Shown piece after piece: positions 1 through 64,000 of a stretch of DNA of 64,000 nt. A program made the translations under genes and the position numbers. Position 1 is the first letter of the stretch; each line of letters opens with the position of its first letter. Source of the DNA: Thermoanaerobaculia bacterium (GTDB lineage: Bacteria > Acidobacteriota > Thermoanaerobaculia > Gp7-AA8). The notes beneath the pieces are model-generated. The model worked only from the letters and a program-made list of their open reading frames with translations. It was not told the DNA's origin and ran no database searches. Location: positions 16,369-80,368 of the forward strand of contig JAXDGW010000047.1 of assembly GCA_034664845.1 (NCBI GenBank), in the 5' to 3' direction.

Positions 1-826
1 GCCGCAGCTTCGCGGCGTCGAGCATCAGTACGTGACCTATAAGCGCAAAGACGGCGTGACGATGTCGGCCACGTTGTACCTGCCGCCCGGCTACAAGAAG
101 GGCGAGCGCCTGCCGGTCATCATGTGGGCCTACCCGCGCGAATTCGGCGACGCCGACACGGCCAGCCAGGTCACCGGATCGCCAAACCGTTTCACGATCG
201 TGGGCGGCTACTCGCATCTCTTCCTGCTGCTGTCCGGCTACGCAATCTTCGACAATCCGACGATGCCGATCATCGGCGCGGGCGAGACGGCGAACGATAC
301 GTACGTCGATCAACTCGTCTCCAGCGCCGAGGCCGCGATCGACAAGGTTGTGGAGATGGGAGTGGGCGACCGCGACCGCATCGGCGTCGGTGGTCACAGC
401 TACGGCGCGTTCATGACCGCGAATCTGCTCGCGCACTCGCGCCTCTTCCGCGCCGGCTTCGCGGAGAGCGGCGCCTACAACCGCTCGCTGACGCCGTTCG
501 GTTTCCAGAGCGAGCGCCGCACGTTCTGGGAAGTCCCCGACCTCTACGCGAAGATGTCGCCGTTCTGGTACGCGGACAAGATCAAGGACCCGATCCTCCT
601 CATGCACGGCGAAGCCGACGACAATTCCGGCACGTTCCCCATCCAGTCCGAACGCTTCTACATGGCCCTCAAAGGCCACGGCGCAACCGTGCGTTACGTG
701 ACGCTCCCAAACGAAGCGCACGGCTACGCGGGACGGGAAACGCTGCTCGATGTGCTGGCGGAGAGGATCAACTGGTTCGACAAGTATGTGAAGGGGGCGG
801 GGGCGAGGGCCCAAGCTGCTCCTTAG
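1..826 (+). CDS. S9 family (prolyl oligopeptidase-like) peptidase, 5'-truncated by window edge
   Basis: GGHSYG nucleophile motif, HGEADDN acid region and EAHGY His in ORF 32..826; the reading frame appears to start before the window. Confidence 0.9.
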   Translation, partial: PQLRGVEHQYVTYKRKDGVTMSATLYLPPGYKKGERLPVIMWAYPREFGDADTASQVTGSPNRFTIVGGYSHLFLLLSGYAIFDNPTMPIIGAGETANDTYVDQLVSSAEAAIDKVVEMGVGDRDRIGVGGHSYGAFMTANLLAHSRLFRAGFAESGAYNRSLTPFGFQSERRTFWEVPDLYAKMSPFWYADKIKDPILLMHGEADDNSGTFPIQSERFYMALKGHGATVRYVTLPNEAHGYAGRETLLDVLAERINWFDKYVKGAGARAQAAP

Positions 827-837
827 AACGCGAGCTG

Positions 838-1001
838 CTGTCATCCTGAGCCGCCGAAGGACACGAAGTGCCCAAGGACGGTCGAAGGACCCCCCGCGCA
901 TTTGCAAGGGTGGGGTGGTGGCAAACAAACACTGCACAAGACCAGGGGGTCCTTCGAGCGTCCTCCGGCACTTCGTGTCCTACGGCGCCTCAGGATGACA
1001 G
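838..1001. repeat. Long palindromic REP-like element (CTGTCATCCTGAG...CTCAGGATGACAG)
   Basis: ~58-bp arms (838-896 vs ~944-1001) are near-perfect reverse complements; lies between convergent genes. Confidence 0.85.
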
Positions 1002-1024
1002 TACTGGCGGCAGCGCCCGCGGCC

Positions 1025-3817
1025 CTACTTCACCCCATCCCGCAAATTCACAATGTGCGCCGCCTTGACAGTTGTCGTACCGCCGGTGACCGTTGGCGGG
1101 TCAACATAAGAAATCGCGGCGAGCCCGATCGTCGAGCGCGCGAGATTGAGCGCGGTTCGAAGCTCGTTCTGGTGGGCGGCTTTGATCGTGAATCCGGATG
1201 CCAGCCCCGGGTCGGTGAATGATTGGGCGCCCAATCCCGCGGCGGCGCGCATCGCATTTACCGCGGTGCGCAGTTGCGTCACGTGGACGGCTTTTGCGGT
1301 GACGCCGGTGTTTAGCGGATCGTCAGTGAAGACGATCGTAGTGGCGGGATCGATGGGGCTGTAAGGGGACGTCGTGGCGCCATTGACCGCGCGCACTTTG
1401 TAGAGATAGGTCGTATTCGGGGTGAGACTCGTGTTGTTGTACGTCGTCGTCGGTGCAGTCGTTGTCGTCAGTGTCGCGAAGCCATTGCTGGCAGCGCCGA
1501 AATTCACGCTGCGCTGGATCTCGTATGTGGCCGCGCCTGCAACAGCGGACCACGAGATCGTCACTTGCGAGGAGCTCGTGGCAGTGGCAACTACATTTGC
1601 CGGTGTGGCCAGGGCGCCGCCAGCGCTTCCGGTAATCTCGAGGTGATTCGTCGCGCCGCTCAGATCGCGGTTAAGGGTGATCCACAGTTCATTGGCGCTG
1701 GTGCGGACCGAGGCGAAGTAATCGGCGTCGGCGACGAGGGTGACGCCGCCGAATTTCACACTCTGCGGATCGGCCCCGGCCGTGTAGTTGCTGACGATGA
1801 ACAGCGGCTTCTTGAGCGTCTTCCCGGAACCGACGGCAATGTTTGCATCGAGGCTGCTGCTGACCGCACTGAAGGCGAGCGCGCCATAGACGTGGTTGTA
1901 GCCGGCAGGTGCATAGGTCACGTTTGCGTCGGAACGGTTTACGCCTCCCGGACCGGCAGTAACAACTGACCCGATCCCGCCAGAAGTCGTCAGCGTCAGC
2001 GCCTGAACGGCCTCCACCTGCGCGACTTGCGCTTCCACGGGGAGGTTCGTGCGCTGGCCGAGAACGATGTAGGTCGAGTAACTCTTCTTCGGATATCCGG
2101 GAGCCGTGGCAGCGGACGATTCGACCGCACCGTTGTTGATCTGGTATGCGGTCTGACCGATGAAGCCGTACTGTGTCTTCCACGTCATCCGGGCGTTGTT
2201 CGAGGTCACGCCGTCCGCGTAGAAATTGTCGCCCATGGCCTGGTACGGCCAGTTGTCGCCATTGGGTATCGAGTGGCCCGGACCCGCACTCTGAACACCA
2301 TCTGCCTGGGTCTTGTGCCAGTAAGGAGTGATGTCGCTTCCAACGCCGAGGTCGCGAGCACCCCCGGCATCCTGTTGTGTGATCGTTTGCGTCTGCACGA
2401 TTCCGATCGTGGCGTCGTGCTTCGCGGGGTTTTCGGCAGTTAGGGGGCCGTCAAGCCATTCCTGCACGTACGGGACTGTGTTAGCTACCGTCCAGTTGAA
2501 CGGACTGTTCCAGGTAATTGCGGTTCCAGACGTATTCGTGGTGGTGAACTTGTAGCGATCCCCCCACGCCACCCCATTGAGGTCGGTGAATCCTTCGCCA
2601 TCAATGGCGAGCTCGCCGTACGGAGCGCGTGAGTCGTCATAGTATGTGTCTGCTGCGACCGGCTGCCCGCCCGTCGCAGCGATCTGATCAACGTCATAAG
2701 TAATTGCCCACAGTGGATTGTCGTGACCCGTCGAGAAGACCCAGTCAATCGTCACGGGCACATAGCGCGTGATGATCGAACCCGACGTCGGGCAGTTGCG
2801 AGGATAGAGCTGGGTGAAACGGAAAATGGCATGATGCCGTCCTTCGAAAATGCGCTGCCAGTGACCGGCGAATTGCATCCCGAGCGGGGAATCGTCCTTG
2901 CCGCCGCACCCTATGCTGTGCGAGGTGTGCGAGACGACGTAACCGAACCCGCCGTACGCCGCGTTTCCGTAGCCGGTTACGATCGCCGTTCGCGTCTGAC
3001 TATTCGACAACTGGTATTGAAACTCGCGCAGCGCGCCACCGTGAGCAACGCCGACTATCTGCGCGTCGTTGTGAGCGAGTGAAGCCACGCGCGGCTGGCC
3101 GTTGCTGTCGCGCCAGGTGAAGCGGTCACTCGTCATCCTGGCGTCTACGTCCGGACTGGGGGGATTGTGGAAGATGGGCCCCACCAGCACGTCGTGATCG
3201 ATCTGGATTGCATTGACGACCGTAGCCGTGGGCTGACCCAGAACCATGTCGTCAAAGTAGAGCACCGGCTGCAACGTATTCGTGTTGCCGACGATGTCGA
3301 TGCGATCAAAACTGGCAGCATTGAACGGCGAACCCGACAAACTCACAACAACTTCGGTCCAAGTACCAGCAACAGGAGACGGCACTGCAAAGGAAGCCGG
3401 GTTGTAAACGTTGTCGGTGGCCAGCCGGACGACGACGTTCTGACCTCCAGAGCCGCCCCCGTGAACCCAGAAACGAAGCACCGGATATGTGGCGGTGCTG
3501 ATGTTGCCACTACCATCGGGGTAGTGCAGGCTGACCCCATTTGCGAAGTGGTCTGGCGTGAAGGCGATGGATTTCGATCCGCCATGCACCGGCGTATCGT
3601 TGCTAAACTCGAAACCTCCGCCGTACGAGTAGTTGGGCCCATCGAACCCGTGCTGCAACGCGTCGTCGAAGATCGTGAGCGTCTGCGCGTGCGCGGAGAG
3701 TGCGACGAAGGCGGCGGCCAGGAACAGCCCCATCCTCCGAATCGCTTGTGTGGTTCGAGAGTGCGCTGAGGTCCGGTTTCGTATCATTTCGTCCCCATCG
3801 TAAACGGAAACGATCAA
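1025..3817 (-). CDS. Large secreted/surface protein: carbohydrate-binding-like N domain, unknown core, fibronectin type III domain, repeated C-terminal tail
   Basis: Signal peptide MGLFLAAAFVALSAHA (true start probably ~3733-3787); FN3 motifs (WSAVAGAATYEIQRS, LTPNTTYLYKVRAVN); three KAxHxxxLR repeats at the C-terminus. Confidence 0.75.
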   Translation of the reverse strand: MIVSVYDGDEMIRNRTSAHSRTTQAIRRMGLFLAAAFVALSAHAQTLTIFDDALQHGFDGPNYSYGGGFEFSNDTPVHGGSKSIAFTPDHFANGVSLHYPDGSGNISTATYPVLRFWVHGGGSGGQNVVVRLATDNVYNPASFAVPSPVAGTWTEVVVSLSGSPFNAASFDRIDIVGNTNTLQPVLYFDDMVLGQPTATVVNAIQIDHDVLVGPIFHNPPSPDVDARMTSDRFTWRDSNGQPRVASLAHNDAQIVGVAHGGALREFQYQLSNSQTRTAIVTGYGNAAYGGFGYVVSHTSHSIGCGGKDDSPLGMQFAGHWQRIFEGRHHAIFRFTQLYPRNCPTSGSIITRYVPVTIDWVFSTGHDNPLWAITYDVDQIAATGGQPVAADTYYDDSRAPYGELAIDGEGFTDLNGVAWGDRYKFTTTNTSGTAITWNSPFNWTVANTVPYVQEWLDGPLTAENPAKHDATIGIVQTQTITQQDAGGARDLGVGSDITPYWHKTQADGVQSAGPGHSIPNGDNWPYQAMGDNFYADGVTSNNARMTWKTQYGFIGQTAYQINNGAVESSAATAPGYPKKSYSTYIVLGQRTNLPVEAQVAQVEAVQALTLTTSGGIGSVVTAGPGGVNRSDANVTYAPAGYNHVYGALAFSAVSSSLDANIAVGSGKTLKKPLFIVSNYTAGADPQSVKFGGVTLVADADYFASVRTSANELWITLNRDLSGATNHLEITGSAGGALATPANVVATATSSSQVTISWSAVAGAATYEIQRSVNFGAASNGFATLTTTTAPTTTYNNTSLTPNTTYLYKVRAVNGATTSPYSPIDPATTIVFTDDPLNTGVTAKAVHVTQLRTAVNAMRAAAGLGAQSFTDPGLASGFTIKAAHQNELRTALNLARSTIGLAAISYVDPPTVTGGTTTVKAAHIVNLRDGVK

Positions 3818-3970
3818 CGCCGCAGTTGGGTCCGGTTCGATTGGTCACCATTAACCAACTACATCGGTGATGCGACGCATCCCGATTTTTTGCAGAGCCC
3901 TTGCTGCTCGCCGCTATCCCATCGGGCTCGCGCGCGGCGCGTCCCTGAACGCCAACCGGCGATCGGTTCC

Positions 3971-6900
3971 TCACCGCTCCGGCCGGATCGCGGTCGCGGG
4001 AACCGGCTCACCGAAGAGGTATCCCTGCACGTCCTGACAGCCTTGCTCGCGCAGAAACTCGAGCTGGCGCTCCGTCTCGACGCCTTCCGCCGTCACGCGG
4101 AGACGGAGACCCCGGGCCATCCCGATGACGGCGGAGACGATGGCGCGGTCGGCGGCGCTTGCTTCGATCTCCTGCACGAACTCCTGATCGATCTTCACGC
4201 TGTCGATCGGAAAGCTGCGCAGGTAGTTGAGCGATGAGTGGCCGGTGCCGAAGTCGTCGATCGCGATCTGCACGCCCATTTCGCGCAGCTTGTGAAGTGT
4301 GACGATCGTACGGGCCGTGTTCTGCATCGCCAGACTCTCGGTGATCTCGAGCTCGAGATCGCCGGGCGCGAGGCCGGACAATTCGAGTGCCGAGGCAATC
4401 ACCTGCGGCAGATCGGAGTGCTGGAATTGCCGGGGCGAAAGATTGACGGCCATCCGAAAGCTCGATGAGCCGCGCGTCTGCCACGCTTTGGCCTGGCGGC
4501 AGGCTTCGCGCAAGACCCACTCCCCGATCGGCACGATCAAGCTCGTCTCCTCGGCGACCGGGATGAAGTCCTTCGGGCCGACGAGTCCGAACCCCGGCCT
4601 GTTCCAGCGCAGAAGCGCCTCGACGCCGGTGATTCGTCCGCTGGCGATGTTGATCTGCGGCTGGTAGTAGAGCTCCAACTCGCCGCGCTCGAGGGCATAG
4701 CGAAGATCGCTCTCGAGTGACAGGCGCTCCAGCGCGCGGCTGTTCATGGCCGGCGTGAACATCTGGTAGGCATTCCGACCGGCGTCTTTGGCGCGGTACA
4801 TGGCGTGGTCCGCATTCGCGAGCAGCGCTTCGGCCGTGTCGCCGTCGCTCGGGAAAAGTGCGATGCCGATGCTGGTCGTGAGAAACAGCTCGGTGCCGTC
4901 GATGCGCAGCGGCTGGGCCACGGTGTCGAGCACTTTCTGCGCGATCTTCGCGGCGTCGTTGCTCGTCTTGAGATCGGCCAGAAGGACGGTGAACTCGTCG
5001 CCGCCCATCCGCGCGACGGAATCCTCCTCGCGGAGAGCGCCCTGCAGCCGGATCGCGACCGCTTTCAGGAACTCGTCGCCGATCGAATGGCCGAGGGTGT
5101 CGTTGACGACCTTGAAGCGATCGAGATCGAGGAACATCACCGCCAGCGGATGCTTCAGGCGCCGCGCATGCGCGAGCGCGACGGTCAGACGGTCGCGAAA
5201 AAGGCGCCGGTTCGGCAGACCAGTCAGCGCATCGTGGTACGCCTGATACTCGATGTGCTCTTCGACTTGTTTGCGCTCGGTGACGTCGCGCGAAACGCCC
5301 ACGATCTCGCGGACTTCGCCCGTGATCCCGTCGCGCACGCTGCGGCTCGTCGTCTCGAACCAGACCAGCGAGCCATCCTTTTTCTCGACGCGATACGCAA
5401 ACGTCGTCGGCCCCGACTCGTGAATCAGCGTGGAGAGATGACGCACCTCATCGCGATCGGGCTCGAAAATGAAATCGAAGAAGAGCCGCCCGACCAGTTC
5501 GGCAGGCTCGTATCCGAGGAGGCGCCGGCAGGCATCGGATGCGTAAAGGAGGACGCCGCGGCTCGAGGTTCGCGAGATCATGTCGGTGGAGTTTTCGGCC
5601 ATGAGGCGATACCGCGCCTCGCTGTCGCGCAACGCCTCCTCGGCCATCCGGCGCTCGGTCACCTCGTTGTGCACCCCGATCGATCCGATGACGTTGCCGT
5701 CGACGTCCACCTGCGGCGCGCCGCCGATCTCGAGCCAGATCACCGTGCCGTCCTTGCGGCGGACGCGCACTTCGTACTGATCGGCGATCTTGCGAAGCCG
5801 CAGTCCTGTTTTCTCACGCATCACGGCCACGTCTTCCGGATAGGCCAGAAGCCGTTCGCCGGGCATTCCGATGAGCTCTTCGCGGCCGTATCCGACCATC
5901 TCGCAGAAGCGGTCATTGACGAACTGGAGCCGGCCTTCGATGTCTGCCTGCGCCAATCCCTCGCGCATCCTCTCGACCAGCAGGCGGTAGCGCTCCTCAC
6001 TCTCGCGCAGCGCGTTCTCGGTGAGCTTGCGATCGGTGATGTCGATGACGGTCCCTTCGAGGATATCGGGATCGCCCTCGATCAGATGAACGCTCTCGAC
6101 GAGCCAGCAAGGGCGGCCGTCCTTTCGGCGCAGCGAGATCTCGTGGCTGGTCATCATCCGCTCGCGGCGGAGCGTGCCGATGAATTCGTCGCGTTCCCCC
6201 GGCTCGAGGTAGAGGTCTCGGGCGGAATACTCCATCAGCTCTTCGCGTGAGGAATAGCCGAGGATCGTGGCCATCGCTTCGTTGCAATCGAGAATGCGTC
6301 CCTCGATCGTGTTGCGATAGACACCGGCGAGGTTGCGCTCGAACAGGAGGCGATGCTGCTGCTCGCTGCTGCGCAACGCTGCCTCGGTGCGATGGCGCTG
6401 AATGGCATTGACGAAGATCTCGCCGATGATGCGCAGGAGCGAGGCGGCGTCATCGCTCCAGGTTCTCCGCTCGGCCGAGGCGACGCCGAACGCACCGATG
6501 AAGACGTGGTTGTAGATCATCGGCACAATGGCCACGGAACGGTTGCCTGCGCGCTCGTATGCATTCCGGTCAGCCGAGGCATCGTCCGGAAGATCGTCGA
6601 CCGAGAGGGTCACCCGCTCGAGCTGTTTCAATTGCTGGGAGCTGAATGGAAAGGTCGAAAAGGAGACCGAGCCCCCAAGGCCGCGCGCGACGCTCGGATC
6701 GGCGTTCCACTCGTGCGCAAGAACCCCCGTTTCTCGATCGTCGTTGGCCATGTAGATGAAGGCGCGGTCGGCGCCGACAAATCGGCCCACGCCCTCCAGC
6801 GCCGCGGCGATTTCCCGCCCGAGGTCGGCGGCGGCAACGTTGATGAAGTTCGTGGAGATGCCGGAAATCAGCTTCTCAAACGCCAGACGGTGCTCCAGCA

Positions 6901-7000
6901 TCTCGTGCGCTGACCCGCCGTCCGGTTCCTTGACTGGAATCACTTCAGACAATCGACTCTCCCGAATGCATGTTCCGGATTGAAGTCGATACGTTAGCAC
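3971..7000 (-). CDS. GAF-PAS-PAS-PAS-GGDEF-EAL diguanylate cyclase/phosphodiesterase
   Basis: Intact GGDEF with RxxD I-site (REED), VEALLRW and DDFGTG, three PAS repeats ending DITDRK/EVTERR/DVTERK; start uncertain (GTG ~6943 plausible). Confidence 0.93.
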   Translation of the reverse strand: MLTYRLQSGTCIRESRLSEVIPVKEPDGGSAHEMLEHRLAFEKLISGISTNFINVAAADLGREIAAALEGVGRFVGADRAFIYMANDDRETGVLAHEWNADPSVARGLGGSVSFSTFPFSSQQLKQLERVTLSVDDLPDDASADRNAYERAGNRSVAIVPMIYNHVFIGAFGVASAERRTWSDDAASLLRIIGEIFVNAIQRHRTEAALRSSEQQHRLLFERNLAGVYRNTIEGRILDCNEAMATILGYSSREELMEYSARDLYLEPGERDEFIGTLRRERMMTSHEISLRRKDGRPCWLVESVHLIEGDPDILEGTVIDITDRKLTENALRESEERYRLLVERMREGLAQADIEGRLQFVNDRFCEMVGYGREELIGMPGERLLAYPEDVAVMREKTGLRLRKIADQYEVRVRRKDGTVIWLEIGGAPQVDVDGNVIGSIGVHNEVTERRMAEEALRDSEARYRLMAENSTDMISRTSSRGVLLYASDACRRLLGYEPAELVGRLFFDFIFEPDRDEVRHLSTLIHESGPTTFAYRVEKKDGSLVWFETTSRSVRDGITGEVREIVGVSRDVTERKQVEEHIEYQAYHDALTGLPNRRLFRDRLTVALAHARRLKHPLAVMFLDLDRFKVVNDTLGHSIGDEFLKAVAIRLQGALREEDSVARMGGDEFTVLLADLKTSNDAAKIAQKVLDTVAQPLRIDGTELFLTTSIGIALFPSDGDTAEALLANADHAMYRAKDAGRNAYQMFTPAMNSRALERLSLESDLRYALERGELELYYQPQINIASGRITGVEALLRWNRPGFGLVGPKDFIPVAEETSLIVPIGEWVLREACRQAKAWQTRGSSSFRMAVNLSPRQFQHSDLPQVIASALELSGLAPGDLELEITESLAMQNTARTIVTLHKLREMGVQIAIDDFGTGHSSLNYLRSFPIDSVKIDQEFVQEIEASAADRAIVSAVIGMARGLRLRVTAEGVETERQLEFLREQGCQDVQGYLFGEPVPATAIRPER

Positions 7001-7084
7001 CCAACAAGCGCAGCGCTCCAGACCTCGTGACCACCAGACTCTACTTCGGCAGTCGGGCTCGCGTCCTGCTTTAGAATCGAAGAC

Positions 7085-7573
7085 ATGAGAAACCTCCTCG
7101 TCGCTGCGACCATCCTCGGCGCGATCATCCTGGCAGCCTGCTCCTCATCAGCCCCGGCGGCACAGGGGCCAAAAGCCAACATTCCGCGGCCTGACTACGA
7201 GCTCCGCCAGATCGTTGGACCTGCCGAGGAAAACTACGACGAGGGAGACATCGAGGTGAAGTACCGCCTCGATATCGGCAATCGCGCGGACGTGGCGATC
7301 ACTCTGGCCCGAGTGGATATCGTGACGGTCAACCCGCCGGGCGGCGCGTACACCCTCGACCCCGCGCATCGTGTCTATTACTTTCGCAGAGTGATCGATC
7401 CGCACCACACCGCCTCGATCGAGTTCTGGGCCAAGGCGATCGGCTACGGCCGCAGCATGCGCGACAGCGAGCCGGTGACAGTACGCGGCAATCTCTACTT
7501 CGAGTCCCCCAGCGGTTACCTGCGCGAGGTATTCGTGAAGGAGCTCGGTCAGTACGCGGGGCAGAATGATTAG
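7085..7573 (+). CDS. Hypothetical lipoprotein
   Basis: Lipobox LAAC after a hydrophobic leader. Confidence 0.75.
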   Translation: MRNLLVAATILGAIILAACSSSAPAAQGPKANIPRPDYELRQIVGPAEENYDEGDIEVKYRLDIGNRADVAITLARVDIVTVNPPGGAYTLDPAHRVYYFRRVIDPHHTASIEFWAKAIGYGRSMRDSEPVTVRGNLYFESPSGYLREVFVKELGQYAGQND

Positions 7574-7654
7574 ATAGGGATCAGGGATCAGCGATCCTTT
7601 TTGATCTTGCGCCCTGATAGTCTCTCGCCCGTCCCCGATCTATCTCCGATCCCG
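7573..7654. repeat. Intergenic inverted heptamer repeat (GGGATCA-type)
   Basis: gatagggatcagggatcagcgatc followed by a degenerate complementary arm ccctgat...ccccgatc...ccgatcccg. Confidence 0.55.
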
Positions 7655-7669
7655 TAATATGCGCGCCGA

Positions 7670-8410
7670 ATGCTTCGAACGATCTGGACCATCATCGTTG
7701 CCGTCGCGGTGACGATTCCGTGCGCGAGCGCGGTGCTGATCATCGCCATGCTGTCGTCGGCATCGCCGTGGATTGAGCCGATCATCCGGCTCTGGGCGCG
7801 CCTGATCGTTTGGGGAGCGGGGATCGATCTACGCACCGAGGGAACCGAGGGCATCGATCGCAGCAAACGCTACATCCTCATCGCCAACCACCACTCGTAC
7901 TTCGACATCCCCTGCATCTTTGCCGCGATCCCGCAACCGATCCGGTTCATGGCCAAGAAGAGCCTTTTCAGCATCCCGATCTTCGGATGGGCCATCGGAC
8001 GGGCGGGATTCATTCCGATCGATCGAAAGAACCGGCGCACGGCAGTGAAATCATTCGATCTCGCCGTCGAGCGGATCCGGCGCGGCAACACGATCGTCAT
8101 CTTCCCGGAAGAAGGGCGCTCGCGCGAAGTGGCCATGAGGCCGTTTCAGCGCGGCGCGTTCCTCCTGGCCATCCGTTCAGAGCTGCCGATCCTCCCGATC
8201 GCGATCGAAGGGACGTACGAGGTGCACCGCGTCGGCGCAAAACGAATTACGCCGGGTCCCGTGACGATCCGCGTCGGAACAGAGATCGAGACGGCGGGAG
8301 TTGGCGTCCGCGCCAAAGAGTCGCTGAGCGTGCAGTCGCGGGGACAGATCGAGGCGATGCTGGCGGGAGAAAACCATTCGACCACAGAGACGCAGAGAGC
8401 ACAGAGTTGA
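7670..8410 (+). CDS. plsC: 1-acyl-sn-glycerol-3-phosphate acyltransferase
   Basis: NHHSYFD (NHxSxxD), FIPIDR and FPEEGRS motifs. Confidence 0.9.
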   Translation: MLRTIWTIIVAVAVTIPCASAVLIIAMLSSASPWIEPIIRLWARLIVWGAGIDLRTEGTEGIDRSKRYILIANHHSYFDIPCIFAAIPQPIRFMAKKSLFSIPIFGWAIGRAGFIPIDRKNRRTAVKSFDLAVERIRRGNTIVIFPEEGRSREVAMRPFQRGAFLLAIRSELPILPIAIEGTYEVHRVGAKRITPGPVTIRVGTEIETAGVGVRAKESLSVQSRGQIEAMLAGENHSTTETQRAQS

Positions 8411-8458
8411 ACTGATTTAGTTGAACTGATCCCTCTGTGCTCTCTGCGTCTCCGTGGT
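8381..8458. repeat. Inverted 9-mer repeat hairpin overlapping the plsC 3' end
   Basis: ACCACAGAGACGCAGAGAGCACAGAG (8381-8406) vs CTCTGTGCTCTCTGCGTCTCCGTGGT (8433-8458). Confidence 0.85.
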
Positions 8459-8474
8459 GATTGGGTTTTGGTGA

Positions 8475-9821
8475 TCAACGAATTGCAGCAGTCACGTCCC
8501 GGCAATCGGAACCGCCCAGCGTCCGCACCTCGATCGTGAAACGGTCCGCAACGATGCGGCCGGCGATCGGAGTGGTATTGCGAAGGAAGCGCGCCGCCAG
8601 CGCGCTGGCGTCGCCGGGAACCTCAATCGCAATCGAGCGGATCGTCTCCGTTGGCGTGGTGCCTCCGCCCAGCGCGCACTGGCTTTCGACGACACGGCAC
8701 GAAGTCCCCTGCACCATCTCGTCCGCGCGTCTGCGCAACACTTCCAGCGGCGTGGCCAGCATCCGGTAGATGGGGATCTCCGTCTCGTACCTGCCCGTCG
8801 CGAATGCGCGCAACGTCTCGGCGAGCACGGCGTACGACTCCTTGCCGGCACGCAGCGCGCGCATGAGCGGATGCTTGCGGCAACGGTTGATGATCTCTTC
8901 GGGACCCAGGATCAAACCGCCCTGCGTGGCGCCGATCAGTTTGTCGGTCGAGCAGGCGATGGCATCGACGCCGCTGGCGAGAAGCTCGCGGATCGTCGGT
9001 TGCCGCGAGAAACCGTACGGCGACAGATCGACCACCCTCCCGCTCCCCTCGTCGTAGAGCAACGGCAAGGCGTGGTCACGCGCGACGGCCACGAGTTGAT
9101 CGATCGAAGGCATTTCCGTGAAGCCGACGATCTCGAAATTCGAGCGATGAACGCGCAGGATGGCCGCCGTCTCGCTGGAGGCAGCCTCGTCGAAATCGGC
9201 AGCGTGCGTCCGGTTGGTCGTCCCCACTTCCCGCAACCGCGCTCCTCCCTGCTGAATCACATCGGGGACGCGGAACGAGCCGCCGATCTCGACCAGCTCG
9301 CCGCGCGAGACGATCACTTCGCGCCCCGAGGCAACGGCGGCGAGGAGGAGAAGCGTGCCGGCGGCGTTGTTGTTCGCCAGGATCGCCGATTCGCAGCCGA
9401 ACAGCGTGCGGCACAACGCCGTCAGATGCTCGTCGCGCCGCCCCCGCGATCCTTCCTCGACGTCGAATTCGAGGTTGGAGTAGTTGGTGGTGACGGCAGC
9501 GGCACGCGACCAGAGATCCGGATCGATGGGCGAGCGCCCAAGGTTCGTGTGGATGATGACGCCGGTGCCGTTGATCACGGGGCGAAGCGTCGATGCGGTC
9601 GCATTGGCAAGCCGCGCCCGAACGTCGCCGGTGGCGACGCTCTCATCATACGGAGCGCGATCGCGGCGAATCGTCTCGAGGTGGAGACATACGGCGTCTT
9701 TGACGCGCTCCCGTCCGAATTCTGCGACCGTCTCTTTCAACGCATCGCTGGAGAGAATCCGCTCGACGGACGGGATGCGGCGCAGCGCGGAATCTCGCGA
9801 GTCGGGAGTCGTTTTAGGCAC
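8475..9821 (-). CDS. selA: L-seryl-tRNA(Sec) selenium transferase
   Basis: INGTGVIIHTNLGRS, SNLEFD, SRGELVEIGGSFR, EVGTTNRT and PLP-lysine STDKLIG motifs. Confidence 0.95.
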   Translation of the reverse strand: MPKTTPDSRDSALRRIPSVERILSSDALKETVAEFGRERVKDAVCLHLETIRRDRAPYDESVATGDVRARLANATASTLRPVINGTGVIIHTNLGRSPIDPDLWSRAAAVTTNYSNLEFDVEEGSRGRRDEHLTALCRTLFGCESAILANNNAAGTLLLLAAVASGREVIVSRGELVEIGGSFRVPDVIQQGGARLREVGTTNRTHAADFDEAASSETAAILRVHRSNFEIVGFTEMPSIDQLVAVARDHALPLLYDEGSGRVVDLSPYGFSRQPTIRELLASGVDAIACSTDKLIGATQGGLILGPEEIINRCRKHPLMRALRAGKESYAVLAETLRAFATGRYETEIPIYRMLATPLEVLRRRADEMVQGTSCRVVESQCALGGGTTPTETIRSIAIEVPGDASALAARFLRNTTPIAGRIVADRFTIEVRTLGGSDCRDVTAAIR

Positions 9822-9857
9822 GGAGGCGTATTGTAGTGGCGAGCCGAAGGCGCCGGC

Positions 9858-10016
9858 TGTCGGGACCTCGGGTGTCGGGTGTCAGCTGTCCGGTGTCGGG
9901 AATTCAAAACCAACGCTAGACACTGACAGCCGGCACCCGATTGCCGCCATCCGACAACTGACATTCGACACCTGACACCCAACACCCGACACCCGAGAGC
10001 CGACACCCGACACCCG
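9858..10016. repeat. Inverted heptamer microsatellite (TGTCGGG)n...(CCCGACA)n
   Basis: Degenerate tandem units on both arms, between divergent genes. Confidence 0.85.
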
Positions 10017-10612
10017 TGATCAAACAAGACGACGAGCTCGACAAGCTCGAAGAGGACATCCGGAAGCTGAAGAACAAATACGACCAGTTCTTCTCCGGCA
10101 TCCAGAGACTCCCCCCGATGCACGAGCGCCGGCTGCTCGAGGTTTACATTCACGAGCTGGGCAAGCAGAAGATGCGCGACAACACGCGGCGCTTCCGCTA
10201 CTCGCAGCTCCTGACGCGCTACAACCAGCTTCGCGAATTGTGGGGACGAAGAATGCGCGAGCGGGAGGAAGGGCCGATCGACTTCCGCCGCCGCTCGGCC
10301 GCACTGGCCGAACCGATGCCGCCTCCGCGCAGTTCCGAGCCTGCGCCGCGCGTAACGTCCGCGAAGCCCGATCCGTATGTAACGGTAGCGCCGGGCTCGA
10401 ACGGCGAAGCGATCCGACAGCTCTTCGGCGAAATCGAGAAGGAGCACCTCAAGCTGGGAAGGCTACCGACCATCACCATCGAGCAGTTGAAAACGATGGT
10501 CCAGAAACAGAGCGATCTCGTCCGCGAGAAATATCATGTCGCCGCCGTCGCCTTTCGTGTGGACGTTGTCGACGGCAAAGTAAAACTGAAAGCGAAACCA
10601 ATCCAGGAATGA
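10016..10612 (+). CDS. MXAN_5187 C-terminal-domain-like protein
   Basis: LKNKYDQFFSGIQRLPP...RFRYSQL...W and terminal FRVDVVDGKVKLKAKP resemble this family; recognised from memory. Confidence 0.65.
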   Translation: MIKQDDELDKLEEDIRKLKNKYDQFFSGIQRLPPMHERRLLEVYIHELGKQKMRDNTRRFRYSQLLTRYNQLRELWGRRMREREEGPIDFRRRSAALAEPMPPPRSSEPAPRVTSAKPDPYVTVAPGSNGEAIRQLFGEIEKEHLKLGRLPTITIEQLKTMVQKQSDLVREKYHVAAVAFRVDVVDGKVKLKAKPIQE

Positions 10613-11286
10613 TGATGAAACGACTCCTTCTCCTTGCCTCAGCCGTGGCGCTGGCCGCCTGCTCGTCCTCCACGTCACACCACGATTCGAATCCGTACGC
10701 GAACCCGTTCTACATGAAGTACCTCAACACCGGAGCGTGGGTCGACGGGCAGATCACACGCACCGTCACGGACCTCCGCGCCAATCCGCACTCGGCGGCT
10801 CTCCACAACACCCTCGGGCAGCTCCTCATCCAGAAAGGTTTTCCGAAGGATGCCGAGATCGAGTTCGAGCGCGCCGTCAACTCCGACTCGCATTTCTACC
10901 CCGGCTGGTACAACCTCGGCCTGGTCCGCATGTCGCGCGGCGATCTGACGGGAGCGCATCACGCTTTCTCGCGTACTGTTCACTACAAGCCCGGACATTC
11001 CGCCGCACTCTTTCAACTCGGCCTGATGGAGGAAAAACGCCAGCATCAGAGCGCCGCCATCGACTACTACGCAAAAGCGTTCTCGATCAACCCTGCCCTC
11101 CTCGACGTACGCGTAAACCCTCGCATCCTCGACTGCAAACTCGTCGACATCGCTCTGCTGAAGGCGTATCCAAAGGAGCACTCCCGCGAGAGCATGGCCT
11201 TCAACCCGACGCCGCCCGGCTACGTGCAGGAAGGCCTGGCAGCGCCACTACCCGCTGCGCCCGCGCCGCCAAAGCCGCCACACTAA
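10609..11286 (+). CDS. TPR-repeat lipoprotein
   Basis: Lipobox LAAC; TPR motifs (HNTLGQLL, WYNLGLV, LFQLGLM); start overlaps the upstream stop. Confidence 0.85.
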   Translation: MMMKRLLLLASAVALAACSSSTSHHDSNPYANPFYMKYLNTGAWVDGQITRTVTDLRANPHSAALHNTLGQLLIQKGFPKDAEIEFERAVNSDSHFYPGWYNLGLVRMSRGDLTGAHHAFSRTVHYKPGHSAALFQLGLMEEKRQHQSAAIDYYAKAFSINPALLDVRVNPRILDCKLVDIALLKAYPKEHSRESMAFNPTPPGYVQEGLAAPLPAAPAPPKPPH

Positions 11287-11387
11287 ACGCCACAGCGCCG
11301 GCCGCAAACGAAGAGCGAAACGAATCGCCGCCGGCCGGGCGGCGATTCTCGTAGCAAGCCCGCCCAGCATCCGTCATCATTCACGGC

Positions 11388-11831
11388 ATGAAGAAACGAA
11401 CCCGAATCCTTCTCGGACTCCTCGCGGCCTTCGTCTTCATTCAGCTCATCCCGGTCCCGAAGACCAATCCGCCGGTGACCGGCGAGATCGCCGCGCCGCC
11501 GCAAGTGATGTCCGTGCTGCGCAAGAGCTGCTACGACTGCCATTCCAACGAGACCGCCTGGCCCTGGTACAACCACATCGCCCCCGGCTCATGGCTGCTC
11601 TACCGCGATGTGACGCAGGGACGCCGGGCGATGAACTTCAGCGAATGGCAGCAGATGCCGCAGGACCGCCAGAACAGGCGGCGCAAGCAGGTGTGGGAGC
11701 AGGTCGCTGCTGATGAAATGCCGCCTTGGTTCTACCTTCCGCTCCACCACGCCGCGAAGCTCACTGACGCAAACAAAGCAATCCTCAAGGCGTGGAGCGA
11801 TGCCGGACCCGCCGTTCCCAAGCGCCGCTGA
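11388..11831 (+). CDS. Haem-binding domain c-type cytochrome protein
   Basis: SCYDCHSNET..WPWY and EMPP motifs; N-terminal membrane anchor. Confidence 0.85.
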   Translation: MKKRTRILLGLLAAFVFIQLIPVPKTNPPVTGEIAAPPQVMSVLRKSCYDCHSNETAWPWYNHIAPGSWLLYRDVTQGRRAMNFSEWQQMPQDRQNRRRKQVWEQVAADEMPPWFYLPLHHAAKLTDANKAILKAWSDAGPAVPKRR

Positions 11832-11926
11832 GGAGATGAGAAAGCCCTCCGCTCCTCCGCCTCTCCGCGTGAAACAAAGGAACGAGCTGTCACCGCAACT
11901 CAACAAGACCATCGATCCCACGCGGT

Positions 11927-12388
11927 ATGATCAGACTCATGAAAGTCCCAACCATCGCATCCCTCCTACTGCTCGTCACCGTCTCGACATTCGCCGCCGA
12001 GGTCGTGAAGAAGGGCGCTCCTCTTTCGTCATCGAAGCCGGTGGCGCTGACCACCGTCCTCCAGTCCCCGAAGACCTACACGAAGGACGCCGTCGTCGTG
12101 GAAGGTGTCATCGAGAAATCGTGCACGAACATGGGCTGCTGGATGGAGCTCGCACCTGCTCCCGGCAAGAAGAGCGTACGCGTCACATTCAAGGACGAAG
12201 AGTTCTTCATCCCGCTCACAGCGAAGGGTATGCAGGCGCGCGCAGAAGGCGTGACGAAGATCCACACTCTGAGCAAAGCGGAGGCAGATCATCTCGTCGG
12301 CGAAGGCGCGACGCTCACGCGCAACGCCGACGGAACCGCGGACGAAGTGTCGTTCATCGCGACAGGCGTGGAGCTGACGCGGCCCTGA
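11927..12388 (+). CDS. DUF4920-like exported protein
   Basis: Signal peptide; CxxxGCWM and VRVTFKDEEFFIP motifs. Confidence 0.75.
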   Translation: MIRLMKVPTIASLLLLVTVSTFAAEVVKKGAPLSSSKPVALTTVLQSPKTYTKDAVVVEGVIEKSCTNMGCWMELAPAPGKKSVRVTFKDEEFFIPLTAKGMQARAEGVTKIHTLSKAEADHLVGEGATLTRNADGTADEVSFIATGVELTRP

Positions 12389-12389
12389 A

Positions 12390-12773
12390 CTAGACAGCGA
12401 TCAGGCGAATCTCGTAGCCGCCTGTCGCGTCGCGGAGGCGCAACTCGACGCGCCACTTTCCCTGGCCAGCGAATGTCTCGTCGATCGAGACTCGTCCCTT
12501 CTCAAACGTCTTCTCCCAACGAGTGGCGCCCTTCGCATCGATCAAGCGCAGGGTCGCTTCTCCACGTTCCACGCGCATCGCCACTTTCAGCCGCGCTGCG
12601 GACCACGGTGCTGTGATCGTGTGTTTGAAGACCTTCGTCTCCGATGCTGAGCGAAAGTCCTCGCTCTCGGACATCGCCGAATAGCCCTTCAGCGCGTATG
12701 CGGTGGAGTGGAAACCGATCGCGGCTACGGCCGCGACAATCAATAGCCGGGCGATTGTTTGTTTCGATTGCAT
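12390..12773 (-). CDS. Hypothetical exported protein
   Basis: Signal-peptide-like N-terminus, beta-rich mature part. Confidence 0.6.
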   Translation of the reverse strand: MQSKQTIARLLIVAAVAAIGFHSTAYALKGYSAMSESEDFRSASETKVFKHTITAPWSAARLKVAMRVERGEATLRLIDAKGATRWEKTFEKGRVSIDETFAGQGKWRVELRLRDATGGYEIRLIAV

Positions 12774-12866
12774 GGAATCCTCCGGAACGTCAGCGTGTAT
12801 AACGCCAGCCCAACACTTTGGTTTCATCTGCTTGCCTCACGCGCTAGCGGGTGGTACACGTATGGT

Positions 12867-13091
12867 ATGAAGAAGACGACGATCTATCTTCCTGACGACC
12901 TGAAGAAACGATTGGAAGAGACAGCACGAACCACCGGCCGGCCGGAAGCGCAGGTGATCCGCGACGCGATCAGCGCGGCTACGCTCGAAGCTCTTTCTCC
13001 CACTCCGCGTGTTCCGTTGATGGAGCGTGGACTGGGAGACCCGACGATCGCTGAGAACGTCGATGCTCTGCTCGAAAGATTCGGCCGTTGA
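12867..13091 (+). CDS. CopG/ribbon-helix-helix antitoxin (VapB-type)
   Basis: MKKTTIYLPDDLK...EAQVIRDAI RHH pattern; overlaps the PIN toxin gene. Confidence 0.85.
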   Translation: MKKTTIYLPDDLKKRLEETARTTGRPEAQVIRDAISAATLEALSPTPRVPLMERGLGDPTIAENVDALLERFGR

Positions 13092-13507
13092 TTCTCCTCG
13101 ACACGAGCGGGATTCTGGCTGCGCTTTTCCCTGATCAGAATCGGCACCAGGAGTGTGCCGCGGCGCTACTAAAAACCACTCCGCCGCGGATCATGTCGCC
13201 GTTCGTTCTCGCGGAAGCCGGCTACCTGATCCAGAAGTTCGGCGGCGTCGACGCAGAGATTCTCTTCCTCGCCGAAATCGGCCGCCGCGCATACGAGCTG
13301 GCAACGTTCGATGAAGCGGACGTGGAAGGCGCCCGCCTTCTCGTCAATAAATACCGCAGCCTCGGCATCGGTCTGGCCGACGCGTCAATCGCCGTTCTCG
13401 CCGCCCGCTACGGCACCCTCGACGTACTCACGCTCGATGAACGCCACTTCCGGGCGATCCGCCCCGCGCCGAGGAAGAACTTCCGGATACTCCCGGCGGA
13501 TGCGTGA
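13088..13507 (+). CDS. vapC: PIN-domain toxin
   Basis: LLDTSG, LAE, GLADAS and TLDERHF acidic PIN motifs. Confidence 0.9.
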   Translation: MILLDTSGILAALFPDQNRHQECAAALLKTTPPRIMSPFVLAEAGYLIQKFGGVDAEILFLAEIGRRAYELATFDEADVEGARLLVNKYRSLGIGLADASIAVLAARYGTLDVLTLDERHFRAIRPAPRKNFRILPADA

Positions 13508-13514
13508 TTCGTTT

Positions 13515-13564
13515 TCACGCGGAGCCGCGGAGGGCGCAGAGGGAGAAGGTTCTCCTCCGCGTGA
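13515..13564. repeat. Inverted 9-mer repeat hairpin between convergent vapC genes
   Basis: TCACGCGGAG...CTCCGCGTGA with internal CGCGGAG/CGCAGAG units; a related arm lies at 11844-11872. Confidence 0.7.
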
Positions 13565-13570
13565 ACCAAT

Positions 13571-13987
13571 TCACCTCCAACTCACGACACGAATCCCCTC
13601 GAACCGCTTGAAATCGGTCTCGTTGAACGTGACCAGTGCCAAGCCGTGAACTCGCGCGATTGCCGCGATCTGGCCATCCGCGAACGGCGGCGTCTCGCCA
13701 CGAGATACAAGCCGAGCCCTCTCGATGGCATGCCACTCCGCAGCAGCGTGGTCATAGTCCAGGATTGGCATCGTCGGCAGAATGATTTCCTCGAGATAGC
13801 GCTCGATTGCGACTCGGCGGCGGGATGGGGGCATCCGCTCCACGCCGAATCGCACCTCGTGCCAGGCCACCGAGGGAATCGCGATCTCGTCTTCATACCG
13901 ACGGAAATTTCGAAGAACGATCTTCCCTGGTCTCAGGCGGACCGGTTCCGACAAGACGTTCGTGTCTAAGAGGTACTGGAGACTCAC
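13571..13987 (-). CDS. vapC: PIN-domain toxin
   Basis: YLLDTNVLSE, FADGQIAAIA and LVTFNETDF motifs. Confidence 0.92.
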   Translation of the reverse strand: MSLQYLLDTNVLSEPVRLRPGKIVLRNFRRYEDEIAIPSVAWHEVRFGVERMPPSRRRVAIERYLEEIILPTMPILDYDHAAAEWHAIERARLVSRGETPPFADGQIAAIARVHGLALVTFNETDFKRFEGIRVVSWR

Positions 13988-14265
13988 AGGACGGTTCCCC
14001 GCCCAGGCGACTGATCTCTCACGCCGGCAAATACCTCGTCGGGATCGATGTCCAGACTGCCCAGCCCGATCTCAGCAGCGAGAGCATCCCATGCCTCAGA
14101 GAAACGCTTGGATCGTGAGACGAGGCGATCGTATTGCTTGCGCCCGATCAACACCGCCACCGGCTCGCCGCGCCGCGTGAGCTCAACGGCCTTCCCCGAC
14201 TCCGCCTCCCGAACGAGCCTCGGCAGACTGCTGCGCGCCTCTGCGATGGAATGTTGCTCACTCAT
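13984..14265 (-). CDS. Phd/YefM family antitoxin
   Basis: SIAEARSSLPRLVREAESGKAVELTRRGEPVAVL; overlaps vapC. Confidence 0.92.
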   Translation of the reverse strand: MSEQHSIAEARSSLPRLVREAESGKAVELTRRGEPVAVLIGRKQYDRLVSRSKRFSEAWDALAAEIGLGSLDIDPDEVFAGVRDQSPGRGTVL

Positions 14266-14277
14266 GGATCACACCTC

Positions 14278-14297
14278 ATGTACATGTTGGTGTACAT
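14278..14297. promoter_or_regulatory. Putative Phd/YefM operator (paired TGTACA palindromes)
   Basis: ATGTACATGTTGGTGTACAT immediately upstream of the antitoxin start. Confidence 0.6.
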
Positions 14298-14340
14298 CGT
14301 AGCACCTCTGCTGTGGTCTGCAGTCACACTGGTGGAAAAA

Positions 14341-14589
14341 TCACATCCCCAGATTGAACGACGTGAAGTTCAAAGGCACGTCAGCCACTGCGATGTGCTT
14401 CACTAGGAACGCTTCATTGCCAAACCGCCGGTATCCTTCGCCAATTGCTTCCGCCTCACTGCCGAACGTATCGACGAGGTCGCGGCCCTTCAGCAGTGCG
14501 TATCTCCCCGGAGCTCAATCAAGTAGGTTCAATCGGATTCGCTCGAAGGCATCGAACTCAGTCTCTAATGACGATCGCGAAACACGCAC
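14341..14589 (-). pseudogene. DUF5678-like small protein with an in-frame TGA
   Basis: Hand translation: LETEFDAFERIRLNLLD*APGRYALLKGRDLVDTFGSEAEAIGEGYRRFGNEAFLVKHI; TGA at 14515-14517; AAGAGGG RBS before the GTG. Confidence 0.65.
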
Positions 14590-14603
14590 GTGCTTGATCC
14601 CTC

Positions 14604-15836
14604 TTACTCGCGATTCCAGAGTTCAAGATGTTGGTTTTTCTCGGCATCACGAAGCATGTTGAGCAGGTATAACCCATCAAGCATCGGAACCTTGATCTGT
14701 TGCCACGTGCCGGCACCATCGGTGTATTGGATCTTGAAGAACCACTCACGAAAGTTACCAGCCTCGCGGCTGAGCATCATCCCCTGGATTTTAGCGACAT
14801 CAGGAAGTTCGTTGACCATTGTAACTTCTCCGTTGAATTGACCGTAAGTAATTACAGGCGCGTCCGCAGGATCGGGCGGAATGATCACGGGCGGATACGC
14901 CTCGATGTCAACAAGCTCCGCACAATCGCGCAGCGACCCAATCTCAATCTCGAACGCCGGCAGTTCCTGCTGCGGGTTCGGCGGTGTGAAGGTGAGCCGC
15001 AATTCGTTTTGATAGGCGTGCCTAAACGGTTTCGCGAAACGGAGTGTTCTGTCGACTAATTGTAGATCAGCACGAACCGGGTCGTAATAGTTGACAAAGC
15101 CCATCTGCGGACGCCAACCTGGCAAGCGATCGCTCACAGCAGCCGTAATTCTATTCAGGAAATCGCCGGGAGTATGAATCACGAGGCACCCTGTTGCCGA
15201 GAAGTCTCCAAACAGCCGGCGGCTATAGACCGTGGACGTCGAGAACAGATAGTAGTCCGTCGGGGATTGGATCGCGATGAACGAGGGTGCCTTTCCCCGC
15301 GGTACATCGATCCCATGCTTCTCCATGAAGGTGCGCATGCGCGGATCGTGCGGGTTTGGGTTAAGGATTCGCTTCAACTCAGAGTCCCTACGCGCATGGT
15401 TGTGACTTTCTCTCTCGTAGAATGACGCAGCCGAAATACGAAACGCTCCGACCTCCAGCGACTTTCGAAGCCACACCGGATCGCCGAACTTCAGGATGTA
15501 CGGGTTTTCTTTCGTAAGCTTGTATTTGTCAATAATCGGGTTCATGTTTGGAACTGGACCGAATGCGTTGTCAAACGCGTCGCGAAACCGCGAAATGTCA
15601 ATCGGGCCTGGATAGTCATAGTTGCGAAGAACGCATTCCTCGAGTACCTCGGCGTGCAGGACCATCCATTGCTCACCACCCTCCTCGAACGGCATGATGC
15701 CGAGGCGACCGCGCTCATCCTGGACGCGACCGTTATTCATGCAGTCGAACATGCGTTCGGAGAGCTGCTCGGCTGAGAGGTGATCCAGGTCCCGATGTCG
15801 GCGGTACTCTTGCCGCCACCATTCGTGTCGCTTCAT
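14604..15836 (-). CDS. Hypothetical protein, DUF2971-like motif pattern
   Basis: Lower GC than the backbone; ILKF...YLFSTS...VNYY...FAKPFRHAYQNELR...IGSL; start MKRHEWW assumed. Confidence 0.6.
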   Translation of the reverse strand: MKRHEWWRQEYRRHRDLDHLSAEQLSERMFDCMNNGRVQDERGRLGIMPFEEGGEQWMVLHAEVLEECVLRNYDYPGPIDISRFRDAFDNAFGPVPNMNPIIDKYKLTKENPYILKFGDPVWLRKSLEVGAFRISAASFYERESHNHARRDSELKRILNPNPHDPRMRTFMEKHGIDVPRGKAPSFIAIQSPTDYYLFSTSTVYSRRLFGDFSATGCLVIHTPGDFLNRITAAVSDRLPGWRPQMGFVNYYDPVRADLQLVDRTLRFAKPFRHAYQNELRLTFTPPNPQQELPAFEIEIGSLRDCAELVDIEAYPPVIIPPDPADAPVITYGQFNGEVTMVNELPDVAKIQGMMLSREAGNFREWFFKIQYTDGAGTWQQIKVPMLDGLYLLNMLRDAEKNQHLELWNRE

Positions 15837-16051
15837 GGGAGATATCGTAAGCCATTCAAGGATATCTAGGCCCAGTGTGCCCCTACGACGACGACCCAGC
15901 GTCAGCGGCTGACTCGCAGCATTTCTACGATCAGTAGACATTTTGAAGCGGAGCGCGTCGCGACAAAGCGAATCGCCGGGCACACTCCGTGGCGGTGAGT
16001 CATTGGGAAAGGAAGGGGGCGAGCCGCTGAGACTTGCAGCGCGGCGCACAC

Positions 16052-17635
16052 TCACTTTCGCGACTCTCGCCGTTCACTTTGCAGGCGCGTAATCAAGATT
16101 TCGAATCTCCGCGAAACCTCATTCTTCACACCTGCATGTGAAATAGCGTCGTGAGCGGGAAGGAGAAACTGGAGAGCGCGCTCGCGATGCCCCAATGCGG
16201 CCTCCGTCATCCCCAGCCCGCCCGAAGCGAGAGCCTGTTCGAATAAGAGGCCGTGCGAGTCACGGTTCGCGTCCGCGATCGCGAGCGCTTTCTGAAACGC
16301 GTCCAGAGCGTCAGCCAGGCGATGGCCAGAAAGGTAACAATCACCCAGTTGGTCAAGAGCAGCCGACAACATTGGCGAGTCCCCGCCGCGCTTATAAATA
16401 TCGACTGCAATGCGTGCGTGCTCATAAGCATCACGCGGCCGACCAAGCCCACTAAGAGCGCTTGCGAGCAGAATGTCTGCGTAAGCTTCCTCTTCAGAGG
16501 CACCAATGTCGTGGGCCACTTGAAGCGCAACGAGTTCGGTTTCCATTGCCTCCTTAAACAAGCCCTGTTCATCACGCGCAAGACCAATCAGCGACAGCGA
16601 TCTCGCCCGCTGCTCCTTATCATCCTGTCTCGATGCAATATCCAATGATCGGTTGGACAGCACCAGCGCCTCAGTTAAGCGACCCTGATTTATTCTAACA
16701 AGCGCTAGGCCACCCAGAGAGCGCGCCGTACCCGTACGATTGTTGACTCCATCATACAGTTTGAACGCGCGGGTAAACCCAGACGCCGCAGCTACGAGTT
16801 CCAATCGGCGAAGATAGAGGCCGGCAAGGTTATTGGATACATTTGCCTGGCCGAGCTGGTTCCCGGCCTTTGAAAACGCGTCAAATGACTTCCGCCATTC
16901 ATAGTTCGCCTCGGAGTAGGACCCGCGTGCTTGAGCAACAACACCCAGGTTCAGATGCGAATTGGCTTGGCCAAAATTGTCGCCGAGCCGCTCATAGATT
17001 TCAAGCGCCTTCGCTACGAAGATATGGGCCTCGCGGTACCTGGCTTGGCCGTTCAGCACACTAGAAAGATACAGGCGAAAATGAGCCTCAAATCGATCAT
17101 GGTGCTGCTCCAAAGCGAGCCGAACACCAAGGCGCAGAGCTCGTTCCGCGGCTGGATAGTCCGGAAGATATCTAAGCGATAGGCCACGGTTCAAAGTAGC
17201 AGACAGTGTGGGCAGAGCCTCGATTGATCGCTGGTAGTCTTCCGCGGCCTGACGGTATCGGCCAGCTGCAAAGTTTGTCTGCCCTGTGTTGAATGATTCG
17301 CGAGCGGCATTTTCTTTGTGGGCGGCCGCATCCTTGAATTCCAGTTCAATTCCAATCTCGGTCGCCTGAACGACTTGCGAGGTGCCTGGGCCAGGCACAG
17401 TCCGAAACGACTGCCGGACAAGAAGAGCCTCCTTGAGGCCATATGCTGCCCACCCGAGAAGCAAAAACACAACTGCCGCGGCGGTAAGCATAATCTGCCG
17501 CCCATCAAGTACCCGGAGCCAAGGGAACCGGGACCGCTGTGCGCGTGTGAAACTGGCGTTCAAAAGCAGTCCTGCAATACTCGCCAACGATAGAAAGAGG
17601 CAGAAGAGAATGATCAGGACGTAAACCGCATTCAT
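16052..17635 (-). CDS. Membrane-anchored TPR-repeat protein
   Basis: Two N-terminal hydrophobic segments, then many GQANSHLNLG-type TPR repeats; lower GC. Confidence 0.8.
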   Translation of the reverse strand: MNAVYVLIILFCLFLSLASIAGLLLNASFTRAQRSRFPWLRVLDGRQIMLTAAAVVFLLLGWAAYGLKEALLVRQSFRTVPGPGTSQVVQATEIGIELEFKDAAAHKENAARESFNTGQTNFAAGRYRQAAEDYQRSIEALPTLSATLNRGLSLRYLPDYPAAERALRLGVRLALEQHHDRFEAHFRLYLSSVLNGQARYREAHIFVAKALEIYERLGDNFGQANSHLNLGVVAQARGSYSEANYEWRKSFDAFSKAGNQLGQANVSNNLAGLYLRRLELVAAASGFTRAFKLYDGVNNRTGTARSLGGLALVRINQGRLTEALVLSNRSLDIASRQDDKEQRARSLSLIGLARDEQGLFKEAMETELVALQVAHDIGASEEEAYADILLASALSGLGRPRDAYEHARIAVDIYKRGGDSPMLSAALDQLGDCYLSGHRLADALDAFQKALAIADANRDSHGLLFEQALASGGLGMTEAALGHRERALQFLLPAHDAISHAGVKNEVSRRFEILITRLQSERRESRK

Positions 17636-17891
17636 CGCGCCCTCTGGAAGATATCCGGTGCGCGTGTGACCTGTTCGAAGCGCGCGGAGCGTTTTCGAGG
17701 AGCGTTGACGGTATCTTTACGTACATGCACACCGATCATTCCCGGAGTATGCGCCTGCCGAACAATTTTGAACAGTCGGCTTCTTGGAACGATTAAGCCC
17801 GGCCAAGCCTCGATGTTTCTGTATCGTCAGGATCATTCGATCCCATCGCGTCCGCACCCACTCCTTCGCCCTCGAATATCATGCACCCCGC

Positions 17892-19411
<1,520 letters not shown>

Positions 19412-19415
<4 letters not shown>

Positions 19416-19482
19416 GTCGGACTCTCCAGTCCGACTGCACGTGATGTCGGACTAGAGAGTCCGACCTACGTTTCCGACCTAC
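19412..19482. repeat. GTAG-type REP doublet (REPIN)
   Basis: GTAGGTCGGACTCTCCAGTCCGAC (19412-19435) and inverted GTCGGACTAGAGAGTCCGACCTAC (19446-19469), plus a partial third copy. Confidence 0.85.
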
Positions 19483-19497
19483 GTTTTCTTTCATTCA

Positions 19498-20655
19498 ATG
19501 ATCGAGACCCGCATCGCCCGCCGTTACCTCTGGGCCGCTCGCAAGCGGGCGCATACGGCGTTTCTATCGTCGATCTCGATGCTGGGGCTCGCAGTCGGCG
19601 TGGCCACGCTGCTCATCTCGCTGGCGCTGATGGCGGGTTTGCAAGGGCAGATCAAGCAGCGGCTGATTGCTTCGAGTCCGCAACTGCTGATCGAGCCGGC
19701 GGGATCGCCGACAATCGAAAACGCGGCGGGGATCGAGAAGGCAGCGCGATCGATGGGCGTTCGCGACGTTCGTCCGCTCGTCAGCGGCATCGGCTGGGGC
19801 GCGAACGACCGGGAGCGGCGCGGGCGGCCAATGCGGATCCGTTCGGGTTCGCCGGGCGCGTTGCGCTCCAGTGACGAAATCGCGGTGACGCGCGACTTTG
19901 CCGCTGCGATCTCGCTCGACGTTGGCGACACGATCACGGTCGTCTCGCCGCGTACCCGCCTGACGCCGTTCGGTCCGATGCCGGTGTGGCGGAAGTATCG
20001 GATCGCGCATCTTCTCGCCGCATCGACCGACGAACAGGCCGCGGATGGCGTCCTGAGTCTGGCCGAGACCGAGAGCTTTTTCGGGACCGGCGGCAAGCCG
20101 ACCTCGATCGAAATGTACGGGCCCGAGGAGCGCGCCGAGGAGGTTCAGGCGGCGCTGGCGGGGCAGTTTCCCGGCGCGCAGGTCAAGACGTGGAAGGAGA
20201 TCAACCGGCCGCTCTTTCTGGCGCTGCGGCTGGAGAAGATCGTGATGTTCGTGACGATCTCCCTCATCATTTTTGTGGCCGCGCTGAATCTGATCTCGTC
20301 GCTCTCCATGCTCATCCTCGAAAAGCGCCCCTCCGTCGGCGTTCTGCGAACCCTCGGCGCAACAGAGCGGACGATCCTGATGATCTTTCTCGAAGTCGGC
20401 CTCCTCATCGGCATCTCCGGCACGATCCTCGGCAACGTTTTCGGCTTGAGCGCGTCGTGGATCATCGATCACTACCACCTCGTGCCGCTTCCCGCCGGCA
20501 TCTATCCCATCGCGTATCTGCCGCTGACGATCGATCCGTCGGACGTTCTCGGCGTCAACGCGGTGGCGATCATCCTGTCGATCATCGCCACCTGGTATCC
20601 GGCGCGGATGGCCTCGCGGCTCGATCCGATCGCCGCGATCCGGGAGGAAGCGTGA
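19498..20655 (+). CDS. LolC/E-type (FtsX/MacB family) ABC permease
   Basis: ISMLGLAVGVATL, WKEINRPLFLALRLEK, GVLRTLGA and YPARMASRLDP motifs. Confidence 0.9.
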   Translation: MIETRIARRYLWAARKRAHTAFLSSISMLGLAVGVATLLISLALMAGLQGQIKQRLIASSPQLLIEPAGSPTIENAAGIEKAARSMGVRDVRPLVSGIGWGANDRERRGRPMRIRSGSPGALRSSDEIAVTRDFAAAISLDVGDTITVVSPRTRLTPFGPMPVWRKYRIAHLLAASTDEQAADGVLSLAETESFFGTGGKPTSIEMYGPEERAEEVQAALAGQFPGAQVKTWKEINRPLFLALRLEKIVMFVTISLIIFVAALNLISSLSMLILEKRPSVGVLRTLGATERTILMIFLEVGLLIGISGTILGNVFGLSASWIIDHYHLVPLPAGIYPIAYLPLTIDPSDVLGVNAVAIILSIIATWYPARMASRLDPIAAIREEA

Positions 20656-21689
20656 GACGGAGCTCGCTCGCTGCGGCCATCTTTTTCTTCGCTGCCTCGT
20701 GCGCGAACATCGTGCACCACGATCTGACGTTGACGTTCGACGACCGAGGGGAGCGGGTGACGATCCTTTCGGTGACGTCGATTCCAACAACGAAAGACTC
20801 GCGCGACCGCAAGCGCGACGAGCGGCTGCGCGAAGACATCCTGGCGGGCCGCGACGAGTGGAGCCTTCGGTTCGCCAACGCCAGCCCAGAGGCGGAACGC
20901 GTCACGTTCGAACGTGCCAAAGGCGAGCTGATTCGTGCCGAGCACGTGGCGCGCATCGACGTCGCGGATCTGCAGAAGATCTTTTTCGATGTCGCCGTCT
21001 CGGCCGTCGTGACGCGCGGCGACGGCTGGGCGGAACTGGCCATCTATCCCGGAACCTCGACGCGGGCGACACGGCAGCAGCGCGACGATTCCGAGAGAAA
21101 GTTACGGAATTACTCGCGGCGCGCGGTCCGCTACTTCGACGCAGTGCGCACGATGTACGACTACATGGACGCGCATCCGCCGCGCGCCGAGGCGCTTTTC
21201 ACCGCGCTCTTCCGCGATGCCGACGATCCGAAGCCGTCGCTCATCAGCGACGAGGAGCACGATCTCGTCGAGGCGGCGCGCGCGGCGGTCGACGGCCTGA
21301 CCAAAGACGAAGACACGGACGCGCTCGAAGCGGAAGCCGATCTCGTCTTCAACCCGCTGCCGGCACGGATCGTCGTCCGCATCCCGGGAGAGCCTCTCGT
21401 CGTCGAAGGATTCACGCACGACAAGGAGGGCGAGCTGATCGCCGAGCCACTGTCGCTCCTCGAAGCGATCGCGTCCCTCGAAGGACGCTGGATCACGCCC
21501 GACCCGCTCGCGTTTTCCATCCGGCCGGACGGCGGCGGCGAGCCGGAAAAGGAAGCAGCGCTCATCGCCGCGATGCCGCGAAAGACCATGGCGGTGGTAG
21601 GCGAGATCGAAGTGGCGGACGCGCTCGTCGCGAAGCTGAAGCCGTCGGCGAGGTATCGGGCGCGGTGGATTACGAAGACATCAAATTAG
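20652..21689 (+). CDS. Hypothetical lipoprotein
   Basis: GTG start overlapping the upstream stop; leader ending AASC. Confidence 0.7.
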   Translation: MRRSSLAAAIFFFAASCANIVHHDLTLTFDDRGERVTILSVTSIPTTKDSRDRKRDERLREDILAGRDEWSLRFANASPEAERVTFERAKGELIRAEHVARIDVADLQKIFFDVAVSAVVTRGDGWAELAIYPGTSTRATRQQRDDSERKLRNYSRRAVRYFDAVRTMYDYMDAHPPRAEALFTALFRDADDPKPSLISDEEHDLVEAARAAVDGLTKDEDTDALEAEADLVFNPLPARIVVRIPGEPLVVEGFTHDKEGELIAEPLSLLEAIASLEGRWITPDPLAFSIRPDGGGEPEKEAALIAAMPRKTMAVVGEIEVADALVAKLKPSARYRARWITKTSN

Positions 21690-21737
21690 ACGGTTTCCCC
21701 GAGCGTCTGATTTCGACCATAATTCGCCCTTCCGTCG

Positions 21738-24071
21738 ATGTCCTCCTCACTCGTGACCTATCTCGAGTCGCGGCCAGATACCGCCACGTTCCTGCTCGGC
21801 AGCGAGTTGGGGCGGACGGTGAGCGAGATTTTTCCGCGGGGGGAGACGCTGCTGCCGCGGCCGTACAAGATCTTTCCGGCCGACGAGACACAGGCGCCGG
21901 CGTTCGGCTTTCCTGTTGCCGATGCTTCGGTTTTGCGGGAGCTCGACGCGAAACTTGATCGCTGGCTCTCCGACGAAGTTGCCTGGCAGGCCGGCCGCCA
22001 GCCTGCGGCGAAGGAGAAAGCGCAGCTCGCCAACGGCGTCTACATGAATCAACTGATGCGCCTGGTCGAGAACGCGCTGATGTCGAATCTTCTCAGCGAC
22101 TATCACGCCGTTTTCTGGCTCGCGCATTCGTTCGATCTGGCCCGGCAGTTCTCGTCGATTCCGCGGCGCGTCAGCACCTTCGACACGCAGACCGGCAAGA
22201 CGCAGGGCGACGCCTTCAAGTACCGGATCTTCGCGAAGTGGGCGAACGACACGCGCGAGGCGATGGCGCAACTCGGTACGAAGGCCTCGTCGATTCTCGA
22301 TGGCGAAGAACAGCGCGGCCTGCAGTTCTTCAAGCTGCTCGCGGACGACGTTCTGATTCTCACCGAGGAGTTCATCGGCCCCGATCTGCGGGAGCTGCGC
22401 TCGTTCGTCAACGGCTACTTGCGGCGCGACTTCCAGGCGTTTCGCGACTCGGTCGAGCGGATGCGCGAGATCGCGCTCGACCTCCTCCAGAAAGACCGCA
22501 CCTTCCGGGCGTCGCTGCCGCTCTTCGGCACCGCGCCGGACCAGGGCATTCCCGTCGCACTCCTGCTCGACACGCGTTTCCAGAACTTTCTGTTCGAGCA
22601 GAACGCGATCCAGTCGGCTGTGACACGCGAGGACCGTGAACAGTTTCAACTCATCGCGCGGCGAATTCGCGAGTTCGCCATCCTCAACCAACTGCGCCGC
22701 GGGATCACGATGATGACGGTGCGGTCGGACAATCAGGTCGTCTCCGCCGACAAGCGCGCCAACGTCTACTCGCGATCGACGCGGCCGATGGATTTCGGCC
22801 GGCCGGGCGTGGTCGATCCGATGGTGCATCGCTTCGGCCTGATCTACGACATCTCCAACTTCACCGAGACGCTGGGCAACATCCGGCGCGGCGGCCGGAA
22901 GGAGGAGATCAGCTCCTACCGGCAGATGCTGTTATTCCAGCGCAAGCTCGACTCGATTGCCACACGACACCTCCTCCAGTTCGAGAAGTTCCTCGGCGAT
23001 GGCGCTTTCTACACGACCCGACGCGCGCTCCGGCTCGTTCGCGCCGCCGTCGAGATCCAGCGCTGTTACGCCGACGTTCGCCGCAAAGGCTTCGCGTTCA
23101 ACAAGGGGCTGCGCATCGCCCTCAACTTCGGCTACTACCGCCTCCTGCCGATGAAAGGCAGTGGCAATGAGCGCATCACCGAGTTTTACGGTCCGGGCAT
23201 CGTCGAGCTATCGCGCCTGACGACAGGCAAGGCGAACAAGGAGATCGAGGAGTTCGCCTCATTTCTGCTCACGCACGGTTACGAATCATCGAAGGTGCAG
23301 GCGTTCTTTGCGCCCCTCGAGCGCGGGGTCGACGTCATCGACCACACGCAGCACGCCCGCGAGTTCTACTCGTACGTGAACACCAGCGGCCACCTCGTAA
23401 ACGAAGGGATCGTGGCCTCCTTCTCGCTGCTGCAGGAGCTGTCGAACGATCTGGCGTCGGAAGGGCTGCAGCTGTACCGGCTGCGATCACCGTGGGCGAC
23501 GTACGTCGGCTTCGCGGCGTCGCTGACGGGTCTGGAGTACATCGGCGTGCGCCTCCTCGGGATGGTCTCGCTGAAGGGATTGGACGAGATCGATGTCGGC
23601 GAGATCGTCCCGTTCGCGCCGGGCGACGTCGAAGCCACTCCGATCGACGGCGCGGACCCGCTGTTTCTTGTGATCCGCCAGGAGTTCCACCAGGACCGCG
23701 ATCCCGAGGGACCGCTGGCCGAGGCGACGGAGCTGGATGACAGCACCACGAGCGAGCAGGCCATCACCTCGGAGCTCGTGATCTGCCTCCGGAACGAGCC
23801 GGACGGCACCGAGGACGATGTCGTCATCGGCGAGTGGAACCCACGCACCGACGAGCTCCGCTGCCCCTTGCGCTTTCCTCGGGGCGATTTCGTGCGCCTC
23901 TTCGCGCTCAGGGGCGATGTCACCGAGGAGCTTCTGAGCGAACGCCGCGAAACGGTGCGCCATCTCTACAACCGTCTGTCCGACCGCACGCCAACCCCCG
24001 CGGTACCCCTGGCCGATTTCCGCGATTTGTATGCGACGTATGTGCTGGGGGCGGTGGTGGAGAAACTGTAG
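21738..24071 (+). CDS. Large protein with a divergent class III (adenylate/guanylate) cyclase-like domain
   Basis: LIYDISNFT, EKFLGDG, LRIALNFG and FYGPGIVELSRL in canonical order. Confidence 0.7.
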   Translation: MSSSLVTYLESRPDTATFLLGSELGRTVSEIFPRGETLLPRPYKIFPADETQAPAFGFPVADASVLRELDAKLDRWLSDEVAWQAGRQPAAKEKAQLANGVYMNQLMRLVENALMSNLLSDYHAVFWLAHSFDLARQFSSIPRRVSTFDTQTGKTQGDAFKYRIFAKWANDTREAMAQLGTKASSILDGEEQRGLQFFKLLADDVLILTEEFIGPDLRELRSFVNGYLRRDFQAFRDSVERMREIALDLLQKDRTFRASLPLFGTAPDQGIPVALLLDTRFQNFLFEQNAIQSAVTREDREQFQLIARRIREFAILNQLRRGITMMTVRSDNQVVSADKRANVYSRSTRPMDFGRPGVVDPMVHRFGLIYDISNFTETLGNIRRGGRKEEISSYRQMLLFQRKLDSIATRHLLQFEKFLGDGAFYTTRRALRLVRAAVEIQRCYADVRRKGFAFNKGLRIALNFGYYRLLPMKGSGNERITEFYGPGIVELSRLTTGKANKEIEEFASFLLTHGYESSKVQAFFAPLERGVDVIDHTQHAREFYSYVNTSGHLVNEGIVASFSLLQELSNDLASEGLQLYRLRSPWATYVGFAASLTGLEYIGVRLLGMVSLKGLDEIDVGEIVPFAPGDVEATPIDGADPLFLVIRQEFHQDRDPEGPLAEATELDDSTTSEQAITSELVICLRNEPDGTEDDVVIGEWNPRTDELRCPLRFPRGDFVRLFALRGDVTEELLSERRETVRHLYNRLSDRTPTPAVPLADFRDLYATYVLGAVVEKL

Positions 24072-24179
24072 TTTTGCGCAGCCCTGGCGGGCTGCGCGTT
24101 GTCGGTTGTCGGTTGCGTGCGCGGCCTGCGGCCGCGCGTTGTCCGATTCGAGAAGTTGCGGCGCTACTATTGGACGACG

Positions 24180-24221
24180 ATGAAAACCTACACGGCTGTC
24201 GTCGAGGAAGATCCGGAGACG
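24180..24221 (+). pseudogene. HicB antitoxin N-terminal fragment
   Basis: ATG AAA ACC TAC... = MKTYTAVVEEDPET, a typical HicB start; runs into the Uma2 3' end. Confidence 0.55.
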
Positions 24222-24229
24222 GATGAGCA

Positions 24230-24796
24230 CTACGCAGACGGCTCTGCTGCGGCATCGTAGAGGTCGCGGACGTCGAGCCGTGCGTCGATCGAAAGCTCTG
24301 CGCTCCCACCTTCGTCAACGACAGTCGTTCGCCAACCATCTTCTCCGCGCGACCTGACCTCCACGGAGCGCTCGCGGTAAGAGACGAGCACGTACTCACG
24401 CAGGGACGGGAAAGTCTTGTAGTGCTCGAACTTGTCGCCCGAATCGTACTCCTCGGTGCTGCGGCTCAGGACTTCCACGATGAGCGCCGGATTAGTGATC
24501 GCCAACGGGTGAATGCCGTCGATCTCACGTGGCCCGCAGATCGTGACATCGGGATACGTTGTAAGACCGGTGGGTGTGCGAACACGAAGATCGGAATTGT
24601 ACGGACGGCCCTCGCCGCCGCGGAGTTGATGGCCCAGCAAAGTGATCGCGGCCGCCGCGAGCGCTGCGTGTTCGGGCGTGCCGCCCGCCATCGCGTAAAT
24701 CTGGCCGCCGAGGAACTCGTGCTTGACGTTGCTCGACGCCTCGAACCCGAGATACTCCGCGTATGTGTAATTGAGCTTGTGGAGAAGTGCCGGCAT
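24230..24796 (-). CDS. Uma2 family endonuclease
   Basis: HEFLGGQIYAMAGGTPEH, YPDVT, IVEVLSRSTEEYD.GDKFEHY and SLREYVLV motifs. Confidence 0.92.
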   Translation of the reverse strand: MPALLHKLNYTYAEYLGFEASSNVKHEFLGGQIYAMAGGTPEHAALAAAAITLLGHQLRGGEGRPYNSDLRVRTPTGLTTYPDVTICGPREIDGIHPLAITNPALIVEVLSRSTEEYDSGDKFEHYKTFPSLREYVLVSYRERSVEVRSRGEDGWRTTVVDEGGSAELSIDARLDVRDLYDAAAEPSA

Positions 24797-24868
24797 CTTC
24801 GAGGATTATTGCAGGTGTCGATGCGAGGTCGGACGTCGCGGCTGCCAGGCAAGTCCGAAGCGGAGGCA

Positions 24869-24926
24869 GTTAGCCCCCGCCCTCTTACGCCGGAGGTCGC
24901 GGGTTCGAGTCCGGTCTGCCCCGCCA
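24869..24926 (+). pseudogene. Degenerate 3' part of a tRNA-Asp
   Basis: GTTAG...ACGCCGGAGGTCGCGGGTTCGAGTCCGGTCTGCCCCGCCA has a T-arm and CCA; anticodon loop is mutated (CTCTTAC vs CTGTCAC) and the 5' acceptor strand is missing. Confidence 0.7.
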
Positions 24927-25026
24927 ATCTGATGCACGCGCGTCGCGCGCCGTGCGAGCGCGAAGCCGCGTGTAAGCTTTTCGATCGTGCGCGATCTCCT
25001 CCGGTCTCGCGTCGCGGCAACCGTGA

Positions 25027-25986
25027 TCACTCGTCCCAAGGTGCCGGGCCGAGCAACCGACGGCCACTCGGGCGCTCATCATAGAGGTAAGCCTTGGCGG
25101 CTTCGTAAAAGAGCACGATAGAGAACGTCACCGCTACCCAGACCAAGAGGGCCTCGATCGGGAAGACTGCCGCATGCACCATTCCGTTGCAGTCGACGGC
25201 CGTCCCATACGACCAGGCGAGGATGCTCTTTCCAATCATGCCCGCAGGCTGATAGCGCCACCAATACCCGGGAATGCCGAGCGTCACCTCCCAGAGCAAA
25301 GACGTCAGCAGGACGTATACGCATGTGAGCGACAAAGCTTGCCAGTTGACGAGGTCCTTCACTGCACGGTACAGAATCATCGCCGGGACGAACGCCACCG
25401 CCACGAGAAACGTGTAGTACACGGGAATCCAACCGCCTGTTGCGCCCACGAGTTGCTTTGCAACGATTCCCCCGACGATAAGCGTGATACCCATGAGCGC
25501 CACCGGCCACGAGATCGCTAGGATCTTTCCCGGCTGAGGGATCAGCGGCCGCCGGCGACGAACGTTGTATTCAAACAGCCAGTACTCGTCCGCCCAGAAA
25601 TAAATCAGAGCGATGGCCAGTCCGCCGAGGTAGTAGAAGAAGAATTCCTCGTAGGGGATGCCGAGCAGGCGCCCGACATAGGGATCGGGCCGACGGCAGT
25701 CGAAATCGAGCACCCATTTCCCGAGGCCGAGATCGAGCACGCTTCCCAGCACTAGTACGTAGAGAGCCGTCAGGCCGACGGCTCTGCGCCGCCGCCTGGG
25801 CGGCGGTTCCGAGACCAAGAAAAACCGTGGGAGGATCAAAACAATCGGGATCAGCCAAAGCACAAGGCTCGAGAAGTAGGAACTCTTGAAATTCCACACG
25901 AGGCTCAGGGGGATGAGCCACGAAAGGATGATTCCGACGAGCCAGTCGAACGGGCCCACGCGCTGAAGGACGTTGCGCAGATTCAC
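25027..25986 (-). CDS. Integral membrane protein with two lycopene-cyclase-like domains
   Basis: Repeated D/E...W...G..LGIPYEEFFFY / FPIEALLVW pattern; many TM segments; GTG start overlaps the upstream stop. Confidence 0.65.
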   Translation of the reverse strand: MNLRNVLQRVGPFDWLVGIILSWLIPLSLVWNFKSSYFSSLVLWLIPIVLILPRFFLVSEPPPRRRRRAVGLTALYVLVLGSVLDLGLGKWVLDFDCRRPDPYVGRLLGIPYEEFFFYYLGGLAIALIYFWADEYWLFEYNVRRRRPLIPQPGKILAISWPVALMGITLIVGGIVAKQLVGATGGWIPVYYTFLVAVAFVPAMILYRAVKDLVNWQALSLTCVYVLLTSLLWEVTLGIPGYWWRYQPAGMIGKSILAWSYGTAVDCNGMVHAAVFPIEALLVWVAVTFSIVLFYEAAKAYLYDERPSGRRLLGPAPWDE

Positions 25987-28019
25987 GGCTCGATCTTCAC
26001 GCCCGCGGCGAAGAACCACGGATTCTTCTTGAATGTATTATCGAATGCCGAACCGGCGGCGAAATATCCCATCTTCATCGTCACCGTCACCGACTCCGGC
26101 GTCTCGATGTCGAAAACTACGGCGTATTCATTGCCGATGTTTTTCGTGGGATAAGGCGAATTGCGGAATTCGAAATGGCGGATGGTGAACGTAGTGGACT
26201 TCGAGACGATGTCGCTTTCGTCGATGTTGAGCGCTCTGGCAAAGAGCTCCAGCGGCGAGTGGTCGTTATTTCGATATTCGAGCGCATAGTAGATCTTGTT
26301 CTGCAAGCCGCTGCCGAACGTTTTTTTCGCCGGATCTCCAGCACCGGCAATGAGCGGCTTCGACAGCTTCTTGAAGAACAAGAGGCCGGGGCCAAAGGTG
26401 CCAGTTTCTCCCAGATAGCCTTCGTCCACATTCGTCGTCGATTCCCTGTCACTCGGGCCGACGGCCACCGTCGCGCCAAACGTGTAGTGGACGATGGGTT
26501 TCTTCGCTTCATCCAAGTCCTCGATCTGATTGCTCATCGTCAGCTTCAGGAGTCCCGACGTTCCCCGTCCGCGGACTTTCTCGTTTTTCGTCTCGACGTT
26601 GTTTGCGTCCGTCTTGATTCCGACGCTGTGCGACCGGCTGCTGCGGAAGAGAGCGAGACTGCCGCCCAGAACCTTCTTCTGAGAAACCATCGGATAACTG
26701 AAGAATGTCTCCGCGCCCAGCGTGCGGTAGACGTGAGGATCCTCTCGGCTATCGTCCGTGCCGTAGACACCGGTGATGTTCATCGATCGCAGGAAGTCGG
26801 TCGGCAGCTCGATGTCGTTGACCTGCATGAGAAAACTCGACGCGTCGCCATCGGTTTTCGGTTTGAAATCGCGCTCTCGTTTGATGATGTAGGAGCCCAC
26901 GTAGTTAGCTAGGCGCGTCGGGTAGCTCAGTGTGAAGCCCTGGCCGCTTTCAGTGATAGCCAGACCGTCCGCGGGAGCGGCGAAGTCATATTTGCCGAAA
27001 TTCAGAGTGAGGAGGTTGAGCGAAAAGACGCTCAATTTGTACTGATCAGCGGTGACCTGTCCCTTCTCCTCCTGGTTGCCAAAGTCGGCGCCGTTGTACG
27101 AAAAACTCAGTTCTGCCTTGTACCTGTCTGTGGCCTTGTGCTCCACGTCGATTCGCGCCGATCCAGGGAAATGCGTCTTGCGATGGCCGTCGTACGGATT
27201 CGCGTCACTGAGAACATCCTTCCCCTCAGAGTCAGTGAAGCGTGGCTCGATAACCATGTCCAGTGAGGCGGCAGGAGCCACAGTGGTGCCGCCCTCGGGC
27301 GGATCGATCGGTTTAAGCTTGCCGTCGGCGTCGACGTCCGAGTCCGTTCTCAAATACCCTTCAGCGTTCGTCAACTTCTTGTTGTCCTGGAAGAGCCGAG
27401 CCCTGAATCGGATCGTCTGCTGATTGAACAGGGCGGCGAAGATGCGCGACGGCAGAAGAGCTTCTTTGTTCGGCTGAACCGTGAGAACGATGTCGCAGGC
27501 AACTACATGATCGATCGCTACGGCCTTCGTCAAATCGACGTCGCCCTTGCCCGCCTCGTGAAGCAGCGACTTGATCTTGCAGCCTCTCAAATGTTCGACA
27601 CCGAAGTACTTTTGTGCCTCCTTGACTACAGGATCATCCACGCTGATCGTTCCGGGATTCGACCCCTTGAACACCAGTTCCCCCGTGTCTTCGCGCACGA
27701 CATCTCCCTGGAACGGCGCAGGTAAGGTGACGATGAATTTTCGATCGCTCGTGCGATTCAGAAATTCGACGCCGAAGTACTGGGCTGACGACCCCGCCGG
27801 TACGACGCCAGCGTTTCGATCCCATACCGACGCCGGACGTCTCGGGTTCACGAACCGGACATCGGAAACCCCGGTATCGTTGAGAGGCACCTTCAACGTA
27901 TTTTTTGCGTTCCTCGTGGCAGCGAGCGGACGTGTCGCGTTCTGGGTCGTTTGTGCGACGGCAAACGTTCCCCACAAAGACAGTCCGATACAGACGGCCA
28001 GCAGGACGCGCTTCACCAT
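25983..28019 (-). CDS. Exported protein, probable outer-membrane beta-barrel C-terminal half
   Basis: Signal peptide MVKRVLLAVC...AVA; amphipathic beta strands and terminal NPWFFAAGVKIEP. Confidence 0.6.
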   Translation of the reverse strand: MVKRVLLAVCIGLSLWGTFAVAQTTQNATRPLAATRNAKNTLKVPLNDTGVSDVRFVNPRRPASVWDRNAGVVPAGSSAQYFGVEFLNRTSDRKFIVTLPAPFQGDVVREDTGELVFKGSNPGTISVDDPVVKEAQKYFGVEHLRGCKIKSLLHEAGKGDVDLTKAVAIDHVVACDIVLTVQPNKEALLPSRIFAALFNQQTIRFRARLFQDNKKLTNAEGYLRTDSDVDADGKLKPIDPPEGGTTVAPAASLDMVIEPRFTDSEGKDVLSDANPYDGHRKTHFPGSARIDVEHKATDRYKAELSFSYNGADFGNQEEKGQVTADQYKLSVFSLNLLTLNFGKYDFAAPADGLAITESGQGFTLSYPTRLANYVGSYIIKRERDFKPKTDGDASSFLMQVNDIELPTDFLRSMNITGVYGTDDSREDPHVYRTLGAETFFSYPMVSQKKVLGGSLALFRSSRSHSVGIKTDANNVETKNEKVRGRGTSGLLKLTMSNQIEDLDEAKKPIVHYTFGATVAVGPSDRESTTNVDEGYLGETGTFGPGLLFFKKLSKPLIAGAGDPAKKTFGSGLQNKIYYALEYRNNDHSPLELFARALNIDESDIVSKSTTFTIRHFEFRNSPYPTKNIGNEYAVVFDIETPESVTVTMKMGYFAAGSAFDNTFKKNPWFFAAGVKIEP

Positions 28020-28373
28020 GATCTCTCCCCCTTGGTTTACCATGATCATCCCCCTTGATTAGGAGAGGCTTGATTGCCTGCTTTCCCTACCCACCGCTCG
28101 CACGACAGCCCCGATCACGAAAAAAACTCGGACGGCGACATGGCGCCGTAAAAGAAAGGAAAGTGTTGCCGGTGGATGAGGGGTAAATCCTCGCTCGGCT
28201 CCGCGTGGACTTCGGCGAATAACTGTCGCGTCCAGCGAACAAGTAGTGAACGGATGCTTCAATCAGCAACAACGGCAATTTGTCAGACGAATTTTGCGAA
28301 GGACGAGCTGGGTCGGCGAATGTGCGAGCAACCAGCTGCGGTTGGAAAACGACCGGCAAAGGTCTCAGCGCTC

Positions 28374-28490
28374 TCTACGTAGACTCGATTCCAGGCTTTC
28401 GCGGCGGGCACTCTCAAAGGGAAGCCTTGGACGAGCCGAACGACAATCTTCGCGAAGTCGTTGAGATGTTGCTGGAGGACGGCGAGCCGC
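28374..28490 (+). pseudogene. HicB antitoxin C-terminal remnant
   Basis: LYVDSIPGFRGGHSQREALDEPNDNLREVVEMLLEDGEP matches the HicB core pattern; no proper start. Confidence 0.7.
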
Positions 28491-28690
28491 ACATATCTCG
28501 CCGGTTCTGATCCGCAGGATTGCCGACGAGATCGGCATTCCGATCGACGACTTCCTCACTCAACGCTGAAGAACGGGCACCGCCACCATCGTCATCCCAC
28601 CCCGACAACGCGGCGACAGCCGCAATCAACCGACAACAGACAACGCGCGCCGCGCCAGCGGCGCGCAATTCAGTTACCATCAATAACCCA

Positions 28691-31150
28691 ATGCGCGTCG
28701 ACCATGAGAAGCGGGAGATCCTCTGTTCGGTTGGGGATCTCGTTTATGAATCGACCTACCGGCGCATCGGTGTCGAGCGTGGGGACGGGTTCCGGCGGAT
28801 GTGGATCGGGCAGGACATTCACACCAAGCGCGCGGAACAGCGGACCGGCGAGGATGCGAATTACCGCGCCGAGGTGCATGTCGTCCATCGGACGCAACTT
28901 GGGGCGTGGACGGTCATCATCACCGGGCGCATCGACGGGCTGTCGGTCGACAGGGCGGCGAAGCGCGTCTCGATCGAAGAGGTGAAATCGATTCATTTCG
29001 ACCTCGAGCTCGAAGCGCTCTATCGCTCCGACAAGCTCCAGCGGCATCTATTTCAATTGCTGCTGTACTCGTACTTTCTATCCGGACAGCCCGACTTCGA
29101 GGGCTTTACATTTGCGCCGCAACTCGTACTGATCGATCTCATCTCCGGCGACGCCAAGACGATCGACGCCGAGTTCGATCGGGAAGTCGTTCTCAGCACG
29201 CTCAACGACCGGCTGGAGCGGCTCATCACAGACCTCGAGACGGCGTCGGCGCTGCGCGTGGCCAAGCGCGCCTTCGCCGACACGTTGTCGTTTCCGTTCG
29301 ACACGATGCGACACGGGCAGCAGGAAATCGTCTCCTCCGTCGCGAGGACGGTCTATCAGCGCGAGGCGCTCCTGATCTCCGCGCCGACCGGCATCGGCAA
29401 GACGATGGCCGTCCTCTATCCGGCCGTGAAGCAGGCGCTGAAGCTCGGGAAGAAGCTCTTCTTCCTGACGTCGAAAACGATGCAGCAGGATGCTGCGGTC
29501 GAAGCGCTGCAACTGCTCAACGACGGCTCGTTTCGCGTGCTGCGCATCCGCGCCAAGCAGAAAATGTGCGCGCACTCCGAGATGATCTGCCACGAGGATT
29601 TCTGCCCGTACGCGGCGCGCTACTCGGAGAAGATGCAGCGCACGGATCTCGTCAATCATCTCGTGACGTCGATGAGCTATTTCGATCCGGCCCTCACGTT
29701 CGAGATGGCCAAATCGAACGAGGTCTGCCCGTTCGAGGTCTCGCTGGAGCTGATCGAGCAGGCCGATGTGATCGTCTGCGATTACAACTACATCTTCGAT
29801 CCGTACGTCGGTTTGAAGGCGTACCAGCAGGAGAACGACTACGGCGATTGCGTGCTCGTCGTCGATGAGGCGCACAACCTGATCGACCGCGGCCGCGGCT
29901 ACTACTCGCCCGAGTTGCACGAGCAGCTCTTCGATCGCATCCGCAATCATCTGGCCGGCCGCAATTGCTGGCTCGACGGCGCCGACGAGTTGCTGGAGCA
30001 ACTTCGCGATCACTTCCGCACGCTGGCCGAGGCGATCGATGAGGAGGCGGGAGTGAAGCAGGCGCTCTGCGAGCCGGACCGCGAGCTTTTCGTCGAACAG
30101 CGGACGGAGTGGGAGCGGCTGATCATTCACTACATCGGCTGGAAGATCGAAAACCGCATCGCCGAGGAAGACGATCCGGTGATCGATTTCTACTTCCGCC
30201 TGATGAAGGTCGCCAACCTGATGACGGAGAAGGGCGACGAGTTCGCGCACCTCATCGAGCGCACGCCGGAAGGTCTCAAACTCAAGATCTTCTGCAAAGA
30301 CCCCTCGCGCTTTCTCGGCAGGATCTTTGACTCCGCGCACGCCACGATCGCGCTCTCCGCTACGCTCGAGCCTTTCGATTTCTATCGCAAGCTCCTCGGA
30401 TTTCCCACCGATCGAACGACCGAGCTCGCGTTGCCCTCACCGTTCCCGCGCGAAAACCGCAAGATCGTCGTCATCTCCGAGGTCGATACGTCGTACAAGA
30501 AGCGCGCGGACTCGTATGACCGCATCGCCGACAACGTCGCCTCCATCGCCGAGGCCGGCGACGGCAACTTCCTGGCGCTCTTTCCCAGCTACGCGTTTCT
30601 GCGCGAGATCTCCGACCGCATGCCGCCCATTCGCAAACACGTGATGGTGCAGCGCACGGACATGACCGACTACGAGCGCAACGCCATGCTCGACATTCTT
30701 CGCGAGCGCTCGCGCAAGGGCAACCTCATCATGGCCGTCTCCGGCGGCATGTACGCGGAAGGGATCGACTACCGCGGCGACATGCTCTCCGGCGTCATGG
30801 TCATCGGCCCGGCGCTGCCTCAGGTCAGCTTCGAACAGGAGCTCCTCAAGCAGTACTACGACGAGCAGTACGGATCAGGTTTCGAGTTCGCGTACCTGAT
30901 CCCGGGCATGACGCGCGTCGTGCAGTCGGCCGGCCGCGTGATCCGCAGCGAAACCGACATCGGCGTGATCGCTCTGCTCTGCCGCCGCTTCACGCAGCAG
31001 CCGTATACGCAATTCTTCCCCACCGATTGGTACGATGAATCGCCGCGCGAGCTGATCTCGAAGAAGCCGGCCAGCGAGATCCGCGCGTTCTTCGAAGCGA
31101 AAGCGTTAGCCTACGAAGCCGCGCACACGCCGCAGTTGCGGCTGGTGTGA
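28691..31150 (+). CDS. PD-(D/E)XK nuclease fused to an Fe-S DinG/XPD (Rad3) family helicase
   Basis: N-terminal GRIDGL..IEEVKS..QLLLY; Walker A APTGIGKT; Cys cluster (KMC..IC...FCPY...CPFE); DEAH; EGID; QSAGRVIR. Confidence 0.9.
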   Translation: MRVDHEKREILCSVGDLVYESTYRRIGVERGDGFRRMWIGQDIHTKRAEQRTGEDANYRAEVHVVHRTQLGAWTVIITGRIDGLSVDRAAKRVSIEEVKSIHFDLELEALYRSDKLQRHLFQLLLYSYFLSGQPDFEGFTFAPQLVLIDLISGDAKTIDAEFDREVVLSTLNDRLERLITDLETASALRVAKRAFADTLSFPFDTMRHGQQEIVSSVARTVYQREALLISAPTGIGKTMAVLYPAVKQALKLGKKLFFLTSKTMQQDAAVEALQLLNDGSFRVLRIRAKQKMCAHSEMICHEDFCPYAARYSEKMQRTDLVNHLVTSMSYFDPALTFEMAKSNEVCPFEVSLELIEQADVIVCDYNYIFDPYVGLKAYQQENDYGDCVLVVDEAHNLIDRGRGYYSPELHEQLFDRIRNHLAGRNCWLDGADELLEQLRDHFRTLAEAIDEEAGVKQALCEPDRELFVEQRTEWERLIIHYIGWKIENRIAEEDDPVIDFYFRLMKVANLMTEKGDEFAHLIERTPEGLKLKIFCKDPSRFLGRIFDSAHATIALSATLEPFDFYRKLLGFPTDRTTELALPSPFPRENRKIVVISEVDTSYKKRADSYDRIADNVASIAEAGDGNFLALFPSYAFLREISDRMPPIRKHVMVQRTDMTDYERNAMLDILRERSRKGNLIMAVSGGMYAEGIDYRGDMLSGVMVIGPALPQVSFEQELLKQYYDEQYGSGFEFAYLIPGMTRVVQSAGRVIRSETDIGVIALLCRRFTQQPYTQFFPTDWYDESPRELISKKPASEIRAFFEAKALAYEAAHTPQLRLV

Positions 31151-31161
31151 GAAGGAAGACG

Positions 31162-31737
31162 ATGACGAATACGGACAGCGCACGTTTCACTCTTCACACG
31201 TCACTCGTCACCCTTATTTTTCTCGCTTCCTGCGCAACCACCCCGGCCGCACCTCCAGCCCCGCGCCTCCCGCAATGGAACACCATGCCCGCCGCGGTGC
31301 TGGATGCATTCTGCGCTAACTTCCGCGATGAAGGGATCTCGACATCGACCACCGTCAACGTCGTCAAGAACGCGCAGCGCCTGCTGATCACGACTGCGTC
31401 GATGCAGACACTGGCGGAGTCCCAGTTCTACCACGGCAAAGTCGATCCGGCCCGCGCCGCAACTGCGGCTGCCGAGGAAGCGGTGGAGATGCCGATCACG
31501 ATCACCCGCGGTTGCGCGTGGCGGCCGATCGAACCGCAGACTGGCGCGCGCTACACCGACACGATGACGCTCGAGCTTTCGCCTCCCATCGCGAACCCGT
31601 TCGCCCGCAATTCTGCCGGCCTCTTCGCCCGCATGGCCCTCGGCGGCGAAGCTCCGACCTGGTACTGGATGCCGCTTGTTCCGCGCGGCGACACGTGGAC
31701 GCCAGGCCGGTTGACGATGCTGGCGTACCGGCAGTGA
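31162..31737 (+). CDS. Hypothetical lipoprotein
   Basis: Lipobox LASC. Confidence 0.7.
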   Translation: MTNTDSARFTLHTSLVTLIFLASCATTPAAPPAPRLPQWNTMPAAVLDAFCANFRDEGISTSTTVNVVKNAQRLLITTASMQTLAESQFYHGKVDPARAATAAAEEAVEMPITITRGCAWRPIEPQTGARYTDTMTLELSPPIANPFARNSAGLFARMALGGEAPTWYWMPLVPRGDTWTPGRLTMLAYRQ

Positions 31738-31841
31738 TTCGCTGAAAAGGCGGTCAATTTCCCCCGCCGCAGCTCTTCCCGACTGCTCGAATGCGGAAAC
31801 TGCAGGGCTTGTCCGTCTTCAGACAAAAAAGGAAGGTACCT

Positions 31842-32699
31842 ATGAATGCTCTGCCGGTCGCCACGGTATTCGCACTCGTGCTGTCATCTGGATTCGCCCT
31901 CGGCCAGGAAACGGCTGCCGACGTTCTCACACCGGTGGCCACCTCTGAGCCCTACATCCGCAATATCGCTACTTTCCTCCAGCAGTGTCCTGACCGCGAT
32001 CCGGCATATGCGGAGATCAGCAGAGACTTCGAGATCCGCAGAAATGACAAGGCCACTGCTGCGCCGGCATGCACCGAGCCAATCTCGGCAATTCCGATCG
32101 CGCAGTACACCGATGAGTTGATTGTGCGCCAGGGACTGAGAGTCATCTATTACATGGACCGGGGGCAGTCCGGGCATCTCCCCTGGACCTCCGGCGCCTT
32201 GTACCCCTGGATGAAATCGAAAATCCAGGGGATCAACATCGTCGATGGCGTGGTCGGCGGGTACTGTTGCGCCACGCTCGATGGGAAGCGCTTCATCGTC
32301 ATCGGAAACCAGAACGACTCCAATCGAGACTTTGATCGGACATGGTCTGGAATCTCAGGAAACATCGACTTTTACACCCACGAAGCGCGTCACGTCGATG
32401 GCTTCCCCCACAGCTCCTGCTGCGGCATCGCCAATGGTTGCGACGACAACTTCGATCCGAACAATCTATCCGCGTACGGAGTGCAATGGTGGCTCAACAG
32501 CCTATGGCTCAACGGCACGATCAATGTGGGTGACGCATGTGCAGGGTCAGCGAAGAGCAGTGCCCAGTGGTTTCTAAGCGGAATGAACTCGCAATACAGG
32601 GGCCGGTTCTGCACAATCAAACCCGACCTCGTGTCGTTGCCCGCGGTCCCGGAGGGAAGTTGCCCTCCTCAGCCACGACACAGGTCAGCGAAAAAATAA
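31842..32699 (+). CDS. Secreted Cys-rich protein with an HExxH motif (putative zincin)
   Basis: Signal peptide, YTHEARHVDGFPH, multiple Cys, basic C-terminal tail PRHRSAKK. Confidence 0.65.
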   Translation: MNALPVATVFALVLSSGFALGQETAADVLTPVATSEPYIRNIATFLQQCPDRDPAYAEISRDFEIRRNDKATAAPACTEPISAIPIAQYTDELIVRQGLRVIYYMDRGQSGHLPWTSGALYPWMKSKIQGINIVDGVVGGYCCATLDGKRFIVIGNQNDSNRDFDRTWSGISGNIDFYTHEARHVDGFPHSSCCGIANGCDDNFDPNNLSAYGVQWWLNSLWLNGTINVGDACAGSAKSSAQWFLSGMNSQYRGRFCTIKPDLVSLPAVPEGSCPPQPRHRSAKK

Positions 32700-32785
32700 T
32701 CTGGCAACAGCGCTACGCGCGGTCCTTGTCCCTTCTCGCCTCGGTATGATCTGTCGCAACGATTCGTGCCGAGGAGAGCAGGCCA

Positions 32786-33208
32786 ATGCAACCAGTCATC
32801 GTCCGCGCCGCAGATTCGCTTCGTAACGACATCGAGGCCGGCCCGCACCATCTCATCGGTGACGAGCCGGCGAGTGCCGGGGGGACGGAGTTGGGGCCGA
32901 CGCCGTACGACTTCCTCGCCGCGGCCCTCGGCACCTGCACATCGATGACGTTGCGCGTCGTCGCGAAGCGGGAGAACATTCCGCTCGAAGGTGTCGAGAT
33001 CACGGTCGAGAACGACCGAATGCACGCGAAAGACTGCGCCGATTGCCTCACCACAAGCGGTTACATCCACCAGTTCACCGTCGCGATCAAGCTCATCGGC
33101 AACCTGACGCCGGTGCAAAGGCAGCGTATGCTGGACGTCGCGGCGCGTTGCCCGGTCAACAAAACGCTCCGCTCCGAGATCCGCATCGACGAACGTCTCG
33201 CCGACTGA
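32786..33208 (+). CDS. OsmC family protein
   Basis: DEPASAGG.ELGPTPYDFL..ALGTCTSMT...RCPV motifs. Confidence 0.92.
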   Translation: MQPVIVRAADSLRNDIEAGPHHLIGDEPASAGGTELGPTPYDFLAAALGTCTSMTLRVVAKRENIPLEGVEITVENDRMHAKDCADCLTTSGYIHQFTVAIKLIGNLTPVQRQRMLDVAARCPVNKTLRSEIRIDERLAD

Positions 33209-33245
33209 GTTGCGCGGGTCATCAACAACGGCAAAGATTTGTCGA

Positions 33246-33716
33246 ATGTCACTACCGGAAGAAACACGGCAACGGGTGCTGGTCGCCGATGACGATCAGT
33301 CGATCCGCCAACTCGTCTGCACGATCGTCAAGCGCGAGGATCTCGCCTGCGATGCCGCCGGCGACGGCCGCGAGGCCATCGAGTATCTCGGCAAGCACGA
33401 GTACGCGGTCGTCCTGCTCGATTTGATGATGCCGCGCCTCGACGGCTTCGGTGTCATCGCCTGGCTGAAGGAGAATCCCCCGCCGGTCAAACCGATCGTG
33501 CTGGTGATCACCGCCTACGCCGATCAGCGCTTCAAGGAAGTCGACTCCGATCTCGTTTCCGGCATCGTTCGCAAACCATTCGAAGTCGCTGACCTCGGCA
33601 ATCTGATCCGCCTCTGCGTGACCGGATTCAACGAGGAGCTGAGCCAGAAGCTCTACCTGTCGAAAGACCGCGCCATCCGCGATTTCGCGCGCGGCGAGGA
33701 CGATCGGGAGACGTAG
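33246..33716 (+). CDS. Single-domain response regulator
   Basis: VLVADDD, LLDLMMP and KPF receiver motifs. Confidence 0.9.
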   Translation: MSLPEETRQRVLVADDDQSIRQLVCTIVKREDLACDAAGDGREAIEYLGKHEYAVVLLDLMMPRLDGFGVIAWLKENPPPVKPIVLVITAYADQRFKEVDSDLVSGIVRKPFEVADLGNLIRLCVTGFNEELSQKLYLSKDRAIRDFARGEDDRET

Positions 33717-33837
33717 TTTTGCGGTAGCGAGGGCGCGTGGTCACGCGGTCTCGTGGTCTCTTAGCCCGCAGTTCTCCCACTTCTAGCGAAATTGCGGGTA
33801 CTGCGTTCAATCGAGCTCCTTCTGAAAGCGAATCGCT

Positions 33838-33904
33838 CACCACAGAGGCACTGAGAGCACAAAGATCATCATCGAAAACTCCGTGATCTCTGCGTCTCTG
33901 TGGT
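33838..33904. repeat. Inverted 9-mer repeat hairpin
   Basis: ACCACAGAGGCACTGAGAGCACAAAG...CTCCGTGATCTCTGCGTCTCTGTGGT; same family as 8381-8458. Confidence 0.8.
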
Positions 33905-33978
33905 TCAAGGTTGCGAGAAACGCGGTTACTGGCGCGGTCCGCAGCGCGCCGCATGACTGCGCCAACCGCGCTACCCCG

Positions 33979-35832
33979 CTACCGCGAAGACCAATTCTCG
34001 ATCCAGTACTGCAGGATGATCAGCGCCCAGAGCGGTTTCGCGTTATTCGCCCGGCCCGCGCGATGCGCGGCGAGGAGCTCGGCTACGACTCTTTCATCGA
34101 GCAATCCCTGCGACCGCAGCCGCTCCGGAGCAAGCAGGCGATCGACTTCGGATCGCAATCCCTCGTTCAGCCAGCTCGCGATCGGCACGCTCAGTCCGCG
34201 CTTGCGGCGGTAGATCACGTCCTTCGGCAGCCAGCGCTCGGCCGCTTTCTTCAGCACCCACTTTGTCTCGAAACGGCGAAGGCGCAGATCCGTTGGAAGC
34301 GAGAGCGCGAAACGCGTCACGTCGCGGTCGAGGAACGGCGCGCGCGCTTCGACCGACGACAGCATCGTGGCGCGGTCCACCTTCACGAGCAGGTTGTCGC
34401 GAAGGTAGCTGCGGTAATCGAGCAGCATCGCTCCGGCCAGCGGATCGGTGGCCGCGGGCGCTACCGGAAGGTCCGGCAACTCCGCGCGGAGTTTATAGAC
34501 ATCGGCTGACAATCCCGTTCCGAACCACGCCAGATGACGCTCGATCCACGGTTTTTCGGCATCGGATACAAAGCGCTTCAGCAGGAACTCCAGCGTCACC
34601 TTCTTCGTCGACGACGGCACGCGCTGGACCATGCGCCGCAGGGTTGCGCGAACGAACGACGGCATCGCGTCGTACAGCGGCGCGAGCTTGTGGCCAATGT
34701 AGGTCGGGTAGCCGCCGAACAACTCGTCCGCACCCTCGCCGCTGAGGACGACTTTCACATGCTGCCGCGCCGCCCGCGCGAGCAGAAACGTCGGCAGGAT
34801 GGCGGGATCGGCCAGCGGTTCGGCGACGCCTCGCACGACGCTCTGCAACGCCTCGAGCAGCGTGCGCGCGTCGGTCGGCACCGGCACGTAACGAGTTTGG
34901 ATCCGCTTCGCCAACTCCTCGGCGACCGGACTCTCGTCGTACGACTGCTCCGCAAACGCTGCCGAGTATGTATGCACCTTGTCGACGCCGATGTACTTCG
35001 CCGCCAGCGTCGCCAGGATCGACGAGTCGAGTCCGCCGCTGGTGAAAACGCCGACCGGAACGTCGGCCATGACCTGCTTCTCCACCGCGCGCTCGACGAG
35101 CTTCCGCGTCTCCGCAACCGCTTCACGCGCCGAGATTTTCTCGATGCGAAACGATTCCGCATCCCAGTAGCGGACCGCTTCCTGTCCGCTCTTCGTAAAC
35201 CGCACGAACGTTCCCGCCTCGACGCGGCGGACGTCGCGAAACGGAGTGCGCGGCTCGGGGATGTATCCGAGGCGCAGATATTCGCCGATGGCGACGGGAT
35301 CGAGCTCGCGGCTGACGTCCGGATGCCGCAACAAACATTGCAGCTCCGACGCAAAAATCACCTCGGCGCCGGAAGTCCCTCCGACCTTCGCGTAAAACAG
35401 CGGCTTCTCGCCGGCGCGGTCTCGCGCGAGGATGAGCGTGTGCGTGCGAGCATCCCAGATCGCCAGACCAAACATCCCGTCGAGCTCCGGAATCGCAGCG
35501 ACACCGCGTTCCAGATACAGCGGCAGAATCGTCTCGACATCCGACTGCGAGCGGTAGGGATAGTCGGGATAGCGCTTCCGAATCTCGGGCGCGTTGTAAA
35601 TCTCGCCATTGCACTCGAGCCAGACCTGCGAACCGGGAGCGGCAAAGGGCTGATCCGCGCGCTCATGAAGATCGATGATACGAAGCCGCTCCGTGCCGAT
35701 GACCGCATCGGGGCGCGTGAACTCCGCGTGACCATCCGGCCCGCGGTGCCGCAGCGCCTCCCCCATGTACCCCAGCACCTCGGGGTGACGCAGCGCCGCG
35801 CCGTCGGCGACCATTCCATAGATTCCACACAT
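33979..35832 (-). CDS. asnB: Asparagine synthase (glutamine-hydrolysing) family amidotransferase
   Basis: MCGI start, HRGPD, NGEIYN, SGGLDSS and SGEGADELFGGY motifs. Confidence 0.93.
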   Translation of the reverse strand: MCGIYGMVADGAALRHPEVLGYMGEALRHRGPDGHAEFTRPDAVIGTERLRIIDLHERADQPFAAPGSQVWLECNGEIYNAPEIRKRYPDYPYRSQSDVETILPLYLERGVAAIPELDGMFGLAIWDARTHTLILARDRAGEKPLFYAKVGGTSGAEVIFASELQCLLRHPDVSRELDPVAIGEYLRLGYIPEPRTPFRDVRRVEAGTFVRFTKSGQEAVRYWDAESFRIEKISAREAVAETRKLVERAVEKQVMADVPVGVFTSGGLDSSILATLAAKYIGVDKVHTYSAAFAEQSYDESPVAEELAKRIQTRYVPVPTDARTLLEALQSVVRGVAEPLADPAILPTFLLARAARQHVKVVLSGEGADELFGGYPTYIGHKLAPLYDAMPSFVRATLRRMVQRVPSSTKKVTLEFLLKRFVSDAEKPWIERHLAWFGTGLSADVYKLRAELPDLPVAPAATDPLAGAMLLDYRSYLRDNLLVKVDRATMLSSVEARAPFLDRDVTRFALSLPTDLRLRRFETKWVLKKAAERWLPKDVIYRRKRGLSVPIASWLNEGLRSEVDRLLAPERLRSQGLLDERVVAELLAAHRAGRANNAKPLWALIILQYWIENWSSR

Positions 35833-35870
35833 CGCCAGCGACTATAGCAAGCACCCGCCCGTCCACCCTC

Positions 35871-36158
35871 GCTGTCATTCCGAGAGGGCGGGGCGGCGGG
35901 CGGCGAGGAATCCCCTGCCGGCGCAGCGCCGCGAAGAATCCTGCACGAAGGACCGACCCTCGGAGCGCCGAGTCCTACGTGCTGTCATTCCGAGCGGGCG
36001 GGGCGGCGGGGGGCGAGGAATCCCCTGCCGACGCAGCGAAGATCGCTCGTCCGCAATGCTTCTTCGGTCTGTTCAGATGCTGACGCGGTTGATCGACCCT
36101 CGCTGCGTCGTCGGGGGATTCCTCGCCCACCACACGCCCGCCCGCTCGGAATGACAGC
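35871..36158. repeat. GCTGTCATTCCGAG-type REP-like cluster (two direct copies, one inverted)
   Basis: Copies at 35871-35928 and 35981-36038; inverted copy at 36101-36158. Confidence 0.85.
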
Positions 36159-36177
36159 CACGGCGGGCATGCGCGGC

Positions 36178-37767
36178 CTACCGCCCGTACGCCACATACC
36201 GCGCGTCGGCGGCAACCACGCGCAAGCCTCGGGCAGCCAGTTGCGCACGATGCGCAGGGTCGTTGTTCCGCACGATGTAGATCCGCGGCGTCGCGACATC
36301 GAGGAGCGCGGTATCGAGCCAGGACTCCGGCTTGATCGACGCGCCGCCGGCGAAGACCGCGTAGTGGCGGATGAGGTAGTTGCTCGTGAACTCTTCCGCG
36401 TCGGGCGTGACGACGACCATCGATCGTTGCAGGTAGAACGTCATCGAGCCGGTGAACGCATCGACGCCGACGACCTCGGTGCGCGGTGTGATCATCGGCC
36501 GTAATTGTTCGACGAGTCCAGCCTCGGAGCGTCGAGCGCCGATGGCGCGCATGAGCGGATTCGCAGCGAGCGGAATCGCGATCATCGGGATCGTCAGCGC
36601 GATCAGTGCGACGTCTCGCCGCGGGACGAGCGCGAGCGCGCCGCCGATGATCCACGTTGCTCCGATCGCGATCGCGGAGATCTTCGCGGCATCGCCGTAT
36701 TCGGACGGCATGTGCGCAACGAATGGCGCAACGACGAGTGCCGCGCCGACGATCAACAACACGATCGCCGCGGCACGCGAGCCGCTGCGCGCGTCGCGCC
36801 AGATGCGCGCGACCAGCAGCGCGGCCGGCGCCATCAGCGGGAGGATGTACTGCGGCCGTTTCGATTGTGAGATCGAGAAAAAGATGAATGGGATGGTGAT
36901 CCAGAGCAGGAGAAAGATCGTGAAGCGGTCGCGGCGATCGATCGCTTTCGGCGAGCCGAGAAGCACGATCGACCACGGCAAGGCGCCGCCGATGATGTAG
37001 GGGATGAAGTACCAGGGAGGGCCGGTCCGTTTCAGCGCTTTCGTCGCCAATCGCTGCGCGGTCTCGGTGACGACGACGTAGTGCAGAAAATCAGGGATGG
37101 CGCGCGAGATCGCCCACACCCACGGCGCAACCGCGACGATGAAGAGTCCCAGCCCGCCCCACGACCAGAGCGCGCGGAATCGCTTCCGCCAGACCGCATA
37201 CGGAATGGCCACGAGCAGCGGCAACGCGATCGCCACGGGGCCTTTCGTGATCACGCCGAGGCCGATGCAGAGCCACGCCAGCGCAGACCATTTGCGCGAC
37301 TCTTCTTCGCAGGCCAGGTAGAAGAACGCCGTCGCCATCGTGATGAAGAGCGCCAGAGCGCTATCGAAAATCACCGTGCGCGAAAACGAAATCGCCAGCG
37401 GTGTGGCCAGAAAAACGGTCGCAGCGATTACTCCCTCATCGCCCCCGATCACGCGCCGCACGAACCACCAGAGGAACGCAGCGCTGACCAGTGTGAAGAG
37501 AAACGCAGGCAGTCGCGCTGCCACTTCTGTCGCGCCGAGGACTTCCATCGCCGCCGCCTCGGCCGCGAAGTAGACGATCGGCTTGTCGAGGTATGGCAGG
37601 CCGTCGAGGCGCGGCATGACGTAGTCGTTCGTCGCAGCCATCTCGCGGCCGACCTCGGCGTTGCGTCCTTCGTCAGGGTCGAGGAGAGGAAACCCGCCGA
37701 GGTGGAAGGAGAGGGCGATGACGACGACGAGGAGCCACCAGCGGAGTAAAGCGGAAGGAGCGGCCAA
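36178..37767 (-). CDS. ArnT/PMT-like GT-C glycosyltransferase
   Basis: DPDEGRNAEVGREM, YLDKP, TKGPVA and SQSKRPQYILP motifs; polytopic membrane protein. Confidence 0.88.
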   Translation of the reverse strand: MAAPSALLRWWLLVVVIALSFHLGGFPLLDPDEGRNAEVGREMAATNDYVMPRLDGLPYLDKPIVYFAAEAAAMEVLGATEVAARLPAFLFTLVSAAFLWWFVRRVIGGDEGVIAATVFLATPLAISFSRTVIFDSALALFITMATAFFYLACEEESRKWSALAWLCIGLGVITKGPVAIALPLLVAIPYAVWRKRFRALWSWGGLGLFIVAVAPWVWAISRAIPDFLHYVVVTETAQRLATKALKRTGPPWYFIPYIIGGALPWSIVLLGSPKAIDRRDRFTIFLLLWITIPFIFFSISQSKRPQYILPLMAPAALLVARIWRDARSGSRAAAIVLLIVGAALVVAPFVAHMPSEYGDAAKISAIAIGATWIIGGALALVPRRDVALIALTIPMIAIPLAANPLMRAIGARRSEAGLVEQLRPMITPRTEVVGVDAFTGSMTFYLQRSMVVVTPDAEEFTSNYLIRHYAVFAGGASIKPESWLDTALLDVATPRIYIVRNNDPAHRAQLAARGLRVVAADARYVAYGR

Positions 37768-37800
37768 AGCGGGCGAAGGATACCGCTAATATTCGGGCTT

Positions 37801-39555
37801 ATGGTTCGACGACTCGTACCTCTAATCCTCCTCGCGACAATCTTGAGAGCACAGACAAGAGTGTCTGTGCCACACCAAGCCCGGCATGTGGCACTGACAA
37901 AGGTGTCCGGGTCACCTCGAAGCGGGAATCGGGCAACCAATCTGTCTGTGGCCAACGGCAGGCACGATGTGGCACAGACACTCTTGTCTGTGCTCCCCTC
38001 GGCCATCGCCTCACACATCCGATTCCTCGCCAGCGATACTCTCGAAGGACGCGAGACCGGCACGCGCGGATTCGAAGTTGCCGCCGAGTATGTCCGCGCG
38101 CAGTTCGAAGCGGTTGGACTCGAGCCGCTGCACGACGACGATTGGTTCCAGCACTTCGCCCTTCGCGCCGCAGCGCTCGACGAGAAATCATCGTCGCTGG
38201 CCATCAACGGCACGCCGCTCGCGATCCGAAAAGACTTCCTCATGCGCGGCGATTTTGCGCGCAACGATGTCAGCGTAAGCGGCTCGCTGGTCCTCGCTCG
38301 ATTCGGCGTCACCGCCCCTGAGCTGCATCACGACGACTACGCCGGGATCGACGCCCGAGGAAAGATCGTAGTGCTGCTGAGCGGCGCGCCGAAGCCGTTT
38401 CCGGCGGATCAGCGCGCCTACTACTCATCGGCGGATGTGAAGCGCCGCAACGCCGCGGCACATGGCGCGGTCGGCATGCTGACGATCTCGACGACGACCG
38501 ACGAGGCTCGCAACCCGTTCGACAAACGCGCGAAGCAGAGCGGAATCGTACCGATGACCTACCTCGACGCGAACGGCAAGACGGTGGACGTCATCGAAGC
38601 GATTGCAGGTGCGGCGTCGCTGAGCCGGCCGGCGGCGGAGTCGCTTTTCGCGAACGCGACTATTCCGCTCGATCGCGTACTGGCGGACGCCGAGACCGGC
38701 GTCGCGCATTCGTTTGCGCTGTCCGCCACGGCATCGATCAAGACGGTGACGCGATTCTCCGATGCGCGGAGCGAGAACGTCATCGGCGTTCTGCGCGGCA
38801 GCGACGCCAAACTCCGCGACGAGTACGTCGTCGTCTCGGCGCATCTCGATCACTTCGGCAATCATCCGACGGCCGATGGCAGCGACGGTCTCTATAACGG
38901 CGCCTATGACAACGCCTCCGGCATCGCATCGCTGATCGAGATCGCACGCGCGCTCGCGGCGGGCCCGCGGCCGAAGCGCTCCGTTCTTTTCGTGGCGCTG
39001 ACCGGCGAGGAGAAGGGCGAACAGGGTTCCGAGTACTTCGTCCACTTCCCGCCCGTCCCGGCGCGGCAACTCGTCGCCGACGTGAACATGGACATGTTTT
39101 TGATGATCTATCCTGTCGCCGATGTGGTCCCCCTCGGCGGCGAACATACCTCGCTCGGCGCGATGGTTGCCGCGGCGGCAAAAGCGAGCGGTTTCGAAGT
39201 CAGTCCCGATCCGTATCCCGAGGAAGTGCGCTTCATTCGCAGCGACCAGTACTCGTTCGTGAAGGCCGGGATCCCTGCGATTCATTTGAAGCCGGGCAAC
39301 AAGAGCACGGACGCATCGGTCGACGGCGCGAAGCTGACGCGCGAGTGGCTGCGAAACACGTATCACTCGCCGCGCGACGACATGTCGCAACCGTTCGACT
39401 TTGCCTCGGGCGCGCGATACGCGGAGACGAATCTGCGGCTTCTGCGGGCGATTGCCAATGACGTGCAGCGGCCGTCATGGACGAAGGGTGATTTCTTTGG
39501 CGAGACGTTTGGGCGCGGCGGGCGGAAGGCGACGATCACGCTGCGGAATCCATGA
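37801..39555 (+). CDS. M28 family metallopeptidase with PA domain
   Basis: SAHLDH, NGAYDNASG, GEEKG, RSDQ and YHSP motifs. Confidence 0.9.
   Translation: MVRRLVPLILLATILRAQTRVSVPHQARHVALTKVSGSPRSGNRATNLSVANGRHDVAQTLLSVLPSAIASHIRFLASDTLEGRETGTRGFEVAAEYVRAQFEAVGLEPLHDDDWFQHFALRAAALDEKSSSLAINGTPLAIRKDFLMRGDFARNDVSVSGSLVLARFGVTAPELHHDDYAGIDARGKIVVLLSGAPKPFPADQRAYYSSADVKRRNAAAHGAVGMLTISTTTDEARNPFDKRAKQSGIVPMTYLDANGKTVDVIEAIAGAASLSRPAAESLFANATIPLDRVLADAETGVAHSFALSATASIKTVTRFSDARSENVIGVLRGSDAKLRDEYVVVSAHLDHFGNHPTADGSDGLYNGAYDNASGIASLIEIARALAAGPRPKRSVLFVALTGEEKGEQGSEYFVHFPPVPARQLVADVNMDMFLMIYPVADVVPLGGEHTSLGAMVAAAAKASGFEVSPDPYPEEVRFIRSDQYSFVKAGIPAIHLKPGNKSTDASVDGAKLTREWLRNTYHSPRDDMSQPFDFASGARYAETNLRLLRAIANDVQRPSWTKGDFFGETFGRGGRKATITLRNP
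37847..37995. repeat. GTGG-type REP elements embedded in frame in the peptidase gene
   Basis: GCACAGACAAGAGTGTCTGTGCCAC (37849-37873) is the exact reverse complement of GTGGCACAGACACTCTTGTCTGTGC (37969-37993). Confidence 0.85.
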
Positions 39556-39560
39556 ACGAA

Positions 39561-39619
39561 CGCCGGCGGAAGACGCAGGCGGGACGCCTACGGGCCAGCC
39601 GGCGGGACGCCAGCGTTCC
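39561..39619. repeat. REP-like unit (GCCGGCGGGACGCCAGCGTTCC) with partial copies
   Basis: GGCGGGACGCC occurs twice between the peptidase and the next gene. Confidence 0.55.
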
Positions 39620-39626
39620 GCTTCGC

Positions 39627-40367
39627 ATGCAGGACATTCTCGGCAGTACGTTCGAGTTTCCTGCGCCGCCGCGCCGCGTCGTCTCGCTCGTTCCGTCGCT
39701 CACCGAGACTCTTTTCGACCTCGGCGCCGGCGATGATGTCATTGCCATCACTGACTTTTGCATCTTCCCGCCCGACCTCGATCGTCCTCGCATCGGCGGC
39801 ACGAAGAATCCGCGCATTGATGAGATCCGCGCGCTCGCGCCGGATCTTGTCTACGTCAATCTCGAGGAGAATCTGGAGCGGCACGCGAAGGCGATCGAAG
39901 AGTTCGCGCCGGTGTTCGTGACGGAGCCGAAGACGGTCGATGACGTCGCCACGCTGGTCACGACCCTCGGCATGATTCACGACCGCAATGATCGTGCGCG
40001 GGAGTTGAACGAAGCGCTCGCGCAGGAACGCGGGCACCTCGCCGAATTCACGTTCGCCGTGCCGATCTGGAAGAAGCCGTGGATGTGGTGCGGCGGCGAT
40101 ACGTACGTTTCGAATCTCGTCGAGTCGATCGGCGGCAGCAATCTGCTCCGCGATCATGTGCGATATCCGACACTCGATCTCGAAGACGTGCTGGCGCTGA
40201 AACCCGACATCGTCTTCCTGCCGGACGAGCCGTACCTATTCACGGCGGACGACGCCGCTGCCATCGCAGGCGCTCGAGTCATCGGACCGTTCCCAGGCCA
40301 TCTCTTCACATGGCACGGCACCCGGACGATCCTCGGTCTGCGATTTCTACGCGAGTGTTTCGCCTGA
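39627..40367 (+). CDS. Helical-backbone metal receptor (BtuF-like)
   Basis: RVVSLVPSLTETL, IGGTKNP, EEN and LPDEPY motifs. Confidence 0.85.
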   Translation: MQDILGSTFEFPAPPRRVVSLVPSLTETLFDLGAGDDVIAITDFCIFPPDLDRPRIGGTKNPRIDEIRALAPDLVYVNLEENLERHAKAIEEFAPVFVTEPKTVDDVATLVTTLGMIHDRNDRARELNEALAQERGHLAEFTFAVPIWKKPWMWCGGDTYVSNLVESIGGSNLLRDHVRYPTLDLEDVLALKPDIVFLPDEPYLFTADDAAAIAGARVIGPFPGHLFTWHGTRTILGLRFLRECFA

Positions 40368-41153
40368 CTTGCCGGTGAGGTGAAACCGCAGGAACGTCAG
40401 CACTTGGCGGATCACTTCGCGTGAGGTCTCGCTGTCATGGTTGATGTCAAACGCATGCGGAGCCTCGGCGTGATTCACGAGCGTGACCGGCAGATTGCAT
40501 TCGAGTGCCTTGCTCACGAAGCGATCGAGCGTCTCGTTCAGGTGCGGAAACTCGTCGCACCCGGCGCGGACGATCAGCAGCGGTAGGTCGGGCCGAAGAT
40601 CGCTGACTGACTTTCCGGCGGCCGGGTTTCGGTAGCCGAACTGCGTTGCGCCATCGGCAACGGCGGTGTGGCCGTCAAGATCCAGCATCAAGCCGTAGCA
40701 GAGCGCGGCGCACTTGATGAAATCGCGAGACTCGCTCATCAGCACCGACAACGCCGTCGGGACGCTTCCGGAGCAAGACCAGACTCCGATGCGGCTCTCG
40801 TCGATGCCGAGCATCTCCGCGTTCTGCCGGATGAACGCGAGCACGGCGTCGGCGTCGTCCGGCGGCTCGCGATTCGAGTACATGACGGCGATGAGACCGG
40901 ACGCGGCCATCAACTCCGCCCACGAAATGTACGACGCCATCTCCTTCTGCCTGCATCCGAGAAACTTCCGAAAACCGGGGTCGGGATAGCCGGTCACGAA
41001 GACGACGGCCGGTAGCCGGCCCTTTGATTCCGGCGGATGGTAGATATCCATCGTGAGATCGGCGCGATACGGAACGTCGCGCTGGACTCTCCCGGAATCC
41101 TGCCCGGGCATTCGATAGACGACCGCGCGCTTGGTGATCGGAACTTCGCTCAA
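40347..41153 (-). CDS. Alpha/beta hydrolase
   Basis: MDIYHP, RIGVWSCSGS nucleophile elbow and HAFD; TTG start overlaps the upstream stop. Confidence 0.8.
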   Translation of the reverse strand: MSEVPITKRAVVYRMPGQDSGRVQRDVPYRADLTMDIYHPPESKGRLPAVVFVTGYPDPGFRKFLGCRQKEMASYISWAELMAASGLIAVMYSNREPPDDADAVLAFIRQNAEMLGIDESRIGVWSCSGSVPTALSVLMSESRDFIKCAALCYGLMLDLDGHTAVADGATQFGYRNPAAGKSVSDLRPDLPLLIVRAGCDEFPHLNETLDRFVSKALECNLPVTLVNHAEAPHAFDINHDSETSREVIRQVLTFLRFHLTGKSGETLA

Positions 41154-41785
41154 CCCTCGATGATCTCCGTCGCCCAGATGCGCATCGTCTCCTCGACCGA
41201 ATCGAGCTGGCGGGTGAAGAAATGGTCGGCGCCGGTGATGATCATCGTTTCGGCGTTGCGGATCTGCTGGCCGAGTTTCTCCAGTTTGTCGACGTCGCCG
41301 AACTCGTCCTGCGTGCCGTGCAGGATGAGCATCGGCTTCTCGCAGGAGCGCAGGTAGCCGAAGTCGTATTTGTTGACCGGCGTGCCGATGAGAAATACAG
41401 CATCGACGGAGCTGATCTCGCACGCGACGCGCGAGGCCACCCAGGCGCCGAAGGAAAAACCGCCGACGATGATCTTTGTCCCCGGATGTTTCTTCGTGAG
41501 CCAGTCGATGGCAGCGACGACATCGGCCTGCTCGCCCTCCCCTTCTTCGTGATGCCCGGCACTCGCACCGGTCCCTCGGAAGTTGAAGCGGAGCGTGGCC
41601 ACATTCGCCGCTTCGAGGCCACGCGCGGCGCGGAAGACGACTTTGTTGTGCAACGTGCCGCCGCCAAGGGGGTGCGGGTGGCAGACGACGCCGACGGCGG
41701 CCGGGTCCTGAAGATCGCGGTAGAGCGCTTCGAGCTTGCCGGCGCTAGAAAAGAGATCGATGTGGCGGAGCGGTTTCGGGTTCAC
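41150..41785 (-). CDS. Alpha/beta hydrolase
   Basis: CHPHPLGGGTLHNKVV, GFSFG, HGTQDE and GADHFF motifs. Confidence 0.9.
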   Translation of the reverse strand: MNPKPLRHIDLFSSAGKLEALYRDLQDPAAVGVVCHPHPLGGGTLHNKVVFRAARGLEAANVATLRFNFRGTGASAGHHEEGEGEQADVVAAIDWLTKKHPGTKIIVGGFSFGAWVASRVACEISSVDAVFLIGTPVNKYDFGYLRSCEKPMLILHGTQDEFGDVDKLEKLGQQIRNAETMIITGADHFFTRQLDSVEETMRIWATEIIEG

Positions 41786-42120
41786 AGTACGTCCGATGTC
41801 TCGCGCACGGGCGAGAGTCTGACGAGGATGCGGTCGCCGTCGAGTCTCACGTCATGCGTCGCGATCGTGAAGTCTTTGTTCCCCGGACAGAGACCGGTGG
41901 TGACGTCGAATCCCCAGAGATGCCAGGGACAGACGATCTCGTCGCCAATCAAATCCCCCTCGGCAAGCGGGCCGCCGCGGTGAGGACAGGTGTTGTCGGT
42001 GGCAAAAAAACCGTTCGCCGTGTGGCAGACCGCGACGGCGCGGTCGTCGATCTTCACAGCCTTGATTCGCCCGACCGGCAGGTCAGTCGCGCAAAGAACT
42101 TCGGTAAATGCTTCGGTCAT
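41782..42120 (-). CDS. Rieske 2Fe-2S ferredoxin
   Basis: CPHRGG...CPWH motifs. Confidence 0.92.
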   Translation of the reverse strand: MTEAFTEVLCATDLPVGRIKAVKIDDRAVAVCHTANGFFATDNTCPHRGGPLAEGDLIGDEIVCPWHLWGFDVTTGLCPGNKDFTIATHDVRLDGDRILVRLSPVRETSDVL

Positions 42121-42163
42121 CGGACGCGCACTCTAGCAAACCGCCGAGGTTCACCTCGAAGCT

Positions 42164-42670
42164 TCAGCGGGACCTCCCCCTCAATCCGAGATACGTTTTC
42201 CAGTCGGGTTCGTTTGCGCCGAGGTGGAGCGTGATCGGGAAGGGGTGACCGGGAAGGAGATTGTTGAGCGCGGCCGTGAACGTTTTCGGATCGGCGGCAT
42301 ACCAGAGCCAGGTCCGATCGCCATTTCCCGTCGCCACGATCATCAGGTACGCAACCCGATCACCCTGAATCGGATCGGTCGCCGCTTCGAGCCGCGCAAA
42401 CTCCGTCATCACTTCCTGCGCCGGCAGCCCTTTCGCGTCCGGCGTGTACTTCCAATGCATCTCGATCAGATTCGGGTAATTCGCCGGCGTGGCGGTGGGC
42501 GGAATCTCGCTCCGCACCTTCATCTTGACGATCTTGTCAGCCTTGGTCGTGTCGTAGGTGAGCCAACTGAAATTGCCGGGCGTGGCGGCCGCCGCGACGC
42601 GGGCGAAGAGCAGCGACGATGCGATGATCGTCGCACTGAGGATGGATGCGGTCTGTTTCATTCGGACCAT
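42164..42670 (-). CDS. Exported protein, DUF695-like
   Basis: Signal peptide; GLP...TGNGDRTWLWY...EPDWKTY. Confidence 0.6.
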   Translation of the reverse strand: MVRMKQTASILSATIIASSLLFARVAAAATPGNFSWLTYDTTKADKIVKMKVRSEIPPTATPANYPNLIEMHWKYTPDAKGLPAQEVMTEFARLEAATDPIQGDRVAYLMIVATGNGDRTWLWYAADPKTFTAALNNLLPGHPFPITLHLGANEPDWKTYLGLRGRSR

Positions 42671-42675
42671 TCCTT

Positions 42676-43800
42676 TCACGAACGATAAACGGGGCGCGGG
42701 ATGCCGTTGCGTCCGACATCGGCGTGACCATCCCAGACACCGGGAATCGACGTGCCGCAATCGGGACAATTGCCATCGACCAACCGATAGGAGGTGACGC
42801 GGAAACCGATGCGGCCGATGACGACTTTATCGCACGCCGGGCAATGCGTGCTTTCGAGATCGCCCACCGCGCCGGGGATGTTGCCTGGATAGATGAAACG
42901 CAATCCGGCACGTTTGCCGATTTCGTATCCGCGCAGGAGTTGGCGCGCCGTTGTATTCGCGTTCCCGGTCATCTTGTAATCCTGATGAAAGGCGGTGATG
43001 TGCCAGGGGATGTCGCGATCGACGCCGGCGAGAAACTCGGCCATCTTCGTCAGCTCTTCGTCGGAATCGTTGAAGCCGGGGACAACGAGCGTGACGACCT
43101 CGAGCCAGATGCCGCGCTGCTTGAGGCCGCGAATCGTGTCGAGGACCGGCTGCAACGTGCCGCCGAGGTCGCGATAGTGCGCGTCGGAGAAACCTTTGAG
43201 ATCGACCTTGTAGAGATCGACCCACGGAGCGATGTAGTCGAGCACCTTCTCCGTGCCGTTGCCGTTGGAGACGTACGAGCAGACGAGCCCTTCGCGCTTT
43301 GCTTCCTTGAAGATCTCGACTGCCCACTCCGAGGTGATGAGCGGCTCGTTGTAGGTCGAGGTGATGACTTTCGCGCCGTGGCGTTTCGCGAGTGCCACGA
43401 GCTCGGCCGGCTCGATATCCGTCGGCGCGGCGCCAGCGACCGGATCGCGCAGCGCCTGCGACGTCACCCAGTTCTGGCAGTAGCCGCAGTGATAGTCGCA
43501 GCCGAGCATGCCGAACGAGAGCGCCAGCGCGCCGGGATAGGCGTGGAAGAACGGCTTCTTCTCGATGGGATCGACCTGCAGCGCCGCGGCATATCCGCGC
43601 GGCACGCGCAGCACTCCGTCCTCGTTGAAGCGGACTTTGCAGATGCCCTTGAGGCCGTCGAGAATCTTGCAGCGGTGGCCGCAGGAGTAGCAGCGCACCG
43701 CATTGTTCTCGAGCTTGTCGTAAAGCTCCGGAGCACCTTCCGCCGTTCTTTTGGCGAGGATTTCGCCGAGTGCGCTTTGTCGTTCGCTGACCGCAGGCAT
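42676..43800 (-). CDS. amrS: AmmeMemoRadiSam system radical SAM enzyme
   Basis: CYSCGHRC..GICKVR, DPIEKKPFFH, CDYHCGYCQNW, TYNEP and C-terminal CxxC motifs. Confidence 0.9.
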   Translation of the reverse strand: MPAVSERQSALGEILAKRTAEGAPELYDKLENNAVRCYSCGHRCKILDGLKGICKVRFNEDGVLRVPRGYAAALQVDPIEKKPFFHAYPGALALSFGMLGCDYHCGYCQNWVTSQALRDPVAGAAPTDIEPAELVALAKRHGAKVITSTYNEPLITSEWAVEIFKEAKREGLVCSYVSNGNGTEKVLDYIAPWVDLYKVDLKGFSDAHYRDLGGTLQPVLDTIRGLKQRGIWLEVVTLVVPGFNDSDEELTKMAEFLAGVDRDIPWHITAFHQDYKMTGNANTTARQLLRGYEIGKRAGLRFIYPGNIPGAVGDLESTHCPACDKVVIGRIGFRVTSYRLVDGNCPDCGTSIPGVWDGHADVGRNGIPRPVYRS

Positions 43801-43820
43801 GGCTCGGAAAACGCGGGAAA

Positions 43821-44807
43821 TCAGGCGCGTATTGCCGGAACACGCTGCGCCGCCGCGTAGCATCCCCACGCCAGTAAGGCTCCAGCAATGCCATCGATGA
43901 GGTAGTGCCAGCCGGTGACGATCGAGCCGATGAAGATGAAGACGGCAAAGATGCCGAAGACGATGCCGCCCCACCTCGTGAGGCGCCGCATCCAGAGAAA
44001 CGCAAGGGTTTGAAAAGCAACATGCAGGCTCGGAAACGCCGCGATTCCGAACAGGATGTTGAACGGCCGCGGCACGCCGCGAAGCTGCGACAGGACCGCG
44101 TTGTAGTTCGACATGAGAAGACGTTGGAACGTCTGCGTTCGATCGAGAAAAACGGTCAACTGCAGCCAAACCTCGGGAAAGCGATAGGCCGGTCCGAGCG
44201 ACGGCACCGCGACGTAAAGCCACGCACCGATGAGCCAGAGGAGCACGGTCGAGTTCATGAACGCGATGCGGAGCTGCTTCTGCGGCGCCGAGGCGAAGTA
44301 GATCGCGGCGATGTTCAGGCTGGCGAAGAAGACGTTCGCGTAGGTCCAGTCGATCGTGCGCAAAACCGGCGGCGCGGAAAAGATCGTCAGCAGAAACAGG
44401 TTGGGCGAGTAGCCGAAAAAGATGGCGCGATCGAGATTCCAGAGCTGCTGATCGAAGAGGCGCGGATGCAGCAGCGGGATCAGTAGCTTGATCCAGCCGT
44501 AGGTGTGCATCCAGAGGCCCGTAAACACCGCCAGCCGCAGCGTGTCGGCGATCCAACTCTTCGTGCGATACACCGCTAGCAGCTCGCGCGCGTTGCCCTT
44601 GCGCGCGGCGAGGCCGGCGCGGATGGCCACACCGACGAGCGCTTGAAGCAGAAACCCGCCGGCGACCGAGGGAGCGACGACGCCGAGCGTGCGGACCGGC
44701 ATCGTGGTCATGCCCCCCACGACAAACAGAAGCACGGCGAAGTTCGCGACCGTGAAGATCTCGAAAAAGTACGGCCGCCAGTTGAGCGTCGCTTTCACCG
44801 CAACCAT
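43821..44807 (-). CDS. PAP2 / Aur1-like membrane phosphotransferase
   Basis: PSLGP, AAFPSLHV and HYLIDG motifs. Confidence 0.85.
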   Translation of the reverse strand: MVAVKATLNWRPYFFEIFTVANFAVLLFVVGGMTTMPVRTLGVVAPSVAGGFLLQALVGVAIRAGLAARKGNARELLAVYRTKSWIADTLRLAVFTGLWMHTYGWIKLLIPLLHPRLFDQQLWNLDRAIFFGYSPNLFLLTIFSAPPVLRTIDWTYANVFFASLNIAAIYFASAPQKQLRIAFMNSTVLLWLIGAWLYVAVPSLGPAYRFPEVWLQLTVFLDRTQTFQRLLMSNYNAVLSQLRGVPRPFNILFGIAAFPSLHVAFQTLAFLWMRRLTRWGGIVFGIFAVFIFIGSIVTGWHYLIDGIAGALLAWGCYAAAQRVPAIRA

Positions 44808-44838
44808 CGTATGTTGGAACGCGCGCCGCGTCAGCCGG

Positions 44839-45927
44839 TCACGGAGTGGCGGGAGCGGGAGCGGCAGGCAGGAAATAGAGCGCAACGGCGATGATCGCGT
44901 AGACCGCCAGAAGCTGGATGCCTTCGTACCAGTTGGTCTCTCCATCCATGACGAGATAGGCGAAGATCGCCACGCCGAGGACGACGGCGAGCATCTCGAA
45001 GGGCGTGAAAATCAGATCGAGCGGATGGCCCAGCGGATACGAGAGAAAGACCAGGAGCGGCGTCACGAACAGCGCGATCTGCACGCTGGACTGCATCGAG
45101 ATGTTGAGCGCGGTGTCCATCTGGTTGCGCGCCGCCAGCATCACCGCGGTGGAGTGCTCGGCGGCGTTTCCGACGATGGCCAGAAGGACGAATCCGAGGA
45201 AGACTTCATTCATCCCCCATGCTTTCCCCGCCTCCCCCACCGCCTTCACCAACCCCTCGGCCACGACACTCATCAGCGCGCTGGCGAAAAGCAAAAGGCC
45301 GATGGCGCGCTTGACGCTCCAGACATCCTCGTCTGCCATCTCGGGTGGTGGCGTCACGGCACTCAACTGATCCTTGTGCGTTTTGAAGGCGAAGACGAGG
45401 CCGAGGATGTAGACGACGATGAGGATGACGGCGGTGCCGATGGAGACCTGATGCATCAGGCTCTGTTGATGCGCGGAATGCACCGATCGGAAGAAAAGCG
45501 CAGGCACGAGAAACGAGGCGACGGCGAGGATGAGCTGGCCCGCCTGCGACTCCGCAGCCAGCGCGTTGAACTTCAGCGTGCGATGCTTCCAGCCGCCGGC
45601 GAGCATGGAGAGTCCGGCCACGAAGAGAAGGTTGCCGACGATCGATCCCGTGAGCGACGCGCGCACCACGCCAGGCAGGCCGGCGCGGATGGCAAAAATG
45701 GCGATGACCATCTCCGCGAAGTTGCCGAACGTAGCGTTGAAGAGCGCACCGTACGTCGATCCCATGCGATGCGCGAGCTGCTCGGTGCTGATGCCGATCC
45801 ACGCCGCTAGCGGCAGCACGGCGCAGCAAGCGAAAACGAACTCCCAGACGAGGGGGCCATGCGCGAACTGCAGGGCGATGGCGACCGGAATCGTGGCGTA
45901 AAGGAGCCAACTGGCGACGCGCTTCAT
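44839..45927 (-). CDS. cax: Ca2+/H+ exchanger
   Basis: NATFGNFAE and IVGNAAEH alpha repeats. Confidence 0.93.
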   Translation of the reverse strand: MKRVASWLLYATIPVAIALQFAHGPLVWEFVFACCAVLPLAAWIGISTEQLAHRMGSTYGALFNATFGNFAEMVIAIFAIRAGLPGVVRASLTGSIVGNLLFVAGLSMLAGGWKHRTLKFNALAAESQAGQLILAVASFLVPALFFRSVHSAHQQSLMHQVSIGTAVILIVVYILGLVFAFKTHKDQLSAVTPPPEMADEDVWSVKRAIGLLLFASALMSVVAEGLVKAVGEAGKAWGMNEVFLGFVLLAIVGNAAEHSTAVMLAARNQMDTALNISMQSSVQIALFVTPLLVFLSYPLGHPLDLIFTPFEMLAVVLGVAIFAYLVMDGETNWYEGIQLLAVYAIIAVALYFLPAAPAPATP

Positions 45928-46013
45928 GTCACATCCACTTTATCCCGAGCTTGCAACGCGTTGGCGTCGATATCATTCGTTGCCTCACGATCGATTTGGG
46001 AGAACTCGAAGAC

Positions 46014-46793
46014 ATGATCCTCAGCGAAACCAACGACGCCATCGCCACCATCACGCTGAACCGTCCCGAAAAACTGAATGCGTTCAGCGGCACGATGCGC
46101 GAGGATCTGCTTGCCGCGCTCCAGACTGCAAATGCCGATCCGGCCTGCCGCGTCGTCGTGATCACCGGCGCGGGGCGGGCGTTCTGCGCCGGCGGCGACG
46201 TCGAATACATGGCCGGCCTGCAGAAGGCCGGTGACGTGGCCAGCTTCCAGAAACTCCTGGATGCCGGGCGAAACGTCGTGACGCAGATCTCGGAGATGGC
46301 GAAGCCGGTCATCGCGTCGGTGAACGGCATCGCCGCGGGAGCGGGCTGCAATCTGGCGCTTGCCTGCGACTACCGCATCGCCTCGGACGCGGCAAAGCTC
46401 GGCGAGACATTCGTCCGCATCGGCCTGCAGCCGGACTGGGGCGGGACATGGTTTCTGCCGCGGCTGGTCGGGCCGGGGCGCGCGTTGGAAATGATGATGA
46501 CGGGGCGGATGGTCGATGCGACCGAGGCGCTGGCAATTGGGATGGTCGATCGCGTCGTGCCCGCGGGGGCGCTCGCGGACGAGACCGCGAGTCTCGCGCG
46601 CGCGATCGCGCAGGGGCCGCCGCTGGCGATCGCCGGCATCAAGCGCGCCCTCGCCGCGTCGCGAACGAACGCGCTTCGCGCGCAGGTCGATCTGGAGAGC
46701 GAGCATCAGCTCGAGGCGTTTCGCTCGCGCGATGCAACCGAGGGAATGGCGGCGTTCTTCGAGAAACGGGCGGCGAAGTTCGAGGGGGCGTAG
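46014..46793 (+). CDS. Enoyl-CoA hydratase/isomerase family protein
   Basis: LNRPEKLNA, AFCAGGD and AGAGCNLALACD motifs. Confidence 0.92.
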   Translation: MILSETNDAIATITLNRPEKLNAFSGTMREDLLAALQTANADPACRVVVITGAGRAFCAGGDVEYMAGLQKAGDVASFQKLLDAGRNVVTQISEMAKPVIASVNGIAAGAGCNLALACDYRIASDAAKLGETFVRIGLQPDWGGTWFLPRLVGPGRALEMMMTGRMVDATEALAIGMVDRVVPAGALADETASLARAIAQGPPLAIAGIKRALAASRTNALRAQVDLESEHQLEAFRSRDATEGMAAFFEKRAAKFEGA

Positions 46794-46906
46794 CGGCGAT
46801 TGTGCGCGGTGAGTAGAGAGTCACCTGGGCGGGGCGCTACACCGGGTGACGGACAGCGGTGCGCAGCAGGGGAGTGAATGAGCCGGTCTAGAATGCGGCC
46901 AACCTG

Positions 46907-49051
46907 ATGCGCCGATCGGAGCAGCCTCACGTGGATGGAAGTGATCTGACAGCACACCCAGCTGCGAGCTCACTGCGGAGTTGGTCGGTGCGTGCGTCGT
47001 CGGCGATCTTCGGGCTTTGTATTGCCGTTGGGGCGTCGCCACGCCTCGCGCTTCGAGCGCGTCCGGAGGAGATGCTCTCCGCACTCAAGTTGGCGGGCTA
47101 CAGTCCGAAAGGGCTGATCCTTCAGTTCATCCTCGCGGTGCTGCTGACAGCGTTGTTCGCGATTGCAGGCGAGCGGCTGGCGCGGCTTCTTGCGTCGTAT
47201 CGATGGTCTGCGATCAGCTACAGCGCGGCACTTCTGCTGGCGCCGGTCGCCTTGATGAGCTTCGGGAACGTCAAGCACGTGCTGCTGCTTGGCGCCGTCG
47301 CGGCCGTCATCGTGGTCCTGCGCAAACGCGATCCTCACTTCTCGCAGGGTGACGTCGTTCTGATCCCGGTGTTCCTGGCCTGCTACATGGCCTTTCTCGA
47401 CCTCGACTTCGGCCACACGCCCATCGCGACATTTCTTCGGGCGGCGATCGCGGTCTTTGCCATCCGGCTGATCGTCCCGTTGTCAGACGCGTTCCTCGTT
47501 TCTCCACTAGCTCTGGCAGCGGAGATCGGTTTGCACACGCAGGCGATTGGCGCGGTCATCGCGTTGATCGTGATCTTCGTGACGCCGTTTCTTCTCGCGA
47601 GGCTGAGACGCCCGTTGCCGCGCAGGATCATCTATCCGATCGTGGTCTTCCTCTATCCGCTGGCCGCGATCAGGCTCCCTTCACCGGTCACCTCCGATTT
47701 TTTCGAAGACGGCCACGATGTGCCGGTGGCGGCGGAGATGTTGCGCGGCGAGAGGCCGTATGCGGACATCATCCCGACTCACGGCCTCATCAGCGATGGT
47801 GCGCTCTACGTCGGGGCCGCGAAGATCGGGCTCACCTCTCTCCCGCAATGGCTGAACACGCGGCTCGTGGCCGGGTTCCTGAGCGGGGTCGCGATCTATT
47901 GCCTCGCCCTGGCGGTCACGGGAAGCGCGAACATGGCGCTCCTCGCGGCGTTCCTGACGTTCTCGCTCTACCCAGGCTCCATGATCTGGTTGCGGCCATC
48001 GGCGGCGATCTTCGCCCTCGCCGCGACGATTGCCGGAACGCGCCTGCGCTCGCGGCGCTGGTTCGTCGCCGCGGGGGCGCTGGTCGTCATCGCCTATCTC
48101 GTCAGCATCGACTTCGGGCTTTACTCGGCGATCGTCGCCCTGTTCGCGGCGTTTCGCGCACGCGCGCTGCGCGCACTCGGAATCGGCGTGGCTGCCGCCG
48201 CGGTGCCGGTGCTGCTGATTTTCGCGGCGTTCGGATTCGCGCTCGACTTCATCCGCGTCAACGTCACCGAGATCCTCGGCAGTCACTCTGCCTACTTCGC
48301 CCATCCGATGGAGCTTCCTGAACCGCTGCGGTCACCGTCGCTGATCCACCATCTCGCCAACGGTCTGATGCCGATCACATGGTGCGTAGCGCTGATCACG
48401 ACTTGCGTGGCGCTGGCTCGGTCACCACTGCGAGCGCGGCGCAGCGACGGCCCATGGCTGATCGGCGTCTGGATGGTCGTCGCCGCTGCGTCGTTCATCG
48501 AGCGCAACAATTCCTATTACTTCATCGTGGGGACGCCATTCCTCTTCGTAACCATCGGGACGCTGCGCCGGACGTCGCGAACGCTGGCGACGGTGTTGAT
48601 GGTCGCCGTTATCCTGCTGGCCGAGCCGTTCCGGCATGTGATTACGGTGATCCCCGAACTGCGCAGCGCAAAGCAGGGCCCGATGTTCACGCCTACCGTC
48701 AGCACGTCGATTCGCGCTGCGCAGCAATTCGTCGCCACGCTGAAACCGGATGACACGTTCGTGGACTTTTCAAACTCGGCGTTGCTGTATTCGCTCGTGC
48801 ATCGCGACTGTCCGTTGCGTCAGATCGAGGTCGCGAATTACCAGACCGAGGAAGGGCAGCGGGAAGTCATCGCGCGGATTCAAAACAACCGTCATATTCG
48901 CGCCGCGCTGATCGTGTTTCCCGGATCGATCCAGGACGTCGACATGATTCCGAACGCGGAGAGAGCGCCGAAAGTCTGGGCATTCCTCCAAAAGAACTTC
49001 ACGCCTGCATTCGGACAGGACGGCGTGGTGTTCTGGCGCCGGAATCCCTGA
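46907..49051 (+). CDS. Polytopic membrane protein, possible GT-C-like
   Basis: Many TM helices; DFFEDGH...GERPYADIIPTHG luminal motif; start uncertain. Confidence 0.6.
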   Translation: MRRSEQPHVDGSDLTAHPAASSLRSWSVRASSAIFGLCIAVGASPRLALRARPEEMLSALKLAGYSPKGLILQFILAVLLTALFAIAGERLARLLASYRWSAISYSAALLLAPVALMSFGNVKHVLLLGAVAAVIVVLRKRDPHFSQGDVVLIPVFLACYMAFLDLDFGHTPIATFLRAAIAVFAIRLIVPLSDAFLVSPLALAAEIGLHTQAIGAVIALIVIFVTPFLLARLRRPLPRRIIYPIVVFLYPLAAIRLPSPVTSDFFEDGHDVPVAAEMLRGERPYADIIPTHGLISDGALYVGAAKIGLTSLPQWLNTRLVAGFLSGVAIYCLALAVTGSANMALLAAFLTFSLYPGSMIWLRPSAAIFALAATIAGTRLRSRRWFVAAGALVVIAYLVSIDFGLYSAIVALFAAFRARALRALGIGVAAAAVPVLLIFAAFGFALDFIRVNVTEILGSHSAYFAHPMELPEPLRSPSLIHHLANGLMPITWCVALITTCVALARSPLRARRSDGPWLIGVWMVVAAASFIERNNSYYFIVGTPFLFVTIGTLRRTSRTLATVLMVAVILLAEPFRHVITVIPELRSAKQGPMFTPTVSTSIRAAQQFVATLKPDDTFVDFSNSALLYSLVHRDCPLRQIEVANYQTEEGQREVIARIQNNRHIRAALIVFPGSIQDVDMIPNAERAPKVWAFLQKNFTPAFGQDGVVFWRRNP

Positions 49052-49063
49052 GCGAGCGATTTC

Positions 49064-50713
49064 TTACGACGCTGGGAGCTCGCGCCGGGCCGTGCGGCCG
49101 ATCACCAGCGTCTGATCGTCCTTCTGCGGCGCTTCCGCGACAAAGGCATCGACTGCGTTGGCGATGGCATCGCGAATGCCGCCGGCGGACGCGCCCGTGT
49201 GTACGCCGAGGAGCTCCTCGAATGCTTCGTTCCCCCACTCGTCGCCGGCCATGTTCTCCGCTTCGTTGATGCCGTCGCTGTAAAGCACGACGGCGGAGCC
49301 GGAAGCGAACGGACGCGTCTGCGTCATGTACTTGGAAGTGCCGAGGATGCCGATCGGGAGGCCGTGCGACCGAAGCTGCTCGATACGATCGCCAGTGAGG
49401 ACGTAGCAGGGATTGTGGCCTGCATTGACGAACTGGATCGTCTCCGCTTCCGGATCGATCGTGACCATGATCATGGTGATGAACTTGTTCTCGGCAGACC
49501 AACTGTGGATGTGGCGATTGAGCTCGGTGGCGATGTCGCCGAGCTCGCGCCCCTCGGCGAAAAGAAGCTGGACAGCCGCATGAAACGCCGAAACCAGCAG
49601 CGCCGCCGGCATCGACTTGCCCGAAACGTCGGCCACGATCGTCGTCAACGTTCCCTCGCGCTGAAAGAAGGCGTGATAGTCGCCGCCGACCTGCTTGGCC
49701 GGACGGGATAGCGCGGCGAGATCGATCCCTTCGATGGTCGGAATCGACTTCGGAAGAATGTCGCGCTGGATGGTGGCGGCGAGATCGAGCTCCCGCTGCA
49801 TGGCCTGTTTCTCGAGCGCTTCCTTGTGCAGACGCGCGTTCTCGAGGGCGATGGCAACCTGATTGGCGAAGAGCGAAAGGAGCCGCAACTCGTTCGCTTC
49901 GAACGCGCCGACGTCGCCTTCACGGGTCTCGCGATCACCCGCGGCCAGCACACCGATCACCGCGTTGTTGCCTTTGATCGGGACGGCAACCGTGGCGATG
50001 CAACCGGGGAAAATGCACTCGGAGGCGTCTTCGAATGTGAGGGCCTCACCGGCGGCAACGACGCGGTCGGTGATCTCGTCATCGAGAAAATCGGAGCGCG
50101 TATCGCCGAACGAGCGGTAGACGCGGAACTTGTCGCCGTCGCGCAGAAAAAGCGCGGCGCGCCGGGCGTTGATCAGCGAAATCATCCGGAAGAGGATCTC
50201 GTCTGCAAGCGCATCAATGTTCAGCGTGCCGGCGATGGAGAGGCCGATGTCGTAAAGCGACTCCAGCTCCCAGAGTCGGTACTTGAGCTGGAAGTCGCCC
50301 TCGCGCATCTCCTGCGCCAGGCGATGGTTGTTCAAAACCGAGCCGGCAAACGCCCCTGCAGCGTGCAGCATTTGCAGATCCTCATCGGAAGCTGCGTCGC
50401 CGATGAGCGCAACGATTCCGAAGTGATCGCGGATCGTCCGAATCGGGATCAAATGCCTCGGCGGCGGATCGAGCAGCGGACGTGCGAACTCGATCTCCTC
50501 ATCTTCAAGGATGTCAGGACCGATGCAGCTGTCGGACTTCGCCGCCAACCGCACGGGTCCGCGCGCATCTCGCAGATAGACGGCGCTGACGTCGAACGGC
50601 GTGTGCTTGGTGAAGGCGTCGAGGATCAGCGACCCATGCGACGAAAGCGCGGCGCGCTCGAGTTGCTGGAGATCGTGCAGAAACTCCGCGAACTGGTGGA
50701 CTAGGGGAGACAT
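49064..50713 (-). CDS. GAF-containing SpoIIE/RsbU-type PP2C phosphatase
   Basis: VGGDY, ADVSGK, NAGH, LYSDG and DDQT motifs. Confidence 0.92.
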   Translation of the reverse strand: MSPLVHQFAEFLHDLQQLERAALSSHGSLILDAFTKHTPFDVSAVYLRDARGPVRLAAKSDSCIGPDILEDEEIEFARPLLDPPPRHLIPIRTIRDHFGIVALIGDAASDEDLQMLHAAGAFAGSVLNNHRLAQEMREGDFQLKYRLWELESLYDIGLSIAGTLNIDALADEILFRMISLINARRAALFLRDGDKFRVYRSFGDTRSDFLDDEITDRVVAAGEALTFEDASECIFPGCIATVAVPIKGNNAVIGVLAAGDRETREGDVGAFEANELRLLSLFANQVAIALENARLHKEALEKQAMQRELDLAATIQRDILPKSIPTIEGIDLAALSRPAKQVGGDYHAFFQREGTLTTIVADVSGKSMPAALLVSAFHAAVQLLFAEGRELGDIATELNRHIHSWSAENKFITMIMVTIDPEAETIQFVNAGHNPCYVLTGDRIEQLRSHGLPIGILGTSKYMTQTRPFASGSAVVLYSDGINEAENMAGDEWGNEAFEELLGVHTGASAGGIRDAIANAVDAFVAEAPQKDDQTLVIGRTARRELPAS

Positions 50714-50735
50714 GCGGGAGACGGAAGAATAGCAG

Positions 50736-50822
50736 TTGCGAAGCGCGGTCGCGGGGTTACGAGGTCGCGAGGTTGCGCGGGCGGCACAGCGAGACCGCGT
50801 AACCTCGGAACCCCGCTACCTC
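50736..50822. repeat. Inverted octamer microsatellite (GAGGTTGC-type)
   Basis: gcggtcgc ggggttac gaggtcgc gaggttgc...gagaccgc gtaacctc ggaacccc gctacctc. Confidence 0.75.
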
Positions 50823-51171
50823 ACAATCCCAGCTCCTTGATTGCCGTCTCCTCGTTATCGAAAATCTTCGCGTAATTCGCAAGGCCCATGATCTGGAAGG
50901 TCTTGTGGATGACGGGAGTCAGGCAGCAGAAGGCGATGGTGCCGCCTTTATCGATCATCTTCTCGATGATCTCGATGAGGATGCTGATGCCGATGGAGTT
51001 GACGATTTTCGTATCGCGGAGGTTGAGCAGGAGCGTGCGCACGTTGTCCTCCATCAACTCGTAGGCACGGTTGGCGATCTCTTCGCCGCCTACATTGTTG
51101 ATGTAGCCCTTCGTGTAGAGCACCGCCCCGTTCGGCCTGCGGTCGACTGCGACTCTTAGTTCCTCAGTCAT
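50821..51171 (-). CDS. STAS anti-anti-sigma factor (RsbV/SpoIIAA-like)
   Basis: LLLNLRDTKIVNSIGISIL with the phospho-Ser position; FQIMGL. Confidence 0.9.
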   Translation of the reverse strand: MTEELRVAVDRRPNGAVLYTKGYINNVGGEEIANRAYELMEDNVRTLLLNLRDTKIVNSIGISILIEIIEKMIDKGGTIAFCCLTPVIHKTFQIMGLANYAKIFDNEETAIKELGL

Positions 51172-51607
51172 GATTCTTCTTCTCGTATTTGACCATGTGG
51201 ATTGTGGTTCCCCCACCCGACGAAGTCGAGATGCTGACCTCGTCCATATGCGCCTCGATCAGTTGCAGTCCTCTACCGCGTTTGTGAGCCGCGCCGGCGG
51301 CGGGCCGGCGGGATCGGGCCTCATCAGGATCGAATCCGCGGCCGTGATCGGTGATCCAGACATCGATCCTGCTGCCATCGCCCTCGGAAGTGCCCACGAA
51401 TCTTAAATAGATGCGGTTGTCTTCGCAACCGGAGTGCTCGCGAGCGTTGATGCACGCCTCGATGATCGCATGAGTCATCTCATCGATCTTCTCGGAGCTC
51501 ATTCCAAGCTCGCGGGCGAGATTGCCTGCCGCACGCGCGGCGGCGATCTCGATATCCGCGACCATCGGAAGAGTCAGCTCCATCTGCCGCTCGGCGGTTC
51601 TGGTCAT
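51164..51607 (-). CDS. RsbW/SpoIIAB-like anti-sigma serine kinase
   Basis: EACINAREH, DHGRGF and RGRGLQLIEAHMDEV motifs. Confidence 0.9.
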   Translation of the reverse strand: MTRTAERQMELTLPMVADIEIAAARAAGNLARELGMSSEKIDEMTHAIIEACINAREHSGCEDNRIYLRFVGTSEGDGSRIDVWITDHGRGFDPDEARSRRPAAGAAHKRGRGLQLIEAHMDEVSISTSSGGGTTIHMVKYEKKNHD

Positions 51608-51632
51608 TTCACGGGGATCCTGTGGCCGATCG

Positions 51633-51791
51633 TCAAAAGGAAAGGAGCAACGCAACCGCGGACTTGATCCAGTCGGGGATGCCGCCCAGCTGATCGATCG
51701 CAAGCAGGGCGAAGGTGTTGACCGCCAGCAACATAGGAAGCGCGTACTGAACGGAGATGGCGTTGCTGCGGGTATCGGCGATGCTTTTCAT
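51633..51791 (-). CDS. 52-aa small hydrophobic protein (absent from ORF track)
   Basis: MKSIADTRSNAISVQYALPMLLAVNTFALLAIDQLGGIPDWIKSAVALLLSF*; G-rich RBS (GAGGGGGGACACC) before the ATG. Confidence 0.7.
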   Translation of the reverse strand: MKSIADTRSNAISVQYALPMLLAVNTFALLAIDQLGGIPDWIKSAVALLLSF

Positions 51792-51824
51792 GGTGTCCCC
51801 CCTCGTGTGTCGGGACCACCCTTG

Positions 51825-51840
51825 AGCAACGCGACTGCCA
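51825..51840 (-). promoter_or_regulatory. Sigma-54 -24/-12 promoter
   Basis: Minus strand TGGCAGTCGCGTTGCT has exact GG-N10-GC spacing and lies next to a sigma-54 activator gene. Confidence 0.75.
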
Positions 51841-52002
51841 CGCCCGATTTGCCTGCTCCACTCTCTCTAAGCCTCTGATACCGCGAAGTTTACACGAGAA
51901 CATGAGTGAGATGTGACGGAGTGCGCAACTGGGTCAAATGGCCACATAGAGAAGGTTTCAAACTGTGCGTTCAGTGTAAACCACTGAGCTGAAAGCGGTT
52001 TA

Positions 52003-53535
52003 CTAGTGAATGTCCCAAGATTCCACATATGCCCTCAATTGGGACAACGCCTCTCGCATGCGGTAGAGAGTCTTGCGGTCGATGCCCAGGATACGCGCTG
52101 CTTTCGACATGTTTCCCTTCGTGTGCGAGAGGACGCGAGCAACGTAGCGCCGCTGCAAATCGTCGAGAGATGGAAAGTCGGTCATGAGCTCCACGCCACC
52201 AGAGCCGGTGGTTGATTCCGGAAGGGCAAGGTCGCCGGGATCGATCACCGGGTCGGTCGTCAGCGCCAGCGAGCCCTCGATCAGATTCTCCAGCTCCCGA
52301 ACGTTCCCGGGAAACGGATAGCGCATCAGTTTCTGCAATGCTTCCTGCGAGATCCGGACGTCGTGCAGCCCCTCGCGCTTCCCGTACTTGTCGAGAAAAA
52401 AGCGCACGAGTTTCGGAATGTCTTCTTTGCGGTCGCGCAGCGGCGGCAGAACGATCTCGACGACTTTGAGCCGGTAGTAGAGGTCCTGACGAAACTCGAC
52501 CTTCTCGATCATCTGCTCGAGATCGCGGTGCGTGGCGGAAAGGATGCGCACGTCGATGGGGATGCGGCGCCTTCCGCCGAGCTTCTCGACCTCGCGCTCC
52601 TGCAGCACGCGCAGAAGCTTGGCCTGCAACGCCAGCGGGATGTCGCCCACCTCGTCCAGAAAGATCGTCCCGCCTTTGGCGAGCTCGAACTTGCCGGGCC
52701 GCGCATCCACTCCGGTGGCCACGCCGCGCTCGATCCCGAAAAGCTCGGATTCGAGCAGGGTTTCCGGCAACGCCGCGCAATTGATCGCGACGAACGGACC
52801 GTCTTTGCGCGGCGAGTTGCCGTGGATGAGCCGCGCCACCATCTCCTTGCCGGTTCCCGACTCGCCGCGAATCAGCACGCTGGCCTGCGAATCCGCCACG
52901 CGCGCGACGAGGTCGATGACCCGCTGCATCTTGGGAGAGTCGCCGATCATGAGCCGGTCGTTGTAGTCGCGCAGCATCCGCTGTTTGAGGTTGCGGTTTT
53001 CGTCTTCGAGCGTCGCGCGCAGAACGGAGAGTTTGTGAAAATTGCGGGCGTTGTCGATGGCCGCTCCGCCGATAGCTGCCAGCGACGCGAGGAAGCGGAG
53101 ATCGTCCTCGACGAAGCTGCCGCTCTTGGCGCCGCGCTCCTCTTTGCCTCCGACGCCGATCATGCCGATGATCGACTCGCCGGAGATCATCGGGGCCAGG
53201 AGCAGGTCTTTGCCTGTTCCGCCGAGAAACTTGGAGACGGCGACGGACATCGGTTCGCGCGAGGCCAGTACCTGCTTGACGGGCGGCTCGGCCAGGATGG
53301 CATTCGCGGGCGTCGGGATCTCAAGCTCGAACGTGAAGATCTGCTGGACGTTGAGCTTTTCATCGAGAGAAAAAACGAACCCCGCCATCGCATCGAGCAC
53401 GGCCACGGCGCGGTGCATGAGCTCTTCGATGAGCTCCCCTTCCGGACGGAGAGTGTTCAGCGCACGGCCGACATCGTAAAGCGCCTCCAGCTGGAGGAGC
53501 TTGCGGCGAAGTTCGAAGTTTGATTGCTGGGGCAT
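52003..53535 (-). CDS. GAF-AAA+-Fis sigma-54 enhancer-binding protein
   Basis: GESGTGKE, ESELFG..GVATGV, FLDEVG, FPGNVREL and HTH AARILGIDRKTLYR. Confidence 0.93.
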   Translation of the reverse strand: MPQQSNFELRRKLLQLEALYDVGRALNTLRPEGELIEELMHRAVAVLDAMAGFVFSLDEKLNVQQIFTFELEIPTPANAILAEPPVKQVLASREPMSVAVSKFLGGTGKDLLLAPMISGESIIGMIGVGGKEERGAKSGSFVEDDLRFLASLAAIGGAAIDNARNFHKLSVLRATLEDENRNLKQRMLRDYNDRLMIGDSPKMQRVIDLVARVADSQASVLIRGESGTGKEMVARLIHGNSPRKDGPFVAINCAALPETLLESELFGIERGVATGVDARPGKFELAKGGTIFLDEVGDIPLALQAKLLRVLQEREVEKLGGRRRIPIDVRILSATHRDLEQMIEKVEFRQDLYYRLKVVEIVLPPLRDRKEDIPKLVRFFLDKYGKREGLHDVRISQEALQKLMRYPFPGNVRELENLIEGSLALTTDPVIDPGDLALPESTTGSGGVELMTDFPSLDDLQRRYVARVLSHTKGNMSKAARILGIDRKTLYRMREALSQLRAYVESWDIH

Positions 53536-53539
53536 GGTG

Positions 53540-53713
53540 TGGGTTGCTGGGTTGCTGGGTTGCTGGGTTGCTGGGTGGTTACGTTTGGTGAGTCGTTGGG
53601 TTGCCGGGATACTTTCTCGCGGGGTTACGATTTCTACTTTTGAGTATCCAGACAGCGCGGAAGCTTGGCAACCCGGAAACTCAGCAACCCAGTAACCAAG
53701 CAACTCAGCAACC
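53540..53713. repeat. Inverted octamer microsatellite (GGGTTGCT)n...(AGCAACCC)n
   Basis: Four perfect GGGTTGCT units, with complementary degenerate units at ~53668-53713. Confidence 0.88.
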
Positions 53714-53721
53714 GGTTCTCC

Positions 53722-54108
53722 TCAATCCCTCCCCACCGCCTTCCGACATTCTCCGAGCAGAAAATCGCAGTTCCAGGTTGCGTAGAACGCGCGATCCATC
53801 GCGTAGATTCTGACGAACAGTGTCGCAGCCTGATCGAAACGGCCACGCTTCATCTCGGTGCGGGCGAGGAAATAGATCGATCGGATGAGGCGCGGCTCCT
53901 CCACGTTCTTTTCCACGATGCCGCGGAACCCCGCCTCGGCCTCCGCGAACTGGCGCTGTTGATACGCGCAGAGCGCCTTGCCGTAGTCGTCCGAGGCGCC
54001 GCAGGTGGATGGGGGCTTCGCGTTCGCTGTCGTGGCGAGGACAGCGACGAGTAAGAGAGCGCAGCGCACGGTCGTCAGTTTAGAACCTTTTCGCGGAGAC
54101 GCGGACAA
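53722..54108 (-). CDS. Small exported TPR-like protein
   Basis: Hydrophobic leader and TPR-like helices; true start probably ~54069. Confidence 0.65.
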   Translation of the reverse strand: MSASPRKGSKLTTVRCALLLVAVLATTANAKPPSTCGASDDYGKALCAYQQRQFAEAEAGFRGIVEKNVEEPRLIRSIYFLARTEMKRGRFDQAATLFVRIYAMDRAFYATWNCDFLLGECRKAVGRD

Positions 54109-54146
54109 CGCGGTGACTCACTCGGCATCTCCGCGGCTCCGCGTGA
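54091..54146. repeat. Inverted 9-mer repeat hairpin
   Basis: cgcggagacgcggacaacgcggtga...ctcggcatctccgcggctccgcg. Confidence 0.6.
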
Positions 54147-54177
54147 TCCCGTCTCCCTTTCGAAATACACTCCAACG

Positions 54178-54903
54178 ATGAACCTTGGCATCATCGGCAA
54201 TGGCCGCGCCGCATGGGCATTCGGCGCGACCTGGCGCCGGATCGGCTGGCCCATTTCGGGCATCGCCACGCGATCGCCGTCAACCATTGCATCGCTCCTC
54301 GGCACCGAGGCGAGGACGATCGATGCGCTTGCCGGCGACAGTGATCTCCTCCTCATCGCCGTCAGCGACCGCGCCATCGTGGAAGTTGCGGCCACGATTC
54401 CGGAAACGAAGGCCATCATCTTCCATCCCAGCGGTGCGCTTCCCTCGCTCCGCGGCGGCTTTTCGCTCCATCCGTTGAAAGCGCTGCCGCCAGTCGGAGA
54501 AGCATCGGACCTTGCCAACACGCTGCTCGTGTTTGAAGGCGCGCATCGCGATGTCGCCGAGCGGATCGCCGCGGCGGCGGGGGCGCGATTCGCGGAGATC
54601 ACGCCGGACGTCAAGACGCGATACCACGCCGCGGCGGTCTTCGGATCGAACTACGTCGCTGCCCTGCTCGACATCGCCGAGGAGATGATCGGGATCGATG
54701 GAGCGCGCGACGATCTGGCAGCGCTGGCGCGTTCCGCTATCGACAACTGGCTCGCGCACACCGACGGCCGACGCTTCACCGGACCGGCAGCGCGCGGGGA
54801 CGAGGCCGTCATCGAACGGCACATCGCTGCGCTGGCAGACAATCAGCACCTCGCCGAGATCTACAGCCTGCTCGCGGCTCGCATTGTTGCGACCGCAAAG
54901 TAG
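54178..54903 (+). CDS. Rossmann-like DUF2520 protein (PanG-like reductase)
   Basis: GIIGNG, AVSDRAI, HPSGA, HPL, YHAAAVFGSN and TGPAARGD motifs. Confidence 0.82.
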   Translation: MNLGIIGNGRAAWAFGATWRRIGWPISGIATRSPSTIASLLGTEARTIDALAGDSDLLLIAVSDRAIVEVAATIPETKAIIFHPSGALPSLRGGFSLHPLKALPPVGEASDLANTLLVFEGAHRDVAERIAAAAGARFAEITPDVKTRYHAAAVFGSNYVAALLDIAEEMIGIDGARDDLAALARSAIDNWLAHTDGRRFTGPAARGDEAVIERHIAALADNQHLAEIYSLLAARIVATAK

Positions 54904-54946
54904 CGGGTGCTACCATCGATCCCTTTTCGACCGGGGCCGCGCTCGA

Positions 54947-56329
54947 ATGGTCTTCTTCAATTACGCGACGATGCAGATGGCGGCGAAGATCGTTTACTAC
55001 GGTCCGGGCCTCTGTGGGAAGACGACAAACCTGCACCACATCTACGCCAAGACCTCGCCGCAGAGCCGCGGGGAGATGGTGAGCCTGGAGACGGAAACAG
55101 ACCGAACGCTCTTTTTTGATTTGCTGCCGATCGACGTCGGCGTCATCGGCGGATTCAAGACCCGCCTTCAGCTCTACACGATTCCTGGTCAGGTCTTCTA
55201 CAACACGACGCGCAAGCTCGTCCTCAAGGGCGTCGACGGTCTGGTCTTCGTTGCCGACTCGCAGGTGGCGATGCTCGATGCGAATCTGGAGAGCTTCAAG
55301 AACCTTCGCGAAAACCTCGGCGAGATCGGTCTCTCCATCGATGAGATCCCGCTCGTTCTTCAAGTCAACAAGCGCGACCTCCCCAACATCGCGGCGGCCG
55401 AGACCGTCGTCGATGTCATCGATCCGGAGCGGAAGTACGACTGGGTCGAGGCGGTGGCATCGCGCGGCGACGGCGTTTTCGAGACGCTGAAAGTGATCTC
55501 GAAACTGACGCTGCGGACGTTGCGGCGGCGCATGACCGGCGAAGAACCGGTTCGCCCGCCGTCGCGCCGATCGGCGGCGGAGCCCTCCAATTTCCGCGTT
55601 CGCGACGAGGGCGTCATCCCCTCACAAACCATCGCAGCGCCGGCGAAGCCTTCCACGTCCAAAGTTTCCACCGCGCCGATTCCCGCATTCGGGGGGGCCA
55701 CCACGGCAGCCGCTCCGCCGGCTCACGTCCCCGAACCGCTGCTCACTCCGCCGCCGATCATCGAGCCGCCCATCGAGCCAGTGGAAGAGATCTCCGTAGA
55801 CGACGAGATCAACGTCAAAGCCCCCCCAAGCATCGACCACATCGACGACATCGCGATTCCGGACACCGCGCCTGAGCCGCCGGTTCAGATCCCCGAACCG
55901 GAGCCACAGCGCCGCGTCGAACCGCCGCCGATGCCGCCCGAGCCGGAAATCGATTTCGGGCAGGCCGAGAAGCACGCCAAAGCGGCGCCCGAGGTCAAGC
56001 ATGTGAAGGTCAGGTCGTCGGTCGACATCATGGCCGAGCTCGAATCGCTCCGGAAACGCGCCACGCAGTCGACTCCCAAACCGGCCTCGAAAAAAGAGAC
56101 GTCGCCGCTCGACGCGCTGCGAAATCCGCCCAAACCGAAGCGCGACATCCACCGCACCGTCACCCTCCCGACGCCTCCCGGCACTCTGCCGAAGTCGAAA
56201 CGCTTGCGCATTACGGTATCCTTTGAAAATGACGGAGGCGTCGTTCAGTCGCAGGAAGAGTCGCTGGACCTCGGCGAGACAAACGACGTCCAGTCACTTT
56301 CGGTCAATCTGAAATTCGAAGATCTCTAA
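54947..56329 (+). CDS. mglA: MglA-family small GTPase with a long Pro-rich C-terminal extension
   Basis: KIVYYGPGLCGKTTNL, DRTLFFD, LYTIPGQVFY and NKRDL motifs. Confidence 0.85.
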   Translation: MVFFNYATMQMAAKIVYYGPGLCGKTTNLHHIYAKTSPQSRGEMVSLETETDRTLFFDLLPIDVGVIGGFKTRLQLYTIPGQVFYNTTRKLVLKGVDGLVFVADSQVAMLDANLESFKNLRENLGEIGLSIDEIPLVLQVNKRDLPNIAAAETVVDVIDPERKYDWVEAVASRGDGVFETLKVISKLTLRTLRRRMTGEEPVRPPSRRSAAEPSNFRVRDEGVIPSQTIAAPAKPSTSKVSTAPIPAFGGATTAAAPPAHVPEPLLTPPPIIEPPIEPVEEISVDDEINVKAPPSIDHIDDIAIPDTAPEPPVQIPEPEPQRRVEPPPMPPEPEIDFGQAEKHAKAAPEVKHVKVRSSVDIMAELESLRKRATQSTPKPASKKETSPLDALRNPPKPKRDIHRTVTLPTPPGTLPKSKRLRITVSFENDGGVVQSQEESLDLGETNDVQSLSVNLKFEDL

Positions 56330-56348
56330 CGGGCGGGAGGGTGTTGCG

Positions 56349-57719
56349 ATGATGATGAGGCGAGCCGTCGTGCTGCTGGTGGCCCTCTACGCTGTCGCCT
56401 GCGCCACCGCACCCGCACCTGTTCCGCAGCCCAAGATGGCGAGCCGACCGCCGTCGCCACCGTCCGTCACAAAGCTCCAGACCGATGAATACCGGCGCGC
56501 GCTCGAAGCAGCGTACGGCGAGATCGTGGCGCGGGAGGGAAAGCCGGTCAGCGCGCCGAAGGTCGACGTCGAAGCCCTCGTCTCGATGCCGATCCCCGAA
56601 CACGAAACGATCCGCGGCGCGCTTCAGTACTTCACCACCGACCTCAAGCCGAGCATCCAGGAGTCGCTCATCCGCTCGGCAAAGTACAAAAACCTGATCG
56701 ACAAAGCGCTCGACGAAAACAAACTGCCGCGCGGACTGGCGTATCTGCCGGTCATCGAGAGCGCGTACGTGCCGACCCTCACCTCGCGCGCCGGCGCGCA
56801 TGGCATCTGGCAGTTCATGCCGGAGACCGCGCGCGAGTACGGCCTGCGCGTCGACTGGTGGATGGATGAGCGCGCCGATCCCGAACGCTCAACGCGCGCC
56901 GCCGCCGTCTATCTGCGGGATCTCTATCGCCAGTTCAACGATTGGCCGCTCGCGCTGGCCGCCTACAACGCCGGACCGGGCCGCATCCGCCGCGCGATGG
57001 AATCGACCGGCGCCTCCACGTTCTGGGAGTTGCTCGACGCCGCTGCTGTCCCGAAAGAGACGCGCGGCTACGTGCCGACCTTTTTCGCCACGCTGACGAT
57101 TGCCAGCGATCCGAAGACGTATGGCTTCCGCCTCGGCCAGCCGGTTGATTTCGATCACAAAGCGGTCGAGGTCGAAGGCCCGCTGTCGCTTCGCTATCTC
57201 GCCACGATTGCGAAGGTGGACGAACGGCTTCTACGCGATCTCAATCCCGCGTTCCGGCAGGGCGTTCTGCCCCCGGGGAAGTCGACCGTTCATGTTCCAT
57301 CGAAGGCAGCCGCCGTCGTCACCGCGCGTGCGACAACCTTGAAGAACGAAGACGCGAACATCGCCGTCTGCTCATACACGCTTCGCGACGGGCAATCGCT
57401 GAACCGCCTGGCGCGCACGATCGGCACTGACGTCGACACGCTCCTGTCGATGAACAACCTCCGCTCAGCCGACGACATTGGCGGGGGCGATTCGATCTAC
57501 CTCCCGGTGCGAGCGCGCGAGCTCGGATCCCTCCTCGCGCACAACGAGACGTATTACGCGGTGAAGAAAGGCGACACGCTCTACTCGATCGCCAAGAGCA
57601 ATCATCTCTCGGTCGAGGAGCTGCTCGAGATCAACGAGCTCGATCCGGATCACACGCTCCATCCCGGCGAGCGGCTGCGAGTGACCGCGCCGCGCGCGCT
57701 GACCGCCGGCGGGATGTGA
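56349..57719 (+). CDS. mltD: Lipoprotein lytic transglycosylase with LysM domains
   Basis: Lipobox VAC; IESAY, GIWQFMP, AAYNAG and ETRGYVP motifs; LysM YAVKKGDTLYSIA. Confidence 0.88.
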   Translation: MMMRRAVVLLVALYAVACATAPAPVPQPKMASRPPSPPSVTKLQTDEYRRALEAAYGEIVAREGKPVSAPKVDVEALVSMPIPEHETIRGALQYFTTDLKPSIQESLIRSAKYKNLIDKALDENKLPRGLAYLPVIESAYVPTLTSRAGAHGIWQFMPETAREYGLRVDWWMDERADPERSTRAAAVYLRDLYRQFNDWPLALAAYNAGPGRIRRAMESTGASTFWELLDAAAVPKETRGYVPTFFATLTIASDPKTYGFRLGQPVDFDHKAVEVEGPLSLRYLATIAKVDERLLRDLNPAFRQGVLPPGKSTVHVPSKAAAVVTARATTLKNEDANIAVCSYTLRDGQSLNRLARTIGTDVDTLLSMNNLRSADDIGGGDSIYLPVRARELGSLLAHNETYYAVKKGDTLYSIAKSNHLSVEELLEINELDPDHTLHPGERLRVTAPRALTAGGM

Positions 57720-57721
57720 AA

Positions 57722-57797
57722 AGGCAGAGATCAGGAAGCAGAGATCAGAGATCAGCGCGTCCTATCACCTCCGCGTTCTCATCTCATTTCTACCCTC
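57722..57797. repeat. Inverted heptamer repeat (GAGATCA-type)
   Basis: gcagagatcaggaagcagagatcagagatcag with a degenerate pyrimidine-rich complementary arm. Confidence 0.55.
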
Positions 57798-57855
57798 AGG
57801 CCGCCGGCCTCTACGCCGAGGGCCGTGCCAAGGTTTAGCATGTTCTTACGGAGGC

Positions 57856-58207
57856 ATGAACGCTGTGGCAGAAACGAAGCGGCATCGCATCGCTATGGGC
57901 GTCAATGCAGAAAGGCAACCCCCTGGCTCATGATCGAGGAAATGATGTCCGACGTTTCCAACGAGGAGATGGCGCGAGTACCTCCGGCGAATTCGCGCGC
58001 AATCGATCAAAAGCTCTACGGCAGGAAGGTGAAGGTGACGCGCGCTACGAAATGAGCGGGTACTTTGCGACACTTTACTTCGTTGTGCTCATCGAGAGAG
58101 ATGACCAGCACCATGAGGCCGCGAAACGAATTTCTGCTTCACTTGCGCGGGCAACGGTTGTCACCAGCGACCCAGTGTTGATCGAGCTGCTGAACTATGA
58201 TCAATAA
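57856..58207 (+). pseudogene. Decayed antitoxin + PIN toxin pair
   Basis: The ATG with GGAGG RBS (57856) is out of frame with the antitoxin-like PWLMIEEMMSDVSNEEMARVP...LYG; the PIN start at 58052 (MSGYFATLYF) lacks the first catalytic Asp and stops after ~51 aa. Confidence 0.65.
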
Positions 58208-58314
58208 GGCCTGAGCCTCACTCCAACCCGAGCGCGCTCCTTGCAATGCCAACGAGCGACCCGCTTGGAGTTTGGGCGCAACCATTCGATCTTATGTGAA
58301 GGAGCTTTTTCACT

Positions 58315-58563
58315 GTGGCAAGAGGATTCGAAAGCAAGGCCGTTGACTCGCATCGTCAGGACGTGGAAGACGAGCGCGAGGCGCGCCGGAGCGGCAAGCG
58401 TCTCGATGTTCACGAGATCGAGCGCCGCCAGAAACGCGAAGGGCTGGAGCTCTCGCGAAGGCGAATCGCGACCGAGCTCGACGCGGCGACGAACGACCGC
58501 CGCCGCGAATCGCTGCGCGCCGCACTCGCGCATCTCGACAACGAGCTGGCGAAGTTGCAGTAG
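58315..58563 (+). CDS. Small hypothetical protein (MARGFESK start)
   Basis: Charged coiled-coil ORF with backbone-like codon usage. Confidence 0.7.
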   Translation: MARGFESKAVDSHRQDVEDEREARRSGKRLDVHEIERRQKREGLELSRRRIATELDAATNDRRRESLRAALAHLDNELAKLQ

Positions 58564-58632
58564 CGCGGTTGCGTGATTCCGAGGTTCGCGGTGCCGCGCA
58601 ACTTCGAGACTCCGCGACCCCGCAACCGCAAC
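58564..58632. repeat. Inverted octamer microsatellite
   Basis: gcggttgcg tgattccg aggttcgc...gcaacttc gagactcc gcgacccc gcaaccgc. Confidence 0.7.
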
Positions 58633-58673
58633 AATGAAATGCCGCGCCTCAGCCCTTCGTTTCGCCCCCCACC

Positions 58674-61472
58674 ATGGCTGAGAGCAGTGACTACAAGAAA
58701 ACGCTGAACCTTCCGCAAACCTCCTTCTCGATGAAGGGGAACCTGCCGCAGAACGAGCCGAAGCGGCTCGAACAGTGGCGCCTCATCGACCTCTACAAAC
58801 TCATTCGCGAGAAGTCGGAAGGGCGGCCGAAGTCGGTTCTCCACGACGGTCCTCCGTATGCGAACGGGCACATTCACATGGGCCATGCGCTCAACAAGAT
58901 CCTCAAAGACATCGTCGTCAAATCGAAAACGATGATGGGTTACGACTCACCCTACGTACCGGGATGGGACTGCCACGGCTTGCCGATTGAGCACGCCGTC
59001 GACAAGGAGCTCGGCTCGAAGAAGAAGGAAATGTCCTCCGCCGATTTCCGGCGCGCCTGCCGCACGTTCGCCGAGAAGTTCGTCTCCATCCAGCGCCAGG
59101 ATTTCATCCGCCTCGGCGTGTTCGGCGATTGGTTCCATCCCTACGAAACGATGGCGTATCAATACGAGTCCGACATCGCCTACGCCCTCGGCCGTTTCTT
59201 CCGCACCGGAATGGTCTACAAAGGACTCAAGCCTGTGCACTGGTGTACGTACGATCAGTCCGCGCTGGCGGAAGCCGAGGTCGAGTACGCGGATCACACA
59301 TCACCGTCGGTGTACGTGCGCTTTCGCCTCACCGACGAATCGGTCAAGAGCCTAGACCTGCCGATCGAGAAGCCGTGCTACGCCGTCATCTGGACCACGA
59401 CCCCCTGGACGCTTCCCGCCAACCTCGGCATCGCCGTGAAGCCCGACTTCGACTACGAAGTCGTCGAGCACGACGGTGAGAACTTCATCATCGCCGGCGA
59501 GTTGGTCCCCGAGGCCGTGACGAAGTTTGGATGGAACGAGTATCGCGTCGTCAAAGTCTTCAAAGGCGCCGCGTTCGAGCACCTCAAGTACCGGCATGCC
59601 TTCCTGCCGCGCGAAGGCGTCTTCGTGCTCGGCGACTACGTCACTCTCGATGCTGGAACAGGACTCGTCCACACGGCGCCGGGTCACGGCGTCGACGATT
59701 TCAAGACTGGCCAGCGCTACGGACTGGAGACGTACACGCCGGTCAATCATCGCGGCGAGTTCACGCCGGACGTGCCGCTTTGGGCCGGAATGCACGTCTT
59801 CAAAGCCAATCCGCTGATTGTCGAACACCTTCGCGAACGCGGCGCGCTGCTGCACGCCGAGACGATCACGCACTCCTATCCGCATTGCTGGCGTTGCAAA
59901 CACGCCGTGATCTTCCGCGCCACCGAGCAGTGGTTCATCTCGATGGACGACAAAGGCCTCCGCGCGAAGGCGCTCGAACAGGTTCACAGCGTGAAGTGGT
60001 TTCCGGCCTGGGGAGAAGAGCGCATGGCCGGCATGGTCGAGAACCGTCCCGACTGGTGCATCTCGCGGCAGCGCACCTGGGGCGTTCCGATCACGGTCCT
60101 CTATTGCGAAGGCTGCGGCGAGCCGGTCACGTCGCCCGAGCTGTTCGATCGCGTGAAAGAGTTGTTTCTCGTTGAAGGAGCGGATGCCTGGTATGACCGT
60201 CCGGCCACCGACTTCCTTCCTGCGAGCTACGGCTGCGCGAAGTGTGCCGGCACGACGTTCCGCAAGGAGCTCGACATCCTCGATGTCTGGTTCGACTCCG
60301 GCTGCTCGCACCTCGCTGTGCTGAAACAGCGTCCCGAGCTGACGTGGCCGAGCGACGTCTACATCGAGGGGCACGACCAGCATCGCGGGTGGTTCCAGTC
60401 ATCGCTGCTCGTCGGCACGGGCCTCGAGGGCGCCGCGCCGTTTCATCAGGTCATCACCTGCGGCTTCCTCATCAACGAACAGGGCGACAAGATGTCGAAG
60501 TCGCGTGGCAACGCGCTGTCGCCGCAGGAGGTGCTCAAGCAGCACGGCGCCGACGTCATCCGCCTCTGGGTGTCGATGATCGACTACCAGACCGACATGA
60601 CCATCGGGCCGCAGATCATGGGCCGTGCCGCCGAGGCTTACAAGAAAATCAGGAACACGGCGCGGTACCTGTTGTCGAATCTGAACGGCTTCGAGCCGGA
60701 ACGCGATGGTGTTCCGCACGACCAGCTACTCGACGTGGACAAGTGGGTGTTGTCTCGCGCCGCCGAGGTATTTGAACGGTGCCGACGCGCGTATGAAGCT
60801 TACGAGTTTCACATCGTCTACCACCGCATCCTCGATCTCTGCACGGTCGTGCTGTCGTCGCTTTACCTCGACATCTCCAAAGACACGCTCTACTGCGATG
60901 GCCCTGCTTCGGCCAGCCGCCGTTCGGCGCAAACGGCGATGTACGAGATCCTGCGCGGCATGGTGGCCTTCCTCGCGCCAATCCTGACGTTCACGACGGA
61001 AGAGATCTACGAGGCAATGCCAGGCACGAAGGAGCAGTCGGTGCATCTCATCGACTTTCCTTCGCTCGCTGCTCCCGCAACGGACTCCGCGGCGTGGGAT
61101 CGAATCTTCCGCGTTCGCGAAGCTGTCTCCAAGGTGCTCGAAGGGGCGCGCGCGGCGGGAACGATCGGCCAATCGCTCGAGGCCGACGTCACACTTCACG
61201 GCGTCACGCGTGAGGCAATCGCCGGCGGACTCGACGTCGATCTCGCCAAGGTCTTCATCGTCTCGCACGTCGACTTCGCACCAGGCGCCGCCGACGCGGC
61301 AATCGAAATCGAAGGCCTCGGTCCAATCGGCATCACGATGTCGCCTGCACGCGGAAAGAAGTGCGGCCGCTGCTGGCAGTACCGCGAGGAAGTGCTCGAA
61401 GACGGCGGACTCTGCGCGCGATGCGATGAGGTCGTGGTGACACTCGAGGTTCCGGAACAACCGACGGTGTAG
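58674..61472 (+). CDS. ileS: Isoleucine--tRNA ligase (type 1, C-terminal Zn finger)
   Basis: [25 protein letters not shown] and CGRCW...CARC motifs. Confidence 0.98.
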
Positions 61473-61477
61473 AGCTT

Positions 61478-61534
61478 TGGTTGCGCGGTGGCAACACCGC
61501 GCGACCGCGAGACTGCGCGACCCCGCAACCGCGA
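61478..61534. repeat. Octamer microsatellite hairpin
   Basis: ggttgcgcggtggc...ccgcgcgaccgcgagactgcgcgaccccgcaaccgc. Confidence 0.7.
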
Positions 61535-61559
61535 GTCACACCTGCTACGCTGATCCCGC

Positions 61560-62375
61560 TTGCGCTACGCTGACCTTCACACGCATACGTATCACTCCGA
61601 CGGCACTCGCTCGCCGCGCGAAGTGATCGATGTTGCCCTGGCCAGCGGCATCGAGATCGTGGCCATCAGCGATCACGACAATCTCGCCGGTTACTTCGAG
61701 ATCAAGACCTACGCTGATGAGCGAGGTGCGACGCTCGTTCCCGCGACGGAGTTGTCGTGCACGTACGAAGGCGCCGACATCCACATCCTCGCGTATGCCT
61801 TCGACGCGCACGACGAGCGGATCGAGTCGCGGCTGCGCGGTTTCCGCGAGACGCGGGAAACCCGAGGCCGGCGCATCGTCGAGCGACTTCGCGGTCTTGG
61901 CTACGGCATTACCTTCGAACGCGTCCAGCAGCTCGCGGCGGGAGGGGCCGTGGGCCGCCCGCATGTTGCGCGCGCGCTGGTCGAAGGAGGATTTGTCGCT
62001 TCTGTTTCGGAAGCCTTCGATCTCCTGCTTCGCCCAGGCAAACCGGGCTACGTCGAGAAGGAGCGCTTCGCCATCGACGAAGCAGTCGCGCTGATTCGAG
62101 CCACCGGCGGGGTGACGTCGATCGCCCATCCGACGCTTTACCCCGATCACGCCCGCATCGTCCCGCAACTGCTCGACGCCGGCATCGACGGGATCGAGGT
62201 TCTGCATCCCGACGTCGACGAGGCCTCGCGCGAGACCTACACGAGCATCGCCCGCTTCCGCGGCAAGATGCTGACCGGCGGCTCGGATGATCACGGGAGC
62301 GTAAAGAAGACCGAGACGCTGGGAACGATCAAAGTGCCGGAAGATTGGATCGGTCCGATTCTCGACCGGCTGTAG
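61560..62375 (+). CDS. PHP domain phosphoesterase
   Basis: DLHTHTYHSDG, SDHD, GRPHVARAL, AHP and GGSDDHG motifs. Confidence 0.92.
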   Translation: MRYADLHTHTYHSDGTRSPREVIDVALASGIEIVAISDHDNLAGYFEIKTYADERGATLVPATELSCTYEGADIHILAYAFDAHDERIESRLRGFRETRETRGRRIVERLRGLGYGITFERVQQLAAGGAVGRPHVARALVEGGFVASVSEAFDLLLRPGKPGYVEKERFAIDEAVALIRATGGVTSIAHPTLYPDHARIVPQLLDAGIDGIEVLHPDVDEASRETYTSIARFRGKMLTGGSDDHGSVKKTETLGTIKVPEDWIGPILDRL

Positions 62376-62380
62376 CGCCA

Positions 62381-63319
62381 ATGATCACGAGACTGTCCGA
62401 GGTCTGGCCGGAGGTTGAGCACGTCGCGCGTGCGAACGGCGTGGTGCGTATCGGCGCCAGCGATCTCGCTGATTCGCACGGTAGTCTCTTCGATGTTTGG
62501 CTCGATCGCGGCCACCACGCCACGATGAGCTACCTGGCACGAACGCGCGACGCACGGCGCGATCCCGCAACACGCTTTCCTTGGGCGAAGTCGGCGATTG
62601 TGATTCTGGTGCCTTACTCAGCGACGCGGCCCGAGGCACCCACGAACGCGCTTTCGAACTACATCGCCCGCTACGCCCTCGGCGACGACTATCACGAGGT
62701 TCTCGATCGCATCCTTCGCCAGATCGAGCCGGTCGTTGCCCCGTACGGAAAAACATGGCGCTACGTCGATACCGGTCCGCTGTCCGACCGCGCTCTGGCC
62801 ACGCAAGCGGGACTCGGCTGGATCGCCAAAAACGCGATGCTGATCAACGAGCAGATCGGCTCGTACACGTTCATCGGTACGCTGCTGACCTCGCTCGAAA
62901 ATGATCTCGTCCCCGATTCCGTCGCCGACCGCTGCGGCACCTGCACGCGCTGCATCGAGGCCTGTCCCACCGACGCAATCCTCCCCAACCACACCGTCGC
63001 CTCGGAGCGCTGCATCAGCTACGCGACCATCGAACACCGCGGCGATCTCCCCGACCTCCCACTGGCCGGCAATGCCTTCGGATGCGATATCTGCCAGGAA
63101 GTCTGTCCCTGGAACCACGAGCCCGCCGCCACGCATCCAGCCTTCGCACCGCGAGACGAATACCGCGCCACGCCAGTCACCGATCTTCTGCGTTACGAGC
63201 AGGCCGATTTCTCCGCGCTGTTTCGCAAGAGCGCCGTAAAGCGCGCCAAGCTGGCAGGCATGCAACGGAACGTCGCCGCGTTGACAGAGGAGGAAAGCCG
63301 AGGGATGCTGAAGCAATGA
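62381..63319 (+). CDS. queG: Epoxyqueuosine reductase
   Basis: ARYALGDDYH, VDTGP, AGLGWIAKN, CGTCTRCIEACPT and GCDICQEVCPWN motifs. Confidence 0.94.
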   Translation: MITRLSEVWPEVEHVARANGVVRIGASDLADSHGSLFDVWLDRGHHATMSYLARTRDARRDPATRFPWAKSAIVILVPYSATRPEAPTNALSNYIARYALGDDYHEVLDRILRQIEPVVAPYGKTWRYVDTGPLSDRALATQAGLGWIAKNAMLINEQIGSYTFIGTLLTSLENDLVPDSVADRCGTCTRCIEACPTDAILPNHTVASERCISYATIEHRGDLPDLPLAGNAFGCDICQEVCPWNHEPAATHPAFAPRDEYRATPVTDLLRYEQADFSALFRKSAVKRAKLAGMQRNVAALTEEESRGMLKQ

Positions 63320-63585
63320 CGAAGGTTAACGGTAAACCGATCGCTCGTATTGAACCGGCAGGTGGCGTTGGTCTGCCAGTTCAGCCGAGCAACAACTCGT
63401 TCGGCCCGCCGCGCATGAAGCGGGATCCAGTGGAATCGCTTCTCGTCGATCAAGGCCTGATACGCGAGCCGATCACATTTCCCGATCCTGGGCTCGGACG
63501 GCTCGGCGACTGGACACCGCCGTCGCTTCATCTCAATTGGGATCCTGTCGAAGACCTCCTCGCTGAGCGAGACCGGCATCGGTGA
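63316..63585 (+). CDS. Phd-like antitoxin, N-terminally truncated (possible remnant)
   Basis: NGKPIARIEP and terminal DPVEDLLAERD resemble the next gene. Confidence 0.5.
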   Translation: MTKVNGKPIARIEPAGGVGLPVQPSNNSFGPPRMKRDPVESLLVDQGLIREPITFPDPGLGRLGDWTPPSLHLNWDPVEDLLAERDRHR

Positions 63586-63597
63586 CCGCGGATAATC

Positions 63598-63879
63598 ATG
63601 ACCAAAGACATCACAGTGCAGGAGTTGCAGGAACACTTCGCGGATCACATGGAGGAAGTGCGGCGTGGCATGACGTTGCGCCTGATCGATGGCGGGAACC
63701 CTGTTGCCAAGATTTTGCCGAACGAAACGAAGCCGGCCGAAACGAAGCCGGGCGAGACTCCCGAGGACATGATCTATCGTCGTGCGGTTGGCTCCTTCGC
63801 CGATTTCGTCCTGCCGCCTCCAATTGAGTCAGATGTCGACATCGTCGACTTCCTTCGTGAGGACCGAGACTCTCGGTGA
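63598..63879 (+). CDS. Phd/YefM family antitoxin
   Basis: ITVQELQEHFADHMEEVRRG...GNPVAKILP...LREDR. Confidence 0.8.
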   Translation: MTKDITVQELQEHFADHMEEVRRGMTLRLIDGGNPVAKILPNETKPAETKPGETPEDMIYRRAVGSFADFVLPPPIESDVDIVDFLREDRDSR

Positions 63880-64000
63880 AGCTGTACATCGACGCCTCCG
63901 TCATTCTGCGAATCGTGGTCAACAAGCCCGAGGCGCTTGGCGGCTGGAAGACATGGATCTCTCCGACATCGAGCGTGCTGCTCCAAGTCGAATGCCTTCG
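63876..64000 (+). CDS. vapC: PIN-domain toxin, 3'-truncated by window edge
   Basis: GTG start overlapping the antitoxin stop; MKLYIDASVILR...SSVLLQVEC. Confidence 0.8.
   Translation, partial: MKLYIDASVILRIVVNKPEALGGWKTWISPTSSVLLQVECL

Follow-up and report, generated by a model that had tools for sequence, protein, structure and literature searches.

Inverted arms around a recombinase-free gene cargo in a Thermoanaerobaculia genome are probably a split dimer of REP/BIME-like repeats

In a 64,000-nt stretch of the genome of a Thermoanaerobaculia bacterium (GCA_034664845.1 JAXDGW010000047.1:16369-80368; below, the window), two inverted arms enclose about 4.5 kb of accessory genes between two conserved genes, which raises the question whether they are the ends of an undescribed mobile island or sequences of another kind. 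The initial annotation had described an ungapped match of the arms at 35 of 42 positions, and a position-by-position comparison of the left arm with the minus strand of the right arm gave the same number (Table 1). Of the seven differences, six are accounted for by three compensatory changes of base pairs in the 9-bp stem (A-T to G-C, G-C to C-G, and C-G to G-C), and the remaining one, G/T, is in the tail. Both stems, with the TGGC loops ascribed to them, fold completely, and the second hairpin followed by GTTGTC is present in each arm, at 24119-24143 on the plus strand and 28623-28604 on the minus strand. The arm pair was the longest inverted repeat found in a repeat search (48 nt, 81% complementary, 4,499 nt apart). 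Scored with a covariance model of the arm (R1), the left arm reached 68.3 bits over 24066-24148 and the right arm 75.3 bits, with the next match in the window at 11 bits, while the 22-nt tail had two matches in the window versus 0.01 expected; this tail count and score gap place the arm pair far beyond chance within the window. No target duplication was seen at the edges of this pair.

The claimed placement of the arms, just after one gene end and just before one gene start, was correct, as the left arm starts 2 nt past the TAG stop of a 777-aa ORF and 22 nt separate the right arm from the helicase ATG, but the "cyclase" label of the upstream gene is unconfirmed. The 777-aa protein had no match in Pfam, NCBIfam, PDB or PADLOC, and the only lead is a Guanylate_cyc hit in a protein atlas (score 0.94, 157 shared features); the gene is present in 34 of the 41 genomes searched, G000 included. 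The downstream protein contains the Pfam domains Helicase_C_2, DEAD_2, and HBB, and matches rad3/DinG of NCBIfam and typeIV_DinG of PADLOC (1.9e-108). It is 75-94% identical in 11 relatives, with tblastn matches starting at residue 1, which is consistent with the ATG at 28691.

Table 1. Features of the locus, in window coordinates
Feature	Coordinates	Strand	Description
Conserved upstream gene, 777 aa (earlier "cyclase")	21738..24071	+	ORF; family unconfirmed
Left arm	24074..24115	+	9-bp GC stem, TGGC loop (24076-24097), tail GTTGTCGGTTGTCGGTTG
Left-arm second module	24116..24143	+	8-bp hairpin (24119-24137), then GTTGTC
HicB/UPF0150-like pseudogene, N-terminal 15 codons	24180..24224	+	Truncated by insertion
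Mosaic insertion, 4,147 bp	24225..28371		Both break points map to one G015 gene position
Uma2-family (PD-(D/E)XK-like) gene	24230..24796	-	Pfam PF05685, E = 8.7e-28
tRNA-Asp 3' fragment + 4 nt beyond	24887..24930	+	att-like scar, non-functional
Predicted membrane protein, 330 aa	25027..26019	-	ORF, no family match
688-aa protein, hydrophobic N-terminus	25983..28049	-	ORF, no family match
HicB/UPF0150-like pseudogene, C-terminal piece	28372..28510	+	blastn to G015
Right-arm second module	28604..28626	-	5-bp hairpin, 4-nt loop, then GTTGTC on minus strand
Right arm	28627..28668	-	9-bp GC stem, TGGC loop, tail GTTGTCTGTTGTCGGTTG
Conserved downstream gene, XPD/DinG-like helicase	28691..31150	+	N-terminal domain of ~200 aa without family match

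A genome scan with the covariance model, which the initial annotation had suggested, showed that the arm belongs to a family of at least 140 copies (E <= 0.01, 5.9-Mb genome; a lower bound, with 150 of 6,464 candidates scored), mostly near gene ends and usually in inward pairs. The genome contains 83 exact occurrences of the 18-nt tail and 170 fuzzy matches to the 22-nt core. The repeat unit consists of the 9-bp GC hairpin, with a loop of 3-5 nt, mostly 4 nt, the tail GTTGTCGGTTGTCGGTTG and a second small hairpin, and it usually starts 2 nt past a stop codon; tandem arrays and second-hairpin modules also occur. A stem of at least 8 bp stands directly ahead of the tail at 68 of 142 sites, and 68 of 148 sites lie directly after the stop of an ORF of at least 150 codons, compared to 4.8% of 3,000 random positions. 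In an alignment of 42 arms the first helix was 96.6% paired, both sides changed in 7 of its 9 pairs, and the covariation score was 0.388 versus 0.121 in shuffles, a value reached by none of the 500 shuffles, with the pairing partly built in because 40 of the sites were chosen among the 68 whose stems are long. The whole family, not just the window pair, shows compensatory changes in the stem; the left-arm stem variant recurs at G000:C54:15842, and that of the right arm at G000:C121:10319 and 10659. The two arms are two of the at least 140 copies, and so are not private to this locus.

Among 83 neighbouring pairs of sites on the same contig 43 face inward, 41 of them within 2 kb and 35 within 700 bp (18 with tail starts at most 150 bp apart and 17 at 151-700 bp), and 12 face outward, none of them below 700 bp. 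Among pairs under 10 kb, that of the window is the widest, with 4,546 bp. The spacers vary in length, from about 50 bp to 4.5 kb, as well as in content, and those of many pairs harbour other repeat families with 70-180 genome matches each. R1 matches were found in 12 of 18 congeneric genomes and in none of 22 genomes of other genera, and the strongly unequal copy number among congeners suggests past mobility of the repeat. The host is a soil bacterium of an uncultured Acidobacteriota lineage. At the level of the transcript, the repeat units would most likely serve as terminators or as hairpins stabilising the 3' end. A hairpin-plus-T-run rule (5 T in 8) is passed by the right arm, with the left arm at 4 T in 8; the minus-strand ORF preceding the right arm lies within the helicase gene, so that this arm faces no gene end.

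The window was compared by blastn with the junction of G015, whose HicB/UPF0150-like gene aligned as two pieces meeting at one point (L015 1183-1234 with window 24174-24224, 87%; L015 1234-1338 with window 28372-28476, 78%). This defines the 4,147-bp insertion, with one border 110 bp and the other 255 bp inward of the arms, and the junction sequences showed neither a terminal inverted repeat nor a target duplication. The interrupted gene is probably HicB/UPF0150-like, a label drawn from sub-threshold Pfam scores (PF21748, profile positions 21-50 of 64; E = 0.06 for the window piece and 6.5e-05 for the G015 piece). The G015 reference gene is itself frameshifted at the position of the insertion point. 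The absence of an integrase or transposase between the arms, stated at the outset, was borne out by Pfam, which finds only Uma2 there, and by genome scans, in which the window's contig had no PF01797 and no PF00589 match. The cargo Uma2 gene is one of 13 in the genome, and the DNA of window 24231-24855 matches G000:C31:114103-114730 at 91% identity (blastn). Along 44 nt, the tRNA-Asp scar shares 95% identity with the tRNA-Asp(GTC) gene G000:C103:24170-24246, and it scores 15.4 bits with the Rfam tRNA model, under the gathering score; ARAGORN found no tRNA. The GC content is 55-58% over 25750-28500 versus 61-67% in the flanking genes, and the two lower-GC cargo genes appear to be foreign. The 330-aa protein had no Pfam match and only a sub-threshold match to a lycopene-cyclase domain, and the 688-aa protein had none in Pfam, NCBIfam or PADLOC.

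The order of the 777-aa gene and the helicase is kept in 11 of the 13 junctions examined in relatives. Six of the 11 have only 100-196 bp between the flanking genes, and five have unrelated cargo of 0.9-5.3 kb; the fillings include toxin-antitoxin-like, Uma2, dCTP-deaminase-like, and radical-SAM plus TIR-like genes. Adjacent inward arms are present at the short-spacer junctions of G007 and G014, and a left arm at that of G004, while the cargo-bearing junctions contain a right arm only (G003 and G015), weak arm-like sites only (G018), or no arm (G012 and G022). The initial annotation had looked to such an alignment for empty alleles with adjacent arms and for different cargo, and both were found. 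At hypervariable core-genome junctions, known as islets or hotspots, accessory and defence genes are exchanged by flanking homologous recombination. The locus shares with these two conserved core genes around a junction left empty by some species but occupied in others by unrelated small accessory genes, as well as the lack of a recombinase, here in a comparison between species rather than strains.

The explanation that we favour, with a probability of nearly 0.8, is that each arm is one half of a single inward-facing dimer of an undescribed, lineage-restricted, transposase-orphan REP/BIME-like repeat, and that the spacer of this dimer passively accumulated the cargo. The unit, running from the stop codon through TT, the GC hairpin and the tail to the small second hairpin, would have spread at 3' ends of genes within one sub-clade of a Thermoanaerobaculia genus, and the DNA between dimer partners would be dispensable and filled in at least two arm-independent steps. 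Small toxin-antitoxin-type genes would have entered the spacer, probably first, the HicB/UPF0150-like gene being one that persists in G015. The mosaic, carrying two foreign genes of lower GC besides the Uma2 gene copy and the att-like scar of tRNA-Asp, would then have entered that gene, and illegitimate recombination is proposed for this step because no terminal repeats were seen. An island without a recombinase would be expected here, since nothing moves it as a unit, and the locus could be regarded as one gene junction among many that are prone to indels, where DNA has piled up and decayed. The other possibility raised at the outset, a single intergenic palindrome that gathered cargo in its loop, fits the empty junctions, the adjacent arms in G007 and G014, and the unrelated cargo elsewhere.

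Considerably less probable, at odds of about one in eight, is an active role of the dimer, the hairpin or cruciform of which could break or stall replication, or attract small mobile repeats, with no dedicated enzyme; foreign DNA would then be inserted, inverted and exchanged in the spacer far oftener than elsewhere, and the arms would cause the island. All five wide inward pairs examined, that of the window and four others (C133, C90, C122, and C1), vary among species in their spacers, and short or empty alleles occur in relatives. At C133, a four-helix-bundle cargo gene is inverted relative to its flanks in G003 and G015, and C1 forms a series from no arm (G009) through an adjacent dimer (G004) and a dimer with another repeat in its spacer (G003) to a dimer into which a 1.2-kb gene has been inserted (G000). 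The variable wide spacers and the inverted gene suggest that dimers could actively promote rearrangement, not merely tolerate it; the other repeat families within spacers point the same way, and insertion sequences have been described as targeting REPs (PMC1525189). However, the five pairs were picked for their width, so that their variability was partly selected for, and 40 kb of arm-free window DNA already contain, from a reading of match coordinates, at least seven indels of at least 0.5 kb between G000 and G004, which makes indel-rich junctions the local norm. The 4.1-kb insertion is also within a gene, away from the palindrome centre, and the junctions of G012 and G022 contain cargo without an arm.

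It is improbable that the arms are structure-specific cis sites, that is ssDNA hairpins for a HUH/Y1 enzyme acting in trans or for an integron-like recombinase, between which the contents move as a unit, and the corresponding claim of trans-recognised ends bounding a mobile island was not supported. The preservation of the stems through compensatory changes, and the past mobility implied by copy number differences among congeners, would suit such sites, and the genome contains 11 Y1_Tnp matches (PF01797), several flanked by their own high-copy repeats, which suggests that RAYT-type activity exists in the organism. However, the compensatory stems belong to the whole family rather than to the pair, the insertion borders lie in a pseudogene inside the arms, and relatives have cargo with one arm or none as well as arms without cargo. 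By blastn the cargo as a unit had no second occurrence in the genome, and the 688-aa gene was not found in 39 of 40 relatives, the remaining one having a match of 29% identity. None of 36 Y1 loci (8 of the genome's 11 and 28 from relatives) was flanked by the arm repeat, as only two weak R1 matches of at most 23 bits were within 1.5 kb, compared to 68-93 bits for true arms, and within 900 bp of the 11 genomic Y1 matches the tail motif was not found except for one partial match. Integron attC sites are in direct orientation, in arrays adjoining the integrase gene. The arms share with attC cassettes a palindrome structure kept more than sequence, and cargo without its own recombinase, but they are inverted, none of the nine tyrosine recombinase (PF00589) matches of the genome is on their contig, and the cargo borders are not at the arms, on which grounds an integron cassette was rejected.

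That the arms are two independent intrinsic terminators, alike by convergence, is hardly credible, since even though they adjoin gene ends and the right arm passes the T-run rule, the family census refutes it, with an 18-nt tail and second hairpin whose sequences are kept in more than 100 copies, a restriction to part of one genus, and a right arm facing away from any gene end. Two further candidates were rejected, a tRNA-integrated genomic island (a single internal tRNA-Asp 3' fragment, no integrase, and a locus not situated at a tRNA gene) and a MITE (spacers variable in length and content, and no duplication bordering the arms of the window pair).

According to PMC3733652, REPs are close to 3' ends of upstream ORFs and form inverted dimers, some sub-families have alternative complementary stem residues, and DNA inserts occur between dimer partners. 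Like the REP/BIME of Enterobacteria and Pseudomonas (GTAG and CGTC super-families), the present family appears as a short, GC-rich, imperfect palindrome with tens to hundreds of extragenic copies, directly 3' of ORFs between co-directional or convergent genes, with inverted dimers dominating, alternative complementary stems, mosaics with other motifs, and DNA between dimer partners. The stable stem-loop, the high copy number 3' of ORFs, and the inverted dimers and mosaic clusters are those by which REP/BIME are recognized. CGTC-type REPs have 8-9-bp stems, 4-5-nt loops and no transposase (PMC3733652), to which the 9-bp stem, 3-5-nt loop and lack of a flanked transposase gene correspond. Unlike CGTC REPs, which have A-T pairs at the first two stem positions (PMC3733652), the present stems are all G-C, and the long conserved tail of GTTGTCG units is not among the features described in that text. 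REPs bear a terminal GTAG or CGTC (TGTC) tag beyond the stem (PMC3733652); the present alignment consensus contains no conserved GTAG, and TGTC, a possible counterpart of the second tag, occurs 2 nt past the stem, within GTTGTC. REPIN-RAYT systems (Bertels and Rainey; PMC3116915, PMC3337134) have two inverted REPs with a short spacer forming one long hairpin, in lineage-restricted populations, and the 18 closest inward pairs are similar to these, as is a genome holding several Y1 genes with their own repeats. On the other hand, no cognate RAYT gene flanked by the present repeat was found at the 36 Y1 loci, and the spacers are highly variable. The host, an Acidobacteriota lineage, also differs from Enterobacteria and Pseudomonas. 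The repeat family is an undescribed member of an already known kind, and the arms are ordinary copies of a hairpin repeat abundant in the intergenic DNA of the host and its closest relatives, probably not the ends of a novel kind of mobile element.

The two arms are a split, inward-facing dimer of a REP/BIME-like repeat family, which is apparently new to the literature; in a limited search for papers on Thermoanaerobaculia with repetitive or palindromic sequences, none of those listed named the taxon. The comparison of the left and right arms confirmed the identity at 35 of 42 positions quoted in the initial annotation, as well as the compensatory stems: the TGGC loop is closed by a 9-bp stem, in which six of the seven differences make up three pair changes. 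The second, smaller hairpin followed by GTTGTC was also present in both arms. A repeat search of the region returned no inverted repeat longer than this pair, which is 48 nt long, 81% complementary and separated by 4,499 nt, and both stems were predicted to fold completely. The left arm starts 2 nt past the stop codon of a 777-aa open reading frame (ORF), and the right arm ends 22 nt upstream of the start of an XPD/DinG-like helicase gene, a start that is backed in 11 relatives by full-length matches beginning at residue 1. Only two copies of the arm are present in the 64-kb window (2 tail matches versus 0.01 expected), and the covariance model of the arm scored them at 75 and 68 bits, with the next match at 11 bits. 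An Rfam search of positions 23500-29300 at E <= 1 gave no match. The label "cyclase" given to the 777-aa gene found no support in Pfam, NCBIfam, PDB sequences or PADLOC, the protein atlas providing only a lead to Guanylate_cyc. This gene and the helicase gene are neighbors throughout the genus, and also in G020 and G022, genomes of two further genera in the family, which suggests that they form a functional pair. The N-terminal part of the helicase, about 200 residues long, matched no family.

The genome carrying the window (G000; 5.9 Mb, 144 contigs, 62.5% GC) contains 83 copies of the exact 18-nt tail and 170 fuzzy matches to a 22-nt core. The covariance model was built from 42 arms, which were the two window arms and 40 sites, one per contig, drawn from the 68 of 142 sites with a stem of at least 8 bp. 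It gave at least 140 matches in G000 at E <= 0.01, with 150 of 6,464 candidates scored. In the usual unit a stop codon and TT precede a 9-bp stem made up entirely of GC pairs, with a loop of 3-5 nt; the tail GTTGTCGGTTGTCGGTTG follows, and then the small hairpin with GTTGTC. The stem sequence differs between copies yet remains paired: among the 42 arms pairing extends to 96.6% of cells, both sides change in 7 of the 9 pairs, and the covariation score is 0.388 versus 0.121 for shuffled alignments (0 of 500 shuffles as high), a signal that is partly built in, because the model sites were chosen for long stems. The left-arm stem variant recurs at C54:15842, and the right-arm variant at C121:10319 and 10659. 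Hence, the "fully compensatory" difference between the window arms is a trait of the family and no signature of this pair.

As to placement, 68 of 148 sites were located directly after the stop codon of an ORF of at least 150 codons versus 4.8% of 3,000 random positions. Among 83 neighboring site pairs on the same contig, 43 were inward, 12 outward and 28 tandem. The tail spacing of the inward pairs was at most 150 bp in 18, 151-700 bp in 17, and 0.7-2 kb in 6; the two widest are the window pair, at 4,546 bp, and one other at more than 10 kb. None of the 12 outward pairs was less than 700 bp apart. Both arms follow an ORF in 10 of the 42 inward pairs within 12 kb, one arm does in 22, and neither in 10; inward pairing therefore belongs to the element itself, beyond mere convergence of genes. 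REP dimers and BIMEs have this architecture. In several arm pairs the spacer contains a different interspersed repeat family, for which blastn gave 80-180 non-self hits in G000. Spacers at C144, C121, C54 and C53 contain further families, and the intergenic regions of this genome are nests of repeats from several families.

The range of the family was surveyed at E <= 1e-6, with up to 118 candidates scored in each genome. The model matched 12 of 18 congeners (95 matches in G015, 90 in G003, 76 in G004, and 5 in the lowest; 115 in G000 at the same limits), and had no match in six congeners or in 22 genomes from other genera. In the negative congeners the flanking genes almost abut at the orthologous junctions. 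This distribution indicates that the family expanded inside part of one genus.

A link of the family to a RAYT, the transposase that would be expected beside it in a classic system, was contradicted by two separate tests. There are 11 matches to Y1_Tnp (HUH/RAYT-type transposase) in G000, and within 900 bp of them no arm motif was found except one partial match. When the model was run on 36 Y1 loci (8 of the 11 in G000 and 28 fetched from relatives), it gave only two hits, both at or below 23 bits. By adjacency the family is thus a transposase orphan. On both sides of several G000 Y1_Tnp genes lie other repeats, for which the genome gave 40-130 blastn hits. This is the classic picture of REPIN-RAYT, and G000 seems to carry several such systems, separate from one another and from the arm family. 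Nine tyrosine recombinase genes are present in G000, none of them on the contig of the window. CGTC-type REPs are likewise described as having no flanked transposase, along with 8-9-bp stems, 4-5-nt loops and a prevalence of inverted dimers (PMC3733652).

The junction between the 777-aa gene and the helicase gene was compared in 13 of the 34 genomes with the 777-aa gene, and the helicase gene followed within 12 kb in 11 of the 13. The two kinds of allele envisaged in the initial annotation were both found. Empty alleles, with spacers of 100-196 bp, occur in six relatives, which have adjacent inward arms (G007, G014), a left arm (G004), a weak arm (G005), or no arm (G009, G020). Alternative cargo is present in five others (G003, G015, G018, G012, G022; see the table). 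The cargo genes of the window were absent from all 11 compared junctions. Hence, although empty and alternative alleles exist, the occurrence of arms without cargo and of cargo without arms indicates that the two are independent. The headline idea of the initial annotation, a mobile system bounded by the arms, was not right. The cargo of the G012 junction is a candidate defence islet; its 976-aa DUF4062 protein is pVip-like in PADLOC (3.8e-15), and a 358-aa ORF has a weak TIR-effector hit. At the upstream edge of the 777-aa gene G000 has 17 bp and no arm, and G004 about 9.4 kb of extra DNA; this is a further large indel beside the locus.

The borders of the insertion were defined by a HicB-like gene of G015, which aligns to the window in two pieces meeting at one position. 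This alignment indicates a 4,147-bp insertion in G000 within a small HicB-like gene, with borders 110 bp and 255 bp inward of the arms. The UPF0150 Pfam match of this gene is sub-threshold (E = 6.5e-05 in G015 and 0.06 in the window, covering profile positions 21-50 of 64 in both), and the G015 reference gene is itself frameshifted at the join. No terminal inverted repeats or target duplications were seen by eye at the two borders. A short open frame directly after the right HicB-like piece, with a helix-like C-terminus and no Pfam match, may be what is left of a partner gene.

The insert is a mosaic of a Uma2 gene, a tRNA-Asp fragment and two lower-GC genes. The Uma2 gene, one of 13 in G000, is 91% identical in DNA to a second copy on contig C31. 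The lower-GC genes (55-58% GC versus 61-67% in the flanking genes) encode a predicted membrane protein of 330 aa and a protein of 688 aa; for the latter, 1 of 40 relatives gave a match (29% identity). ARAGORN detected no tRNA over positions 20000-33000, and the tRNA-like stretch is a 3' fragment that shares 95% identity with the intact gene on C103. A tyrosine-recombinase gene lies about 630 bp beyond the intact tRNA-Asp(GTC) gene there, where an integrative element is probably located, and so the fragment looks like an att scar brought in from such an element. No second copy of the whole cargo is present in G000; apart from the Uma2 segment and the tRNA scar, none of it recurs there. The fallback idea of the initial annotation, a palindrome whose loop gathered cargo, was right: the island would be a stepwise pile-up in the spacer of a dimer, the last step being the entry of the 4.1-kb mosaic into the small antitoxin-like gene.

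Coordinates of the arms, the cargo and the compared features (bare numbers, window positions; G, genomes, G000 carrying the window and the others being its relatives; C, contigs; L, fetched loci)
Feature	Location	Length	Content or remark	Arms
Left arm (+)	24074-24115
Right arm (-)	28627-28668
Insertion	24225-28371
HicB-like gene, left piece	24174-24224; L015 1183-1234
HicB-like gene, right piece	28372-28476; L015 1234-1338
tRNA-Asp 3' fragment	24887-24930	44 nt
Short open frame	28503-28568
Helicase N-terminus	28691-29290
Intact tRNA-Asp(GTC) gene	G000:C103:24170-24246
Tyrosine-recombinase gene	G000:C103:24874-25377
Y1_Tnp gene (IS200/RAYT-like)	G000:C3:16937-17275		flanked by other repeats
Y1_Tnp gene (IS200/RAYT-like)	G000:C42:3661-3999		flanked by other repeats
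Y1_Tnp gene (IS200/RAYT-like)	G000:C120:47076-47321		flanked by other repeats
Y1_Tnp gene (IS200/RAYT-like)	G000:C51:74915-75142		flanked by other repeats
Y1_Tnp gene (IS200/RAYT-like)	G000:C76:8714-9052		flanked by other repeats
Arm-pair spacer	G000:C26:6936-7935		other interspersed repeat family
Arm-pair spacer	G000:C28:25016-25457		other interspersed repeat family
Arm-pair spacer	G000:C64:37018-37516		other interspersed repeat family
Arm-pair spacer	G000:C112:5112-5849		other interspersed repeat family
Arm-pair spacer	G000:C128:41349-42285		other interspersed repeat family
Junction	G003	2.3 kb	unknown ORFs	right arm only
Junction	G015	0.9 kb	DUF4160, DUF2442 and UPF0150/HicB-like gene	right arm only
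Junction	G018	1.4 kb		weak arms
Junction	G012 (L019 531-5616)	5.3 kb	DUF4062-TPR-radical-SAM/SPASM protein, nucleotidyl transferase, weak TIR-like ORF	no arm
Junction	G022	1.2 kb	dCTP-deaminase-like gene	no arm
Extra DNA upstream of 777-aa gene	G004:C5:93300-102741		corresponding G000 site, 21700-21740
Four-helix-bundle gene between inward arms	L179, G000:C133:9038-9627	128 aa
Same gene, inverted relative to flanks	G003:C1:1518629-1518989
Same gene, inverted relative to flanks	G015:C4:153849-154230
C1 cargo ORF, 3' half	L183 1325-1860; G004:C69:13321-13855

The spacers of five dimer loci selected as wide, which were the window pair and those on C133, C90, C122 and C1, were compared with relatives, alongside 40 kb of control sequence. 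At C133, where 16 of 18 congeners were scorable, seven had gaps of 30-112 bp, two had gaps of 226 and 660 bp, and five had other DNA of 1.6-2.0 kb. The four-helix-bundle gene between the C133 arms of G000 is inverted relative to its flanks in G003 and G015, as expected of recombination between inverted arms. At C90 the gaps were at most 52 bp in eight genomes, 89-186 bp in six and 366 bp in one, with shared but diverged cargo in G003. An arm dimer was present at this junction only in G007; the spacers of about 100 bp in G004, G015 and G013 were rejected as bare arm dimers, since the arm remnants in them enclose another kind of palindromic repeat. The C122 gaps were 251, 803, 867 and 4,746 bp in four scorable genomes. 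At the C1 junction G009 lacks an arm, G004 has an adjacent dimer, and G003 has a dimer together with another repeat. G000 has a gene insert of 1.2 kb there, which sits within the spacer away from the arm edges, and G015 has 2.4 kb. In the C1 cargo, the 3' half of the ORF of 356 aa is 92% identical to a copy at another G004 locus versus 85-86% for the core flanks, which hints at recent transfer or movement of the gene.

The spacers were thus variable at all five pairs, which had been picked for width. In the control, at least 7 indels of at least 0.5 kb separate G000 from G004 in two arm-free 20-kb stretches of the window, and at least 2 separate it from G003 in window 29000-48999 (both read from match coordinates). 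Large junction indels are therefore common with or without arms, so that enrichment cannot be claimed, and the variability of five of five wide pairs was dropped as proof of an active role of the arms. It is quite unlikely that the dimers, as long palindromes exactly at stop codons, act as recombinase-free landing pads, in whose spacers the capture, inversion and swapping of small genes and other miniature repeats is favored. If this were true, such dimers would seed accessory-gene islets over a whole bacterial clade, and the C1 series from no arm through a bare dimer and a dimer with a repeat to a dimer with a gene would show the process in steps.

When contigs of two soil metagenome runs, one probably the source of the window and the other with 5% of its words, were mapped to the locus, joints that skip about 4.5 kb appeared. 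Their sides are only 20-29 nt long, often with foreign letters between them, at 90% likeness; they come from cross-mapping of other dimers of the same repeat and were rejected as excision products. No RNA run with the locus was among those listed. As to function, the position 2 nt past stop codons, the very stable two-module hairpins (predicted at -45.6 and -36.1 kcal/mol) and the T-containing tail point to a predicted role of the arms in the transcript, as a terminator or 3'-end protector. By a simple terminator rule the right arm passes and the left arm is one T short.

The recognition of the window arms as a split REP-type dimer removes a false lead, because structure-conserved inverted ends around recombinase-free cargo resemble a new mobile system. 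It also leaves a description of an apparently new palindromic family in uncultured Thermoanaerobaculia, which lies against stop codons, has no adjacent transposase and occurs in only part of one genus. The model of this family marks the 3' ends of genes, and accounts for many contig breaks in these metagenome assemblies. Since the orphan family shares G000 with several classic transposase-flanked repeat families, the organism is a natural test case for the origin and spread of transposase-less REP families, and it could also reveal whether REP dimers bias the landing sites of accessory genes.

Follow-up and report, generated by a model that had tools for sequence, protein, structure and literature searches.

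A GAF-type enhancer-binding protein gene and a sigma-54-type promoter adjoin a partner-switching operon in Thermoanaerobaculia

Organization and conservation of the locus

The locus lies on the minus strand of a 64,000-nt window, the whole stretch of DNA that was analysed. The host group is uncultured soil Acidobacteria and the related loci sampled were from Thermoanaerobaculia. The gene of an enhancer-binding protein (EBP) is followed by a -24/-12 promoter and by the genes of a 52-aa protein (pep52), an RsbW-like kinase, a STAS protein and a tandem-GAF PP2C phosphatase (Table 1). An earlier reading, made from the sequence only, had listed these parts in this order on one strand, and the ORFs and Pfam matches placed all of them there. 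The domain content, the motifs conserved and the gene order conserved are direct observations. The locus is a new arrangement of known parts and not a new kind of system.

Table 1. Coordinates of the locus features in the 64,000-nt window
Feature	Position	Strand	Description
Small TPR protein gene	53722..54108	-	Upstream of the EBP gene, same strand; possibly co-transcribed
EBP gene	52003..53535 (stop included)	-	510 aa, GAF-AAA+-HTH; ORF and Pfam
L1-loop GVATGV, residues 271-276	52708..52725	-	In the GAFTGA position
Dyad slot TGTCCCAATTGAGGGCA	52030..52046	-	Window copy weak; strong dyads in the majority of relatives
Dyad TGTGGAATCTTGGGACA (TGT-N11-ACA)	52011..52027	-	Within the last EBP codons; candidate upstream activator site at about -205
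Intergenic dyad TGTGGCCATTTGACCCA, family consensus TGTGGCAAAATGCCACA	51930..51946	-	Candidate upstream activator site at about -124
Conserved GTGTAAAC block and IHF-like ATCAGAGGCTTAG	51867..51895	-	Between dyad and promoter
Sigma-54-type -24/-12 promoter TGGCAGTCGCGTTGCT	51825..51840	-	Motif and conservation
pep52	51633..51791	-	Conserved 52-aa hydrophobic protein; first gene of the operon; without known family
RsbW/SpoIIAB-like serine kinase (GHKL)	51164..51607	-	147 aa; HATPase_c_2
STAS-domain antagonist	50821..51171	-	116 aa; predicted phospho-site Ser59 at 50995-50997
STAS-to-phosphatase spacer	50714..50820	-	Long hairpin; -10-like box directly before the phosphatase start
Phosphatase	49064..50713	-	549 aa; GAF-like domain, helix, GAF, helix, PPM/PP2C domain

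Conservation of the neighbourhood had been suggested as a check, and within the class the gene order was indeed kept, in approximately 95% of the testable related loci. The EBP gene adjoined the phosphatase locus in 66 of 67 testable loci, with orthologues of 75-96% identity. The kinase, STAS and pep52 genes were adjacent to the phosphatase gene in 71/73, 71/74 and 68/71 testable loci, respectively (tblastn for pep52). The sample covered one class only, Thermoanaerobaculia, in which the flanking genes were likewise conserved, and the synteny therefore tells little about functional coupling. The phosphatase gene had other neighbours in three of the 74 loci and was located 2.9-3.8 kb away from the STAS gene in two further ones. 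Being unlinked in 5/74 loci, it is not an obligate member of the operon. The TPR gene, which has weak TPR matches in Pfam, was also conserved upstream of the EBP gene in relatives, the stretch extracted between the two genes measuring 12-366 nt in 38 loci.

The phospho-switch proteins and their output

The first protein of the operon, pep52, showed a conserved core in the alignment, and the differences at the three codon positions (0.256/0.127/0.496, n = 71) were consistent with a coding sequence. It matched no family in Pfam or NCBIfam, and in the Atlas only unnamed small proteins, with a best score of 0.84.

The kinase possesses the HATPase_c_2 fold (E 1.1e-19, Pfam), and its nearest solved structures are RsbW (6m36, E 1e-8) and SpoIIAB. 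The segments EACINAREH, DHGRGF and KRGRGL were conserved in 23 sequences and correspond to the ATP-binding motifs, the N, G1 and G2 boxes of the RsbW/SpoIIAB family. A longer ORF was rejected in favour of the conserved ATG at 51607, which is followed by a conserved start of the protein, MTxTAERQ. The STAS gene is coupled to that of the kinase, its ATG at 51171 overlapping the kinase stop codon (ATGACTGA). The STAS protein has a single domain (PF01740, E 9.6e-12), its nearest solved structure is SpoIIAA (E 6e-8), and the predicted phosphorylation site Ser59, invariant in 18/18 sequences, is aligned with the first S of the SpoIIAA DSSG. Its score against TIGR00377 was 41.3, below the cut-off of 53.45.

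In the phosphatase, Pfam recognized GAF_3 at residues 165-292 (E 7.9e-17) and SpoIIE at residues 353-540 (E 3.6e-41). GGD345, D362, D480 and D532-D533 were invariant in 20 sequences, the metal-binding aspartates among them. The AlphaFold2 model (mean pLDDT 77) shows a sensor, a long helix and a PPM domain. By Foldseek, the model matched RssB and the SiaA PP2C domain (6k4e, E 2.7e-13), its closest solved fold, and, over approximately 360 columns, the tandem GAFs of PDE5A and PDE2A. A sensor, a helix and a PPM domain in succession have been described for the RsbU-type phosphatases and for RsbZ of the Clostridioides difficile SigB pathway, which like the present phosphatase has tandem N-terminal GAFs and a helical linker (PMC12143880). 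The first domain of the locus protein differs from that of RsbZ in being a small GAF-like fold barely recognized by sequence profiles.

The same three protein types, a GHKL kinase, a STAS protein with a phospho-serine and a PPM phosphatase, form the RsbU/RsbV/RsbW (SigB) and SpoIIE/SpoIIAA/SpoIIAB (SigF) switches of Bacillus, in which the kinase and antagonist genes are also coupled. Unlike in Bacillus, the kinase gene precedes that of the antagonist, a sigma-54-type promoter and an EBP rather than the regulated sigma factor would drive the operon, and no sigma factor gene is present in the operon or the window. The absence of a nearby sigma factor, asserted in the sequence-only reading, was confirmed by Pfam: no Sigma70 or Sigma54 domain was found in the 65 distinct window ORFs scanned.

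The locus does not encode the output partner. It may be a sigma factor sequestered by the kinase, either a distant one of the SigB/F type or sigma-54 itself, the latter creating a self-regulating loop like that of the sigB operon. The closest kinase families and structures, RsbW and SpoIIAB, point in this direction. So does the increase of RpoN-EBP-controlled genes in Pseudomonas fluorescens PFLU1583/4 mutants upon loss of a STAS-paired PP2C-like phosphatase, for which RpoN was raised by the authors as a possible target (PMC10621929). However, the kinase scored far under the curated RsbW/SpoIIAB equivalog cut-offs (56.2 versus 145 bits, 46.6 versus 135 and 46.0 versus 155) and the window lacks a sigma gene, and we consider this reading unlikely. 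PFLU1583/1584 and the Pseudomonas SiaABCD system resemble the locus in combining a PP2C protein and partners with non-classical outputs, SiaC binding a diguanylate cyclase (PMC8457831). They differ from it in their sensor domains and partners, and the available text of the two papers describes no sigma-54 promoter or adjoining EBP (PMC8457831, PMC10621929). SypA, RbaV and HmpV are documented examples of STAS proteins whose output is not a sigma factor (PMC10120452). Most likely, the unphosphorylated STAS protein, or the kinase released from it, acts on a protein encoded elsewhere, which may be a sigma factor or a non-sigma target.

The promoter, the upstream dyads and the EBP

The promoter sequence TGGCAGTCGCGTTGCT was the only match to the motif in the window with at most one mismatch. 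Since 1.32 matches were expected by chance and at least one was present in 77 of 100 shuffles, the motif by itself carries no significance within a single window. The promoter is convincing because of its conservation across loci, which bears out the sigma-54 promoter claimed from the sequence. Among 68 related EBP-to-ORF spacers, 64 contained TGGCA-N6-TTGC and the remaining four TGGCG-N6-TTGC, the GG and GC elements thus being kept in 68/68. Of the 64 exact matches, 53 had the start of the motif at one fixed distance, 52 nt ahead of the last base of the ATG. A search for TGGC[AG]-N6-TTGC on both strands of 80 loci (1.12 Mb) gave 83 matches, of which 70 were at the promoter position, and one further match (locus L079) was at the same place. 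This was the only conserved -24/-12 motif within 8 kb on either side. It adjoins the EBP gene, and no rpoN gene was present in the window.

Two conserved TGT-N11-ACA dyads fall within the final codons of the EBP coding sequence. The first, TGTGGAATCTTGGGACA, reached a PWM score of 17.2 in the window. The second slot held the best-scoring dyad in 50 of 69 loci, the window copy scoring below 10. The final 48 nt of the EBP gene contained a dyad with a score of at least 10 in 62/69 loci, as compared to 0/1,360 control windows inside the same gene, and codons ending in A/T were kept at these dyads although the genome GC3 is near 0.8. The intergenic dyad TGTGGCCATTTGACCCA (score 17.7-18.1) occupied columns 68-84 of the spacer alignment, and 65-69 of the 69 rows retained its outer TG and CA. 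The GTGTAAAC block and ATCAGAGGCTTAG corresponded to the conserved columns 117-148; ATCAGAGGCTTAG appears to resemble the IHF consensus, WATCARNNNNTTR. With its HTH domain, the EBP is a candidate ligand of the conserved dyads.

The EBP matched GAF_3 (residues 34-162, E 4.8e-10), Sigma54_activat (PF00158, residues 196-361, E 2.2e-68), AAA_lid_14 and HTH_8 (residues 457-492, E 4.4e-10) in Pfam. Among proteins of solved structure, ZraR, NifA and NtrC-family proteins are nearest to it (E 6e-81 to 4e-76), and its Walker A and B motifs (GESGTGKE and FLDEVGD) are aligned with those of ZraR, NifA and one NtrC-family protein. The L1 loop is not the GAFTGA of sigma-54 activators: it reads GVATGV, as a reading of the DNA confirmed, and is aligned column for column with the "gaftga" of the same three relatives. 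Alanine occupies the Phe position, whereas the loop length, the Thr and both Gly are kept. GVATGV was invariant in the EBP family alignment. It was present in 66/66 matches in the window and loci and in 121 of the 122 relatives in which the motif region was found. The missing GAFTGA had been overlooked in the sequence-only reading, and it bears directly on sigma-54 compatibility.

The literature is divided on such a loop. A comparative study lists all replacements of the GAFTGA Phe other than Tyr as inactive (Figure 3 legend) and names three homologues, TyrR, DhaR and HupR, that depend on sigma-70 and whose motifs are defective (PMC3162934). Another study predicts that DVUA0100 of Desulfovibrio vulgaris, which also has GVATGV, is an active EBP, and places it beside predicted sigma-54 promoters (PMC4641369). 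DVUA0100 differs from the present EBP in its N-terminal region, not annotated as GAF, and in its targets, type III secretion genes, and its own activity is itself a prediction (PMC4641369). If GVATGV were unable to engage sigma-54, another EBP would serve the promoter and the present protein would act at the dyads without sigma-54, either as a regulator or as a repressor, in the manner of TyrR, HupR or VpsR. The replaced loop and the inactive classification of the Phe substitutions favour this explanation. It appears quite unlikely to us, as the loop, with its length, Thr and both Gly preserved, is invariant and has not decayed, the single conserved -24/-12 motif within 8 kb directly follows the EBP gene with dyads at typical enhancer positions, and GVATGV is also found alongside predicted sigma-54 promoters in a different phylum. 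The EBP would probably still work with sigma-54 and serve the adjoining promoter.

Possible links between the EBP and the switch

In a rival reading, the EBP would itself be a target of the switch. An anti-activator, either the RsbW-like GHKL protein or STAS, would bind it, and the switch would gate the sigma-54 transcription of its own operon, the phosphatase and STAS protein relieving the anti-activation. By analogy, this would be the logic of PspA-PspF and NifL-NifA, in which a partner protein controls an EBP by stoichiometric binding, built with RsbW/RsbV parts. The lack of sigma factor domains in the window ORFs and the position of the operon directly downstream of the EBP gene in 66/67 testable loci are in agreement with it. 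There is a precedent in NifL, whose GHKL domain holds the AAA+ domain of NifA, a GAF-AAA+-HTH EBP (PMC12998190), but NifL is a PAS-containing histidine-kinase homologue which does not act as a kinase and is without a STAS partner. Moreover, no RsbW-like domain fused to a sigma-54 activator was found (PF00158 in 0 of the 27 longer relatives), what had looked like co-variation between the EBP GAF and the kinase proved artefactual, and other targets are known for partner-switch modules that have no adjoining sigma factor (PMC10120452). Our literature search found no published case of a partner switch acting on an EBP. We regard such feedback as distinctly improbable.

The homology claimed between the EBP GAF and GAF2 of the phosphatase was confirmed by BLASTP (E 8e-11, with 23% identity over 179 residues) and by a profile-profile comparison (E 1.3e-13 over 159 columns, probability 98.1%). 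The "shared GAF module" did not, however, hold up as a specific link. At the same database size, the phosphatase GAF2 scored 37.2 bits (E 2.9e-4) against the EBP GAF, as compared to 78-88 bits for the GAFs of other, unrelated EBPs and 81 bits for GAF2 of a GAF-GAF-SpoIIE protein from elsewhere. The EBP GAF matched 1,789 clusters of a representative library at E<=0.001 and 381 at E<=1e-10. The N-terminal helix motif quoted as part of the link is matched by many unrelated GAF proteins, with alignments beginning at query residues 3-11. It is highly improbable that the two GAFs share a ligand or pair, driving activator and switch together: the modules are homologous, preceding helix included, and their genes lie side by side in most loci, but the similarity is generic, the common stretches are those of a GAF_3 profile found end to end in both proteins, and the phosphatase is unlinked in five loci.

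A two-layer model

We propose that the operon is turned on by the EBP with sigma-54 and makes a phospho-switch whose output lies elsewhere, the whole constituting a two-layer signalling unit of Thermoanaerobaculia. We give this model a probability of roughly 55%. In the first layer, the GAF-regulated EBP would be expressed from a separate promoter upstream of its gene and, in many species, probably along with the small TPR protein. It would bind the dyad near -124 and those near -205/-224 in the end of its own gene and, probably assisted by a DNA-bending protein at about -59, would activate the sigma-54 RNA polymerase at the -24/-12 promoter. In the second layer, the transcript would encode pep52 and the translationally coupled kinase and STAS protein, and the phosphatase would be expressed by read-through, possibly also from its own -10-like box. 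We infer all the enzymatic steps and the output of the phospho-switch: the kinase would phosphorylate Ser59 of the STAS protein, and the phosphate would be removed by the phosphatase, whose GAF sensor would gate it via the helical linker. The sensor, long helix and PPM domain of the phosphatase model, being the layout of the RsbU-type and RsbZ proteins, support this second layer.

The activator SypG of Vibrio fischeri is sigma-54-dependent and is a response regulator, whereas the EBP is a GAF protein without a receiver domain. SypG similarly turns on a locus with a STAS protein, SypA, which acts on a non-sigma target, and a kinase/phosphatase (PMC10120452). The present locus is not of the Syp type, as the kinase and phosphatase, fused in SypE, are separate proteins here, and the operon encodes the switch alone without the polysaccharide genes of the machine specified by syp.

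The STAS-to-phosphatase spacer was predicted to fold with -45.4 kcal/mol (z -2.48; 4/200 shuffles were as good). In six related loci this spacer measured 36-168 nt, several copies containing palindromes. The -10-like box, TGnTA[TG][TCA]CT, was present in 43 of 78 loci.

Organization and Conservation of the Locus

The locus comprises genes for a GAF–AAA+–HTH enhancer-binding protein (EBP), the 52-residue product of a small ORF (pep52), an RsbW-like GHKL kinase, a STAS antagonist and a PP2C phosphatase, in a window with a GC content of about 0.62 (Table). The sequence-only reading had reported these genes and a sigma-54-type promoter between positions 49064 and 53535, and this observation was correct throughout, with the ORFs, the Pfam matches and the motif at those coordinates. 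The kinase start was set by the conserved N-terminus MTxTAERQ, and the ATG of the STAS gene overlaps the stop codon of the kinase gene. No match to Rfam at gathering scores and no tRNA gene were found in the window.

Table. Coordinates of the genes and sequence elements, in window positions
Feature	Position	Strand	Basis
GAF-PAS-GGDEF-EAL protein, 1,009 aa	3971–7000
selA, selenocysteine synthase	8475–9821		E 1.5e-115
Two PIN-domain proteins and Phd/YefM antitoxin	13088–14265
Multi-pass membrane protein, 714 aa	46907–49051
Phosphatase, GAF + SpoIIE-type PP2C, 549 aa	49064–50713	minus	ORF, Pfam
STAS-to-phosphatase spacer	50714–50822
STAS protein, 116 aa	50821–51171	minus	ORF, Pfam
Kinase, HATPase_c_2, 147 aa, nearest RsbW and SpoIIAB	51164–51607	minus	Pfam, NCBIfam, solved structures
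Small ORF (pep52), 52 aa	51633–51791	minus	ORF, Pfam
Sigma-54-type promoter TGGCAGTCGCGTTGCT, between EBP gene and small ORF	51825–51840	minus
Conserved ATCAGAGGCTTAG	51867–51879	minus	spacer alignment
Conserved block GTGTAAAC, between intergenic dyad and promoter		minus	spacer alignment
Intergenic dyad, consensus TGTGGCAAAATGCCACA	51930–51946	minus	spacer alignment
Second dyad copy, last codons of EBP gene	52011–52027	minus	matrix from dyad, score 17.2
EBP, GAF + sigma-54-interaction AAA+ + Fis-type HTH, 510 aa	52003–53535	minus	ORF, Pfam
GVATGV loop of EBP	52708–52725
8-mer array, TGGGTTGC x4.6	53540–53576
8-mer array, GCAACCCA x5.8	53668–53713
Small GTPase	54962–56329
Second Phd/YefM match	63598–63879

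Twenty phosphatase relatives were aligned and one genome per species was scanned, giving 216 pattern matches of which 151 encoded a relative; the best 80 of these 151 were used as loci. All 80 came from MAGs of uncultured Thermoanaerobaculia or Acidobacteriota (58–92% identity to the query), and the close relatives of the window were all labelled as one or the other by their sources. Contigs OY970284.1 and OY970380.1, which are complete Thermoanaerobaculia chromosomes, carry the locus. Gene order was counted with the phosphatase as anchor, only in loci with enough upstream DNA. The STAS gene was upstream in 71 of 74 loci, the kinase gene in 71 of 73, the small ORF in 68 of 71 and the EBP gene in 66 of 67. 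The gene-neighbourhood conservation proposed earlier as a check was found in most loci of the one class sampled. The flanking genes also kept the same order in most loci reaching them, as read from the locus table without counting: those for a TPR protein, DUF2520, a small GTPase and an SLT-LysM protein at one end, and that for an enoyl-CoA hydratase at the other. The arrangement is therefore one of general synteny within a single class and does not represent recurrence in independent lineages.

The phosphatase gene does not always adjoin the switch genes. In three loci (L018, L033 and L022) the genes preceding it instead encode a histidine kinase, a winged-helix protein and a Ser/Thr kinase, and in two others (L066 and L070) a membrane protein gene and a Ser/Thr kinase gene separated it from the STAS gene by 2.9–3.8 kb. 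The presence of an adjoining Ser/Thr protein kinase gene in all five, accompanied in three by the histidine kinase and the winged-helix protein, hints at a possible second substrate or input of the phosphatase.

A Conserved Sigma-54-Type Promoter with Candidate Enhancer Sites

The promoter element TGGCAGTCGCGTTGCT is one mismatch from the sigma-54 consensus. Considered by itself in one window, the motif was not significant (1.32 matches expected, at least one in 77 of 100 shuffles), and it is judged to be beyond chance because of its conservation across relatives. Among the 68 loci in which the EBP gene end and the small ORF could be placed, 64 had TGGCA-N6-TTGC and the remaining four TGGCG-N6-TTGC. 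In 53 of those 64 loci, the distance from the motif start to the end of the ATG was 52 nt, and the spacer between the EBP gene and the small ORF, as extracted, measured 217–224 nt in 62 of the 68. On both strands of the 80 loci (1.12 Mb), TGGC[AG]-N6-TTGC was matched 83 times: 70 matches were at the promoter spot, one at the equivalent place in locus L079 and 12 scattered in coding DNA. In L079 the motif, at about position 6908, lies 269 nt before the kinase gene and tblastn found no small ORF there; this species may carry a diverged form of the small protein or have lost it.

Upstream of the promoter, the spacer alignment revealed an inverted repeat of the form TGT-N11-ACA, a candidate upstream activator site, as well as the conserved block GTGTAAAC and the segment ATCAGAGGCTTAG, which appears to resemble the IHF consensus. 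A matrix built from the dyad detected the second copy inside the EBP gene. A dyad score of at least 10 was reached in the last 48 nt of this gene in 62 of 69 loci but in none of 1,360 control windows taken from its other parts, and the dyad occupied one of two fixed positions in the relatives. The codons at the dyad keep A/T endings (CAA, TCT, ATT) in a genome with about 80% G+C at third positions, which suggests that the DNA itself, and not only the protein, is under constraint. If transcription starts approximately 12 nt after the GC element, as assumed here, the candidate dyad sites lie at about −124, −205 and −224 and the IHF-like block at about −59. Enhancer-dependent promoters usually have their sites arranged in this predicted way, and the arrangement is the chief argument for assigning the promoter to the adjacent EBP. 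A 5′ UTR hairpin that could hide the ribosome site was not supported by the fold test (−6 kcal/mol, z −0.47).

Further upstream, the spacer between the TPR and EBP genes contains two inverted arrays of an 8-mer. The extracted stretch of this spacer varied from 12 to 366 nt in 38 relatives, and the arrays therefore look like a lineage-specific insertion or a hairpin-forming repeat.

The Switch Proteins

The kinase ATP-binding motifs EACINAREH, DHGRGF and KRGRGL were kept in 23 of 23 aligned sequences. Ser59 of the STAS protein, which aligned with the first serine of DSSG in SpoIIAA and is presumably the phosphorylated serine, was invariant (18/18), and GGD345, D362, D480 and D532–D533 of the phosphatase were kept in 20 of 20 sequences. 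The structure model of the phosphatase (mean pLDDT 77) was composed of a small alpha/beta domain (1–105), a long helix (110–162), a GAF domain, a second long helix (273–319) and the PPM domain. Foldseek matches to the PPM part were SiaA and RssB; those to the N-terminal half were the tandem GAFs of PDE5A and PDE2A. Model and Foldseek matches suggest a tandem-GAF-like layout; sequence profiles did not show residues 1–135 to be a GAF (hhalign probability 17% and 9%). The succession of sensor, helical linker and PPM domain corresponds to that described, in a passage of a published study, for RsbU-type enzymes including the tandem-GAF RsbZ (PMC12143880).

The small ORF has a conserved core and codon-position differences of 0.256/0.127/0.496 (n = 71) and, as judged from sequence, is a real gene. 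No Pfam or NCBIfam family was found for pep52, and the Atlas returned unnamed small proteins only, at 0.79–0.84, below the meaningful level. In the window, the STAS-to-phosphatase spacer is predicted to form a long hairpin (−45.4 kcal/mol, z −2.48), and in 43 of 78 loci a TGnTAT(T/C)CT-like box precedes the start of the phosphatase gene by 3–18 nt. Box and hairpin may constitute an internal promoter or an attenuator uncoupling the phosphatase from the sigma-54 transcript. Different palindromes were observed at this spacer in several relatives, L001, L015 and L019 among them.

One match to the kinase, of 289 aa, was a kinase–STAS fusion. In Blastocatellia and other Acidobacteria a kinase-like domain (33–42% identity) forms the C-terminus of proteins of 488–813 aa (P0392–P0417). 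All five of the long relatives scanned (721–813 aa) combined an N-terminal P-loop/STAND-like region, with weak matches to AAA_16, ATPase_2, NACHT or nSTAND P-loop NTPases, with a C-terminal HATPase_c_2. A fusion of a STAND-like sensor to an RsbW-like kinase is not known to have been described.

A Proposed Two-Layer Model and the Possible Target of the Switch

We propose, with a probability of roughly 0.55, a two-layer model. The EBP and sigma-54 would turn on an operon encoding a complete serine-phosphorylation switch, in which the phosphatase would have a GAF input of its own and possibly its own promoter, at the box and hairpin following the STAS gene. The output partner would be encoded outside the locus. 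STAS proteins with targets other than sigma factors are documented, as in the excerpt of a report naming SypA, RbaV and HmpV (PMC10120452). A target that is a distant sigma factor, or sigma-54 itself, has about one chance in five: in Pseudomonas fluorescens, according to part of one report, the loss of a STAS-paired PP2C-like phosphatase raised the expression of RpoN–EBP-controlled genes (PMC10621929).

All of the components come from known families. Partner switches that lack a sigma factor are already familiar, and in Vibrio an activator-induced locus also encoding a STAS switch has already been described. What appears to be new is an operon consisting only of the switch and one small protein, a sigma-54-type promoter with candidate enhancer dyads reaching into the activator gene, and an activator family in which the GVATGV loop is invariant. 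Sigma-less partner switches are common and few of their outputs have been identified. With an operon of only the switch and one small protein under a single very clean promoter, and with mapped candidate enhancer sites, cause and effect could easily be separated in a reporter system.

The GVATGV Loop of the EBP

The EBP has GVATGV where sigma-54 activators have GAFTGA, a feature missed in the sequence-only reading. The motif was read in the DNA, and in the protein alignment each of its columns matched up with ZraR, NifA and an NtrC-family protein. It was invariant in the EBP alignment and present in 66 of 66 matches from the window and the loci, and in 121 of the 122 relatives in which the motif region was found, including three EBPs with GAF domains only 32–36% identical; one protein had GMTTGV.

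Published views on loops of this type conflict. A passage of a survey states that the Phe of GAFTGA can be replaced only by Tyr, other replacements being inactive, and the motif was used there to discard non-activators (PMC3162934); an excerpt of a review describes most GAFTGA mutants as unable to activate (PMC7175178). The only relevant report retrieved by a full-text literature search for GVATGV was a Desulfovibrio vulgaris regulome study, a section of which gives the same loop for DVUA0100 and predicts this protein to be still active from co-located sigma-54 promoters (PMC4641369). A literature search on sigma-54 in Thermoanaerobaculia gave nothing beyond one passing mention. The present family is the second case, independent of DVUA0100, in which GVATGV goes with a conserved −24/−12 promoter, and it provides modest support for the EBP being active with sigma-54. 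That the protein is EBP-like and no longer works with sigma-54 is rather improbable. The locus combines a single activator and a single promoter with some 70 natural variants and is a natural test of whether GVATGV in place of GAFTGA permits sigma-54 transcription. Should the activator work, genome surveys would have to revise the rule by which they filter sigma-54 activators; otherwise, the conserved −24/−12 promoter must be explained in another way.

Possible Feedback on the EBP

The kinase or the STAS protein could also feed back on the EBP. A precedent is found in part of a study of NifL, in which a GHKL domain holds the AAA+ domain of NifA (PMC12998190). However, a Rosetta-stone search found a sigma-54 activator domain in none of the 27 longer kinase relatives, and no account of an RsbW/STAS switch that acts on an EBP turned up in literature searches; we consider such feedback unlikely. 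An equally doubtful reading is that the RsbW/STAS/PP2C switch has exchanged a sigma-70-family factor for the sigma-54 machinery as its target, and that the operon governs its own sigma-54-dependent expression. The RsbW-like protein would then hold the GVATGV-type activator or sigma-54, and dephosphorylated STAS would release the captive. If so, it would be the first partner switch based on serine phosphorylation to gate enhancer-dependent transcription, and it might explain the non-canonical sigma-54 contact loop of the EBP family.

Complex prediction for the EBP and the kinase, run without controls, gave a score of 0.00 against a mark of 0.32 and is neutral on binding. The AlphaFold2 model of the EBP was unusable (mean pLDDT 52, below 50 in the AAA+ part). 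Mirror-tree partial correlations of the EBP GAF were 0.41 with the kinase and 0.41 with the second phosphatase GAF (GAF2), values reached by none of 2,000 permutations. The Na/Ca exchanger, an unrelated rate-matched neighbour, correlated more strongly with the same partners (0.52 and 0.61, 25 taxa), and the co-variation was therefore rejected as a rate-class artefact.

Relationship of the GAF Domains

The sequence-only reading had proposed a GAF module shared by the EBP and the phosphatase. The two GAFs are indeed homologous (BLASTP and profile–profile comparison), but a special relationship between them did not hold. Residues 1–190 of the EBP were searched against 1.84 billion representatives, giving 1,789 clusters at E ≤ 0.001 and 381 at E ≤ 1e-10. 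With the same scoring and database size, the neighbouring phosphatase reached 37.2 bits (E 2.9e-4), compared to 78–88 bits for the GAFs of more distant EBPs, 81.4 bits for GAF2 of an unrelated GAF-GAF-SpoIIE protein and 94.2 bits for a GAF-cyclase protein (two GAF stretches, 55.9 and 36.9). The GAF of the GAF-PAS-GGDEF-EAL protein of the window, at 2.8 bits, was unrelated in sequence. Pfam was run on 24 of the 150 listed matches, which included multi-GAF histidine kinases, proteins with GAF repeats as the sole recognised domains, one phosphatase, one cyclase and EBPs. In many matches the helix motif noted earlier belongs to the repeated unit, since these begin at query residues 3–11. Such generic similarity does not, at the sequence level, argue for a common ligand or a heterodimer, and a shared signal or heterodimerization through the GAFs is very improbable.

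Other Genes of the Window

The 714-aa membrane protein has no Pfam family, and its gene separates those of the phosphatase and the enoyl-CoA hydratase. Of the 80 loci, only L003 and L009 shared this gene with the window; it is a lineage-specific insertion adjoining the operon. The small GTPase, conserved upstream of the locus, carries a proline-rich C-terminal extension of about 260 aa; it had no Pfam match and a weak NCBIfam small_GTP match, and its N-terminus is MglA-like. The PIN-domain and Phd/YefM genes are of the toxin–antitoxin type, and the second Phd/YefM match, near the window end, was weak. The presence of the selA gene indicates that the organism probably makes selenoproteins.
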